Source: Lingula anatina (Eukaryota; Animalia; Brachiopoda). From it: 64,000 nucleotides of DNA. The number at the start of each line of letters is the position of its first letter. The stretch's first letter is position 1. This document shows positions 1 to 64,000 of the stretch, in pieces. The position numbers and the translations under genes were made by a program. The notes under the pieces were generated by a model. It searched no databases, had not been told where the DNA came from, and worked only from the letters and a program-made list of their open reading frames with translations. The stretch lies in the NCBI GenBank assembly GCA_051362555.1, contig CM120640.1, forward strand, positions 25,654,225 through 25,718,224, in the 5' to 3' direction.

Positions 1-1730
1 ATCATACAAATGGTTCTTTTTCGTCATTGCTTAGTTCATTTCTTTGTTTCAGTCATCTCAGAATGTAACGGATGACAACTGACATCAGCATAGGTACTGA
101 GTAGATAAAAACCTCTGCTTCAACGTAGATAAATGTAACCACATGATAACAGTATGCTTAACCTCAGATATATTACAACCTGTTCGCACTGTCACAGCAG
201 TTACCAGGAGATTTAAGTTCCCCTCTTATACAGTATATCCTACCATTCCCACTCTAATACAAGATTATTAACGCGTATTAACTATGACTTTTTATCTCGT
301 GCATGCAAGTTTCTTTTCGCTTACGCTCAGTCTTCCTTAATGCGATGTGATGCTCCTCTGGGTTGCAATCGGATGATTCTGAATCCAATAATCATGACGC
401 TTAAAAAGAATTCAGATACTTGTTTAGCGTACAGGTCTACTAATGAGATTGTGCGTTAGTCCTTACATTTTTTTAAATGGCACAAATACGCTACTATAGA
501 ATAGAGAAGAAAAAGAGCTGGCGCATGGATGACAAGCCGGTTAGTAAGAAATGCTGAACATCGCAACAATATACAATAACAAATTGTACTGAAGAGGAAA
601 TTATAAACACGGACGGCCATAATCCCAACCACCCTCGTTGAGACTGGGAGAATTGCACTGACAAAATATTACAAAAGTTCAAATTCAATTGAAAAATTTT
701 GATAGCTAACCCTGGCCATTGCAAAAGCTCTAATAGTAACAAAGCCAATAACTATAAATGAAACATATTGACCGAAACATTACCTTGCCATCTGTTACAG
801 AAGTGGAACCCTCTAAGATCCCCAAGACATGTAATGGAATCGGATACCAAAAGAACATTAAAGTTTTTGATGCAACATCCGAAAATAAGGTGAGTAGCTC
901 GATCGTGTAACCAGAAGGAAAAGTTGAAAATATGACAGACAGAAGCGAATTTACCGTTTGCAGAGGACGTGAGATGAATGAGGAGAGAGGTGCATGGCTA
1001 ATACACAGAATTAACAAGGGAAGTTGAAGAAAGAGAAACAGAAGGGGGGAACATGAAGCAACGTGTTGAGCATATCCCAGCACCCTGCAAATAATATTCT
1101 TTATGTAGTCATTTGTTCACAAGCACAACGAAGCTCGGTGCTCAAAATTAAATAAGAAATAAGGCCATATGACTGATATTGTCATTTATTAAAATGTCGA
1201 AATGAAATATGATACGAAGTTGCAAGATGGGGATAGTAACAATATCAAATTAAATAATCACACATACATCACCCATACAATAAAGCAAAAAGTTGGCAAA
1301 ACAATGGCCAATATTGGTTGCCGGGGATGTGAGCTTCTCTCACATCTTGTGGCCATTATTTTGTTTGACGGAATATTTGTTTTATCAAGTGTGTTAGGTA
1401 TTCTATGGTAGCGTAGTGGTGACACTAAAAAAATTAATAACTACCAACCATGTTTTTCAGGACAATAGAGAACAGGTGACAAATGCAGTCCCATTGAATC
1501 TTCATGGGCTCTTCTCAAATGCACCTAACCCTGTTAACTCTGCTTTAGAATAGTCTTAATCACAGTATATACAGACTTGACATTTAATAAGGAATATTTC
1601 AGTTTCGAAGGTATGCCTAGGTGAAAATGCATTTCGTATATAATATGTGAATGGAGAAGTGTGTAGTCAGGTGTGTCGCTATCAATTAAATGAATACCAG
1701 GTTTGTTGCGCTGCTGCATTATGTAATATA

Positions 1731-2600
1731 CAGTGATTTAATTGGGTAGTGCTCCAGGTCAAAGCTTGGCTTTGGCAAAGCATGGTTCTGTCAAAAAAGT
1801 ATCCATATGTCGGCAACTACTGCATAGAAGAATTTGAAATTTTGCATGCAAGTGGTCTTCGGGTTTGCAGTGTGTAAAATGAGCTATCAGTGCTTTACAA
1901 ATTTGTTAATCTGTGGCAGAATGGCGCGAAAAATACAGTCATTGCCAGACAGATAATTGCGCCAAACGAAACGGTCCGCACAGTTTTGTAGAGTAATGCC
2001 CAGACTGATGTACCTACACAGAGGCCACACCCAATGTATTGAAATCTTACCACCAGGGTACAGGACCCACTGTCTTTAGGGATATGCTGTTGCAACTAAA
2101 GAAAAGCCACCCAGTCCGTTCAGAATGAGGAGTAAATTGCCACCAAAAAGCATTTTTCAAGGCCCTTAGCGAACACCAAACTGGTTTTAGCAGGCTAGAA
2201 TACCAGACGACCTCCGAGGAACCCACTGTTAACAGCAAAACATCGTTGTATGTTTCTCTAATGAACTGGGGACTTTGACCGTTTCTGGGTTGAACACTGA
2301 AATCTCGTGGCTTTCTTTATTGAGGTCAGATTTCACCTGTACCACTCAACAGTCAAAACAGAGTTTACAGACATCCAGAAGAGGCCAACGACGAAGCGTG
2401 TGCCGCGTCTAAAGTGACTAAGGTCATTAACAGCGTCAGTATTTGGAGTGGATACCACGTTGGTGCCAAAACACCAATGGTAGTCATCAACGAAAACCAG
2501 AACCAGATCAAATAAAGAAATAAATCTGGGAACCACTTGGCTATCATTTGATAGTGTGCAACTTAGGAACAATTTTAAGTTGTACGGTTAGATTGCCGGT
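1731..2600 (+). mobile_element. Degenerate Tc1-like transposase relic
   Basis: Manual translation at about 2181-2520 gives RRPPRNPLLTAKHR, EH*NLVAFFIEVRFHL (decayed W..V.FSDESRF) and RVYRHPEE..C..V..SVSIWSG..KTPMVVINEN. There is a possible TA|CAGTG left end at 1731. The right end was not found, and the sequence has stops and frameshifts. Confidence 0.6.
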
Positions 2601-3699
2601 TCTTACAGAGCACTTTTAATACCAGATTACTTACAGAACCAAGGGAATGAGTAGCTAACTCGGTCATCAAAACTGCCATATTTGAATCACATAGACAATA
2701 TGTGGGTAGGCCATTACTTGCCGAATCAATGGCCTACATGTCCTAAAACAAAACTGGACCAAATTTGACAGATTTTGACCGATGCCTGAAATGTTATTCC
2801 AGATTGAACTTTAAAAACCTATCCCAAGGAATGCCTTGCCCCTTGAGAGCGCTGGTAGCAACCAGAAGGGGTCAGGCGTAACAGCGCCCGTTACTGTGAC
2901 TAGACACTGATATGATGATCCTTTGTGGAGCGTGTAACTTTTTTTACAGACAATAATTTGGAAAATATGGAGGGCCAAAATATCTCTTTTAATGGTTGTC
3001 ATAGGACATAGAATAGGCAATATGTTTTTGTTTGCTTCCCTGGCGAATTCCATTAATGAATTGATGTCACAATGACATCAAAGAGATAATTTAAAGTTAT
3101 TAAAACACGATTTTAATCCTTATTTTCATTTATCAGTCAGCAAAATGGGAAAAAAACTGATGAAAAATGATTTGGAAAAAAATCCCATATTAAATGTGAG
3201 CGTCCTCTTACCGAGGAACAGATATTACAAGAAAATGCACAAGAAAATGAGGCTGCTGAAGGCAGTTCTGTTCAATTATGAGGAATATTTTGTTCCACTG
3301 GTGTAAACCTGTTGGTTCTTCTGGATGTAAACGCCAACGCCATGGAGTATACAGGGGCATTTTATAAAATTATTTCATTCCATTTTTTCTCATTTGATTG
3401 TGCAATATTCCCGGACGTTTTTTATTGCAGCGTGGCATCCTGCTTGGTAAGGGATTTTATGAACAAAAACAACATTCTGCTCATAACCAAATCCGCCGAA
3501 AGCCCCAATTGAATTCGTTGGAACAAGTCGGAGAGAGCACTGTACAGGATAAACCCAAAACCCAGCAATTTTACATCAGTTGAAACAATCTTTGACCCCA
3601 CAGTGGAAAATAAAGATTGGTAGCATTAGTGAACACCATGCCCGTCGCGTAATAGGCTCTTGTCGTGCACTTGAGGGTTATATACACTATTAATATTAA

Positions 3700-5021
3700 C
3701 CCTTAAGCAAGAAGGATAACACTTGCGCCGGAGGTCTTGTAATAAAAATGCAATGCCGTGCACGTGAGGGTCATATGCACTATTATATTGTATATTAGTC
3801 TTGTTCAAGAAATCTAAGTGGAATTGTGGAATTTTGAAATTGAGTGTAACCTTCTATCGAGAATTATAAGAGATTTTTAGTAGAATATGCATCTAAAAGG
3901 GCCCGCCTTCATGTACATTCCATACTCATTTACAATCCATCAAATCCTCAGAAAGTTTGGATTTAACCGTTTTTTGTTCTTTTGTATTTCCAATGATAAA
4001 TATTTCAAAGTTCCATAATTTCAACAGTTTTGAAGATGTCGCAATGAAATTTTGATTGTTATAAGAAAATGATGTTTTTCATAACTGCTGATAATTTCAG
4101 GACTCTACCTTTCTTAGTTTTGGCACACTGAAATATTTTAATCTGTATAGTCTGTTGTCTATCTATTGGTCTATCGTTGGCGTTTTCTAGGAAAAAGGGA
4201 AATTACCAGCAATACTAGTGTAATTAGGTGTCGCACATTTCTTTAAGACAATCGATTTCGAAGGAAAGATAAATGATAAAATACTGCCATATGATATTCA
4301 TTTTTAATCCACAGAAAGAAACTGAATAAGTCAAGAAGTCCTTATGGTTCTTGTACGTGCAATGCACATAGAAAGCAACCCGTAAGATTAAAAAGAGGTA
4401 TTGGTACATGCGATGAGAGGAAATCATCCGAGATACACGGAAGTATCGTGACCTAGCGTAAATTCAAGAATATTCTGCGTAATTATATGATAGTATTGGT
4501 ACACTAGCGAGTGTGTGGGGAAGCAATGAAGAAAGCTGATAGAATTGCCCTGGGTCATTTTCTCTGAAAGTGACAAATTGTACGCTTGTTTAAAACAAAC
4601 GTTAAGTACATTAAACTCTACTTGTTGAAATTATGTTAGGGAAAGTAATCATTTTGTCGCATTTCAACAGAAAAGTGCCATGAATCAATGTTGCAAAAAA
4701 TTAACCAATCCTGACGAACCTTGCAGCATATCGACCGTCTTGACACCAGACGTCAGCAGGAGAAGGGTTGGCGGAAATTGAAAAACCATCGATAAAGCAT
4801 GGACTGAGGTCTTTTTATATTTTCCCCAAATTGTTACGGATTCAGGGCAAGTGTCAGTGAAGGATGACCAAAGGTTGGCTAGTCGAAGAAATATACCTCA
4901 CACAGAACACTGTGCCCTTTGAATAAAAAACTTCAGGTCTACCATCATGCACTTCGTTTTTGTACTGCATTTTTATTACAAGACCTCCGGCGCACTAAGT
5001 TTTATCCTTCTTGCTTAAGGG
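3700..5021. mobile_element. piggyBac-like non-autonomous element
   Basis: TTAA at 3696-3699 and 5022-5025 flanks about 55-bp inverted termini: CCCTTAAGCAAGAAGGATAA...GCGCCGGAGGTCTTGTAATAAAAATGCA on the left and its reverse complement at about 4966-5021. Confidence 0.75.
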
Positions 5022-5777
5022 TTAACCCCAACTCTCTCGCATTCTCCCTGCATTTCGTTATCTCTTCCACCGTATGTTTGCTACTGTATACAATAACAAT
5101 TACCACTCCAAAAGGTACTGGCGAGTATGTAAAGTTCAAACTTAATTAAGCAATTTTTTTTGTTAGGGCTTACCCCTATGTTGTTATCGCTGAATAGTTA
5201 TTGCGTTTCATTTCAGATATTTTACCCTCTGCGACAACTTGTTATCTTCACACAATAAGTGACATATTTCGAATCGGGCTATCACATTTAATAAGGATAA
5301 TTATGACTACCAGGATAATCATGATCAAAGAAAATCGCTCAAAATTATATCCACCTGTTCACAGTGAGTAAATTATCCAGATCATATTGTGCGTGTGATA
5401 TTTGTAATTTTTGTAATATATTATTTGATGCCTATGACTAGTTCGGCAATGAAAGCACACACGCTTTTTGATTCAAACAATATGCCCTTTTGGGCACTTA
5501 ACTAAAATCCCTTTCTTGTCTTTTATTGCCATCATCATTGACGCTCTGCTCACTGTTCTCTCTCTCAACCTCCATGTTCCTTATTATCTTCCTGTAAGAT
5601 GCGTTTCCTAACTCTCGATATCAACCCGTCATCATGATAAAATCGAAGCAATTATATCCTGTCTGTTTTTATTCTTTAATTACGACTGTCAGAATTACTT
5701 TAAAATCATGCAATCGGATTAATTAAGCACATTTCACTCAATGGGCGTTAGGGTTGAAGAAAATGGCCGTCGATCTA

Positions 5778-6778
5778 CAGAAGGTGACAAAAATAGTGCA
5801 CTATGTGATATAGGGGACATTTTGTAGAAGTGATTCGTGTAACCACTGATGGATTTTCATCCTTGTTTACTATAAAGAGTGTCATCGAATGTTAAACGCA
5901 CTTCTGGTTGTCAAGTTTTTACCATGTTGAAGGTACGGGAGCTCACAAATGAAGGAAGAAAAGAAATTGTATCTCTGAAGGAGGAGGGTATAGATGTTCC
6001 CTAGATCCTAGACAGCCGCCAGTGTCTGGTCAGACTGTACGCGGGGTTTGCAAGTGGATGGAGGACACTGGTGATGCCCATAAAGCACCACAAAGTGGCC
6101 GCCCAAAGAAGACAAGTACCAGAGACGTCCGGCGCCTTTTTATAATTAGCTTTGCAGTGGCCGCGCAATTTGCAGGTTGAGATTATCGAAAGGACTGTTC
6201 AAAGAAAGCCTCATGCTTCAGAAATTCACACCCAGGTGAAAACCACTTGGTAAACAGTCGAAGGAAAGTGACATGGGCTGCAAGAACCATTGCAAGGACA
6301 GTAGGTCAGAACTGGTGACATTTTGTATTTTGATGAGTCCATCTTCACCTTGAACAACTTGGATAGACAAATGAGAGTATGGAGAGCATTATCCAAATAA
6401 CAGAAAATATATACATTTCCTCGCTAGACAGTCCACTTCAATGATTGTTTAAAGTTGCATTGATCTACGGTATTGGTGAACTGGTGTTGATCAATTGAAA
6501 CCTGGTCCATGAACGTTACATTGAAATTCTGGACCAGCATTTTTGACTTTCGATAGAAAATATCTTTTGGGGAGGAAATTATTCGTTTATTTTCCAAGAT
6601 GATAATGCTACACCCCACGGGAGCAGGGCTGTAAGAGAATGGCTTTACCGGCATGACACCAACAACTGGCCTGCCCAGTCACCAGATGCAGTCCTCATTG
6701 AAAACCTGCGGAATGAGATTGAAAGGATTGTTCCTTCACTTTCAAGGAAAATGGTGTAATGCTTTTGTCACCCTTCTG
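5778..6778 (+). mobile_element. Tc1 (DD34E-type) transposon, internally deleted and degenerate
   Basis: TA-flanked TIRs CAGAAGG(G)TGACAAAA. Transposase motifs include MLKVRELT, SGRPKKTSTRD, F-DESIF, FQDDNATPH and NWPAQSPDAVLIENL, with frameshifts. Confidence 0.9.
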
Positions 6779-7999
6779 TAGAAATTTATCCATTCCAGTA
6801 TAAAATTTTATATTGCTTTTTATCACACTCTAAAGAGTGTAAAGAATACAATACGTTTAACAACTCATTTTCTACTATTCGATAGCGTTTATCGATCGGT
6901 AATCTATTTTAATATACCTCTAGCGAACAGATCGAGTGTTTTTTTTTTTTTTTTGGAAAAATTGTTTAAGTAACCTTGTCACATCTGTTTAAATATATAT
7001 TTCAAACAATGGTATAAACCTTTACCACCTGGCACCGAGTATCTTCTTATTCATTAGATAAGACTATTAAAGTTTCAATATAATGGTATCAACAGCAGGT
7101 AGGCATTGGGCCATAAATCATTTAACAAGCGAAACTTGCGGTTACAGTTGTGAATTTGCCAGTGATTGCTGATTGATAAAGCGAGAAGAGAATCATATAA
7201 AATTTCTGTTTTATGTATTTTTCAACAAATGATATAAGCCGGGTGCCATTTTACTCCATTTTTACGCTTATATATCACATTATTCTTAATAATACCTTGA
7301 CAAAAGAAGTGAAACAGCAACGGTGACCCGCAAGGAACTGCGGTCCGTACAGCTGTACAGATGAGATTTGCGCTATATTCTAAACTCGATACTTTCTACT
7401 AACCCTAACCTGTACTAATCGCATTGAATCCCAGACTTCCTTTCCTTCGACTTTCGTTCCTGTCACACCGGATTCTGTATCACAAGAACTCTCTCGTAAA
7501 TGACACTGGATCTCTTCTTGTTCAAGATACAAGTGAAGGACGTTACTAAACTTTCGAAACCTACTTACCTGCATCTAAATTACCAATAAGGCATTCGGCA
7601 CCGATATTTTCACCCGCATTACGTTTACATCTTTGATGTTGCCATTGATTGCTGATTGACAAAGCAAAGAGAGTATATTACTGAAAAAAAAAGAAAAGAA
7701 AACGATCCTAGTTTTTGGCCGTTGTAGAAAATTGCGATCCACCAGGCAAATTTATAGCACGAGTATATAAGCAGCCGCCTCTAGCGCCAGTATACGAGCC
7801 AGGATTCAGCCATCTATATCATAATTACGATAATGCCATTTAATGGTTTAAAAAGCAAGGCAAATCATACGTGCGTCGTCAACCATCACGTATAATTATT
7901 CATGACCCGCGAGTGATTCAACCACCAAAACGAACTCGGTAATCGATAAATCTGGGCTGTGTGGTTGGAATTATGGTACACAGTACCTTGTTTGTGAGA

Positions 8000-8035
<36 letters not shown>

Positions 8036-8699
8036 AAACATTCAAGTGAAGACTACTAAACTATACCACCGCATCCCATGCAATATACGTATGGCAATAT
8101 TTGTATTGCCGTCAGCACCACCCTAATGGCACTGAAGGCTGTCCATCCTTACCGAAAGTATAATCATAGCTAGATAGAGGCAGTCAGATAGAGACCTTCA
8201 GTGTGTTGTCAAGCTGGACCGAAATTGCCAGCAGATGACTGTACATTACTAGTACAGTACATAGGGTCACACGACGGCCCCTCCCCATACCATGCACGGA
8301 GAAAACCAGAAAATATTAATTTTACATTAGTTTATATCAGCAAATAAAATACGTAGGCCTCACGGAGTTACACTAGAGGTATCCATGGCTTGCTGAGGAA
8401 GCTGGTCTTTTATAAGCCCACTTTGCCGTGTCATATGGGAAACAATTGAGCTACTCAAATACCATGTCTTAGCAAGGGGTTTTAGTTAGAGCTCCTTGGT
8501 CTTAGTCGATACAGTATCTCCTTCTACATGCCATCGAGGCATAATTCGTAATCATGTTTCATTCCCAAGGCAATGGCCAGTTTCGTATTGTCTTCGCGAG
8601 GCGAAACTGGCCGATGGCACCAATGATCATGATCACATGAAGTAAAGACGAAGATGACACGATTCGCGGCATGCCCTCATGATGGTCTTGCATAGAGAA

Positions 8700-9733
8700 A
8701 TGGACATGCGAATTGAAAATGACAGGTAACCTTCTCACAATTTTGCCTCTCCTCACAAAGTCGCAGTTGGAGCCCGAGGAACTGATGGCAAAGATGCCAT
8801 TTCAGATTTGCGAGAATGGACGATCAAAAGTAAACTTAAATTAAATGATGAAAAAACAGAATTTATGGTCATCACACAACCACACTCAAAACACTTAGCT
8901 GAAAGACTATCAGGGGTTTCTGATATGGGGTTTCTCCTCATGCAAAAAACCTGTTGGTGTATTTTGATACTACTTTAAACATGAACAAGCAGATAGCCAA
9001 TGTGAAAAAATCTTGATTGTATCACATAAGAAACATCAGTTCCCTACGAAATAATTTAACAGATTCTGCCACTGCCACGGTCATTCATGCCCTAGTAACA
9101 CCAAGGCTTGATTACTGTAACTCCTTGCTCTATGGATGCGGCATAGAAAGAACAAAGAAAGTCCAACGCATTCAAAATGTACCAGCACGTCTTCTTAACC
9201 GAACTGCTATGGATAAACACATGACACCGATATTATTTAACAACTTCACTGGCTACCTGTAAACACCCGGATCTTATTCAAACTTTTAACTCATGCTCAT
9301 GCGGCCTTTTATGGACTTGCACCAGATTTTATTTGTGAACTTGTATCTCATTACACACCAAATCGTACCTTAAGATCTAAGGATCAATTATTACTAAAAA
9401 CACAGAACGCAAGAGTAAAATCTTTTGGCAAAAAATCATTCCAGTACGCAGCACCACATGAGTGGAATAAATTACCTGTGGACTTGAGAAGCATTAGCTC
9501 AGTGGAGGATTTTAAAAAAGCTTTAAAAACATACCCGTTTAACAAATTTTATTACAGAACATTTTATAACTCGGAAATATTAACTGGAAATCATTATCTT
9601 AACTCAGACTCTTAGGTCATAATTTTATTAATTTAATTCATCTTAACTTTGTTTTTAGTTTTTAGTTTGTAAAGTCTACAGAACATATTTTATGGATTTT
9701 AGACTTTTAATAAATATATTATTATATTATTAT
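8700..9733 (+). mobile_element. L2/CR1-group LINE, 5'-truncated 3' fragment
   Basis: The ORF at 9017-9262 and its flanks give KLKLNDEKTEFMV, HALVTPRLDYCNSLLYG, KVQRIQN..ARL, LHWLPV..RILFK and APHEWNKLP. The 3' end has AATAAA plus an (ATT)n tail at about 9709-9733. Confidence 0.85.
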
Positions 9734-10645
9734 CTTAAGATGCTCGTAGGATACGTGATCCGATATTTTTACGATCAGACCTGTATTTGAAAGCTTGCTT
9801 TATTGTGTGTTCATGTCGTGTCCTTTATTACGATAGTTTAATACACCGGCAGCAAAAAGTAACTGCCAGAGCCTGAGAAACCCCAGCGTCAGTCACACGA
9901 TGGCTTAAGATGACCTTATGATCGAAAACCCCATTCTTTTATCATTTTGTGTCAATTTTGGTGTGGCACCTATATAAATCATTTTAGAAGTTAACTCATC
10001 AAAATCTTATTATGGATTAAGAATTGACGGGCAAGTATTTTTTGATTGATTATTGTCAACAACGAACAAAAACGCATCATCATTCCTACTCAATATGCAA
10101 TCACGCGCATGCAGTAAACGTCAAGCAGCCGCCTATACTATCTCCGCCTCCCAGTTCTCTCAGTTTTGCCCTCTGAGACTAAAAACCCCAAAACAGAAAA
10201 AAAATGTGTCGTTTTCACGATACAAAAACTACCCTGAATTTCAGGTCTTGTTGTTCAAAGAGACTTTTGAACTGCAGTGGCGGTATTTAAAAGCACGTTT
10301 GGGTGATTTGTTTGCGATGAATGGGAAATGCAGGGTAGAAGAGAAAATAAGTGACCTTTATAGTGATATGCGAGAAAAATAAGTGATATGCAAAGAATTT
10401 CTTTTTTCAGTAAATTTTAAGATAAGTTCCCTTTCCAAAATACAGAGTGCGTGGCCTCATTTGCCGTGGTATCACGAGATAGTAAAGTTAGGTACTACAT
10501 GTATTCAAACCAAAAAAATACCTTTAAAACAAAATGCTTTTTGTTGATAATTAGTAGTGGTTCGTCAGCACTTGTTCTCTTAATAGATGGGTTTTTTTTA
10601 CACAATGTGTTACAGCAGTCATCATTTGGACTTGGAAATTAGGAA

Positions 10646-10680
10646 CAGCTTTCGTCTAACTATTGCGTTCGTTCATCAGA
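10646..10680 (-). ncRNA. Degenerate minimal hammerhead-ribozyme-like motif
   Basis: The minus strand reads CTGATGA-acgaacgcaatagttagac-GAAAGCT. Stem II is only partly paired. Confidence 0.25.
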
Positions 10681-12842
10681 CGGAAACATTTGAAACTCAC
10701 GTATTGTGATACGTTTGACATTTGTGTGTACGAATAGCTTGTCTGCAGCTATTAACGTATATTAAGGATACAAAAACACTGCACATGTTTTCATTAGCAG
10801 CTTTAATTGTTGCGTTAGTAACTGCGGGAACTAACGTCATTTCTTCTACTACATGTAAGACAGATTGCTTAGACATATATTTTATCTTGCTCATTGGTAA
10901 AACCGACGGTATATTGAAATTCAAACTTCTTGCATATACTGTATACTCTTGCATATACTATATAAATTAGTGAGCTCATCTTCTTACCTAAATCATTCTC
11001 ATCTTCATCTTAATTATCTTATCATATGCTCTCCTATCAATTCATATGATTGGCATAAAACTTAATTCGTTCGAATAAGAGGGTTTAGATTATTATCTAT
11101 CAAAAATCCGTATTACGAAAATATTAGCGGCCATCTTGAATTTTGTAAGCGCTAAAGATATTTGCTGTGGCCCACATTTATTTTATCTGACCATAGTTTC
11201 GTTGCTAGTACGGTAAGCAAATAGAAATGCTTTCTAGAATAGTTCGTTATGAAAAAGGCAAGGACAGCAAAAGGGTAAAGCATCTTGGATCACCTTAGAT
11301 ATTTAAAAGAGATATCTCATGTCATTCATGGCATATTTATGTAATACATACCTGAATGGCTGGTCCACACGATATGGTCTTATCTGATACAACAGTTACA
11401 AGTGCTCAGGACTGATCAACGTCTCAGAATTCAAAATGCATATGTGCCTCCAGTACACGTTGTTCAACTGAAAACACTGGGCTTAGATATTCGATAAATA
11501 TCCTGGAAGAATCTGAAAAAACGTTGAAAACAGATGTATTCGTTCGCTGATGTATATTTGTGCGCACTTAAGCCCCACGGAGTCTTAGAGGTCTTAAATT
11601 TAAAGTTTAGTCATGTTTAAACTACTTCAGAAGACTTTATCTGACGGATCGGCCATTGGTAGACACTGACACTCACAATTCGTAACTGAGCCCACAACGA
11701 ATTTCATTGAGAACTAGAAGTAGAAATACCTGAAAATCTTACAACAACACTTGATCACACTGTGTGACATGAAACTTACCTTGTAAACCATTAGTGCACA
11801 TACAGTTTCCATGTTTCCCACAAAGAGTAGCTACTGAGATAGGCCTATTCGTTCTGGAGGAAGAGGGGCAAAATGTGTGTTTCATTACTGCAACACTTTT
11901 TCATCTTCTAGGAAAAAAACATGCACCACCAAAACGTAAATAAATAAAACGTATAATGTTTAAGGGCAGAGAATATAATTTATACAATGTACGCATTCTC
12001 AAGCTTAAAGGTTGCGAGGTAATGGAAATTGATAGCGGGGTACAGTGCGTAGTATTTCTCAATATTTTAATTGCACCTTATTCTATTTATTAAAGCCATG
12101 GTATGGTAAAGCCATGGCAAATATCATCGCAGCCCGAAGGAGGATTTAACATACCGTACGTAAATTTCATTGAACGCTATTAACGAATCCTTGCATATGC
12201 AAAGAAAACAAGAGTTGACTGCCTTGAGAGCAAGAAAGCCTACTAATGACAATCGCCATTGAGTCTGTAATTTTATTTCGAAACTAGGAAAAGCACTTCT
12301 ATGATTCCAAATGCAATTTAATCAACAGTTATAAGTTCTTTTTTCTTTGGTCAATTGTCTCAAGTTGAAACCCCCAAGGGCGATCGGGACAGGTGAAGAT
12401 TGATAAAGACGAAGAGAGAAAGTTTGGAAGGGTATCGAGATAAATTGGACATCACCTTACATCTCCATGACGATTCTCGACCACTGACGGTGAGAGTAAC
12501 CCAATGGCGGGGTTAAAAGAGTTTTATTTTGTTTTCGTATGCAGGAAGGTTTATGAATATTACATTTCAAAAGTTTAAATATTTTTATCTTTTTACTTGA
12601 GCTATATATCCTATTTTATCATTATTTTCATTACTTTTGTATTTTTCTTTTGCTGCAATCCTTATAAAATACCCAATATGCTCTGATCTCCATTATTGAC
12701 GTTCATCTTGTTGGAAAGATTAAATTTTAAACCGCTCTTGGTAAAAAAGTTGTCCCTCCTTCAATCCCATGTGTGTTTGTTTACAAATGATCACATGACA
12801 ACTGTACACCTTTTTTTCAGGTGAAATACCGTTGAAGATATT

Positions 12843-13022
12843 CAGGCCCGTAGCCAGCAATTACAAAAGGGGGGTTCTTTATTGAAAAAGTGGACCCTTT
12901 TCCATAAAAACTGCATGTACCTAGATCAAATTTTACCCAGAGTGGACCTTTTCCCGGCAAAAGGGGTGGTTCTTTCGAACCCCCGGAACCCCCCCCCCCC
13001 CCCCCCCCTGGCTACGGGCCTG
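12843..13022. mobile_element. hAT-like MITE (CAGGCCCGTAGCCAG TIR)
   Basis: Perfect 15-bp TIRs with a near 5-bp flank duplication ATATT/ATATC. An inverted copy lies at 43501-43677. Confidence 0.75.
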
Positions 13023-13385
13023 ATATCCATATTTCATTACATTTATTCAGATTAAGAGCATGCACTCCCTCAACAGTGATGTTGCACAGTGATCAGGCCA
13101 TATAACACGGCAGTGTTATACACTTTGTCTCTGTCTTTAAATTGCATTCACAATCACGGAAAGTGGAAACAAAATTAGAAACAAAAGTCTCGCTAGAGTA
13201 ATTAATTTAGATAATTGAAGGTACACCCCTTTCAAATGACAGAAAAGGGAGACCTGGTCACGATTCTAAAATCGTAGAGGTACTTTGGTCTCATTATTTT
13301 CATTGGGCTCTTTTGGCTCTTCCGCCAAAAACAGTCGCCACACCTGAGATTATTTCGTTAAAGCCAGCCCCAGGTCCGAGCGTTA

Positions 13386-13578
13386 TGTAGCCTTCCACCC
13401 CGGAGAATATATCCATATTCAGGGCAACGGTAACAGATAATGAAGTCCCTGTATCTAGTTTTACTGATCGACCGTTCATATCGGATATACTTATTTACTG
13501 ATAGATTTATGGCACGCAGGAATCAGTACGATTCCCTATAAAAACTGGGCCTCTAAAGTAGAAAGAGAGAGAGACCCC
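13386..13578 (+). mobile_element. 5' part of an interrupted solo LTR (paralog of 25989-26307)
   Basis: Matches the first about 190 bp of the intact LTR. The terminal AAGGTTACA reappears at 16546-16554 after about 3 kb of other sequence. Confidence 0.65.
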
Positions 13579-15154
13579 GTTGTTAAGCCTCTCTTCTGGT
13601 CCTCAAATCAAGTTCGGTCCCTTGGTTCTAAACTGTTAGCAAGAAACTCTGTACTGGTCCTACACCTGTAAATGTCCATCATGACGAGTTCAAACGTGTT
13701 CCCCAAACGTGTCCTTGGCTGACTCTATAATGGTCTCCAATATTTGAGGTTTAAAACTTTGAGAGGCTACCAAAAAACGTACGTAAGCTGAATGTTAGAA
13801 AGAAATGCATTTCAATTATTTAAAATTGTATTATTTGCTATAAGATATTCTCATATTTTTAAAGAACACAAAAGTTTTGCTGCGTGACTACCTTTATGAT
13901 GCTTAATACTACTACAATATTTATGGCGTTCTCTGCTTCTTGTTTTCAAGTTACATTCGTTGGTGATTGTTTGCATGTGTGTGTGTGGGGGGGGGGGGGG
14001 GGGGGCTACTCACTCACCCTCATGACCGTGCGTTCTTTATTCCGTTGCAAGTTAGTATAAGCTCTTATTTTCATATGGACGCGTATATTCCCGTGAATTT
14101 CCTAAATGTCCACTGGACTTTCAATAACTATAGTGATTCAGAGCTTAAATCAGAACTTAGTCCCTTATATAGGCACAGTATAACGGATTTTTACTGCATA
14201 CGTTTTATAAATCTATTAATACTGCAATTTATGTAAAAAGCTCCCTATGAAGGATAGTCTTGCTACTTTATTCTTTTATGCGTTTTGTTTTCAGAATTTT
14301 TTTTTTTTTTTCAATTTTCAGGATTTAGGGTTTAGGTATGGTCATTATAAAACTGCCAAAATGTAGGCGTTTTGTGCAAGTAGTAGAAATGGATTATATT
14401 ATTTTCGAATCAGCGGATCTAAAATAAACAAAGTTTATTAATAAACGCGCAATATATTCGTAATTAAAGCCTATTTGCCTGTTTGACTGCATTTAAACTA
14501 AGACGCAACTGACTGTTTGATTGACGGGGCTGGTTTAGAGATGTGCTGCATACCTTGTTGGTATTTATACCTAGTATAGGCCTTCACAAGCTATATATCC
14601 CATATCTTTCGGATAATGTTCAAGTGATGTTTTGCTACAGGATGACAACTTAACATCCCAATTGTATTGCTTTAGGAGCGTACAGTGAAGGGAATGTCAT
14701 GAAAACCCAGTGATCTGACCAAAGACATTGTGGCGATTTGATCGACTAATGGTAGAGGACAGATCCAGTATAACTACGTACATGTAGTATAAGTATGCAT
14801 ACCAATGCAATTTACTGTTATACAACGCCGTACTCCCTTGGGTAAAATTAAAGGCTAACATTCCCGTTTCAATTTACCACTTCAAGGGAAAGATTCAGAA
14901 CAGCGCCCTGCCCTGAATTTTGATCTAGTAAACTGACCACTGGAAACCACAAAATTTTCTTTAATGCCCGAAATCTGTGTAAATACTCGATCCCCACCAT
15001 TAAAAGTGCCACCGACCCTCACATTGACTGCCTCTCTTGTTATGGAGCACAATTCAAATTAATTTAAAAGAGACAAACCTAGCTGTTATTACAGAATCGG
15101 GATTCTTTTACATAGATTTTGTCTCGACTCCAGGGACGTCTCAATTTCCTTTTC

Positions 15155-15157
<3 letters not shown>

Positions 15158-15229
<72 letters not shown>
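15158..15229. repeat. (TA)n microsatellite
   Basis: About 35 TA units, directly visible. Confidence 0.98.
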
Positions 15230-15234
<5 letters not shown>

Positions 15235-16530
15235 GTAAAAGCGTTTTTCCTATATATATATATATAATAAAAAGAAAAAAAGTACAGCAACTTTTTTGCC
15301 CCGACCGGTTTCTTTCTTTCTTCAGGGGGTTTTGTTTATTTGTTACTAGGTGATGTCATAAAGGCTAAAATGTGACGTCTGTAACAATGGGTGTTTAATT
15401 GTTACTTTTACCAATACTTTTATCTATTCAATTTAGGTTTATACTTATTAATGAATATATTTTCTTTCATTTCCCTTTCTGTTTGGGTTGTTTCCCTAGT
15501 GAATTTATAAAATGGGAATACCGCAAAGTCCTTGTTTTTGTTCATAGAGCATTTCCTAATGTGCCCACTCACAGACGTGTGTTAAGATACTTCATGGTAT
15601 ATTACCACTTCATTATTTGTTGTCTGTGAACGGTCATTCTATGTCGGAGAGTGTTTCCAGTTTGTCCTATATAGTTCTCACCGCATCCACTGCAAGTTAA
15701 TACATAAATTAAGTTTGAGCTAGTGCAGGTGAATGGGTGTTTAATTCTAAAAGTAAGTCCATTTTTAAATGTTAGATGGCTACCCTCTTTAATTAGTGGA
15801 CAGGTACCACACCTGGGTACCTCACATTTCTGTACTCGTATTGTTGAGGTTTCCACAATTGTCCTGGAATTGTTTTCAAATTTTGCTTTTGTTAAAATTT
15901 GCTTTAGTGATGGACTTTGTCTCTTACTCTTTATAATCTGCATTTCGGTTAGTATCTCATTCATTTTGTTATCTTGTTTTACCAAAGGTAAGTTTCCAGT
16001 TATGACATTGTGTACTTCCGGATTTTTTGGATTATATGTTGATATGTATGGCTTCCTTTTTAATTTTGTCTTTGGTGGTCCTCAGGTCGTTCTTCGGTAT
16101 CTGTTTTGCCTTTTTAATCCCAGTTTGTATCAGTTGTCTTGGGTATTGTCTCCTTAATAGGAATCCTTCAAGCTCTTTGAGCCTTTGTTTTAATATGGTT
16201 TCATTTGAGACAATTGTGCATAGTCTTCGAGCTAGATTGTATGGTATGTTGTGCTTAATGTGTCTGGGATGACACGAGTTAAAAGGGAGATATTGTTTTG
16301 TGTCTGGTGTTTTGTAGTACACATCTGTCTCAATTTTTCCTTTTACACTCATTACCATAACATCGAGGAATGGGAGTTGTGTTGAATTTGAATCCATCGT
16401 GAATTGTAAACAGGTATGTAGGTTGTTGAGGATCAGGTTGAAATCTTCCAATTCATTTTCTGTTTTGTCTCAAATTATAAAACAGTCATCAAGGAAACGT
16501 TTCCATGTGTTTTCTAATTGATTCCTAGGT
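15230..16530 (-). mobile_element. Penelope-like retroelement fragment (RT C-terminus, Cys-rich linker, GIY-YIG endonuclease; Neptune-like)
   Basis: WKRFLDDCF at about 16480-16505. ORF 16032-16451 has LPFLDV, TDVYYK, SCHPRH and IPYNLARR. ORF 15602-15985 has CEVPRCGTC and CTSSNLIYVLTCSGCGENYIGQTG..LRHRM..H. Confidence 0.92.
15299..15329 (-). ncRNA. Minimal hammerhead ribozyme motif in the Penelope 3' repeat (stem II collapsed)
   Basis: The minus strand reads CCCC-CTGAAGA-aagaaa-GAAA-CCGG-TC-GGGG. Stem I, the core boxes, a palindromic ACCGGT stem III and a GUC triplet are present. Confidence 0.6.
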
Positions 16531-17064
16531 TCCAGTATTAAATTCAAGGTTACAGTATCAAATGACCATAAAACTGAAAAGACACTGGAAAATGTCACCA
16601 AATTAATACACGATTAGCATCAGGATGTGTTTTTAAAAGGCAGTGTGCCAATTAACGTGTGAGCCATATTTCATTCCATTCGTAATAGGTGTCTTCACGG
16701 GTGACTACAGGCTTCATCATGAAAAAGCACTTGCTTACACTTCTCCTCTGTTGTAGAAACGCAATGTTCTACTTGTTGTAGACACGCAATGTTCTACTTG
16801 TTGTAGACACGCAATGTTCTGAGGATGGAACGGCCATCTTTGAGTCCTTTTAGCACCAAGGGATGATGTGGAGTGGGCGGTAAAGAAAAGAACATATCAC
16901 CCAATAATCTGGAATAAATCCGTCAAGCTCTTCAGGAAGAATAGGACAATATCCCACTAAGCAGACTTAGGTGGTAACCCTTGTTGGAGGCACGCCGCGC
17001 TGCCTACATGAGTCAATTGCAGTGCACACGGTTTGTAAACGCGCTATTAGACAAGCGAGTCTTA

Positions 17065-17499
17065 GGGTGCATTCCCAGAGATTTAGATCGATCCAGAGAT
17101 TAAGATTTAGATCGACCTAACACCCTGGGGGTTCATGCTAAATTGCAGTCAGCCGTGCGCGCACCATAGTTAATTACCCTCTTACAGCTTTTAGTAGGCG
17201 GTATAGACGCTTAAGCCGGCTAAGCTGACAGTAATCTAGTGAGACTCTCCATAGCGATAGATCGATCGAAAATCTATGGGAATGGGGTCTTAGGGTGCAT
17301 TCCCAGAGATTTAAATTTAGATCGACCTATCTCCCTCGGGGTTCACGCTAAATTGCAGTCAGCCGAGCGCGCACCACAGTTAATTACCCCCTTACAGCTT
17401 TTAGTAGGCGAGACAGACGCTTAAGCCGGCTAAGCTGACAGTAATCTAGTGAGACTCCCCACAGGGATAGATCGATCTAAAATCTATGGAAATGGGGTC
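17065..17499 (+). mobile_element. Tandem dimer of a PIF/Harbinger-like MITE
   Basis: Two copies (17065-17289 and 17293-17499) with TTA at 17062-64, 17290-92 and 17500-02. Imperfect TIRs GGGTGCATTCCCAGAGATTTAGATCGATC and GATCGATCTAAAATCTATGGAAATGGGGTC. Confidence 0.9.
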
Positions 17500-19356
17500 T
17501 TAATGAGCACATTCTCGTAACTGTAAAACAATAATGACATAAGGTGTGTAACATTTTCTAAATAACAAACAGTGCGCGTGCGCGCACTCATGTGTGATTG
17601 CTTGCCTACACGTAGCTGATTTGAAATTAAAGGTGTCGTACCCGGGATTTTCCCGCCAAATCGAATTTTCCTCAAAATAGTTGTTCTTACTTATGAACCG
17701 TTGCTCGACCCGTTAATCTACTTGAATTCCGTGTGTTACCTCCGACCGAAAGATTCTTTTTTTTTTTTTTGTATCTTTGTGAAAGATAACGTTAATGCGC
17801 CAGATCTTCAGTTTTTGGCTCGTTTTTCTGTCTGATTTTTCTCTCACAAACACCTATTACAATTCTAACATTTAACAATTGGTATGCGAACGACATCGAT
17901 CTCGACCAGTGGGCCCATCACACGACTGCTTTCTCTCATTTATGATAAGGGCTACAGCGTGTGGCCGCTTTTCTATTACTTATGCTGCACCAACACAACC
18001 TGGGCCACAACGCGTGGCCGCATTAAAGGACAATGTTCATGTAAAAATCCATTTCTCGAATTTTGAAGATACAGCACTCAATCTATACACTAGAGGTATG
18101 TTTTAATCGATCCCCGCCATTTAAAAATTATAAAAACAATCTATTAGTAGAAAAAAAAGCGTTTTAGTAAACCTCACCTCAATATGCAAAAATGAAGCAA
18201 CAGATCTGGGTCACGTGGTACTGTGACGACAATCACGATAAAGGTCTATGAGACTCAACTGAGCTGCAGGTGCATACAGACGGAGAAGTTAAGGAAAGTT
18301 GTGTTGAACGGAGTTGAGGAATTTTCGTTATGCCTCGGTGTGTTGCCGTGGGATTCACCAAAATTGCAGCTCTCGTTGACAATCTTTCTTTGTCTGTGAC
18401 GGTCTTCCGTGACTTACTTACTAACTTCGGTGACAATAGTTGCGATGCTCTAGATCATGGTCACCTCAGGTGGTTTAGATCATATCAAGAGCTGGTAGTC
18501 TTTCAGATTAACTGTCATCAGTTGGCAAACTTACTGATTGCTGATGCATTTTAAATGCATTGTAGTTGACCAAAAGCTCGTTTACAACAAACCTGTTAAT
18601 TATGCACCGCTGCAATTCCCAAGCCAGGTAATAACAGGTATGAAACTCGTCTTGGTGGGCTTTCATATTTTTCAATATATCTCATTTATTTCATGGGGTT
18701 ATTTTATTGGTATTTGTAAATGACGTTAAATATCAATACTTAAACAATTAAGTTCAAACACGGTCGAGAACATTAATAAAAGAAATTGCTCTCAGGGTAT
18801 CTTGAAGCTTCCGTGGAAGAAAACGTGTTGAGGAAAAACAGGAAAAAGAGCGTTATATTAAAGAAAAAATGGGAACTGCTATAATAAAATGGTTCGTTAT
18901 CCTAATTCGTTTATGCTTTGAGGATTTGTTTCTGAAGATTATTTCATCTGAAATATTAAATAATTTAAAAGATTGATTATTTTATAACTTGAAACGCAAA
19001 TTCTGCGTCAGTACGCAATTTTTTTTTTTTTTTTTTTTTTTTTGCAAATTTGTAAGCTTATAACAACGTGCTATAAAGATCTACTCAAGAAAAAAATTTG
19101 CTTGGGTAAAATTGAGTACGGAATGAACTGGAGACACTGGGCTTGTCATTAAGTTTACACGAAAATATGTCAGGTAACTTTATACTGTCTTTGAAAGAGT
19201 AAAGATTGAAAGATAATTTTAGACAAACTTTGACGGGGGAAATACCTACAAAGAGTAATGGGCTATTTCGCCAACATCTTGTTGAAAATTTTACACTGCA
19301 ATTCTATTCAAATAAGCTAAGGAACTAATTGCCAAATTAATACTCTCATCACATAA

Positions 19357-19570
19357 CAGGGGGGTAACCAGACCTGCAAAAATTGTACGCATATATTTAA
19401 AAAGATTACAAGCACATACAGCAAAATGTAGACTTACGCAAAACATGAAGGACAGCGTAATCACAGCAAATGTACCTCATATAGTAGCTTAATTTCCATT
19501 AATAATAAAATCATCATTTAAGTCAAAAATATTCTTGCGATTTAATAACTATTTTAATTTACCCAGAACA
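19357..19570 (+). repeat. Dispersed repeat, hAT-like left end (second copy about 51656-51870)
   Basis: CAGGGG.GT.ACCAGACCT..AAAAATTGTACGCA...AATGTAGACTTACGCAA...ACCCAGAAC is shared by both loci. Confidence 0.65.
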
Positions 19571-20613
19571 GTATATTTATTTTGAAGGCGGTTAACTGAA
19601 ATATAGTTTTATGATTTGTTTGTGAAAATTGCCCATGTCACCCTGTTAGTTTGGAGGTCTAAGCTGGATCAAGTCCGTGTTAAAATTCCTATGAAGTTGT
19701 GCAGGAAAAATTCTTCCTTTCTTTCTCTAGCTCCTCGATAAACCTGGTGTTCAGATTTTATCTAGTACCCCCAGGTCTACGGGAGCTGCGCTTTGTAACT
19801 AACGCACAGGTAGATTTTTACCTGAGATAACTGGAGTAAAGCTTAGATAGAGAGTGCGTTCGATACAAGCAAGACAAATTGAATGCCATTTAACCCTCTA
19901 ATTAAGAGGTAAAGGAAGTTCCAGGTAGATGGATGATTAAGATAGGACTTGTAAAGGTAACGGGCATTGTTTACCTCAGTTTAATAAAAGTATGCAAGAC
20001 GGAGTGTCAGCGGTTTAATAAAATAAATTGAATTTCACAAATAACATGGACCTCATATGCAATAATCAACATTTCCCTTAACTCATTCAAATGCAGTGTT
20101 TTATACAACTTGGGATAACCATAATGAAATGCTTGTTAAAGAAATGACTAGACGGGAAATGGTTTTACACAGCTTCACGAGGATTTAGACCCCTCGGGTA
20201 AGAGATTTGAATGAGTATAAACTTTTATGAGAAGCCAGAGAAGTCATCTTACAGGTAGACAATGCAGCTCAGTTTGACAGCTAAGCACGCTCTGTTCTCC
20301 AGTGGCTCGATTGTCGTCATTGGACCACGTGACCACGTAGCTCATTAACTCCCAGGCCGAGCAAATAGGACGTTTTTTAAAGCCAAAAATTTACAAAATG
20401 AGCTTTTAATTTGTGTATTTGGATAAAGATATCGTTAGTTGGGCATGTTTTCTGAAGAATATGTTCCGTTCAGGCCATTCTGACGGCATGAAGCAAACCC
20501 TTTAAGCCAAGTGCAAATATGCTATAGCTTGATTTATATTTAGATAGTTACATTCACGTACAATTACTCTTTCGCCTTGATTTCTGCCAATGGGCCCATT
20601 ACGAGGCCGCTTT

Positions 20614-20781
20614 CAGGGGCGGATCCAGGGTCATTTTCTGACAGTCTTCCAATTTATCTTTCTTGGTCCATCCTCCATTTTTGACCGTCTTCCGACAGAA
20701 AAAATTAGATACCCATCAACGTAAAGTTGAAAATCTGACCGTCTTCCGGAAGACCCAGAAGACGCCCTAAATCCGCCCCTG
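20614..20781. mobile_element. hAT-like MITE with 5-bp TSD
   Basis: CAGGGGCGGAT...ATCCGCCCCTG, flanked by GCTTT on both sides. Confidence 0.75.
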
Positions 20782-21989
20782 GCTTTCTCTTATTTATACA
20801 AATGGCTGCAGCGCCTGGCTAAATCTCTGGGAATGCACCCTTAATTGTGCACCTATTGCAACTTAACTTGCCGACATATTGTACATAAGTTGTAACCTTC
20901 CATTAATTAATTATTATTACGATAACAAACACAGTGCATTACTATGGATATCTTTAACTAGCAATTGGCCTAGCAACATAGATTCTGCAATTTGTAAAAC
21001 TAAATCGCTAGCATTCAAATAAGCTGTTCTGTTCATCTCAGTGAACCAGATTATAAATCAATCATTTATTTCTATTAATACACTTCCTTATGCTTTCCTC
21101 TTTTGAGCTGGCAGGGCTCTCCTATCCCTCTCATCTCTGCCATATGGAGTCTATACTTCCTTTCTTCATTTTAGAGAAACATGGATCAACCCCCGGGAAT
21201 CCCAACACTGGGGGAAGCCGTCTACTGGGTCATGACCCCCGGCCCCAGCACCCCATACAGCATATTCCCAACCCCTGCAATGATGACAGGACCCAGAACA
21301 ACAGTAGCCGGGACACAAAGCCACAGCGTGACCTCAACCCCTCCAGTAGGAGCCACCAACACAGTAACCACCACAAGTCAGCACAACCTCGCAGCAATGG
21401 GGACAGCGACAACACAAGCTCAGCCTCGCCCTCCCCCCCCCCCCCCCCAATCCCACTCCTTTCCCTCAAGTTCACAAGCCCTCCCTTACCCCCAACTCGC
21501 AGGAAACATTCCAGTCCCCACTGCCTCTCCCGCCCAGACCCGGCTCCTAGGCACCAACGTGACAAACCCCCCTCACTATCTCTCCCATGCCCCCGACCAA
21601 GCTCAATATACTCCCTCCCACCTCCACTCAGTCAATAACAGATGTGAGAAACCCCCTTCCCTCCTCTCCCTTCCATTATCAAGGCTAGCCTCACTCCCAG
21701 CCTGTGCCCAACCCAGACCAAGCCCAACACAACGTGCCCGCCCACTACCCCATGGTCCAAGCCAACACCGCCCATCTCTCTTCTCAATTCCATGCGGCCA
21801 CAACTATGCCCCTCCAGGCCACGCCCCTTTTAATCACTATTCCAGCCACACCTTGCCCCAAGATGAAGCCCATGACCTCGGTACTCCAGGTAAGAAAATT
21901 CCTAGAACTAATATAGATCACCACGTCAACTCAAAATCGAGACAAAAAAAATTGGGATGATGATTATATCAATGTGAAAGATCTCCTCC

Positions 21990-23074
21990 CCCTTGTTTTC
22001 TACTGGGTTTTTCCCTAAAATCACAGAACTATTTTGATTAAAATTTACCCATGGGCTTACGTTCCAGTTGTCAAAAATTCAAAACCTTTAATTCGGCCAT
22101 AGAGTGGATAGCTAAAAACAAGTTTCAGATACCTGATATCCTACACTTGCTTGATGATTTCCTCATCCTGGCCCCAACCAAACAAGAATGTCAAAAACGG
22201 CTTGATCGTTTCATAGGAGTACCATTAGCCCCGGAAAAAACTACTTCCCCAGCTACTGTAATATCCTTCGCAGGTATAGAACTGGACACCTCACTGCAGG
22301 AGGCCCGCTTGCCCCCAGAAAAAAAATCAAAAACTGCCTAGAACTAGTCCATGCCCACATATCCAAAAAGAAAATAACACTACATGACCTCCAATCGATC
22401 ATTGGCCTTTTAAATTTCTGCTGCTTTATTATCCCGGTCGGGAGGGCCTTTTTAAGACGGCTCATCAATCTAACCATTGGGACGACCCAACCCCACTACA
22501 AAATTCGCCTCAACAATGAAGCCCGTGCTGACCTTTCTATGTGGAAAATATTCCTCCAAACCTTTAATGGGCGGGGCTTCTTCTACGATGATCTTTGGTC
22601 TTTGTCCTCAGCAGATTGCATTTTCACAGACTTATCCGGAGGTAATGGATATGGGGCACTATGTGATACCAAGTGGTTTTATGGTCAGTGGCCACAGGAA
22701 CTAAGAGGTTTCAAAATTGCCATTCTTGAACTTTATCCAATTGTCCTGGCCTTTTTCGTTTGGGGAGATCACTTGAAAAACAAAAAAGTAACAGTCTTTT
22801 CGGGCAATGATCATTCGAAGCCTTGATTTACATTCTTAATAAATGCACCTCGAAGGACCATTCTATAATGCTACTATTGAGAAAACTTATTCTGTATTGT
22901 TTAAAGAACAGCATTAACTTTCGAATCACCCACATACCTGGCGTGGACAATTGCGCCACTGATGCCCTCTCTCGATCCAATTTACAGGCCTTCAGAAGAC
23001 TGCAACCACTGGCAGATCCTCATCCTACCTCTATTCCCCCAGCTTGGTCACTAGACAACTTACTGAAGAATTGA
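21990..23074 (+). pseudogene. DIRS/Ngaro reverse transcriptase-RNase H, frameshifted, N-terminus deleted
   Basis: Motifs LPMGLRSSC..F, LHLLDDFLIL, GVPLAPEKT, FAGIELDT, IFTDLSG..GYGA, IAILELYPIV and HIPGVDN..DALSR. Confidence 0.9.
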
Positions 23075-24116
23075 ATAGCACATTGGAAGCTGCCCTCGCA
23101 AAGAACACCAGGAGGACTTACAGCAAAATTGAGCCGCTTTTATTGGAATTGCAACAAAAAATTGGCCTGAAAGCATTCCCTTCAGATCCAGCAGTCACAG
23201 CCCTAGTTGTACAATATCTAAGTGAACGATACAGGCCATCATTCATCAGGACTCACCTATCTGCGTTAAGCTACAAATACAAGATGGCAAGCATCCCGGG
23301 CCCAACGTTTGCTTTCATAGTTAGCAATTCAAGGTCTGGAGAAGAAAAACCCCTCATGCGACAAAAGGTCCCCAGTTACTTTGTCAGTCCTACATACTCT
23401 GATACAGAGTCTTAGGGTGTATTCCCAGAGATTTTGCAGTCAACCGAGCGCGCACCATAGTTAATTACCCCCTTACAGCTTTCAGTAGGCGGGACAGACG
23501 CTTAAGCCGGCTAAGCTAACAGTAATCTAGTGAGACTCCCCACAGGGGTGGGTCGATCTAAAATCTATGGAAATGGGGTCTTACCGTCTGTACGCAGTCA
23601 GCCTACGAAGCACACTTAATCGCTGCCATGTTTACGCTTGCATTCTTTGGACTCTTGAGGATAAGTGAAGTTGTATCCAGCGATACCGACCACCATCTTC
23701 AACTTGAAAACGTTAAGATAAATCAGCCTGAAGGCACCATCACCTTACATCTCCCTTCTTTTAAACATGCAAGTCAGAACTCGAATCACACTGTGATCAT
23801 TCGCAAACAAATGACTAAGGTATGTCCTGTGAGATGGGTCTCCGAATACGCATCCCTACGCCCTAGCACAAGCTATAGACACTTCTTCGTTCACGCTGAT
23901 GGATCCCCAGTTCGCACCCAGGATTTCAATATATATATAGCCTACTTAGAACACTGTGTGAAGACAGCTAACCTCTCCCACCTGAACATTAAAAGCCATA
24001 GATTTCGTATTGGCAGTGCTTCACGTATTGGCATGTCGGAAACTCAAATCAAACTCCTAGGCAGATGGACATCAGACGCATATAAAAATACCTCCGGTTT
24101 TAATTATTTTTATTAA
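23044..24116 (+). pseudogene. DIRS/Ngaro tyrosine recombinase interrupted by a MITE
   Basis: Motifs AFFGLLRISE, SHRFRIG and IKLLGRWTSDAYK. Removing 23415-23580 plus one TTA restores LHTLIQSLTVCTQSAYEAHLIAAMFTLAFF. Confidence 0.9.
23415..23580 (+). mobile_element. Harbinger-like MITE (same family as 17065), internally deleted
   Basis: TTA TSD at 23412-14 and 23581-83. Confidence 0.9.
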
Positions 24117-24789
24117 TCTTATATTGTTTCAGATTCTTAGCACTAGCGACTAGAAGTGTCACTTAATCAGATCATGTTTTCCTTCAATATGCTAATAAGA
24201 GAGCACTCACAAAATCTGGGCACTAATATTCATTGCCCATGCACGTGTCCATTGTATTCAAAAATAGAATAGTGAATCTTATAGAACGTCAGTTATTTAG
24301 GATTCTTGGTACTACGGTCTGTAATTGTCACTTAACCATGTTTTGCTAATCCGAGAGCAAAGAAAAACTGGGCATGAACAATCACTATCATGCAGATTGC
24401 TTATTAATTTGATATGTAAACGTCAAAAAATCCTCCATGATCCTCGGTCCAGGGGTCTTGGTTCTTGGAGGTTTTTAGGTTCTAGAAAATTATGTTATTA
24501 GGATAGAGATTCTATATTCATATTTGATAGGTATATTCCCATTTCCTTGATGGGTCAACTTCCAAAATCCTCCGTGGTCCTCGGTCCAGGGGTCTTGGAC
24601 TGTGGAGATCTTTGAATTTCATAATTCATATACTAATTCTGTATTCCATTTTGAGAGACATTAAATCATATTTGTATTTTACAAGCTAATCTCAGCCTGT
24701 TTCTTACAATTGTTACACATTATATCAATTTTTGGGTGGGGCAGAAAACTTACCGAGCCCCACCATTCGGTTTTACGATAAGTTTTCTA

Positions 24790-25648
24790 TGGCGGGAAGT
24801 AATCCCCACCTTTTATGATCTCCAGAGTTCAGCTATAAGATTTGCGTAATCCATCTTAATATTATGCAATTGGCAGCTCGCGAACCGCGATCCATTACGT
24901 AGGAAGTGACTCCATTGCCCCATTACTTTATCCATTATCAACCCTTAGATCATAAAATGAACAAAAATTGGATATATGAATATAAAGTCTTAGCTAATGA
25001 TAAATAAAGATTATTGCATGCCCATAATCTGATTTATCAAGCTAAGATTTTACCCGAGTCGGTTCCTACACCTGTCTGTGTAAATAACATTACGTCATCC
25101 ATTTAATCTTCTGGCATTATAAGCCAATCGCGACGCGGGTTTGAATCACGTGGGGATAATAACAGAAACGACGCTTCTTTCGCGCTTTCCCGAAGATACT
25201 CTTTAGCTTACAGCTCAGTCGTACTGACGAATAAGCCAAGCGCTAAAGTACCCTGTAGAAGTCAACCCCGAACAACATTAATACCAATCAAGGGTAAGTT
25301 ACTGCCTTCGTTTATTCACTTTCCCACCCAACCCTATTCCCCTTTTACATTCAACTCACATGCTTCTGTCCACATTTCTCAACACTTACCTAAAGTACAT
25401 GTAGTATCAATTCTTATGATACTCAAATAGTTGGCGGGAAGTAATCCCCACCTTTCATGATCTACAGAGTTCAGCTATAAGCTTTGCGCAATCCAACATA
25501 ATATTATGCAATTGGCAGCTCGCGAACCGCGATCCATTACGTAGGAAGTGACTCAATTGCCCCATTACTTTATCCATTATCAACCCTTAGAGAATAAAAT
25601 GAACAAAAATTGGATATATGAATATAAAGTCTTAGCTAATGATAAATA
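24790..25648 (+). repeat. Split direct repeats of the YR element: B1 24790-25006 and B2 25432-25648
   Basis: Two near-identical 217-bp copies (TGGCGGGAAGTAATCCCCACC...GCTAATGATAAATA) separated by about 425 bp. Confidence 0.92.
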
Positions 25649-25988
25649 CATTGCACGCAATCTCAAGCTTAAAGGTTGCAAGTAAATGGAACTTGATAGC
25701 GGAGTACAGTGCGTAGTATTTCTCAATATTTTAATTGCAGCTTATTCTATTTATTAAAGCCACGGTATGGTAAAGCCATGGCAAATATCATCGCGGCCAC
25801 AAAGAGGATTTAAAGATGCATACAAAGTCAATTTTTTGTCACAAAAACCAACCAAATGCCAGCATATTATAGTTTCAAGTAGTATAACTACACTAAGAAT
25901 AAAATTGGAGTCATTTGACTCTCTAGTCAGAGTCCAGCACCCCCTGGCTCTCATGGAGTCAATCTGACAGTCCCAGGTCCAAGCGTTA

Positions 25989-26307
25989 TGTAACCTTCCA
26001 ACTCGGAGAATATATCCATATTCAGAGATATTGAAGTCCCTGTATCTAGTTTTAATGATAGACCGTTCATACCGGATATAGTTATTTACTAATAGATTTA
26101 TGCCACGCAGGAATCAGTACGATTCCCTATAAAAACTGGGACTCTATAGTAGAAAGGGAGAGACCCCGGGAGATCGTCACGTCTGTCCCTGCTTGCGTGC
26201 TAGCCTGTAGTCCGTATGAGAGGAATAAAGACTATTTAAAACACAATTTATCTGTTGTGTATTCAAGCCGCCGTTCTCTCAAAAATTAGTAACCAACAAA
26301 GGTTACA
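25989..26307 (+). mobile_element. Solo LTR
   Basis: Inverted termini TGTAACCTT...AAGGTTACA, with an internal CTATAAAAA followed by AATAAA. No clean TSD. Confidence 0.7.
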
Positions 26308-26559
26308 GTATTACATGACCATAAAACTGAAAAGACACTGGCAAATATCACCAAATTAATACACGATTAACATGAGGGTGTGTCTTTAAAAAGCAGTGTG
26401 CCTATTAACGTGTGAGCCATATCTCATTTCATTTGTAATATGTGTCTTCACGGGTGACTACAGGCTTTATCATGGAAAATCACTTGCTTACAGTTCTCCT
26501 CTGTTGTAGACACGCAATGTTCTACTTGTTGTAGACACGCAATGTTCTGGAACGGCCAT

Positions 26560-27062
26560 CCCAGCGGGCAAATTATGTTGTTTTAACGTTAGAACAACGT
26601 TGAACCATAAGGTTGATAATACGTTGGATAAACATTGGATTTGAAAGTTGACTCAACGTCAGATAACAACATTCATCCTAGTGTTAGCTAACCTTGCAAG
26701 GAATTCAGTTTATTGGAATGTATTTCTGAATAACAAGTTAAAAAAATTCACTAGTTCACTCAAGACACAAAACAACTGTCATTTTTACTTTAAAACACTT
26801 TTTTTTTATTATTTTGATAAAGTTAGTTACAGTATTGATAAACAAAGTATCACGTTTTCAATAATTAATATTTTAAATTACAATCCATGTCTGCAAGGTT
26901 GTGTCAATGACCGAAATACAACGTTGAGTCAACGTCACATTATGACGGTGTTTTGACGTGGCTGGATCAACGTTGATTTTACGTTGATTTTCGGTAGATC
27001 AACGGCAATTCAACGTATCAACCTGTTTTCAACGTTGATCCAACGCGACTATGCCTGCTGGG
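26560..27062. mobile_element. EnSpm/CACTA-like MITE (CCC...GGG, 2-bp TSD)
   Basis: CCCAGCGGGCA...TGCCTGCTGGG with many subterminal CAACGTTG motifs. The AT duplication is confirmed by the empty paralogous site GGCCATCTTTGAG at about 16832. Confidence 0.85.
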
Positions 27063-27276
27063 ATCTTTGAGCCCTAATTACCCTTTTAGCACGAAGGGAT
27101 GACTTGGAGTGGTCGGTAAAGAAAAGAACATACCACCCAATAATCTGGAACAACTCCGTCAAGAATAGGACAATATCCCACTAAGAAGACTTAAGCTTGT
27201 AACCGTTGTTGGAGGCACGCCGCGCTGTCTACATGAGTCAATTACAGTGCACACGATTTGTAAACACGCGCTATTA

Positions 27277-27502
27277 GGGTGCTTTCCCAGAGATTTAGAT
27301 CGATCTAGACATTGAGATTTAGATCGACCTAACTCCCTGGGGGTGCACGCTAAATTGCAGTCAGCCGAGCGGGCACCATGGTTAATTACCCCTTTACAGC
27401 TTTTAGTAGGCGGGACAGACGCTTAAGCCGGTCAAGCTGACAGTAATCTAGTGAGACTCCCCACAGGGATAGATCGATCTAAAAATCTATGGAAATGGGG
27501 TG
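27277..27502 (+). mobile_element. Harbinger-like MITE (variant GGGTGCTTTCCC...GGGGTG)
   Basis: TTA TSD at 27274-76 and 27503-05. Confidence 0.9.
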
Positions 27503-27559
27503 TTAGACAAACGACTCTTAAAGAGCACATTCTCATAACTGTAAAACAATAATGACATA

Positions 27560-28198
27560 TTCTGATGGAAATTCATCGGTGTAGTCGTAGGATATGATTC
27601 AAGTATTAAACTTTTCAATTTCTACACTAAAAATAGAGCTATACCTGACAGAGCTTTCGATCAAATCCGTGATCTTCTTTAGCATGATGTCATATGGGAC
27701 GATCACTGCTCACCAGTGCTTTGGTGATCGTGTTGTCCCAAATGTTCTTTTTGTTTCCCCGATGTAGTCTTTCTAACATTCACAGTTCTTGTTACCCTGG
27801 CACCTTATATGGTAAATTGCGCTACTAACTTTAAAATCTAGAGTTATGGAACATAAAAGACGGAGCTCCACCACCTCGGAGGTCTCTAGGCACATTCATG
27901 TAGATAATCCGGGACATGAAATCCCGTGGGAGAGAGTAAAGATCTTGGACAGGGACCCTTCTTGGTATGAAAGGGGGGTTAAGGAGGCCATTTACGTACA
28001 TCGGGGCACATAACCCAAGCTTGAACAGAGATGGGGGAGGCACCAATTGTCACACATTTGGGACAACACAATCACCAAAGCACTGGTGAGCAGTGATCGT
28101 CCCATATGATATCACACTGAAGAAGATCAGGGATGTGATCGAAAGCTCTGTCAGGATAGCTCTATTTTTAGTGTAGAAATTGAAAAGTTTAATACTTG
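27560..28198 (+). mobile_element. Truncated Penelope (Poseidon-like) with inverted pseudo-LTR
   Basis: GIY-YIG C-terminus LKSRVMEHKR..VSRHIH..VKILDRDPSWYERGVKEAIY..LNRDGG at 27831-28040. 27598-27745 is the reverse complement of 28054-28200. There is a 12-bp TSD AATAATGACATA, with the empty site at about 17529. Confidence 0.9.
28105..28155 (+). ncRNA. Minimal type I hammerhead ribozyme in the Penelope pLTR
   Basis: ACA-CTGAAGA-A-GATCA-gggatg-TGATC-GAAA-GC-TC-TGT: intact core, 5-bp stem II and palindromic AGCT stem III. The inverted copy at about 27646-27693 has a mutated core (CTAAAGA). Confidence 0.75.
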
Positions 28199-29136
28199 AA
28201 TAATGACATAGGGTGGGTAACGTTTTCTGAATAACAAACAGTGCGCGTGCGTGCACTCTTGTGTGATTGCTTGCCTACACGTAGTTGATTTAAAACTAAA
28301 GGTGTCGTACCTGGGATTTTCCCGCCAAATCGAATTTTCCTCAAAAAAGTTGTTCTTACTTATGAACCGTTGCTCGACCCGTTCATGCTACTTGAATTCC
28401 GTGTGTTACCTCCTACCGAAAGATTCTTTTTTATCTTTGTGAAAGATAACGTTAATGCGACAGATCTTCAGTTTTTTTTTGGCTCGTTTTTCTGTCTGAT
28501 TTTTCTGTCACAAACACCTATTACAATTTTTGGGAAAGTACCACTTCTTATATAAATTGAGCAGCATGCGCGCGATAGCTGTGACTATAGCAGCATGCGA
28601 TAGGATTGGGCTGTAGCATTATTGATAGCAGCAAGCGTCAGCTGTGCCTGTTGACAGAGTGCCAACAGTTAACACAACTCACTATATAATGTACAGTAGT
28701 GCGTGTCGGTTACAACAAATCTATTAATAAATCAAATTATTACGAATGAGAATTGAGATGCCTTGGACCCGGTGTGAATTCCCTGAATGCATTTCAAGTT
28801 TCTAATGGAATAAATATGTATAATGGTTTGATCCAAATACCATGGGCGTTTTTTCATATCTGGACGTAACGCACCTCAACATGGCAGAACCAAGAATCCC
28901 ATTTGGATCCTGGATTATGGACTGCTCTCTCTACTTATGCCTGGTTAGTGGAAAAAATGATTTCTCGAACATTTATCAGTGAATTCACTGAAGTTACTTA
29001 ATGCTGCCTACATAACAGAATGACTTTGATTATTCGGGACGATCTGATTTAATGATTCAATCCCATTCTTGCTCAGTAGACAAGGAGTAATCAAAAGGGC
29101 TGAATTAAGCGTTCTTCATTTTTCCGATAATTACCA

Positions 29137-30503
29137 CACTGATGCTCATAAGTTAAGCAACACCCCGATTTTTTCAAAAGTTTCTTATACCATGATCAAT
29201 ATTTCATTTGTTAGTGGGATTATGCATATTTCTTTAAAATTTGATAAATAACTTATTCAAGTTAAATATTTCGGTTAAAGAAATGCAACACATAGCTTAT
29301 TGTTATAATCAAAATAACTTTATAAACCAAACGGTACTAAAATATGCCAAACCATGTGTCAAAAACTTATGCTCACACAGGTAAAAGGACGTGCTGATTA
29401 AAATAGCTTATCTTGAAAAAAAAGTTCAATCATCTACGAATTATTTTTAATAAAAGAAGACTGTAGATAATGGATGATAAATCGTCTATTATGCAATAAT
29501 AGACGATTTATCATCGTCTATTATGCAATAAATATCGGTTGTGCCTTCCCTGGTTTTGAACAACAGCTTCACATTATTGTCTCCTGCAACTTGCCGCTAA
29601 ATTCTGTCAATCTTGCTTAGGGAGCCGGTTCCATCCTTCAATTACTGCCCGCTGAAGCTCTCTAATGCTTCTAACTCGAGGTTGCCTCTCATTTACTGCT
29701 ATGTCAATCATATCCTAAGCATATTCGATTACATTGAGAATTGGCGAATATGCAGGCCAATCTAAATTTGGGATACCGTGCTGTTGCAGCGCGTCTTGCA
29801 CGGACCGTGCTTTATGGATGATTTTTCTTCCCGGATTTGCTTGAATGTGTGATTGTATGCGCCCCAGTGGTATTTCGTCTCTGTATTGTTGACAAGTGTA
29901 CGGTGGCTTTTGACGAGGTCTTTTAGATGGAAGTTCAGCTTCTAAAAGATGCCTGTTGACTGCTTGCCTTCTGATTCGAGCTCTTCCTAATCCAGGCCAA
30001 AGGTTTCTCGGTTGTTTGGCCGACATGAATTGGTCCTGGTGGCATAACCGAACCAAACATCTTCATCTCTTGTGTCGGTTAATATTGTTCTACCAGAAAG
30101 ATGCTTGTCCAATACATGATGATTTGGGGGCCATTTTGCCACCTGCTTGGACACTTGACTTGGTGCTACTCTCTGTTGCCTTGCAATATGTCTCTGATGG
30201 CTTCTTATTTTTTGCCATCTGATTACTTCGTTGAGTCCTCTTCTAACCATTGGTTGGTACAATATAACAAATTGTGCCCATGAAACTAGCCAAACTGGGC
30301 GTGGCGTGGTCAAACTGTATTTTTCGGAAGTGGCACCCCCATTGAATATTCTACCGTGCCCAACAGTAAATAGTTCTCAAATGTCACAGTCCAGTAAATC
30401 AAAGTAAAAAAAAGATAAATATCTAGCTATTGTACAAATTTTGCCTCAATAAAAATAGAATTTGGGAAATAAGAAAGTGTTGCTTAACTTATGAGGATCA
30501 GTG
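29137..30503 (-). mobile_element. Tc1-like transposon, degenerate
   Basis: 27-bp TIRs CACTGAT(G/C)CTCATAAGTTAAGCAACAC with TA on the right. ORF remnants RHLLEAELPSKRPRQKP and LDWPAYSPILNVIE. Confidence 0.88.
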
Positions 30504-32050
30504 TAAATGAAGGTTATTCAGTCCATCAACCTTGTACACTCCAGTCACTTTTTTCCATTAAATAATGACCGGACCCTAACCAAGATTAGTTCTTTCGAAC
30601 ACAAAGGGACATTACCTACGTTATGGCGGTGATCCGTTTGGTTACGATTAAAATTGCAAGGCTTCATGTCCTGAATGGCATGGGATGTTGCGTATCCCAC
30701 CCCGTCTCAAATTAAAAAATTGTCTGGGAAGTAGCCGGAACAACCTGGAAGGGTACATCACCCATAGCCAAGATAGTACTAAACAGTCAGCTCCGACATT
30801 GTTTTTCGCAATAAGATTTGCACTGGGCGCCATAGGGATGTTATAAGAAAATTCACTCGTATATGGTTACGTGTCAAAGCCATCCCGTGCAGTACGACAT
30901 AACAGACAACTTCGCGTTATATAATGAGTATTAGATAAAACGTCTTTTTAGAATTCAAACTATTGAATTTCGTAGAATATTTTACATCTTCAGATAGAGT
31001 ATTTGTTAAGAAATGCACTCCTGTCACTATTTTCCCCCCTTTTGTCTTTTTCGTGTTCCATCGGTCACTGTTAACGGACTCTCGCTGGGTATTTCCTATC
31101 AGGGCAAAGAACCCGTTTGTTAGATTCAATTATAGAATGTAAAGCTAAAACAGTTCAATGATTTTATCAGTAGCGGGTGTTCTCTTAGAGATCCAAGATG
31201 GCAATGTAAATGCAAATGACCAAGAATACTTTTGACAAAGGTGAAAGCAATTTTAAAAAAAGAGAGAAGAAAGCATTACACGACTTAAACATTACACGAT
31301 TTGGGCAATTAAGGCGGTATTAGACTAAATTTTTGTCTCCTCCATCTCATTGTACCACAAACTTTCCTAGTCTCATTCATAACAAGAAAGAAGGCAACAA
31401 GGAATATTGATTGTTCATGATTTGGCCAAACAAAGCCGCTTTTATTATATAACCCCACTATCCTAATCATTTTAACAATAAAAACAATATAGCAAATTGT
31501 TGCGTGCATTAAATGTTATGGCCTTAGGGATAAAAATTATATATCAAATATTCAATAAGACTCATCATCCTAAAAATTATGATGTGACGAGTCAGCAAAA
31601 GTTATCATTTACCAACAATTTTGCACAAATTTCATTTGTGGGGTTGCAAAGAGGCCCCCACTATGTCGAATATTCAATAACACGGGTTGTAATTTTAATT
31701 TAAATCAGAGAACAGGAAACTCTTCATGGAGCCTTGTGACTTGAAAATGGGTCAGGAATACTACACATGTTTTTACGATTAGCTAGGGTGGGAAAGTTTT
31801 GCAATATCCTACTGAAAGCTAAAAGAGAGAAGTCCTAAGAAAATGGACAGAGGTTATAGAATAAAACTGAAATGAAGGCAATGTGCTTCAATAGGTATTT
31901 AAATCTTCCATATCTGTACTATTCTGTACAATATAGGGGGGCTTGTAATACCCATGTAAAATCATCATGTTTACTGAAAAGTGAAAAGCTAATAACTATT
32001 TACTTGCTGACTTTCTTAAGATGCTCTATCAGTTGCAATGCCCTAAGTAA

Positions 32051-32887
32051 AGCCTCGGTCACAACCGATTTTTGGGTGTTGCGAGGGCCGTGGAGGTCGT
32101 AGAGGTAGAGGATAGTCTGCCTTGTGAGTCACAAGGGCCACATGTGATGTCCTTTCAAGCTGGGACGCTAATTGCAAGTAGCGACAACCTAGAAAATGTA
32201 CTGATTTCTTGAGTTTGTCTTGCTTCCTGTGTACGAAGCACACACTCACCACTTACGAAGGGAATGCAACGCATGGCAAAAGTAGGGCCCTTTTCTGTCA
32301 GTTTTGCTTCACACTTGCCTCACATGATTGTGGTGACGTACTGACGGCGTACGTCAGTTTTGCGCCCTGTTTTCCTCTTCTTTCTTCTTCCTCCTCCCTT
32401 TTTTCTACTATGTAAGCTTCTCTCTCTTGCCTTTTGAAGGCATATCAGAAACTAAATTGAGCAAAAATTTGAAAATTTTGGAAATTGTTGTACACGTTAC
32501 ACAGTCGACGTTCATTGTAAAGACACGAGCGTGCGTCGTGAGCAAGCCTTTTAAACACCAGGCGTGGGGGTGACGCACGTGCGACGCATTCCCGGTGTGC
32601 CCTCGACTTTGTTCGTTAGTTGTGAGGGCGTGCGCCTTAACTCAACACGCAAAGAGCACTTGTTCCTTCATAGCTTGCGACGTGCGTCTTGCACAACGCG
32701 AGCATCTCTTGCTAACTCCGTGCGAAAGGATTAAGTTACGCTTGCGGCCTCGCTGTTCGCAGGCTATTCGTAGAATCTTTTGGACATGTCCAACATCCTC
32801 TGCACGTGCTTACGGGCAGTCTGCGAACTCGAAATTACGTAAGAAGGACTTGCATGGGAAGTGAGATTCTCGGTTGTGACCGAGGCT
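32051..32887. mobile_element. PIF/Harbinger-like non-autonomous element
   Basis: Perfect 18-bp TIR AGCCTCGGTCACAACCGA with a TAA TSD on both sides. Confidence 0.85.
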
Positions 32888-34777
32888 TAAGTGAACCCCA
32901 ATATCAGAGATGTGTGAAGGGTGGGGGTTGATAGAAGACCACAAATTTTCTTCAGAAGACTTATAGACAGAGTTATAAATGTGAAACTCAATGATAAGTA
33001 AACAGTATATAACTTCAGTGATAAAAAAAACGAATAGTTGATGAGGAAAGGAGGGTTGAATTTTGGACTAAGCTGATTTATAATGATGTGCAGGTCAGAC
33101 TGAGCAAGAAAATCTAGCTTGCTATGGTATCTACACTGATCCGTGAAACGTCTGACAAGGGATATGATAGAAGTGTGAAACTAAAAGTACAGGTAGGTAA
33201 CTGAATCGGCATAGCAGGTGCCCATGTGATATCCAATAAATTTCGGGACATTGCATCCTCCCATGTCATCAGGTGACTGGAGATTCTATACGCAAGGACC
33301 TTTAATTTCTTTGTGCAGTCGCCGTGACCGCTATCGGTGCAAACAAGAAACCCATGGATAAAGAACGTTTAGTCAACAGCAACTGCTAAATCGCTAGAGA
33401 AAATAAAACTTACCGCATTCATGTAACAGTCGGCAATTGTACTGTTGATCCTTGCTTGAAGTTGTGCAGAATCTGTCAAGTGTACGCTTCAACACATCGA
33501 GTGAACTGCTGGAAAGCTCTCATAGAAGTAAAAGCCGATGAAATTTTTTGAACTGAAGATTTCAGTTGAAGATTTGAGATAACTTGTAGCTTAATCGTAT
33601 CATGCGCGTCAACAGAATGCATCAAGCAAAATGAGCTCAGGCAGTGATTTCCCATGGTATAAGTAGCAACATGTGCCTCAATGGAGAAATCCCCTCTAGG
33701 GTACAATTGAGCATGTGCAGAATGCGCACGTGCGTAAATAAGCTCAGGAGATTGTTGTCGCCATAAAATGTCGTTTGACTACGCCAAACTTTCCTATAAT
33801 TGTATTCTTAACGGATTAACAACTCTTCGTATGAGAACTTGATTTCACAGTTTATACATTGTAAGTGACTCAGAAATATTATATATTCTATTATACCACA
33901 AAAACACCAGTTATAGCAATTATTCTGAAATCTGCGCTTGCCGTCGGACCTCGTGACTTCCACTGATGTCTGTACTCTGTAATAATCACAAAAAAGCAAC
34001 TTTTTTAGAAAAAAATCCAGGGACAAACTTTGAATGTAAAAATGGATTCATTGACTACTAGTAAATGTGGGAAAATTGCCGTTTACCTCAGGAAAATTCT
34101 TCTTTTTTTGCCAAAATGAACAGTTGTTATATATGCTTTTAATGTTTACCCAGCAAACCCTGGGATGTATAACGGAGTCCGACTGATGCTTATATAGATG
34201 TAACAACGAAAATGAGCAGTGAACTCTCCTAATTCTTTCGTGTCGTTTGCATTATATATAGTTTCGTGCCTAATTGTTTTTAAAAAAGAATTAAAAAAAA
34301 AACAAACAAATGCATTAATTTCATTAAAAGTATTACAACGTGTAACCAAGACAAAGCCAACTACAGTGGTGCAACAGATTTATTTTGAGAAACCCTAAAA
34401 TATATGTGCAACCAATGATTCATATGGTGACTCCAATGTAATGAGGCCTAGATCAATAAAGTTGATTTCAACACCAGTGAAGCAAGTGTCTCCGCCGCTA
34501 TACGGCGCTATTTGTCGCTCCAAGCACATTAAAAAAAGAAAAATAATTAAATTACATGTATTAGTTCAAAAGATTTCGCAGAGACTTACCAGTATAAGAG
34601 CACAAAGACCTCACCATGAACCAAAAGAGTGATTAAAGAATTAGCTCAGGCACTCAGACCTCACAGGGAGTATAAGTATTATGTATATGGTCAAATAACG
34701 CCGAAAAGATTCACCTAATCTGCATTTGCATATGCATGCCATCACGATGACAGTTTAACCTTCTACAAAGCAGCAAT

Positions 34778-36279
34778 AAAGGGTACCGGAGAAGATCAGC
34801 ATTGGTCAGAATTGTGCCGGAAGTGACGTGTAGTGGTGTAAGACGTAAAGCTGAGAGGTCATTTTTAGCTGGAGGTGAACGGGAGTGAAGACATGGACTC
34901 GGAGAAAAAAGCAGTTTTTCAAACAACATGGTAAGATGACATTTCTTCTTTACGCATTTTGGGCAGAGAATACTTGTAGAAATAATAGGCACATGATATG
35001 AAAACGTGACACGGAACTTGAAGGTGCAAAATCGTGGTTAATTTGCAGACAACTTGTTTTGAAATACATGCTGCATCGACCGCCAGCGCGACAAACAGCG
35101 TAAAGGGAAAGGTATTCCCGTGATTTTTAGTGATTTTTAGCTCAGATAAGAGGCTGTCAGAATGTCACCTTTGTTTCAGTTTGTCTTTTTTACTTTTTAT
35201 TACTTATTAGTTTACTTCTAATTATACATGTATATAAATCTGTATATATTTGTTTGTATATAAATAGGGTGTGCGTGCTAGTGTGTGTGAGGTTGGGTAT
35301 GTGTGAGTGTGTGCAGGAGCCTTTATTTAAATAAAAATTAAAAAATTGTGATAAAAATAGATAAGTCACTCTGGTACACTTCAAATGTTATCAATTCCTT
35401 ATCAACCTGAATGTTTAACGTACCATAAAAAATTTAATTAATATAACATAGTATATTTTCTCTTAAGTGTGAGAGTGGGAGTGACTGAAGTTTTCTTTTT
35501 TGTACTACATATATGCTGTATTTGTGAAGTATTGTGTCAATAAAAAAAAAAAAATAATAAAAAAAAAATAAAAAAAAAAAAAAAAGAATGTCACCTTTGT
35601 CTTGCCATTTGTCACTGATAAGTGGCTACCCCGGTGTAAAAGGTGTATTAATGTGATCATATGTGTAGAATTTCATGTCAGATGGACATATAAAGATAAA
35701 AAATTCGTCAAAATATTTAAAAATAGATACATCTTTGCACAGTAGTTGTGGATCGCTACGACTCAGTTGTCAGTTACGAACTACATGTACTTCCTGGTTT
35801 TCACAAGGTCCTTCAAAGACCCTAAAACATCGTTATAATTGCAGCCCATACCACAAAACACCCAAAAATACTTAGATATGGACACATCAGATTATATAAA
35901 TGCCAAAATTCCACATGACAACGATTTATAGCCTCCCGGGAATTATTTTCCCTTTACGCTCTTTGTCGCACTGGCGGTCGATGCAGCATGTATTTCAAAA
36001 CAAGTTGTCTGCACATTAACCATGATTTTGCACCTTCAAGTTCCGTGACACGTTTTCATATCATGTGCCTATTGTTTCTACAAGTATTCTCTGCCCCAAA
36101 TGCATAAAGATAAAATGTTATCTTACCGTGTTGTTAGAATAACTGCTTTTTTCTCTAAGCCCACGTCTTCATTCCCATTCACCTCCAGCTAAAAATGACC
36201 ACTTAGCTTTACGTCTTACACCACTACACGTCACTTCCGGCACAATTCTGACCAATGCTGATGTTCTCCGGTACCCTTT
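34778..36279. mobile_element. Foldback non-autonomous DNA element with about 335-bp TIRs (AT flanks; superfamily uncertain)
   Basis: 34778-35110 is the reverse complement of about 35947-36279. Confidence 0.85.
35175..35584 (+). mobile_element. Poly(A)-tailed retroposed insertion with 16-bp TSD
   Basis: AGAATGTCACCTTTGT at 35159-35174 and 35585-35600. AATAAA runs into an A-rich tail of about 45 nt. Confidence 0.85.
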
Positions 36280-39030
36280 ATTGCACTTGTTTATAGCACC
36301 GAGAATAATTTCAATGATTGCTTTTGAACGTGATCTTGTACAATAGAAAAATGACAGCATATACCCAGTAAGCAGTATTGGGGTGTTAATAGAGTCTATC
36401 AAACAGTGTAACGTACTGAGTTGGTAGATTGAAGTCCATGAAATATGGTTAAATACATGCAGTCCATCTCCGTAGGCCATTTCAAAACGGTTTTCTCAAA
36501 GTCGTCGTTTGCATGGTTTCTAATCTCTATAAATGGGTTGATAAATGTATTACTTGGCGCAACAGTATGACTTTTTCACCATGCAGATCTATTACTGCAT
36601 CGCCCTGTATATATTAATGAGAGCATTGATAAATGAAAAATATTATCAAATTAGAGAAAGTGCACCAAAGAAAATGTTTCCTGGACGCGTTGAACAATGA
36701 GATAATGCTTCGTTTCTTACCGTATTTATGAAACAAATATATATATATATACATGTAGTATTTACTGTATGTAGTAAACAGACTTTTTGATGGTCACAGT
36801 GTTGGTCCCATGCAACGTTAATATAAACAGGATTCTGATATACAGGTACCTGTACATGTACATATACATTTATATATTTACACGAATAACCTCCTCCAAA
36901 GAAGGGAGTTTTACTTTAATTGGCGTTGGTTTGTTTTCGACAAGATATCAAATGTTTTATGGTTAGGGATCTCATATGATTCGGACAGGTTAAGGTTAGG
37001 CGGACGTTTTGGGCTTTGTATACCGTACTAGACATGTCTTCCCTGTACAAATTAATGAAACGTGGACTACCACTCCTGTTACAGGTAAGTAGTCACAGGT
37101 TACGCAACGAAGTTTTATAGTACCTCTATTTTGCCAGTACTATAAATGAAGAACATACATCTTTTGGGAGCCTAAAAGATTTATTCGTATATTCTTATTT
37201 TCCAGTTACAATGTATTCTCTTTTATCCTATAGATCATCATTCCAATGTCATGATGTATCACAAAGTCTTTCTCCTACATTACCTTATTTACATGTAGTA
37301 ATATAATAATTCCTCAGCTCTTACACAATGTCTATGATTATCCCTTTTTCCATAACTTTCCATCATTACGTCATTACCAAAATATTATCATTTTCTTATT
37401 AGGCAATGGTATGTTACTTGACCTTAGGTCGCCATTTCTATTAATACAGATTTTTCATTGTATCATCCTGAAGGAATGATAACTATACCCCTTATTCTTT
37501 TTTTATTATTGAACAACACATGCACTCTTTAACTCTCTTACACTGTTTAACCTCTTAACAAATGTATATTGTATCAGTTATGAAAGGTACAATGTATTCA
37601 TTACGATCACAACTTTGTATCTGTACTTTTAATCATTTTCATTACGATAGTTTTACCTGTAGTTGCCATGCATTTTCTCCCTTTTCATATGTGGAAACTT
37701 TTTAAGTGGATTTTTTTTTTTGGAAATTTTATGGGATTTTATGGGCGCGCGGTTGTCATCCATAAAATTAGTGTGAACCTTCTTTGAAACCTGCAAGGGG
37801 TAATATTTCTAATGAACATAGGTAATCAGTACTGGTATAACATGACGGGTTGCTGAAGTGAAGATGAAAAGAATCAGTGTACTCGTTCCATGCTTCTTTT
37901 CACTTTCATCAGGTGTCTTATCTCTGGCAGACAGACAAAATCAGTAATGTACTCAGTGGCACCTGGGTGAGAAGTTAGTTTGAGTGTGGGATGAGAACGT
38001 TTTATCCTAATCTGATAAAATAACTCGACTTTATACTGCACCTACGTTTTATTGCTGAGTTCTTTTCCCCGCTACTAGTAGGCCTACAGTGGGGCATTTT
38101 GCAGCCGATTTTTTTAGAAATTTACATTTATAAACCGAAGTAGGAATTTCACTTGATCTCACTAAAATAGTTTCATGAAATTAGAATAATACTAATAAGT
38201 ACTCTATACAATAACATACAAATTACTGGGTTTTAAAATGCAGTCTCAAAATGAAGATAAGGGAACTTATCTGGTAATGTGGATAATATTGCTCTGTGAC
38301 GAAAGAAGGCAATGGTCAAATGGTCGAAGGACAAATGGCAGAAATGACAATAATATCTTTGGGAAGTGTATAGGGTTTTATATTTGATGTGTTATCTTAT
38401 TAGAACGTAATTAATAACGTAATATCAATTAAAGGTGTTCATTTATTTCTTCCAGATTTTTGATATCATTAAGTAGTGGTTTTATTTCTTTCAAATTTAC
38501 GCGGACTTTGAACGGAAAGCTCATTAATAAAATCTGGTACATGCATGTTGCATGTACCAGGAGCTACCGTAGGCCATTTCTGAACTTAATTTAGCATTAC
38601 GGCTTTATTCAATTTCCAAAGACATCGAGAGCTGTTATTTATTCGATGCCACAGACTCTTCTCTTATATTTGTCTTTTATCTGCAACTTCATCTTTACTT
38701 TATTTCTTATCCGCAGAATACCCGGTTTACGCACAGGTGCATGTACAGGTACTTGTTCATCTAGATTTTTAGTATAAAGAATGCAAATCGACCGAATATC
38801 AAACTTTACACAGTTAACCTTGTGATCTACAGTTTAGTTACGGTCTTTGCCATACATTCATAATAAAGTGAATTGTTTTATGGCTACCGATACAGGGATC
38901 GGAGAAAGAAGTAATCAGAGTGCAGAGTAGCACTTCTGCAATTACAAAACAACCGGTCGCTTCTTTAACACGGAGGTATTACGCAACTAATACAATTCGT
39001 TTAAGCGCCGCTATCGCATCAATAAAGTTT

Positions 39031-39119
39031 TTCAGAATAGCGGACCTTCAGAATAGCGGGCCTTCGGAATAACCGACCCTCAAACCTTCGGAATAGCGGG
39101 CCTTCGAAAAAGCGGACCC
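39031..39119. repeat. 16-bp tandem minisatellite (TTCRGAATAGCGGRCC)
   Basis: About 5 degenerate adjacent units with no spacers. Confidence 0.85.
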
Positions 39120-39387
39120 TTGTATTTTAGAGCTGCCCTTTTGCATTGCCTTAATTTAGTGACTGGACTTAAAATTTCCCAAATTACCACGCTCTAGAAG
39201 AAATTTTTTATTGTCGTCACTTTCACGTCCAAATTGCTTATACCAAAGACTGGAATTAATTTTAATTGACACATATTTACGTACTCAATTTAAATAACTT
39301 ATCCAAGGAATCAATCAGCAGATTGGGAAGTAAAATCAAAATATACTATGATAACGTATAAACTTTTTTCAATATAGGGCAATACTG

Positions 39388-39491
39388 TCCCCTCTACCAG
39401 GGCGACAGATTGATTTTCCATAGATATTCACAGATATGTCTCTAGATAAATAGACGGTCATTTTGGTCTGTTGTCGCCCTGGTAGAGGGTA
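39388..39491. mobile_element. 104-bp MULE-like MITE with 9-bp TSD
   Basis: TIR CCCTCTACCAGGGCGACA, with GCAATACTG at 39379-87 and 39492-500. A related end TACCCTCTACCAGGG lies at about 55830. Confidence 0.8.
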
Positions 39492-40132
39492 GCAATACTG
39501 TATGTCCATCTGATCGTAACTAAAAGCGTATTGCATTTTACATGTACTGCACATACCTGTATCCAACAATATGAATTGTAAGATAGAACCCAATATGAAT
39601 ATATAGTTGTATACCGTGTATAACATCCACAAGCCTTCTACAAAACATAATTACATTAGTATTTGTTGAAACTTCTCTTTACAGTAACGTAATTCATCAA
39701 AAATAAATAAATATATGCATAAAATAATAGGGCACACATACGTTATACCACGGGGATCGAATACGATATTCCATTTTACACCTGGAAACTTTTCATTTGT
39801 CGTCTTCAAACCAGAAACGTATATGTATATATTAATACATGCATATTGAGTATCAAAAGCCTTTAATACAATTGATGATATACGTGAAATGTAAATCCAT
39901 CATTACCAAAAACAACGTTTAAGAACGACAAACAAATATTGAAAAAGCGGAGAATTACGCGTGGATCTGCGACTGGTTTTAATGCCATGTGAATCAACAT
40001 ACGATGAGACTTGCACAGACCTCTCACTCTTTTGGGGATGTTCTACTGAAAACTGAAATGTGCGAACCCACACGTACCAGTAATTTCAACGATACAAGTA
40101 ATTGTATAAATAATATTTTGTAAATATACCCA

Positions 40133-42645
40133 TAGTCAGGCGGTTAAGTCCAAATTATATCCAGAATTGTGCAAAAGTTGATAAAAGCATGAAACTTTCC
40201 ATGATGAATGACCCTTAGGTGTTTGTCAATTTTGGATCGGGGGGCAACTCCAAAATTCACAAGTACCCGGATGAGACGCTTTCTTAAATATGCTGACTCA
40301 GCATTTTATGTACATTCAGATTTCATTAAAACGAGCACTAACAGTACTAATTATGATATCATAAATAGATTTAAAAAACGTACACTCACTGTGGACATCT
40401 ATGAGAGCAATGGTGACGTCACGATGACGTCACTGGTGATATTGCACAACTTAGAATGACAAATATCCACTTTCTCCTACAGGAACAATAGTCAAACTCT
40501 GTAATGTTTCTTTTCCGTAATTTTTTATAACAGAAGTGCATCCCTTAGGGTTAGAAAGGTAAAATTAGCTTGATTGCTACTTCCGAGACATTAAGCATAT
40601 TCAATATGGCCGTCAATTTTTGAGGAAAAAAAGAAAAACAACCAGAAGTCGACGGAAATACTTTATTTGGGGCTGTTGTGAATGTGTTTCATGTCGGAAG
40701 AACACAGTAGGGCACAAGACTACATCCTAGCACATTGTTGTTACTGATAAAAAACAAAATGGCCGCCAAAACATAGGGTAGAGGCAGAGGGTAAAGTAAA
40801 TCACCAAATCAGCATATTTCTAGTATCATCAGTCTAATTAACGGCATTTTCTTCTTTGATTTTTCCGTTCATCGTGATTTTTCGTTAGCTTTTATCCTAC
40901 ACTACCATTATATGCTTGTTTAATATTCAACTTATGTGTGGTGAGGGCGTAAGCCCTCCAAGTAGTCAGGTTACCAATCTATTTGGTCCCATAGTTGAAC
41001 AATACTATGTTTTTTCTGTAATAGTTTGAAAAAGAACTGCCCCTTTTTGGTCAGAAAAGTCAACTTAGCTTGGCTTTACTAACGTCTGGGACATTGGCAC
41101 TTTTCGTAACCCAAAATGGCTGCCAATTTTTACGCAAAATTACATACACTGTAAGTATTCATAGCAATTTACATCAAACTTATACAGTGCATGAAGATTC
41201 TTCATTTTAAAGTCTATTTGCATGTTTACAAATACAGAGGTGGTGTTTATTAGGGTTTTCTTTCACATAATCTGCAAGTCATTTTAATAGAAATAGCAAA
41301 ATAGCCACCAAAACGTCACGGAAAAGCCTGGGTCCCAATCCATTATGTTTTTTTTCAGCTGAAAAAGATTTTAAACTAATGAAATCTGCATATACATTGT
41401 ATGTTAGTAAAATAATACGCCTGTGGTCAATGCAGGCAACATAATAAAACAGATTGGTTAACTAGATGTTACAAAGAGGAAAGGAAATATGTTCGTCAAA
41501 TTTCTTCTTCCGTTAATCAGCCAGTCATCTCTTATGTGTCAACAGCAACCCCTTAATGTTTGAAAAATAAGGCTACTGACCAATGTAACGGCCAAAAAAT
41601 TGATGTCAAGTTGTAAAAATGCCTAAAGAGACAGCAAAGAGCAAGAGGGGAGAGGGGGATCGGGGACAAGCAAAGTATGATTGGGCTCACCATCTTTGAA
41701 CACTGCTGCGGATATAATGACCTTATCAAACATGCACCTGTTTTTATACCTCCCCCAAAACATCTTAACACGTAAGATTCCCGTGCAAAGGACGAGCAAC
41801 AGCCATAGGAAGCCAGCAAGGCTGCCCTACGCCTACTTGCGTTGCCCTTCCCTTGCCTGTACTCCTTGTACGCATAACGTACGTAGTGCACGATGCGGGA
41901 CACATGCTAAAGCCCGTCGGGCGCAGAGATACTTCTGACGTGCGGAGGCTGAGCTTCTCAAGTACTGTCCACGCAATTTCTTCTTGCGCACTAATTACAA
42001 TCACCAGTTACTTGATTTCTTCCCTACGATCTAGCTACGGCCCAGCCAGACGAGAGGAACCTAAAAAAAATTAGATCCTACTGTGTTTTTATGACGGGAA
42101 ATGTGTTCACAATAGCCACAAATAAACTATATCTGTCAACTCTTGGTTGTTTTTCTATTTTCTCTAAAAATTGACGGCCATATTGAAAATGCTCAAAGCC
42201 TCGGAAGTAGAAACCAAGCCAACTCAACCTTTCTAGCCCTCAAAGATGCATTTCTGTAATGAATGTTTACAGGAAAGATCATTGCAGGGTTCGACTATTT
42301 GGCATATGCGAGTGAGTGGGTATTTGTCATTTTGTATTGAGCAGTATCACCCAGTGACGTCATCATGATGTCATCATTGCTGTAATAGATGTTTACAGCT
42401 AGTGTACGTTTCTCAAATTTATTCATGTTATCATAATTAACGCCGGTAGTGCTCGTTTACGTGAATTCTGGATGTACACAAAACGCTGAGTCAGCATATT
42501 TTAAGAAAGCTGCTCATCCGGGTACTTGTGAATTTTGGAGTTGCCCCCCGATCCAAAATTGACAAACACCCGATGGTCATTCATCGTGGAAAGTTTCATG
42601 CTTTTATCAACTTTTGCACAATTTTTTGGCTTAGCCGCCTAACTA
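40133..42645. mobile_element. Academ-like non-autonomous transposon
   Basis: TAG...CTA termini, about 500-bp imperfect TIRs (40133-40630 versus 42160-42645) and a 3-bp TSD CCA. Confidence 0.85.
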
Positions 42646-43113
42646 CCACTGTACATGTTACATACTATTTATTCGACAGTAAATCGATAATCGACTTGCT
42701 TTTCATAACAGGAGAATTAATTTTCAACAGTGCATTCGCTCTTAATGTATACAAACACGCTTGCTGAAATGGCTAACTATTCTGAAAGAATATTGCCTCT
42801 GCGATTCCAATAAGTTAAAAAGTAAAACAAAATTTTCACCAATCCTAGCGCTGTGTTATACTTTCGAATTCTACCTTCAAATTACATCATATTCACAAGT
42901 GTTCTTTTTTTCGCTGGGTGACTACTGATGATCAACTTGATAAATTACTGACGATTTACAGGGAAAAGAATCTACATGTTCAATGAAGCATGGATTCGAA
43001 AGGAATAGCAGAGTCATTAAAAATTATGTCAGTTAAATAGGTTAGTATCTCGCGTAGCTGCCATTAAGTGGCTGACGATATCTATATGTATTCTTCCAGG
43101 TACTTGTACCGAT

Positions 43114-43349
43114 TCATCTACTTTCTGTAGGGTTTATTGACCAGTCTCTCTGTTCCCCTGAAAACTCGAGTTTTGACTGTGATTTGACTGTGATTCTGCT
43201 CCTCAGAAAAAAAATGCTTACAATATTCTCTTTTGACGACACTTCTGGTAGAATGCTAGTATGCGGTCCTTCAGGGCTGTAGTTTTCCGGGCACGACCAG
43301 TGCTGATGCCTGGTAGCATACAAAGCTTCATGTGACGCCGCTGGATGAT
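43114..43349 (-). CDS. Candidate C-terminal tail exon for the exon-2a isoform of the TRHR-like receptor
   Basis: Acceptor actaacgtttttaag|AT CAT CCA. It is open for 78 codons in exactly the phase left by the exon-2a donor (A|gtatgt) and is Ser/Thr-rich. No homology support. Confidence 0.4.
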
Positions 43350-43500
43350 CTTAAAAACGTTAGTTGAGTGATTCCAATGCGAATAGCACATATACATAAG
43401 TTAATAAAACTCTCCCTCATGCATTATTCGATACAATGCCACGCTTCAAAACTGATCAAGTTACTGTGCCACAAGAGTACACTTAGCCTGTCATTATGTT

Positions 43501-43677
43501 CAGACCCAGGCCAGGGGGGTTTCGGGGGGTTCGAAAGAACCGCCCTTTTTGCTGGGAAAAGGTCCACTCTGGGTAAAATTAGATCTATTTACTTGAGGAT
43601 TTTATGGTAAAAGGTCCACTTTTTCAGAAAACGAACCCCTTCCCCCCCCCCCTCTGAAATTGCTGGCTACGGGCCTG
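43501..43677. mobile_element. hAT-like MITE, inverted copy of 12843-13022
   Basis: Shared GGGGGTTCGAAAGAAC, AAAAGGTCCACTCTGGGTAAAAT and CTGGCTACGGGCCTG. Confidence 0.8.
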
Positions 43678-43910
43678 AGACCTGTAATACAGTGTGCACT
43701 ACTCTTACCAACTATTCTGCATTACTTGAGGATTTCTGTCTACTTTCGACTTGCAAATCGTTTATTGATCATTGCATTGCATGAGTGTATGCCATACTGG
43801 TACATGTACCAAGAACAGTGTAAAGACATTATACGTACTTCCAAGTGTGCCTTATTACGTTAGTAATCATTGTCAGACACTGGTGTTCTTGAAAAATTCA
43901 TTTATGGATA

Positions 43911-44219
43911 TCATCTGGAAATTGAGTCCTCTTTTTGCAGCTCAGAAAACGTTGTGTGAATGTTTGACCCTGTCCCAAACTTTCTCTTCACGGCAGAGCG
44001 GCACAGGAGTCTCTTAAACGCTATCTGGAACCTTTTCGACATGGCGTTGTACAAAATGGGGTTAATGGCAGAGTTCAAAAAGATCATCATTAAGCAAAAC
44101 AGTACGAACCATTCATTTAAGAACGGGCGTGATGAAACAGAGTTGTACACGACGAGACCTCTATAGGGAAGCCACAGGACTGCAAAGAGAACCACAATAA
44201 CGGCTAGCATTTTGACGAT
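43911..44219 (-). CDS. TRHR: TRHR-like GPCR exon 2b (TM6-TM7, helix 8 and C-tail)
   Basis: Acceptor ttcttttctag|ATC GTC AAA ATG. It encodes [20 protein letters not shown]...[19 protein letters not shown], with the stop at 43911 and AATAAA at 43766-43761. Joined to exon 1 it gives 397 aa. Confidence 0.92.
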
Positions 44220-45237
44220 CTAGAAAAGAAAGAGATTAAACAAGATCAAATAGAATGCTTAGAGTATACATTGCATGTGTATTTTAACTAGCAGCAGTAT
44301 GTTTGTCTTTAAGGACAATTTTATGCTTAATTATATGGTCACAAAAGCTACTGTAGTTAATGAATATTGCCAATGACAAATCCATTTAATATTTTAAATC
44401 ATAGAAAGTATTATGTAATAAGAAAGATAAATACTCAAAATTTGAAACTTCACTACCCTTTCAATGAATACCAACAATTACAAATTAGACTAAATTGTAA
44501 CATTCTAAAACTAACAATCATATCAGATATTTGTTTTTATTTTACATAGCCTGTTTTTACATAGGAGAAAATCATTAAAAATTTGATTAATGAAATTTCA
44601 TGCTGTTATAAACATAACAGTATCAGGATAACACAACCATAAATAATACAAAGCAGCAAACTCTAGTCACTACTTTTGGAATACACATCATAACCCTTTG
44701 TTGTTTCTGCTAATACTCGTGTCAATGTGCATAAATCATATTACTTTTGTGCATAAGTGCATTTCGTGGACGAAATATTAACAGTGCATACATGCAAAGG
44801 ATGTTGACTGGAGCAAACAGAAAATCATATTCCCAGAAACTGCATGCCAAAGAAAAAAAACGAAGAGGTGCAGATCTCACGATATATAACGTACTTGTAA
44901 ATTCATGCTATATTCCCTTATAATAATTGTTTTCTTACAATGACTCCTAAATTGCTATGGTTCCTGCTATTCAATACAACAATCCTAAAAGCAGTGTATG
45001 GAATAAACAACGGAGGAAGTTGTTTCAATTGGTTTTCTTATATATATACTGTATATGCACTAGTTAGCAGGGTTCTGCCTCATACAGTACAAATATCATG
45101 CATTTTACTACATACATGGTTTAGTTGTGCCTTTTGGAAATCCTGTTATTATGATGCCGTAGCGAGGCTTGAAGCAGATCTATCTTAAAACAGCTCTACT
45201 GATATCTCTGTCTAACATTTATAAAATCTCTATCTTA

Positions 45238-45935
45238 GGCCCCTATTTCACACAGACCACGAATCCCACGAATCGCCAAGAATTGACAAATTTCAGGATT
45301 CGTGAGGGTTCTTGAGGATTCGTGAGATTTTGCCAATTTTCTGGTCTAATTCGACACGCTCACGATTCAGTTACGATACAGGTACGATAGTGTTACGAAT
45401 ATTCGTGGGATTCGGCTGGAATCGTGAGATTTTGCCAATTTTCTGGTCTAGTTTGACACGCTCTACGATTCAGTTACGATACAGGTGCGATAGTGTTACG
45501 AATATTCGTGGGATTCGGCTGGAATCGCACGAATATTGTCCAGAAATTCATTACGATTTTATGGAATCGGGAGTTCGTGGCCAGAACTTTGAACAGCTCA
45601 AAATTTTTGCCACGAATTCCCGATTGATCAAGATTTGCAAGAACTGACTACGATTATATACGAATCTGTTAAGAACTTCACGACCTGATTACGATTCAAC
45701 CACGAATCCTGAAATCTTCAATTCCTGGCGATTCGTGGGATTCGTGGTCTGTGTGAAATAGGGGCATCAAAGTTTTTGCCACCAATTCCTGTTGGCCAAT
45801 AAGTGCAAGAACTGACTACGAATATATACGAATCTGTTAAGAACTTCACGAACTGATTACGATTCAACCACGAATCGTGAAATTTGTCAATTCATGGCCA
45901 TTCGTGGGATTCGTGGTCTGTGTGAAATAGGGGCA
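45238..45935. mobile_element. Harbinger-like MITE with duplicated right end
   Basis: The TIR GCCCCTATTTCACACAGACCACGAATCCCACGAAT is matched at about 45730-45766 and 45900-45935. TTA flanks and an internal tandem duplication of about 102 bp. Confidence 0.85.
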
Positions 45936-45976
45936 TTACATACATAAAATTTCATGCGCCATTGAACACAGATGTT

Positions 45977-46195
45977 TCACATACTTCTTCTTAAGGCCTC
46001 TCGAAAGCTAGTAGACATGATGTTGTAAATTATGGGGTTTATTGCGCTGTTTATAGAAATAAGCGTCCTGCACAATAGGAGAAGCCAGATATCCGTTTTC
46101 GGGCGGTCTGTCATAGAGTTGTAAACCATTAGTCCCCGATATGGAAGCCACAGGAAGGCAAATAAAACCACTATCACCATTACCATCTTCACAAC
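45977..46195 (-). CDS. TRHR: TRHR-like GPCR exon 2a (alternative TM6-TM7 and helix 8)
   Basis: Acceptor ctgttcctcag|GTT GTG AAG ATG. It encodes VVKMVMVIVVLFAFLWLPYR...LCR..INSAINPIIYNIMS..F. It ends either at TGA 45977 or at the donor AA|GTATGT at 45984. Confidence 0.88.
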   Translation of the reverse strand, partial: VVKMVMVIVVLFAFLWLPYRGLMVYNSMTDRPKTDIWLLLLCRTLISINSAINPIIYNIMSTSFREALRRSM

Positions 46196-46390
46196 CTGAG
46201 GAACAGTTTAGAATTGGAGAATGTTGAATTTAAGCGTTAAGTGTGAAGGAAATCTTGCTCAAACTAAGAACTTATCGTACAGAAGTCTATCTGGATACAA
46301 AAGAAAAACATATTTCAGCGCCCAGGCATTTACTCATAACCGACTTTGGTAACCGACTGTCCCCGCATTGTAGAAACATAGAAAATATTT

Positions 46391-46459
46391 TGTAGAGCCG
46401 CGTTTTGCAACTGAACGCATAAAGGCATTTTGCGTTCGGTTGCAAAATGCGGCTCTACA
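46391..46459. repeat. 29-bp-arm palindrome in the intron
   Basis: TGTAGAGCCGCGTTTTGCAACTGAACGCA, an 11-nt loop, then TGCGTTCGGTTGCAAAATGCGGCTCTACA. Confidence 0.85.
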
Positions 46460-48451
46460 GCTTAACCCAAAAGAGGATGGATTGTATGCAATTGCATTTT
46501 CTGTCTGCACAAGCCTTTTATACGTATCGATTATGTGGTTGTGGCCTTTACAAACAACTGCTTTTTTCTTGACTTAACAACTTAAATCTTCGATCACTCG
46601 GTCTTTGCTCAGTAATATATATCTGCAAAGGAAACAGAATTTGCAAAAGCATCGCTGATTTTTATAAAGAGCTACATTTGTAGAAAAGCGATCCAAGCTT
46701 TTCTATTGCTTTTCGATGTTCAAGTTGTGTGGGCGAAGGAAATACTAATCAGAATACAAGACTTAAAAGCACTTGAAGGCACTTAGTTTTACTTAGTCAA
46801 CATGTCGTCATTATGGATGTGCATTTAACCTTGGGCCGAGCACCAGCACTTACAGTTGGGCAGAAGGTGGGTATAGACAGCCACAAATCAATTAAAATAT
46901 GAATTAATCCAAGTATTCAATCACAATGAATTAGTTAAAATTAACTATCTGGAATATCTTATGCATGGAAAACAGGTTGTGCGATTTTTACAATCGGGCT
47001 CGTGTAAGTAAAACTGACCATACCCCTCTTAAAAATTAAAAAATGAACTGTCATATGCAATAAACATAACTGATGATGCGCAATTTGATTACACGTTTTG
47101 GTTACCATTACCAGCCTATTATCTGAACTGCTATTTGACAGAAACAACTTAATCAGCCGAAGATAGGAAAATGGCAGCATCAATTGATTGGAAATGATAC
47201 TTCTCGGAAATTATTATTTTACGCAATGCTATCATGGCATGGGATAAAGGATGAGCTTTAGACAGCAGACATCCTGTCAGCGACATTCAAATGTCCGTTC
47301 ATCCGTTTCCAGTTGGCAGCCAGGCGAGATTTATGAGAAATCGTAGCCTTGTCTAAAAATTCCACAGTATCAGGTAACAATCCAGCTGTGAAACTGACCC
47401 CATGATGTCTCATCATAATTAACCTCTTATTTCATAGTTTGTCAAATGGGAAATTATTCTACATGTACCAGATAAACGGATTTTTCCGGTGGAATGGAAA
47501 TGGACTACAGAGGGACAACTTGATATTGCTGAAACGCTCTCATACTTGAATTGAAAAGAATGTTTCTTTCAATAACTTCGTTGTTCGCCTCAAGTTTTGA
47601 AAATGCGTCATCAACGTGTATCATTTCATTGACAGACAATTCATCCTATAATATCTTTCTCGATCGCCTTAATTCCAGATAAAATTCCAAGACGTTCAAT
47701 AATGAAACCATGGATAATCTAACTTTCTATATTTATGATTTTGCCACTGAATTTTGATTTAATTCAGTTAGTTAATTCAGTTCAAAACAGGCTCTGTGAA
47801 ATTATTTCTGTTGCTTAAAATGTTCTATCAATGCGATATCAGCTCGTTTAATTATACACCATGATTCTATCAAAATAAAAATGCAAGACAATAGATGTCA
47901 ATGAATGTCATTGAGAGATAATTAAAGGATTACGCGGGCTTCCTTTCATGTAGGTCCGCCATATTTAGGTCTCGGCCTTGCTAGACCTCGGCTATTCTCG
48001 ATGTGAATGCTCTCAGTGAGACTAGGCTTATTTGCAGTAGCACCCAACAAATATTTTCTCCAAATCGTTCTTAAGCGAATGTTAAATGAAGATAACACGT
48101 TTCAGGGTGTTACTGACAATCATGACGGGGTGGCCTGGAGTGGTCGATCCATTCACCTTTCCAAGCTGGTTTCCATTATTCCAGCAGGAAAGCCGTTCAC
48201 CCAGTGCAAATCCGTTCTCCACTTGGTATAATTACTTGTACGTAAACCTTCAGTTTCCAGTTGGTAATGACCAGATAAACGGATTTTTGGGTGAACGGCT
48301 CTGCTGAGTGCCCCCCCCCCCTCGTATTTGCTCACCTGGTTAAAAAAGCATGTTAGTCATTTTGACTAAAAGCGTCATTCACTGAGATCAAAATATTTAG
48401 TCACCATCCACACATACACTTTTCATAACTAATAAATAACACAATGCCTAC

Positions 48452-49336
48452 TTGTATCCTAGAAGACGGGTTTTGTTCGCTTCTTGTAGAAGATTTTTTA
48501 TTAATGGACCCCATCTCTTCTCGATTTTTTTCATTCTTGCGATTGCGTCGTCTAATACTATCCGCCACAGCTCCCGTCCTCTCGCTGCTGAACAAGACCC
48601 TCCCTATCAGGAAATACAGCACTGCAGTGAGACACAGCGGAAGAATATAAAACATTACAAGATCCACCAAGTAATATACAAAGTAATGGTCTCTCTTGAG
48701 TTTATAGTCACAGTTATTGAACGTCGTTTCATTGACTTCATTTATAGGAGTGATTTTAGTAAGAGCTAACCAAGGTGCAGAGTAGAGCGCGCTGAATACC
48801 CACAAAGCAATGATGATCTTTTTGGCGCGTGAGATGGTACATATAGTATAAGCTTTCATCGGATGGCATATGGCTATGTATCTTTCTACAGTGAACGCTG
48901 TTATAGATAAAGAAGACACGTTGATTCCCATATAACTAAAAAATGTCAACAGGGCACATGAGACAATCCCGTATGGTATGATCCCATATTTGTAGAACTG
49001 TCCTAGTGTGAACGGCAAAGTGGCAGTGAGGAGCACTATACAGTCAGCGGCGGCGAGACTCACCAAGTAACAATTCGTGGTGCTGTGCATCGTCTTGGTT
49101 CGGGTAACCACCCAGATAACTAGCACGTTTCCCAGGATTCCCACCAAGAATATCAGGAATCCCAAGGTGATGGAAATGACTTTATGTGCAATATTGACTG
49201 CCGGAGCCGTAACATTTGAAAGTGGATTGTCGGTCGTATTTTCCATTGTGTTGTTTAAAGGGAAAACTGCAACCGCGATCTCTGCCGACTGGTCTTGAGC
49301 AGTGACGTTTACCGAAATAAATGGCCAGCCCTCCAT
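48452..49336 (-). CDS. TRHR: TRHR-like class A GPCR coding exon 1 (N-terminus to TM5/ICL3, 295 codons)
   Basis: Motifs GILGN, TNCYLVSLAAAD, YMGINVSSLSITAFTVERYIAICHPMKA..CT.SRAKKII, CDYK and Y..D...FY..P. It ends SSRIQ|gtaggc (phase 0), matching the vertebrate TRHR SSRKQ|VTKML junction as I recall it. The acceptor ttctttacag at 49482 gives 145 nt of 5' UTR. Several N-x-T sequons are present. Confidence 0.95.
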
Positions 49337-49582
49337 CTCCTATGAATGTGTTGTAGAAACTAGTTCAAATATTTTGCGAGACGATGTCACTTTTAAGTCT
49401 GAACTAACTAACCGAAGAGCAGGTATCCATATGTGCGTCGAAAATCAACACAGTCTAAAAGCCTTGTTTCAAAGACTCAGTCTGTAAAGAAGAAAAAAAA
49501 TGACATCATGCAAAATGGTGAAAATATAGGTACATGATTATTCGGTTAAAATCATTATTTTCCTCTTAGAAAAATGCCACTA

Positions 49583-49584
<2 letters not shown>

Positions 49585-49654
<70 letters not shown>
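49585..49654. repeat. (TA)n microsatellite
   Basis: About 35 units, directly visible. Confidence 0.98.
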
Positions 49655-49656
<2 letters not shown>

Positions 49657-49930
49657 TACTAAGATGACTTGCAAATCACAAAATGTCATTTACACAGCAA
49701 TATGTCTATGTCCAGACAAGCAGACTTATAGATAGAATTCGAGTTCATAAACAGCAGTTAAAAGACCCGAGTGTGCGAAACACCCCCTGCTCAGAAGACT
49801 TTGAAAAAATGTGGGCGTGGAAAACTTAGGATCTTCCCATTCTTTAAAGTAAATTCGAAAGATGAAAATGAACGCAGGGCAAGGGAAACGTATTTCATAC
49901 AGATATATTCAAGTCCATGTTAAAGTCATA
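49655..49930 (+). mobile_element. Penelope GIY-YIG 3' fragment
   Basis: Frameshifted translation TCKSQNVIY..QTSRLIDRIRVHKQQLKDP..PCSE..CG..RIFPFFKV..RRARETYFI. Confidence 0.75.
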
Positions 49931-50716
49931 ATAACTCTTCGTTTTGGCCAAAAATTGGATTTTCCTGGAAAAAACGGCAATTTTCCCGTACTTACCAATG
50001 GCCAACGACCCCATTCCTGCATTCAAAGTTAATCCAGGGTTTTTTTGCTAAACGTACGGTTTTTTGTTAAAATCTCTTAAGAGATTTTAACTGACGGAGC
50101 TCTCTCTGACATTGCAAAGTCACTGGTGACCTACTTAAAACCGCGGGAAAAGCAGACAACAACAACACTATATAAGATTCATGAGATATATTCGTCTTTT
50201 TGTTAAAAATGCATTTATATCCACAATGTGTGCCATTCTGGGCTTTTCGTTATCCGACGCACTGTACAAAAACTCGCAACTTACGTCTGAGGGCTTCCCG
50301 CCATTGTTATTTTGGTCTCGAATGAACGCGAGAATCCGCGTGACACCATTACGTCATTAGCAACGAATGCACTTGTCGACCGGAAAAAAGGGATCGAAAG
50401 CCCTATTGACAAGCACAGATTTTAGTTTTCCTACAATAACGGCCGTTTTAGTGGTAAAATACAATAGAATATATTTCCATGCGTTGTTTACAATGTATTT
50501 CATGCGGATTTTTGAATCTCAAAGGAAGAGTTATTATTGCTTTAAATGAAAAATAATCATTACAATTTAACTTAATAAAATTAATGAACAACAATTGACA
50601 ATCAATTATTGGACTGTCTAACACTGTTTATGCAACAAAGAAAAAAATTTGTCACTGTCTCTAAGATAAGACAAAAGACAATACAGTTGTCTAGTAACAA
50701 TAAATACAGAGTCATT

Positions 50717-50764
50717 TTATTGTCTGAAGGGCCTGAAAGAGGCGAAAACGTTTGCGACGAATAA
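50717..50764 (+). ncRNA. Degenerate hammerhead-like motif
   Basis: gt-CTGAAGG-GCCT-gaaag-AGGC-GAAA-ACGTT: perfect stem II and palindromic AACGTT, but the core box is damaged. Confidence 0.45.
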
Positions 50765-50832
50765 TTAACCATTCCAATCATTATGTGACTTGTTTTGACT
50801 TAAAATATATATTCCTGTATATAAAGAAAAGG

Positions 50833-50871
<39 letters not shown>

Positions 50872-52097
50872 ACCCATAGTCTCGTATCAATATACTCTAT
50901 GCCATTTAACACAGCCAGTCTTAAACATATATGTAAGACGCACCAAAGACTGATGGACAACTTATGTAGCTTAAATTGCGTCCACAAATATAAATCGGTA
51001 AAACTGTTTTTTCTACTGCAGTAAACTCTTGGCAGATGTAGCTTTCATTGAAGGGTGCTCTCAGAATCTATTAAAGCTGAAAATAATTAAACATATAGCT
51101 GGCTTCGTAACACGTGCGATCATGCATCAGAATTGATCTTCCCTATTAAAGAGGATCGAAAACTCCAGATGTATAAGAGCTTGTTGGCATCATTTGATTC
51201 GCATCGGGAAATGACAACAACGCATCGAATCGAAGGTTTCCAGAAGTACAGTTAACAGAAGACTTTTAAGTCATGTTCTGAGGCCAAGAACTCTTTAGAC
51301 ATCCTTGTTGACCGAGAAATAGAGAAAGAACCAGAATGGAACCGTCAAATTCATCACCGCCATCTTGGTCACAGGAGGCAAGTCTGGCTTTCTGGTAAAT
51401 CAATATTCATTCTTCATTCTCTTGATGGCAAGCTCTGTGTTCGGTGCCAAGTTTGGGAGAGGTTTGCTTAAGGCTGTGTGCATGGTGGACCTGTTGCTTA
51501 CAGTGGTGGGTCAGTCCATGTTGGATCAGTTGATCCTAAACGACAAGGTAAATGGTGGTGACGTCTGAAGCCAGGTTTCGACGACAAAACTGGTATGCTA
51601 GATCACATCTTGGTCGTGACTTTCTGTTCTAACATGACAATGCCTTACCCCATCGCAGGGGCGTGACCAGACCTTTAAAAATTGTACGCACTGGATTTTC
51701 AAAATTCCCATGTATAGCTAAATGTAGACTTACGCAACGGATGAAGGGCAGTTTAAATAATATGTGCCAAATATAATAGCTTAGTTTTCACCAGTTATAA
51801 AATCATCACTTAAAGTTTAAAATATTTTCACAATATAATCAAGTTCCAGTATATTATTTCACCCAGAACCAACGTTTTTTTTCCAGGATTGGGGTATAGG
51901 CCGTCCAAAATTGCCATTTGTAATTTCCTTCAAAATTTCAGGGCGTCAAACCTTTCCAAGTGCCATGAGCAGGGTGAGGTCTGGGTTAAAATGTAAATGA
52001 AAAAATGTTTTAAAATAATAAATTTCATTGGGGAGGAGGGTTAAAAATAATCGATAACGATTTCACGGTGACGCTCTTTCGCAAAAGAACGCCCTTG

Positions 52098-52330
52098 AAT
52101 GAATCTGAAATTGCTTTTTCTTCTCGCTCGGATCGCGAACAATCGCAGGCTGACGATCTTCTGCGAACGAAGTCCATTGAACGAATATGAAAATTGCCTT
52201 CTCGTCTCGCTGCGGTCGGTAACTATCTCTAGCTCCCGGTCTCTTGAATAAATATGAAAATTGCCTTCTTGCCTCTTTTGGATTGCGAACGATCTCTCGA
52301 TGAAGATATAAAAATTGCCTTTCTTGTCTA
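52098..52330. repeat. Degenerate spaced repeat of about 60-85 bp period (AATATGAAAATTGCCTTCT core)
   Basis: Four related cores at about 52100, 52184, 52251 and 52305. Confidence 0.6.
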
Positions 52331-54040
52331 TCAGCTTTGTCAGGTGCCCTACGTATGAAGGTCCGGAAGGTGTCCCCTTTCATAATGCCACACTTCTTTT
52401 TAAAATGAGCAAGTCGAGCATCTGAACTGACCTCTCTTTACTTGAATATATATCCTACTGAGCTCCTTTGGGGTGGTTTTACGAAATATGAAACAGAATG
52501 TTGGTTTTAAGACAAAAAGTTCGGTCTACTATAAAGCAGCGTGGGTTTAGTCAGTTACTGAAAGACAATTTTTTGGCTTGATTGGCAAAAATTTCGCTGC
52601 TTCAGAGAAACACAAACAATTATTTGTTTTAATAATTTAATTATATTATTACTGATGTAACCCAGACCCCAATGTACTGCAATCTTTTATCTTAACTTCA
52701 GGACCCATAGGTTATAGTGAAACCAATCCCAGGCCACTGAGTACTAGCACATCTCCCTTTTCTATTCATGCTAGACGCATTCCAATGTAAGCTACAACTA
52801 CTAAAATTAATGGAGAGAGTACATTATGAGTGATGTCTAAGTTGGGAGGACCTGAAATAGTTTAGTATTTGAAGATGGCAGCTCTAAATCTACCCTTCTC
52901 CATATTACATGGCCCTCACCCCTTTCGTCTACTGACAGTTACAGTGTAGCTATGTGTCTATTTCTGAAGAGTTATTTAATCAATTGTCATTTTTTAATCA
53001 GCTCTACCGGTACGCATGTAACAAATCATAGGCTATACACGACTGAAACGCTGAAGGGAGGTTTGGCACTCGCCCTACTAACGACATTTAATAGGTTCTA
53101 TGTGTAACTTTCATTTATTACACACGAACATTCAAAAACTGGTCCAAAGACTAATTGCCTGACTGCCTTTCCCTCGAGCCCATCCCATGGTATTGGGGTT
53201 GCTAGTAGACCTATTCATATCATTGGTAAATCTAAAAAAAAAAAAGAATTTTCGAGTTTCCTAGTGCCGCCGAAAAGTAAGCTTACCCTACGCTACAGGT
53301 AATGTTTGTCCTTAACGCCCTGTCGCGGCAACCATGGAAATAACATTGCCTCCATGCAGTGTTCGGTTTATTTCAACAATTGTATCCTACCCTACGCCGT
53401 AGGGTAATTTATACCCTTTATCAGGACCGCAGATTAATTATGTGTACTTTCCAGTGAGAGTAACGAATTTTGTCATGAATTAGCCAGAGACATAACTGTA
53501 TCTAGTGAGAAATCAAGGTGTGGCCCTGACTTTCTGCTGACAGAAGAACCAACTCCTACTCGGATCAGCATGGTGCGCAAGTAAGCGATCGCCCAAAAGT
53601 TAAATGACCTTTGTTGCGTGGCGGTTTCACTCTACTTTGATCATATAAGGTAATACCATGGCCCATAGGAGCCTTCGTGTGCGTCTTTTAGACGCCCCTT
53701 AACATGCAAAAATGACATGCACCGTGCCTATTTTGTATGTTATTAAGCCCTATATAGCAGCGGAATTGACAAGGGCCATGCCGTATACGTCTGGTAATAT
53801 GATACTACTAAGATACCGGGATTTTAAAAATACTTGCCAAGTAACTTGTTAGCGATATTCATGGAAAAACACATTTCTTCCAAGAAGACTTGTCTCTAGT
53901 TTCTGAGAAGGAGCACTGTGTGTCCGTTGGACTGGCTAATTTCGGTTTCCGACAAGAATTACCTGCCAATACTCCTACCATGTAGTTACCATACGGGCTC
54001 TTTTGCCTGACCCTAGGGCGACCATATGGCCTTTCGTTAA

Positions 54041-54638
54041 AGATACATACAAAGTCAATTTTTTGTCATAAAAACCAACCAAATGCCAGCATATAGTTTC
54101 AAGTAGTATAACTAAGGGTGCTTTCCCAGAGATTTAGATCGATCTAAAGATTAAGATTTAGATCGACCTAACTCCCTGGGGGTTCACGATAAATTGCGGT
54201 CAGCCGAGCGGGCACCATAGTTAATTACCCCCTTACTGCTTTTAGTAGGCGGGACAGACGCTTAAGCCGGCCAAGCTGACAGTAATCTAGTGAGACTCCC
54301 CACAGGGATAGATCGATCTAAAAATCTATGGAAATGGGGTGTAGGACAATTACCAAAAGGTATTGTTTAATTTTACCCGAAAGTGATGTTTGAACAGATT
54401 TTTCTGCTAGCATTCTATGCTGTATGTCAATGGGGCAGAAAAGTAGGTCACGAAAGTAGGTTAAATTGACAACCAAAAATTTAAAGAAAGGAGCACTCTA
54501 AAGCTCTTTTATGGCTGATCGGGTGATTTATTCAGTTTATCCCTTGGCATGTCGAATTTTTTAGAGTCGTGCAAGAAACTAGTAGAAGTGGTGTTACTGG
54601 GAATCCACGCTCCACCGATGCTCGGTTCGTATGTACCT
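54041..54638. mobile_element. Kolobok-like MITE
   Basis: TTAA|AGATACATACAAA ... TTCGTATGTACCT|TTAA. The left 75 bp is also present at about 25814-25890. Confidence 0.7.
54116..54341 (+). mobile_element. Harbinger-like MITE nested in the Kolobok-like element
   Basis: Near-identical to 27277-27502, with TAA/TAG flanks. Confidence 0.9.
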
Positions 54639-57600
54639 TTAAGATTTTTATTTTTTTTGGACAAAGGCAAATATTGTGTGTTTTCGTGACAGAGAAGATA
54701 TCAATTTTCTTGTCTGTCTGACCCTACGTGTGTTAGGTGTGTGTATGTGTCTGGTTTCGCCAATGTGCGTTTCAGTCCTCTTCACTATGTGGGGGACCCA
54801 CTAAATTGGGATCGTTGGCACTCATTTTAAAGTGTGCGTGTAGGTTCAACATTATGAGACTGTGCCGGTTTTAAACCAAAATTTCAAAAATTTCTTTACG
54901 TTCTTTTCCAAGACGAACCACCTACTTCTGAGCTATATGTGGCGCGCATTATTGTTGGCTTTATATTTTTCTTTTAAGACACACTTTTTATACCCTTTTC
55001 TCGTCTCAGGTTCATACAGCCCTTCGGCAGGCTTTATATGTACACTGTAACATCCAACTATAAAAATACCTGCGCGAACCACGGGACCTACAAGGGCCAT
55101 CCCCATGACTACGTTGGATATTAAGTCACAAAACTTAAAAACTGTTTATGTCCAAAGTTCGCTACAATCTAATAAGTGAACTAAGTCGTGCTTTAGTTAT
55201 TCAACAGGCTCGGCGTGTTGCGTGTTATGGTTCTTCGGGTTTCAGTGTTACATGTAGTTTGAGATTTGATAAGCTGCACTGATCATGTAAGAAACAAATG
55301 CGAGGTCATATAATATCGCCAAGGATTTTGAAATTAGGCAATTGAAATAAATTCTTGCAAAACATAAATTTATTGAATAAGAGAAGTAAAGTGCATTTAA
55401 TGATTGCATTTACACAATTCATTAAATCTGGCTGTTGCTTCTTAGGCATGGAGATAACCCACTACCATTGTGGGAAATCATGCGATTCGCAGATTCATTT
55501 TTTGAGCTAAGGTATGTCATATCGTTATGCGGTTTCTGTTCAAAGCACTTATTAGGCTGCAAACTGATGCATTCATGCATTACATGTAGTTCTACATAAA
55601 GCCGAAGGAATTTTTTTTCATATTTGACATTCAAATAACACGGCAATCTCGTTGGAAGTTATGAAAAATCTTCTGAATGAACTAGGAAAACGTTAACAAA
55701 GGTCCCAAAGAGAATTTAAGAAAAACTGTGTTGGTTCTTACAGCCCTCTGTTTATTAAACCTACCAGTAATGGAATCGCCTTGTGAGTAGAGAGGATTCA
55801 CAATGGCCAGTGGCTCAGGGTAACTACGGTACCCTCTACCAGGGCCACAGACATACAGTTTGTATATTTTTACTCAAAATTCATAGATATTTCTCTGGTT
55901 ATTTAGTAACTGTGCAAATTTTTATTCTGTGAGTTTTTTTAGGACAATAACTACAGAGCATAAGTTATCACGCAGCCTTCCCCTGTTCAAATAGAGAGTG
56001 CAGTACCAGCTCCAAATGCATTTGGCCTATGTAGTTTTCAGTTAAATACTAACGTCACGGTGCATGATGGCGATATTTCCCATTCCTTTATTCTAGGACA
56101 TAGGCCTAAAAATTCGAATACAGTATTCACAAGCATAAAGTTCTTTGCTTGAAAATTTAAAAATAACCTCATGGCGGGATTGTTTTTTGTGTTGTTTTTG
56201 TTTCGAGAATCGTTCAGTGTAGTAAATACATTGTGCCTTCCTACCTTACATGTCAGTTCACTAATAAGCAAATTATATACACGTACATGTATCAACTGGT
56301 GACACTATACTGTTTTGTGCTTTTGATTAACAAATTTATTATATCTTCATAAATGAGAATTATCAATCATAAGCCGGAAAATTTTCATACCGTTAACTTA
56401 CGGTCAACCTGGACGTAGGCCTTCATCACACTGATGTGAGTAGATGTTGACACTCACTGACCGCTAGGTGGTATAGAGTCCAGGACCCTCTTGTAAATGT
56501 CAGAAAGAATAAAACAAATAACTATAAATGCAGAGAGGGTAGCATCAAACCTGCTGCGTATATAGGCTAACACTTAGTGCATTGGTATTTGTATAATAGA
56601 CAGCATATACATGTACATATCACTTATGACAAAACATAATTTTGCCTTTCGACACAAATTATTCCCCATAATTATGTGATTGTCCCGAATACTGTTATTA
56701 ATTCATTGTATTTCTACTACTGCAGGCGCTATAACAGTTGTAATGACAGGTGTACAGAGACATCTGAGAAATAAATGCCTTCATAGAGACGTCTGTCTGT
56801 CTGTCTGAGAAAATGATCCTAGACTGGTTTGATCGTAACGGTTGTTGATGTATGTTTTAAGTGACGTACGAATTGTGACAACATCGATAGTGGTTGTTCA
56901 GTGATAGCATGTTTGAATTTTCAAACTGCAAATAAGAGAAGTTCCGTTTCCAATCTCTTCGATGCCACCATAACGGGAGTACTAGCAGTAGTAACATTCA
57001 CCTCACTAACAGTTTAATGTCAAACTAGTTAATAATAAAAGCCGAGGATCTTTGGTAAAAAAAAATTTTAAAAAATCTCCAAGGCGAATTGGGATATAGT
57101 TTCTATTTATGGCCCATAGATCATAAGATAGGTGTTTATTATGTGAGTAAATGGATTCCAGTAGCTGTTCCCACGACTCAATCTCGCGGCGAGAGTGTAA
57201 TATTTTTCACCTTAAGTTTCTAATTAGTACCATCGATCACTTTCCCCACCCTGGTGTCTCCAAAATGCCTTTAAAAATCAACCGTGCGGAGCAAAACGAG
57301 CCAAGTTCATTTTATCTTGATGCCCCCCCCCCCCTCTACCATAGTTATATCATCTGCAGTCTCAATAGTCCATAACAGATTCACCAATCTCACCAATCTT
57401 GAGAATTTTTTGTGGTTGTTGTTTAATCCCAGCAGACCCGAATGCACCCTGACATTTTAGTGCTCATACATAAATGGATAGGGATATTAACGAATGAATA
57501 ATCAATGTCCAGGCTGGTAGTTGTAAACAAAATATGTCCAAACTCAATACTTGAAGTACTGATTTTGGGCCGCTTGGAGAATTTTACTTGGTACAGTACG

Positions 57601-58897
57601 AACCTTGGTAACTTTTCGCACAATGTGTCCAATGATGTGCGAATGAATAACCAAACTTGTCCCAATATTTGCAGAAATAAAACCTTCGTAGACAATGAAA
57701 CTAATTATTTTTCTAAGTCTAGCAGAACGTTTTGAGCGGTCAAAACGATGACGTACACGTGATAATTCCTGCTTATGATGTCGGACGAAAATAACTTAAA
57801 GTGCAACTCTTAAAAACTAATAAAACAGACTGATCTTTGTGAGCCTCTGGTAGAGGACTGTGTGTAGAATAATTTCTATACTTAGACTGAGTTAAGTTTG
57901 TTAAGAATGTTAAGTTTGATTGTTTACAGGTATTGAAATTGATAAAGTGAACCAAGGAAGCAGTTGCATGAACTGACCGACAAAAGACGGTGCCTTTTCC
58001 CTTCCTTTTCAATTATATCGATTCATAACGTTAAACCTTTAATTCCAAGATGTACAGTATAAACCAGTTTATCCGTCATAAAAGTCTGTGATTCATGACC
58101 TTTTGTGCGGTATCAAAGCTTACCCTAAAAGCAATTTTAGTTCTACATATTTTAATTAAAGGCTTAGACAACTTCAAAGCAACGTTGAGTCACTTACAAC
58201 GATTCATCAACACCTAACATAACTACTGAGTAGCTACGTTTCATTTTAGTTGTTAGCAATTAAAGTATACCGCTGCCAAAGCTAGCAAAATTTTACGGTT
58301 GATTCTATCAGTGTTCACACTGTTTGCTACATGTAAGCAATCACAATTACATGACTATCTACAGCGTAGCACGAAGTTCAGTTTGTATCACGGTAGTTTT
58401 GGAGGTCTTACCTGTGATCAATAACATATATGGGTCCTACTTCAACAAACTCCATCTTTCGCGTATTGAAAGTCACATGCAGACGCCATGCAGCCCAAAT
58501 AATATAGACTACAATAGCTATTTTGCACGCACGTACGTACAAATAATTAACATTACCGAAGGAAATAAAAATAATGTCTGCGCTATAACACAGTTCCAGA
58601 TGACAAATGGGCGATATTTTACAAAAATATCACTCGATTGTATCCGCACATTGTACGATTTTACACCTAATTCAGATTAATGGTATACACTTTATCAAAA
58701 ATCAGACTGAAAGTAAAATAAAGATAACCAGACACTTTTCTTTTTCAGGCACAAATTCCATGATTTCACTACAGGTACGCTTTGTTAATTAAACTCGGAA
58801 CAACTGGCAGCAGTCAAATGGAAATGGTCACAATAAAATCTTAGGCATTACTCATTGCTAAAATATATTGAAAAAGCTCACCAACTGGTTACAAGTA

Positions 58898-59909
58898 GGG
58901 GAGACCGGGGCTAGTTGGCCCAGTTAGACACTTTTAGCCTTGTAGAGCCAACTAGGAATGAGTTAGAGTAACAAAACCGGTTTTAAAGTAAGCCCCATGA
59001 ACTAAGCTACGTATGCAACGTCATTATTTTTCAAATATAATGCCAGATGGCTCACAATTTGACAAAAAACGCAGTTGACGTCAGGGGGGCCACGGGGCAA
59101 GTTGGCCCCAGGGTCGGGGCAAGTTGGCCCCCTATACAAAAATGAAGTAAATTTACCATGTAAACGCCTTGAATTACATTATTATACATTTTTAATTTAT
59201 TAAATTGATTTTTGAGATTCTTTGATGAATAAATAGTTCAAATGAGGCAGATTTATTGAGGTTTCCGTACGTCACGTTGTAGGGGGGTCTATGTGTTGCA
59301 AGAACCAAAATATCTATCAACAGAATTTGTTTTGTTTTAATAAAGAATAAATTAATGATGGTATAAAGCAGGTTTTTAATGAAAGAAAACGAATAATAAA
59401 TTTTCGTTTAAAAAGACAGGAACAAATTCAGTTTTAAACCATCGAGTTTGTTTTAACAATGGTCTCTAGCTCTGTTGCGCGCAAAGGTTTGTGGGTAATA
59501 TGATGGTCCAACTTGCCCCGAGTCAAGGGGGCCAACTAGCCCCGGGTGCACACTTTTTATTTTAAAGGATGGCAGCATTTATGGTGCTAGAATGAGCAAC
59601 GATGATACATCTCTGTGAAACTTGAAACAATGAGCTTCAGTTTGATGCCCTATACATATATTATATTTGATCAAAAGCCTATGAAAATAGATTTTTAAAT
59701 CTCTTAAACAAAACTACTTTTAGGTGCAAAAATCGTTTATTTCGACTCACCGCTTAAGTAAAACTTTTTAACGTCCGACACTTCCCTAGCATTGTAGGCT
59801 ACAGTCACTTTACAAGAGTATGTGGCCAATTTTTTTACCCCGTAGTTACTTTTTCATAAATTGACGGGGGGGCAACTTACCCCGGGGTCCAACTAGCCCC
59901 GGTCTCCCC
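58898..59909. mobile_element. TA-flanked MITE (pogo/Tc1-mariner-like)
   Basis: TIR GGGGAGACCGGGGCTAGTTGG with a TA TSD and internal CGGGGCAAGTTGGCCCC repeats in both orientations. Confidence 0.88.
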
Positions 59910-60984
59910 TATCAGTTAGAAACCGTTCAGCGGTCAGTCATTTCGGCGTTTCTAGTAATGTGACGAAGTTCAACGTATTTTATATAATTATTTTAATTGA
60001 AATTTTAATTTGAAGACACGATCGGGTAGGCCTATATATAATTTTCATACCTACCATTGTTTAACATAATATGGAACATTCGTTCCAAATTAAATTAGCC
60101 TACTCTTATGACAGCATTTGATCATTCACAATGGCAGTCCCCAAAAAATCTTACGTTTTGCAGAGATAGGCATACTGTATTCTCGTTATGACACAAATGG
60201 ATGATCATTATTAAATGGAAGGTTTTGTTGGACACTGTAAAATGTGTCATCATGTTCTCGATTTATTCAATTATAATCCTCTTGGGTATGGAAATCATAA
60301 CAAGTAAAAACAATATACATGTATTTACAATATACATGTATTTTCAAACGATAAGTAATGTGCTCTGTTAAATATAATCATATTTATTTTCTGCAATATT
60401 GAAGATAAGTAAGTACTGGAATGGTTTGCCTGGCGATCAATACTTTGGTGGTGGGGGAGATAATATGTTTTTTCTAGCAAATTCTTTATATGAATGAACG
60501 CTTCTTCGAAGATAGTAGTTTTAATGACCCAAATACCAGCGTTGCTATGGTAGTTATAATGCCATCATGTGCTACGTGTACTTCAGGGTCACGGTCGAAA
60601 TGTCGAGGGGGGAAACAGGCCGATTGGGGAGGTTCACTAACAACCGCCAAGGGGTTCACATTCGATAAGTCCAATTTGATGTCCTGTCACAGGCTCTAAG
60701 TTACGTCTTAATTGATTTTGGAATGGTTTCCTAACGTTAAAGGTAATTGTCCTTTGACATGCAAAAACCCGTCCCTAGGTCATTGAGTATTACATTTCAA
60801 GTATGTTTCAGTATGTTTAGTCTACAATCCACTCCTCCTTAACTAGCACTTGAAATCAAATTCCAAATGAATGTCAAGCCTTAATTAATACACCCCCAAA
60901 AAAATATAAAGGGGTTTTATTCCACAGCCAAATAGTGACCCTAACTGACCTGACAAGGTAACTTTTTTACACTTAAAATAGTCG

Positions 60985-61170
60985 ACTTACCGGTACCTCC
61001 TGGTGCTGCACGATCACTTACGTGAAGGCTGCTATCAATTACTTTTGTTGTTCATCTGCTGGTCGTCTCGGTTTCATAGCCGTGATGACAGGATCACTCA
61101 TTGGTTTATCAACTTATCCCTCTCTACCCTCGGCGAGAATCTCGGGATATAGGCCTATATATACTATAAT
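60985..61170 (-). promoter_or_regulatory. Candidate promoter and non-coding first exon of the receptor gene
   Basis: Minus-strand TATATATA at 61163-61156, followed by two GTAAGT donors at 61021 and 60990. The coding exon has an acceptor, so an upstream exon must exist somewhere. Confidence 0.25.
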
Positions 61171-62349
61171 GCACATTAATTCCACACGGCATCCTTCTTG
61201 ACATTAATTTGCGGTTGCTGAATGTGACGTTGACGAAGTAGTAGGTTACACATATTCATTTGGCAATTTTGCCACTCTTCCTTTTGTACACATGGTTCCT
61301 ATCTGCTAATGGAACAAAGTGGCATGTGAAATTCAACGCTTAAATGAGTTTTGAAGGTTATGAGGTGAAATACTAATGTTCTGAAAGATAGAACTGCTCT
61401 CGGAAACCAAAGTGTTTTTAGTTGGGTACATTGATACAGTGTAGGCTACTTAGCGCATGTTCTCTTGTAAAAAGTTGGAGCATGAGTAAGGAGGTTGCAT
61501 GTCAAAAACTTTTCAACTGTTGTGTAACGTAGGCGCACTTGGATGAATCTTAAGCAGAAAAATTCGAAATAGTAACCTATGAATTTGATTATTGTTTGAC
61601 AGCTTCCTGTTGTACTGCAAGAGAATAGTACCCGTCGTGTTACAAGTATTCTGTTACTTGTGACTTACTTTGAGTCCTCCATACTTCTATCCACCATGAC
61701 CCTCAATTGCGCCTTTATTAGGAAAACAATTTTGTGGAAAACAGTGATAATGTGCCATCCACTCATATGCTTCTGTGACCCCTGTACCATGATCCTTTGC
61801 CTCAGTAGACAGTAACGAGCTGTACGTACCATAAGCTGTGGGCGATGGGTGTGAATGCAGACGTCGGTCTGCTCCCTTAATTTAAAGCTAAACGATCAAA
61901 ACTTTTCTTGGCACGTCTTTGTGCTGCTGAATCTCTTCACCCAGCTGCTCAATTAAGCTGATTTAAAAGCCCCGGTCTCTTGAGGATAAATTCAATATAC
62001 GGATGTGATAGATGGGGTTTTCCGCTGTAAATTATCCTGTATATGAATTTTTTTAACTGGACAGCTCGGTAAAATGTTTGAACTTGTGCCCCTTTCCCCA
62101 CTTTAAGCAAAATTCTGGACACAACCAGTGTCAAATTATAATAGGCCTACATAAAACTTCTGACTAAAAGCCTCCACCCTCAATTCTGTAAAGGGTACAA
62201 AAAAAGCTTACATGAGGGTTCTACTGCAAAATGTCATATGCACTGTAGGTGACTTTTATCACGCAGTCTTTATGCCCCGGCAGGTAACAGATCAATTAAC
62301 CCATCGAGGGCATTCTCATATTTCTTGCAACCCCTACATGCACGCTGCC

Positions 62350-62387
<38 letters not shown>

Positions 62388-62600
62388 TACCAGTTGCAGG
62401 ATGACCTCATGATTGCATGGTGACACCGTCATAAAAAAAACTTTCTCGCTTTGAACGCGATTTTACCGAGATTGGTTTCATCATATACCGCTAACGATAT
62501 AGTTAATACCGGTAGGTGATACTTGAAATTGCGCACGGATGAACATTTTGTCGTCGGTGCTCGCACTGTAGATAGATCACGATGGAGAGCTTCAGTGAAT

Positions 62601-62896
62601 GGCCCCATTCAGAATGAGAAGAGCCAAGTCCTAGCTAGGTCACGACCTAAATATGGCGGACCTACATGAAAGGAAGACCGCTTAATCCTGTAATGGTCTC
62701 TCCACCTCTCACACGCCTCTCCACGCGTCGTCCCTGCGGGGGCACAATAATTAGATTTCGTCTCAATGCAACCGGTCGAGGCGTGTGAGAGGCGGAGAGA
62801 CCATTACAGTATTAAGCGGTATTCCTTTCATGTAGGTCAGCCATATTTAGGCCGTGGCCAAGCTAGCACTCGGCTCTTCTCATTCTGAATGGTCCC
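62601..62896. mobile_element. Palindromic MITE with about 120-bp arms
   Basis: CCATTCAGAATGAGAAGAGCC...CACACGCCTC is mirrored by GAGGCGTGTG...CTCATTCTGAATGG. A partial arm copy lies at about 47938-48010, in receptor intron 1. Confidence 0.85.
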
Positions 62897-63315
62897 AATG
62901 AATCTGGTGGACCTTTTTTTGTACGCGCTGTACCGCATTACGTGACGGTTTACAAGCGCGTCTAATCTCTTGCATGCTGGAGTGAAATGAACCATTAACC
63001 AGAATATGAGGCATGAGTACGTTGGTTGTACAGGTACATTGGTCGATGTACATTGTCTTGTCCCATATAAGCCTTGATGTCTTAATCATCCAGTGTTCGT
63101 CTGCTGTTTTAATGTCTGACGTGCTTTATCTAGCATCCCATCATTTCGTAAAAGAAACTAAAGCCCTGAGAAACCATTCATTTCATCTGCTGTCAACAAT
63201 GATGAAGGACTCGCCAAGTATAGCTTTCACATTTAATTTGTCTACCAACATATTGAAAGGTGGGATTGAAAACAGATTATCTTCAAACATGCAAAGGGCT
63301 TTCTCTTTTGTATAG

Positions 63316-63354
<39 letters not shown>

Positions 63355-64000
63355 ATATTTTCTTGGATATACTTAGGATCTATCAAAGGTTCAGACCAAA
63401 TACTCGTATCTAGCCTTTTAGTATTTCAAGTTGAGAATGAAGGAAAAGCACCACTGCATATATGATATTGTTTTCAAAAGTGCCTCGTTGAGTACAATAA
63501 TTATTATCGGCACTGCCAAGACAACCTTATTTGTCAGCATTAGTCTCTTCTCACCTTTTTTTGTTTTTACACTGTATCTGCATTAACATGGCGTGAAACA
63601 AAAAGAGATGTGTTAAAAAGGCCGAGGTTATCTTGCAAAAAATGTTGTGGAAAAGCTTTTAGTTTCATTTTCCGAAGCCAGAGTGACAGAGCGTAAATAA
63701 GTGTATTATGATATCGGTTTTCATCCATCATGTTCGTGGCAAACCCGAGTCCTAATCATAACATTGTGCGGTGTCATCCATAAGTTTAATGGTTTTCTGC
63801 TCCCCCGTCATCCTATTGACGGTCGTAAATGGACCATCGTCTGATATATCATGTTGTATTTCTCCCATTTATTGATAAATGTGATAGACGAGGCTTAATG
63901 CAAAATAATTACCACTAGATTAATCAGCTGTTGAGTGCAGGGAAGAGCCTGTTGCGTAGTTGGCTAAGTAAAGCCAATGGATCAATCGTGTTAAGTTGGG

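What the first reader, a model, noticed from the sequence alone, without database searches (positions are those of the whole stretch)
43911..49336. TRH-receptor-like gene with two duplicated, apparently mutually exclusive TM6-TM7 exons
Seen: there is one TM1-TM5 exon ending at a phase-0 donor. It is followed by two separate stop-free TM6-ECL3-TM7-helix 8 exons, each with a pyrimidine tract and AG at the equivalent phase-0 position (V/I-V-K-M). By hand count they align without gaps at 42 of 70 identical residues, and the WLPYR and NSAINP..Y motifs are kept while ECL3 diverges. No second TM1-5 exon lies between them, so this is exon duplication, not gene duplication. Established: vertebrate TRHR uses a single exon here, while insect ecdysis-triggering-hormone receptors make A/B isoforms from mutually exclusive 3' exons. 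Inference: one locus makes two receptors by swapping the C-terminal third, and both exons are under purifying selection. I cannot check whether this has already been reported for this lineage.
Basis: partly seen in the sequence, partly recalled or inferred. Interest (0 to 1): 0.9.

Follow-up and report, generated by a model that had tools for sequence, protein, structure and literature searches.

The report
TRH receptor with two alternative tails
A brachiopod hormone-receptor gene has one front exon followed by two intact, long-diverged versions of its last exon; RNA shows mainly the second, so the first is likely a minor alternative ending that would give a tail-less receptor, though its splicing was not seen.

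Summary
The anatomy is real: one TM1-5 exon (49336-48452) and two stop-free TM6-TM7-helix 8 exons, A (46195-45977) and B (44219-43911), 42/70 identical, both at phase-0 acceptors. The protein matches a Lingula anatina TRH-receptor-like record built from exon 1 + B. Annotated paralogs on the same scaffold also carry A-type and B-type endings; A groups with A and B with B, and A+B as sisters is rejected (AU p=0.03). The pair is therefore old and both exons evolved under constraint. These are alternative last exons, not cassette exons. In 8 RNA runs expression was low and no splice joint reached the listing threshold. Exon B had clearly more coverage; the two fragments' worth of reads on A ran unspliced into its intron. 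A keeps the TRH-contact residues but stops at human codon 336 (no tail); B has a tail but loses Arg7.39. This resembles insect ETHR-A/B at a different junction in a sister family. Use of exon A is unproven.

The parts
48452..49336 (-). Coding part of the shared exon: N-terminus, TM1-TM5, ICL3; ends at a phase-0 GT donor
   Evidence: RNA depth about 1-5 in runs X4 and X7
49337..49481 (-). Predicted 5' UTR part of the same exon, after a pyrimidine-rich AG at 49482
   Evidence: Sequence; reads in bin 49354-49570 in X4 and X7; upstream exons not mapped
45977..46195 (-). Exon A: TM6-ECL3-TM7-helix 8, 72 aa, stop right after helix 8, keeps Arg7.39
   Evidence: acceptor with 70% pyrimidines, 56-nt AG-free zone and TTAAC at -45; only unspliced reads seen
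45238..45935 (.). Multi-copy inverted-repeat element (MITE-like) flanked by TTA on both sides, 41 bp after the stop of exon A, with a duplicated right end
   Evidence: many reads from other copies end at its termini
43911..44219 (-). Exon B coding part: TM6-ECL3-TM7-helix 8 plus C-tail with Cys, 102 aa, Arg7.39 replaced by Leu
   Evidence: used in database model P0001; depth 6.9 and 5.6 in X8 and X9
43120..43910 (-). Likely 3' UTR of the exon B transcript, AATAAA at 43766 and 43138, with another repeat at about 43510-43680; true end not mapped
   Evidence: hexamers; depth about 0.2-2.5 in X4 and X7 outside the repeat, with reads also beyond 43120

Best explanation
This is a TRH/EFLGamide-type GPCR gene with one TM1-5 exon and two intact, long-diverged TM6-TM7 last exons; exon B is the form in the annotation and the better covered in RNA, and exon A is likely a minor or tissue-restricted alternative ending. 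The single donor at 48452 would choose between a weaker proximal acceptor (A) and a stronger distal one (B). Exclusivity needs no special machinery because each exon carries its own stop. The exon pair likely arose before this gene split from its neighbouring paralog and was kept in both. Exon 1 + A is predicted to keep the TRH-type pocket but lack the palmitoylation cysteine and phosphorylation tail, so it would desensitise poorly. Exon 1 + B is predicted to keep a tail but have a changed pocket (Arg7.39 to Leu). Shown: anatomy, age of the pair, past constraint, higher coverage of B. Inferred: splicing into A, order of duplications, all pharmacology.
For: Anatomy. Paralog proteins P0002 and P0121 share residues 1-288 with one difference and diverge at the same junction into A-type and B-type endings. 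Tree: A+A-type 97/92, B+B-type 98/82; A+B sisters rejected, p=0.029. Among 406 non-Lingula pairs, exon-1 core identity of 80-90% goes with TM6-7 identity of 80-97% (12 pairs), and 60-65% with a mean of 70% (109 pairs); A-A' 67% and B-B' 73% fit the 61% split from the P0002/P0121 first exon, not the 81% split from P0162. A linked-branch model with an inherited exon pair beats the gene-pair model by about 13 AIC and 7 BIC when B is linked, 8 and 1 when A is linked (fast search, one seed). Constraint on both exons. A keeps W6.48, Y6.51, R6.52, N6.58 and R7.39; B is the only row of 35 without R or K at 7.39. R306(7.39) is a TRH contact (PMC9437008). Receptors cut at residue 334 do not recruit arrestin or internalise (PMC3521152).
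Against: No exon1-A joint in 8 runs, about 12 billion letters read; all coverage of A (296 bases in X7, 301 in X9) includes upstream intron. No exon1-B joint was listed either, so power is low. No coverage at 44608-45059 in any of the 8 runs, where a 3' UTR of an A form would run to the first downstream AATAAA at 44541. No exon 1 + A protein in the database (weak, since P0001 itself has no transcript-assembly source) and no A-type sequence found in the supplement of PMC8557429. A has the longest end branch (0.94), 4 departures at 31 conserved columns and a truncated tail. On columns shared by both paralog exons, the constraint test for A alone is not significant (3 of 29 against 6 of 19, p=0.13). 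P0002 and P0121 carry no isoform label and differ by one residue, so they look like separate gene models, not annotated isoforms.
Confidence: 0.45

Rival explanations
1. Remnant of a tandem gene pair: an A-type gene followed by a B-type gene was duplicated as a pair, and in this copy the B-type gene lost its first exon. Exon 1 + A is then the native gene and exon 1 + B a chimera that became the main transcript.
For: Window exon 1 is closest (81%, 99/98) to the first exon of P0162, which is annotated with an A-type ending. If accession order follows position on the minus strand (assumed), the models read E1c-A', E1b'-A, E1b-B, then this gene; one tandem or haplotype duplication of the A...E1b segment explains both near-identical pairs and leaves E1c-A, E1b-B. 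A transcript confirms E1b spliced to B-type. Window exons A and B have end branches 3.5-5 times their partners', which could explain the low identities.
Against: TM6-7 identities of 67% and 73% lie below all 12 reference pairs at 80-90% exon-1 identity. The linked-branch model is worse. No exon-1 remnant between A and B. Gene order is inferred from accession numbers, not seen.
Confidence: 0.3
2. Whatever the origin, exon A is now silent: a recently bypassed pseudo-exon, still open because it has been free of selection only briefly.
For: No spliced A read. Tail lost: another frame reads on to a Cys at the position where the paralog has FRKAC, suggesting a one-base shift. Repeat insertion 41 bp past the stop. 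A neutral 70-codon frame stays open 35-70% of the time at 0.05 changes per site.
Against: Long AG-free zone and branch-like motif are kept. All five TM6-7 pocket residues are kept. With 23 differences from its paralog copy, only 3 hit conserved columns. The open-frame chance falls to 1-29% at 0.2 changes per site. RNA depth is too low and tissues are unknown.
Confidence: 0.2
3. Assembly error: a second first exon between A and B was dropped.
For: Duplicated or artefact-like TRHR models occur in this and other assemblies (P0012 repeats TM6; P0165 repeats the whole exon exactly). A repeat lies between A and B. No DNA reads could be laid.
Against: The window has no N. The database model joins the same exon 1 to B and differs at 3 residues, so it comes from another haplotype or assembly. 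One read part in X9 stops at the donor and, by elimination, likely continues on B.
Confidence: 0.05

Closest known systems
Insect ecdysis-triggering-hormone receptor, ETHR-A/ETHR-B
   Same: One GPCR gene with two alternative 3' exons that replace the C-terminal part of the 7TM bundle; the isoforms differ in ligand sensitivity and expression (PMC8175484, PMC8291126, passages). ETHR is called the closest relative of the EFLamide receptor (PMC7294237, passage).
   Different: ETHR swaps from the end of TM4 (about 60% of the protein); here the swap is from TM6. Both ETHR isoforms are proven; here A is not. Different receptor family, so most likely independent.
Human TRHR and protostome EFLGamide/EFLamide receptors
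   Same: Best PDB match for all three exons. Both last exons start at human residue 264. Y106, N110, Y181, R185, Y192, W279, Y282, R283 and N289 are kept.
   Different: Q105 is Ser; R306 is Leu in exon B; exon A stops at codon 336. None of the annotated isoforms of other species listed showed a second kind of TM6-7.
Rat TRH-R1 long and short splice forms
   Same: Alternative splicing changes the C-terminus of a TRH receptor (PMC9485831, passage).
   Different: A 52-residue tail deletion with unchanged signalling; no duplicated transmembrane exon.
Engineered C335Stop / 334-truncated TRH receptor
   Same: Exon 1 + A would end within two residues of this truncation, before the palmitoylated cysteines.
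   Different: A laboratory mutant of the mammalian receptor; the behaviour of the brachiopod form is untested.

Membership tests
TRH/EFLGamide receptor family | TRHR is the closest characterised receptor for every exon | tested here: met
   PDB phmmer: exon 1 E 6.7e-55 against 6.4e-28 for the next family; B 5.9e-26 against 3.6e-12; A 1.1e-20 against 2.2e-6. Named hits are almost all TRHR-like.
TRH/EFLGamide receptor family | TRH-contact residues Q105, Y106, Y192, Y282, N289, R306, Y181, R185 (PMC9437008) | tested here: inconclusive
   Exon 1 + A keeps 7 of 8 (Q105 is Ser); exon 1 + B keeps 6 of 8 (also R306 to Leu).
TRH/EFLGamide receptor family | Groups with TRHR rather than ETHR in a tree | not tested
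By eye, TM6 reads W[LM]PYR..YNS like the Platynereis, C. elegans and vertebrate TRH-type sequences, unlike the LLPFR/LIPFR-type ETH receptors, in the supplement of PMC8557429.
TRH/EFLGamide receptor family | Activated by a TRH/EFLGamide-type peptide | not testable with these tools
   PMC8557429 detected the EFLGamide/TRH propeptide only in nemerteans among the three phyla studied.
ETHR-A/B splicing system | Alternative exons start at the end of TM4 | tested here: not met
   The junction is before TM6; ETHR junction from PMC8175484.
ETHR-A/B splicing system | Both spliced isoforms are expressed | tested here: inconclusive
   B is covered and annotated; no spliced A read; no joint listed for either at low depth.
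Mutually exclusive internal cassette exons | Each alternative exon splices on to a shared downstream exon | tested here: not met
   Both exons end in their own TGA; no further 7TM exon in the window.
Tandem exon duplication within this gene | The two exons are each other's closest relatives | tested here: not met
   AU p=0.029; each groups with a paralog's exon.

The most novel reading that the evidence does not exclude
A brachiopod TRH-receptor array keeps an ancient pair of swappable TM6-TM7-tail exons in more than one paralog, so one gene makes a tail-less, non-desensitising receptor with an intact TRH-type pocket and a tailed receptor with an altered pocket: a second, independent origin of ETHR-like A/B receptor switching, and a natural counterpart of the C335Stop mutant.
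Probability: 0.3. Interest if true: 0.72.

Novelty: new variant of a known kind. Interest (0 to 1): 0.48.

Why it matters
If exon A is spliced, a TRH-family receptor changes three of its ligand contacts' scaffold (TM6, ECL3, TM7) and its whole desensitisation tail with one splice choice, at an intron that seems shared with vertebrates. It would show alternative 3' exon switching arising separately in the TRHR and ETHR sister families, and give a ready pair of receptors for finding the brachiopod ligand, which published neuropeptide surveys did not detect. If the gene-pair rival is right, it is a clear case of a chimeric GPCR made by exon capture in a tandem array. If A is silent, it is ordinary array turnover.

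Tried and rejected
No whole genome is held, so the paralog DNA could not be read. The look-up of sequencing runs listed no indexed RNA holder, only 9 same-species raw-read runs; 8 of 9 were laid, 6-30% of each read; no joint was listed for either exon. No DNA run was available after that search. Search with exon A for longer proteins: 3 hits among 48 candidates, none exon 1 + A; for short proteins: none. Representative search: 508 hits, best 150 listed; the top hit with two stretches is an oyster model with an exact repeat, read as an artefact; no hit above 66% identity, so no A-type orthologue outside Lingula was recognised (6 sequences read, 10 looked up). Mollusc and crustacean isoforms share one TM6-7, so a pan-protostome feature is not supported. 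No exon-1 remnant between A and B; a weak nhmmer match near 38.8-38.9 kb (score 11.5, bias 7.1) had no protein-profile support and was dismissed. No convincing intron homology upstream of the two acceptors and no long complementarity between the introns (best 19 nt, E 0.02). AU test of all four array exon types as one clade was uninformative (p=0.25). Earlier findings of the scan: none. The vertebrate intron position was not confirmed from a paper. No structure or complex was predicted; the alignments to human TRHR over TM6-7 have no gaps.
Full report
Observation. The coordinates hold. Exon 1 (49336-48452, minus strand) gives 295 codons and ends at a phase-0 GT. Exon A (46195-45977) and exon B (44219-43911) each follow a pyrimidine tract and AG, are stop-free, and align without gaps at 42 of 70 residues. 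Third codon positions are near saturation (30 of 72 identical) while second positions are 57 of 72; dN/dS is about 0.18. Pfam puts 7tm_1 positions 1-190 on exon 1 and 201-260 on each of A and B. No other 7TM piece was found in the 64 kb. A is the only 70-codon open stretch after a YAG between the donor and B. Each exon has its own stop, so these are alternative last exons.

Identity. The top database hit P0001 is named thyrotropin-releasing hormone receptor-like of Lingula anatina. It equals exon 1 + B except at 3 residues and has four listed accessions with no isoform label, so the annotation skips A and likely rests on another haplotype. Human TRHR is by far the best solved-structure match for all three exons, and both last exons begin at human residue 264. 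An unnamed vertebrate-like fragment (P0169) runs from unrelated sequence into the same residue, which suggests an intron at the same place; I could not confirm this from a paper. ETHR was excluded only by eye on motifs in a supplement, not by a tree.

Paralogs. Three more TRHR-like models lie on a scaffold of the same length as P0001's. P0002 and P0121 share residues 1-288 with one difference and then take an A-type and a B-type ending at the same junction. P0162 has a first exon 81% identical to the window's in TM3-5 and an A-type ending identical to P0002's over 70 residues. In trees of 37 and 35 rows (window exons plus 36 proteins I picked from about 160 stored), A joins the A-type endings (97/92), B joins the B-type ending (98/82), and window exon 1 joins P0162 (99/98). 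A and B as sisters is rejected (p=0.029); window rows have long branches, which weakens such tests. So the pair is older than this gene copy. Differences from the paralog copies avoid conserved columns (A: 3 of 31 against 20 of 39; B: 2 of 31 against 17 of 39), which shows past constraint, not present use.

Origin. Two histories fit. (1) An exon pair arose first and was inherited by both paralogs. The TM6-7 identities (67%, 73%) match what 109 of 406 reference pairs show at 60-65% exon-1 identity, and fall below all 12 pairs at 80-90%. A proportional-branch model also prefers it (AIC 8540 and 8546 against 8554; BIC 8690 and 8696 against 8697; 18 outgroup rows, fast search, one seed; the unlinked model had the best AIC, 8536). 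(2) A tandem pair of an A-type and a B-type gene was duplicated and this copy lost the second first exon. If accession order reflects position, one duplication explains both near-identical pairs among the paralog models, which is more economical, and faster change in the window's exons could account for the identities. I could not read the scaffold. I put history 1 modestly ahead.

RNA. Nine same-species runs were listed; eight were laid, 6-30% of each, about 12 billion letters. Expression is low and no splice joint reached the threshold of three reads for either exon. The first 152 nt of B had 1043 bases of coverage in X8 and 851 in X9, against 245 and 2 in the adjoining intron bin; X1, X4 and X7 also had reads on B, some in X7 intronic. 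A had 296 bases in X7 and 301 in X9, each about one read pair and each reaching into the upstream intron; X1, X2, X4, X5, X6 and X8 had none in the bins free of repeat reads. One 71-base read part in X9 stops at the donor and by elimination probably continues on B; 79 further bases in that bin are unexplained. No run covered 44608-45059. A published transcriptome supplement holds the paralog's exon 1 + B-type form and this gene's exon 1 read through into the intron, and no A-type sequence was found (PMC8557429; long entries are cut at about 400 letters). B therefore appears to dominate; A is unproven but not excluded, since tissues are unknown.

Predicted products. Both exons keep W6.48, Y6.51, R6.52 and N6.58. 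A keeps R7.39; B has Leu, alone among 35 rows, and the database haplotype agrees. R306(7.39) is a hydrogen-bond contact whose replacement lowers TRH activation (PMC9437008, passages). A ends at the equivalent of human residue 335, without the helix 8 cysteine; mammalian receptors cut at 334 do not bind arrestin or internalise (PMC3521152, passages). Another frame reads on to a cysteine at the expected place and a TTA-flanked inverted-repeat element sits 41 bp past the stop, so the short tail may be decay rather than design. A's acceptor is intact but weaker than B's (70% against 85% pyrimidines).

Comparison with known systems. Insect ETHR-A/B use alternative 3' exons from the end of TM4 (PMC8175484; PMC8291126; passages), and ETHR is described as the closest relative of the EFLamide receptor (PMC7294237, passage). 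Rat TRH-R1 has tail splice forms only (PMC9485831, passages). Isoforms of Haliotis, Pomacea, Mytilus, Oratosquilla and Daphnia listed share one TM6-7. Ten literature searches listed no paper whose title or abstract start describes this arrangement; the library lacks most subscription papers, and I read only passages of seven papers and search hits in one supplement. The naming of the element as PIF/Harbinger-like from its TTA flanks is recalled, not tested.

Verdict. Real feature; interpretation partly supported. A new variant of a known kind, with the key step (splicing into A) unseen and the origin open. Interest 0.48.

Noticed in passing
P0002, P0121, P0162 (same scaffold length as P0001): A tandem cluster of at least four TRHR-like models with mosaic first and last exons; two near-identical pairs suggest a recent tandem duplication or a haplotype placed twice.
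   Followed up: partly
window 45238-45935: TTA-flanked inverted-repeat element with a second right end at about 45767 and internal 102-bp repeats; could be a composite of two copies, which would fit a deletion scar, but this is untested.
   Followed up: partly
window 46043: An AATAAA lies inside the coding sequence of exon A (in the codons for the conserved TM7 motif); exon B has ATTAAC there.
   Followed up: no
window 48401-48451: Read-through of the exon 1 donor gives a 5TM product with 16 extra residues; a published transcript has this form and run X4 has reads in this intron.
   Followed up: partly
window 15600-16470: Fragmented ORFs with a weak GIY-YIG match (E 0.002), like a Penelope-type retroelement remnant (label recalled).
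   Followed up: partly
window 21000-24120: Fragmented ORFs with weak RT-thumb and tyrosine-recombinase matches, like a DIRS-type element remnant (label recalled).
   Followed up: partly
window 46391-46459: A 32-nt inverted repeat with a 5-nt loop about 200 nt upstream of the exon A acceptor; could be a small repeat or affect acceptor choice.
   Followed up: no
P0012 and P0165: Database TRHR models with exact internal repeats of TM6 or of the whole last exon, probably assembly artefacts.
   Followed up: no

Follow-up and report, generated by a model that had tools for sequence, protein, structure and literature searches.

The question raised by this locus, which lies in a 64-kb window of Lingula anatina DNA (the whole stretch that was analyzed), is whether one receptor gene uses two alternative last exons to exchange part of its ligand pocket and, as the original prediction held, thereby switches an arginine for a leucine at a position that contacts the peptide. 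The gene is on the minus strand and consists of exon 1, for TM1 to TM5, and two homologous terminal exons, 2a and 2b, for TM6, TM7 and the tail. The coding part of exon 1 (48452..49336, minus strand) runs for 295 codons from the N-terminus, with the ATG at 49336, into ICL3 and ends in ...SSRIQ at a phase-0 donor (CAA|GTAGGC, after 48452). Exon 2a, which we term a-type (45977..46195, minus strand), encodes TM6, ECL3, TM7 and helix 8 in 72 codons followed by TGA, and its acceptor (ttcctcag|GTT) is in frame with exon 1. Exon 2b, or b-type (43914..44219, minus strand), encodes TM6, ECL3, TM7, helix 8 with a cysteine, and a tail in 101 codons followed by TGA; its acceptor (ttttctag|ATC) is also in phase with the exon 1 donor, and it is the spliced and annotated form. 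Since both can be joined to the donor in phase and each closes with a TGA, they are candidate alternative last exons rather than cassettes, in the layout known for such exons in GPCR genes: one shared donor and two homologous, in-frame terminal exons that each carry a stop. The intron between exon 1 and 2b (44220..48451, minus strand, 4232 nt) contains 2a, and its RNA joint was placed at 44220/48453, one letter fitting either side. The intron between exon 1 and 2a (46196..48451, minus strand; GT...AG, phase 0) is predicted from the sequence only and was absent among the RNA joints listed. Motif matches identified candidate poly(A) signals for a 2a transcript at 44385..44541 on the minus strand (AATAAA at 44541, ATTAAA at 44390) and an AATAAA at 43766 downstream of 2b. 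By tblastn there was no other TRHR-like exon in the 64-kb window, and there was no Rfam match in 42000-52000.

The best protein match to the gene was P0001, a Lingula anatina thyrotropin-releasing hormone receptor-like protein that corresponds to exon 1 plus 2b with three residues different, one of them in exon 1. These were Asn279 (exon 1 codon 279), Ile361 (44023) and Ser396 (43918) in the window, compared with His, Arg and Tyr in P0001; RNA reads carried the Arg letter at 44023 and the Tyr letter at 43918, with run X5 mixed at 44023. Ile361 of the window stands in for a conserved basic residue of helix 8. RefSeq holds four accessions for the gene, all of them the 2b protein. Directly 5' of the start codon, at 49340 on the minus strand, there is an acceptor-like ...cattcatag|GAG ATG, a motif that suggests upstream untranslated exons; such exons would fit the four accessions with one protein. 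As to the receptor family, human TRHR (PDB 7WKD, 7X1T) was the top PDB match for each of the three exons by a wide margin, the E value of exon 1 against human TRHR was 7e-55 (next family 6e-28), and Pfam 7tm_1 was above cut-off in exon 1, 2a and 2b. Furthermore, AlphaFold models P0001 with confidence as a 7TM bundle that has seven long helices plus helix 8 (pLDDT 81). Protein and structure matches placed the gene closer to TRHR than to ETHR, GHSR or NMUR, and the trees of this analysis were built with no ETHR outgroup.

Against human TRHR, both terminal exons can be aligned without a gap, starting at residue 264 and covering TM7 and helix 8 (E 1e-20 for 2a and 7e-26 for 2b), and based on that alignment the Arg/Leu difference falls at human position 306 (7.39), the PYR motif at 281-283 and the Asn that follows it at 289. 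The TM7 and ECL3 residues that had been quoted for 2a and 2b proved exact on the minus strand, where 2a reads ...PYRGLMVYNSMTDRPKTDIWLLLLCRTLISINS, and PYR and the following Asn are indeed kept in both exons. Arg7.39 of 2a (human R306) is encoded by AGG at 46067..46069 (minus strand) and Leu7.39 of 2b by TTA at 44091..44093 (minus strand). A one-letter error does not account for the leucine, since it takes two changes to turn TTA into an Arg codon and P0001, with its three other differences, also has Leu. That Arg306 is a TRH contact is borne out by the portions of the structural literature consulted, in which R306 is among the TRH contacts and its replacement by Ala lowers activation (PMC9437008), R306 and Y310 (7.43) are both on the contact list of a cryo-EM letter (PMC9592576), and Arg306 contacts the Pro-amide and Asn110 the pyroGlu (PMC9485831).

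Position 7.39 was Arg or Lys in 67 of 68 TM7 stretches, these being the ones that could be anchored among 164 proteins found mostly with the exon 1 query, and the lone Leu was P0001, the 2b protein of the window gene itself. It was Arg or Lys in 149/149 stretches from the best 150 representatives for 2a, a set obtained with an Arg-bearing query, in which two proteins had no anchor and one protein was counted twice. Without the arginine kept in nearly all relatives, the 2b protein is likely to bind TRH-type peptides poorly. The a-type exon departs from the family at a different contact: its codon for 7.43 (human Y310; 46055..46057, minus strand) specifies Ser, as in all three a-type exons, at a position that was Tyr or Phe in 147/149 stretches of the same set (best 150 for 2a), the exceptions being Ser in P0163 and one His. 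With Ser at this contact, and with an end right after helix 8, 2a can hardly be regarded as the normal form. The original prediction also stated that exon 1 keeps the Tyr and Asn of SYMGIN, and Y3.33 and N3.37 are present; it missed that the S of this motif is a Ser at 3.32 in place of human Gln105 (Gln in 126/135). It likewise missed a second pocket change, Ser versus Phe at 7.43. Elsewhere exon 1 keeps T3.29, Y3.33, N3.37, W4.60, Y181, R185 and Y5.39, and the residues by which we recognized a TRH/EFLGamide receptor (Y3.33, W4.60, Y181, R185, Y5.39, Y6.51 and N6.58) are all present. The set of basic 7.39, aromatic 7.43 and Gln3.32, which describes typical contacts and is not a definition of orthology, is incomplete in both isoforms, because of L7.39 in 2b, S7.43 in 2a and S3.32 in exon 1.

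The age of the exon duplication could be approached through three further Lingula models, P0002, P0121 and P0163, which are apparently on the same contig as P0001. The first exons of P0002 and P0121 differ by one residue and their terminal exons differ in kind (a-type versus b-type, respectively), while P0163 (XP_013403735.1) has a third exon 1, sister to that of the window gene (70%), and a terminal exon identical to that of P0002 over 69 residues, a mosaic that reflects either recent exon shuffling or a mis-joined model. In the exon 1 tree the window gene was sister to P0163 and apart from P0002/P0121. The terminal-exon tree (69 columns from TM6 to helix 8, 28 rows picked from named or long matches, with a long-branch warning for 2a) joined 2a with the ends of P0002 and P0163 (98/95) and 2b with P0121 (93/83), and a constraint of 2a with 2b was rejected weakly (p-AU 0.037). 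Consistent with these groups, L308, S310, I319, I322, T325 and E329 (human numbering) occur in all three a-type exons and both b-type exons differ; the pocket difference common to all a-types versus both b-types is the Ser/Phe at 7.43. As a-type and b-type exons group across paralogs, we infer that the a/b duplication took place before these gene copies arose.

The Arg/Leu split did not stand up as a conserved a/b splice difference. The b-type exon of P0121 has Arg7.39 (CRMMIFLNS), as has the TRH-type receptor of the brachiopod Novocrania, and thus Leu7.39, like Ser3.32, is private to the window gene copy among the sequences examined. An Arg in orthologous 2b exons had been named in advance as evidence against the proposal; it was found in the nearest case, P0121, which is a paralog and not an ortholog. 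No true ortholog of 2b was found, and no a-type exon was found outside Lingula in the relatives searched, including the best 150 representatives for 2a. There was also no candidate for a short stand-alone relative of 2a, and among the isoforms listed for Haliotis, Pomacea, Mytilus, Daphnia and Oratosquilla TM6-7 came in one class, with small differences of an allelic or species kind. P0165, an oyster protein and the top match, has two identical TM6-7 copies and was taken as a model artefact, not as a second exon-pair case. An exact internal TM6 repeat is present in P0012, a Lingula model on another contig, and both P0165 and P0012 are probably assembly or annotation artefacts.

Given the above, we favor, at a probability of about one half, the interpretation that the last exon of a TRH/EFLGamide-type receptor gene has been duplicated, with 2b joined to exon 1 in RNA and 2a intact and likely rarely used, and that the Leu form is predicted either to be weak on TRH-type peptides or to prefer another ligand. 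Duplication of the TM6-TM7-tail exon would have come first and tandem copying of the gene later. The single donor of exon 1 would then have a choice of two acceptors, that of 2a being nearer and weaker and that of 2b farther away and stronger, with 2b dominant; the pyrimidine counts before the two acceptors are 14/20 and 17/20, respectively. The old distinction between a and b would consist of Ser versus Phe at 7.43 together with changes in ECL3 and helix 8, and Leu7.39 and Ser3.32 would be later changes in the window gene copy.

Close behind rare use of 2a ranks the tentative alternative that this exon is silent, either as an alternative exon that was lately switched off or as the remnant of two tandem genes (exon 1 with a, exon 1 with b) after the second exon 1 was lost, which would leave one receptor, the Leu form. 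Seven of nine same-species raw-read runs were aligned (X3 and X6 were left out), using 6-30% of each, and splice joints were listed only at >= 3 reads in one run. At 95% likeness no joint for the window gene was listed in four RNA runs; at 90% likeness the joint from exon 1 to 2b was seen with 2, 1 and 3 reads in X7, X8 and X9 and with none in X5 (6 reads, 3/4 runs). A joint from exon 1 to 2a was not listed among the seven runs at 95% or 90% likeness, which favors silence, but the depth was very low (~1-6 on exon 1) and joints with fewer than three reads would go unlisted. Of the two exons proposed as alternative, 2b alone was seen spliced in these runs; both are terminal, with stops of their own, and a splice switch is not supported by the RNA. 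The depth on 2a was 1.16 in X7, 0.91 in X9 and 0 in X8 and X5; summed over the four runs it was ~2 in a bin within 2a versus 13 and 17 in the two bins of 2b. Because the depth on 2a runs on into the upstream intron, the reads there probably represent one unspliced ~300-nt pair in each of X7 and X9. In the accessible portion of a published Lingula transcriptome set (supplement of PMC8557429) no a-type motif was found; in that same portion the paralog is present with a b exon, and the window gene is represented by an exon 1 read-through alone. In this read-through, the frame of exon 1 stays open for 16 codons beyond the donor and then meets a stop (48404-48451, minus strand), giving a 5-TM form in the published contig that is probably unspliced RNA.

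The exon itself gives a mixed picture. On the side of a living exon, the reading frame of 2a is free of stops and frameshifts up to and including helix 8, and its acceptor is intact and in phase. Relative to the a exon of P0002, it has changed at 2/24 conserved columns versus 20/45 variable ones (Fisher p 0.0025), which shows purifying selection on 2a; such past constraint is no proof that the exon is in use today. The pN and pS of 2a versus 2b were 0.28 and 0.71. In addition, a-type exons end two other gene models (P0002 and P0163), and no remnant of an exon 1 between 2a and 2b was found by tblastn in the window, both of which speak against a relic. On the side of decay, 2a is the longest end branch of the terminal-exon tree (1.22), and its TGA lies at +20 from Asn7.49, in the column where 2b has its helix-8 Cys; the first Cys was at +19 to +21 in 180/214 stretches. 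The predicted 2a product of 367 aa thus ends right after helix 8, with neither the Cys nor a tail. For mouse TRH-R1, the relevant section of one article describes palmitoylation at the helix-8/tail cysteines as restraining the inactive state (PMC9485831). A possible donor (AA|GTATGT at 45985/45984) lies just before the 2a stop and could link 2a to another exon. About 40 nt past that stop, within the would-be 3' UTR of 2a, is a MITE-like inverted-repeat element (45238..45935, no strand assigned) with 74-nt arms that are 92% complementary and a TTA on both sides; inside it are a second right end, nested at 45718-45767, and direct repeats, it may be of the Harbinger/Tourist type, and many RNA reads with loose ends, from other copies, pile on it. 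The long branch, the stop at the Cys column and the element 40 nt downstream all fit decay. Finally, the RefSeq names of P0002 and P0121 carry no isoform labels, as if these were separate genes, which counts in favor of a silent relic.

A more elaborate scheme, to which we give only a small share of credence, is that the locus is built as a tandem array of modules, with three or more exon-1 modules (TM1-TM5) that would be combined with a/b TM6-TM7 modules by splicing and exon shuffling, yielding pockets with R/F, R/S or L/F at 7.39/7.43 and N or S at 3.32. Such receptors may serve new or non-amidated ligands, a move suggested by the failure to find a TRH-type precursor in the lineage, and the tail-less 2a form would be without normal desensitisation. 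EFLamides are described as TRH orthologs in the part of one study that was available (PMC7294237). As far as the consulted sections of a neuropeptide survey go, the EFLGamide/TRH precursor was reported in nemerteans only and in 0/6 brachiopods, and its supplement counts two TRH/EFLGamide receptors in Lingula (PMC8557429); absence of a precursor from transcriptomes is not proof of loss.

The gene resembles TRH/EFLGamide receptors in most of its pocket residues and in having an intron before TM6 (..RIQ|VVKM), where many homologous gene fragments end or begin; it differs from them in its two terminal exons, in Leu7.39 (2b), in Ser7.43 and the missing tail (2a), and in Ser3.32. The splice variants of mammalian TRHR, as summarized in the section seen of PMC9485831, differ only in the C-tail and signal alike. 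The accessible text on arthropod (Bombyx) ETHR-A/ETHR-B (PMC8175484) offers a closer likeness, a single gene for a peptide GPCR whose two alternative 3' exons each carry pocket helices and a stop, although the ETHR exons start at the end of TM4 and not at TM6, the receptor families differ, and ETHR-A/B are arthropod-wide and both expressed, whereas the a-type was found only in Lingula and only b was spliced in the RNA. Closest in boundary are Drosophila OAMB-K3/OAMB-AS, in which, according to the excerpt seen (PMC2650798), everything from the third cytoplasmic loop on is exchanged along with the last exon; unlike the window gene, OAMB is an amine receptor whose isoforms differ in second messenger and are both functional. 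The design is known already from ETHR-A/B and OAMB, and for TRH receptors no description of such an exon pair was found in the literature outside subscription papers.

These comparisons also bear on the idea that splicing is regulated so as to replace an Arg isoform competent for TRH with a Leu isoform acting as decoy or orphan, the Arg/Leu split being the selected purpose of the exon pair. It draws support from R306 being a validated contact, from the Leu being unique in our census, and from the duplicated 3' exons of ETHR-A/B, which in the text seen shift peptide potency by ~20-fold (PMC8175484). We nevertheless consider it unlikely, because the b exon of the paralog P0121 keeps Arg, the supposed decoy 2b is the only form seen spliced, and the Arg form 2a is without both the aromatic contact at 7.43 and a tail. 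Very improbable, finally, is an assembly artefact (two haplotypes, or a neighbor's exon joined in): Lingula models of the TRHR family do look error-prone (the doubled TM6 segment of P0012, the mosaic P0163), but 2a and 2b are alike at only 41/69 residues and 129/207 bases, which is far beyond allelic, 2a differs from the paralogs' a exon at 22/69 residues, and reads from other animals span the exact 4232-nt intron, though they are blind to its content.

If both exons are used, the gene would provide, within the TRH family, a natural exchange of half a receptor, a test of what 7.39, 7.43 and the tail at helix 8 do in receptors of protostomes, and a help toward finding the missing brachiopod ligand. 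Even with 2a silent, the expressed receptor lacks the basic residue of TM7, a loss rarely met in nature, and has in P0121 an intact paralog; the two genes would be a ready pair for the study of drift in duplicated peptide receptors. Since the design is known from ETHR and OAMB, the degree of surprise is moderate.

Several other elements were identified in the window. Broken ORFs resembling a tyrosine-recombinase retroelement lie at 21057-24113 (plus strand), with matches to Pfam RVT_thumb (E 9e-4) and Phage_integrase (E 6e-5) that were both under cut-off, and may represent a DIRS/Ngaro element. Two ORF pieces at 15605-16469 (minus strand) had no Pfam match; by eye we take them to resemble the end of a Penelope-type reverse transcriptase plus a GIY-YIG nuclease. 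Further long inverted and dispersed repeats lie at 40165-40711 / 42077-42623, 34773-35123 / 35934-36284 and 16546-17864 / 26299-28528, which are probably the ends of DNA transposons.
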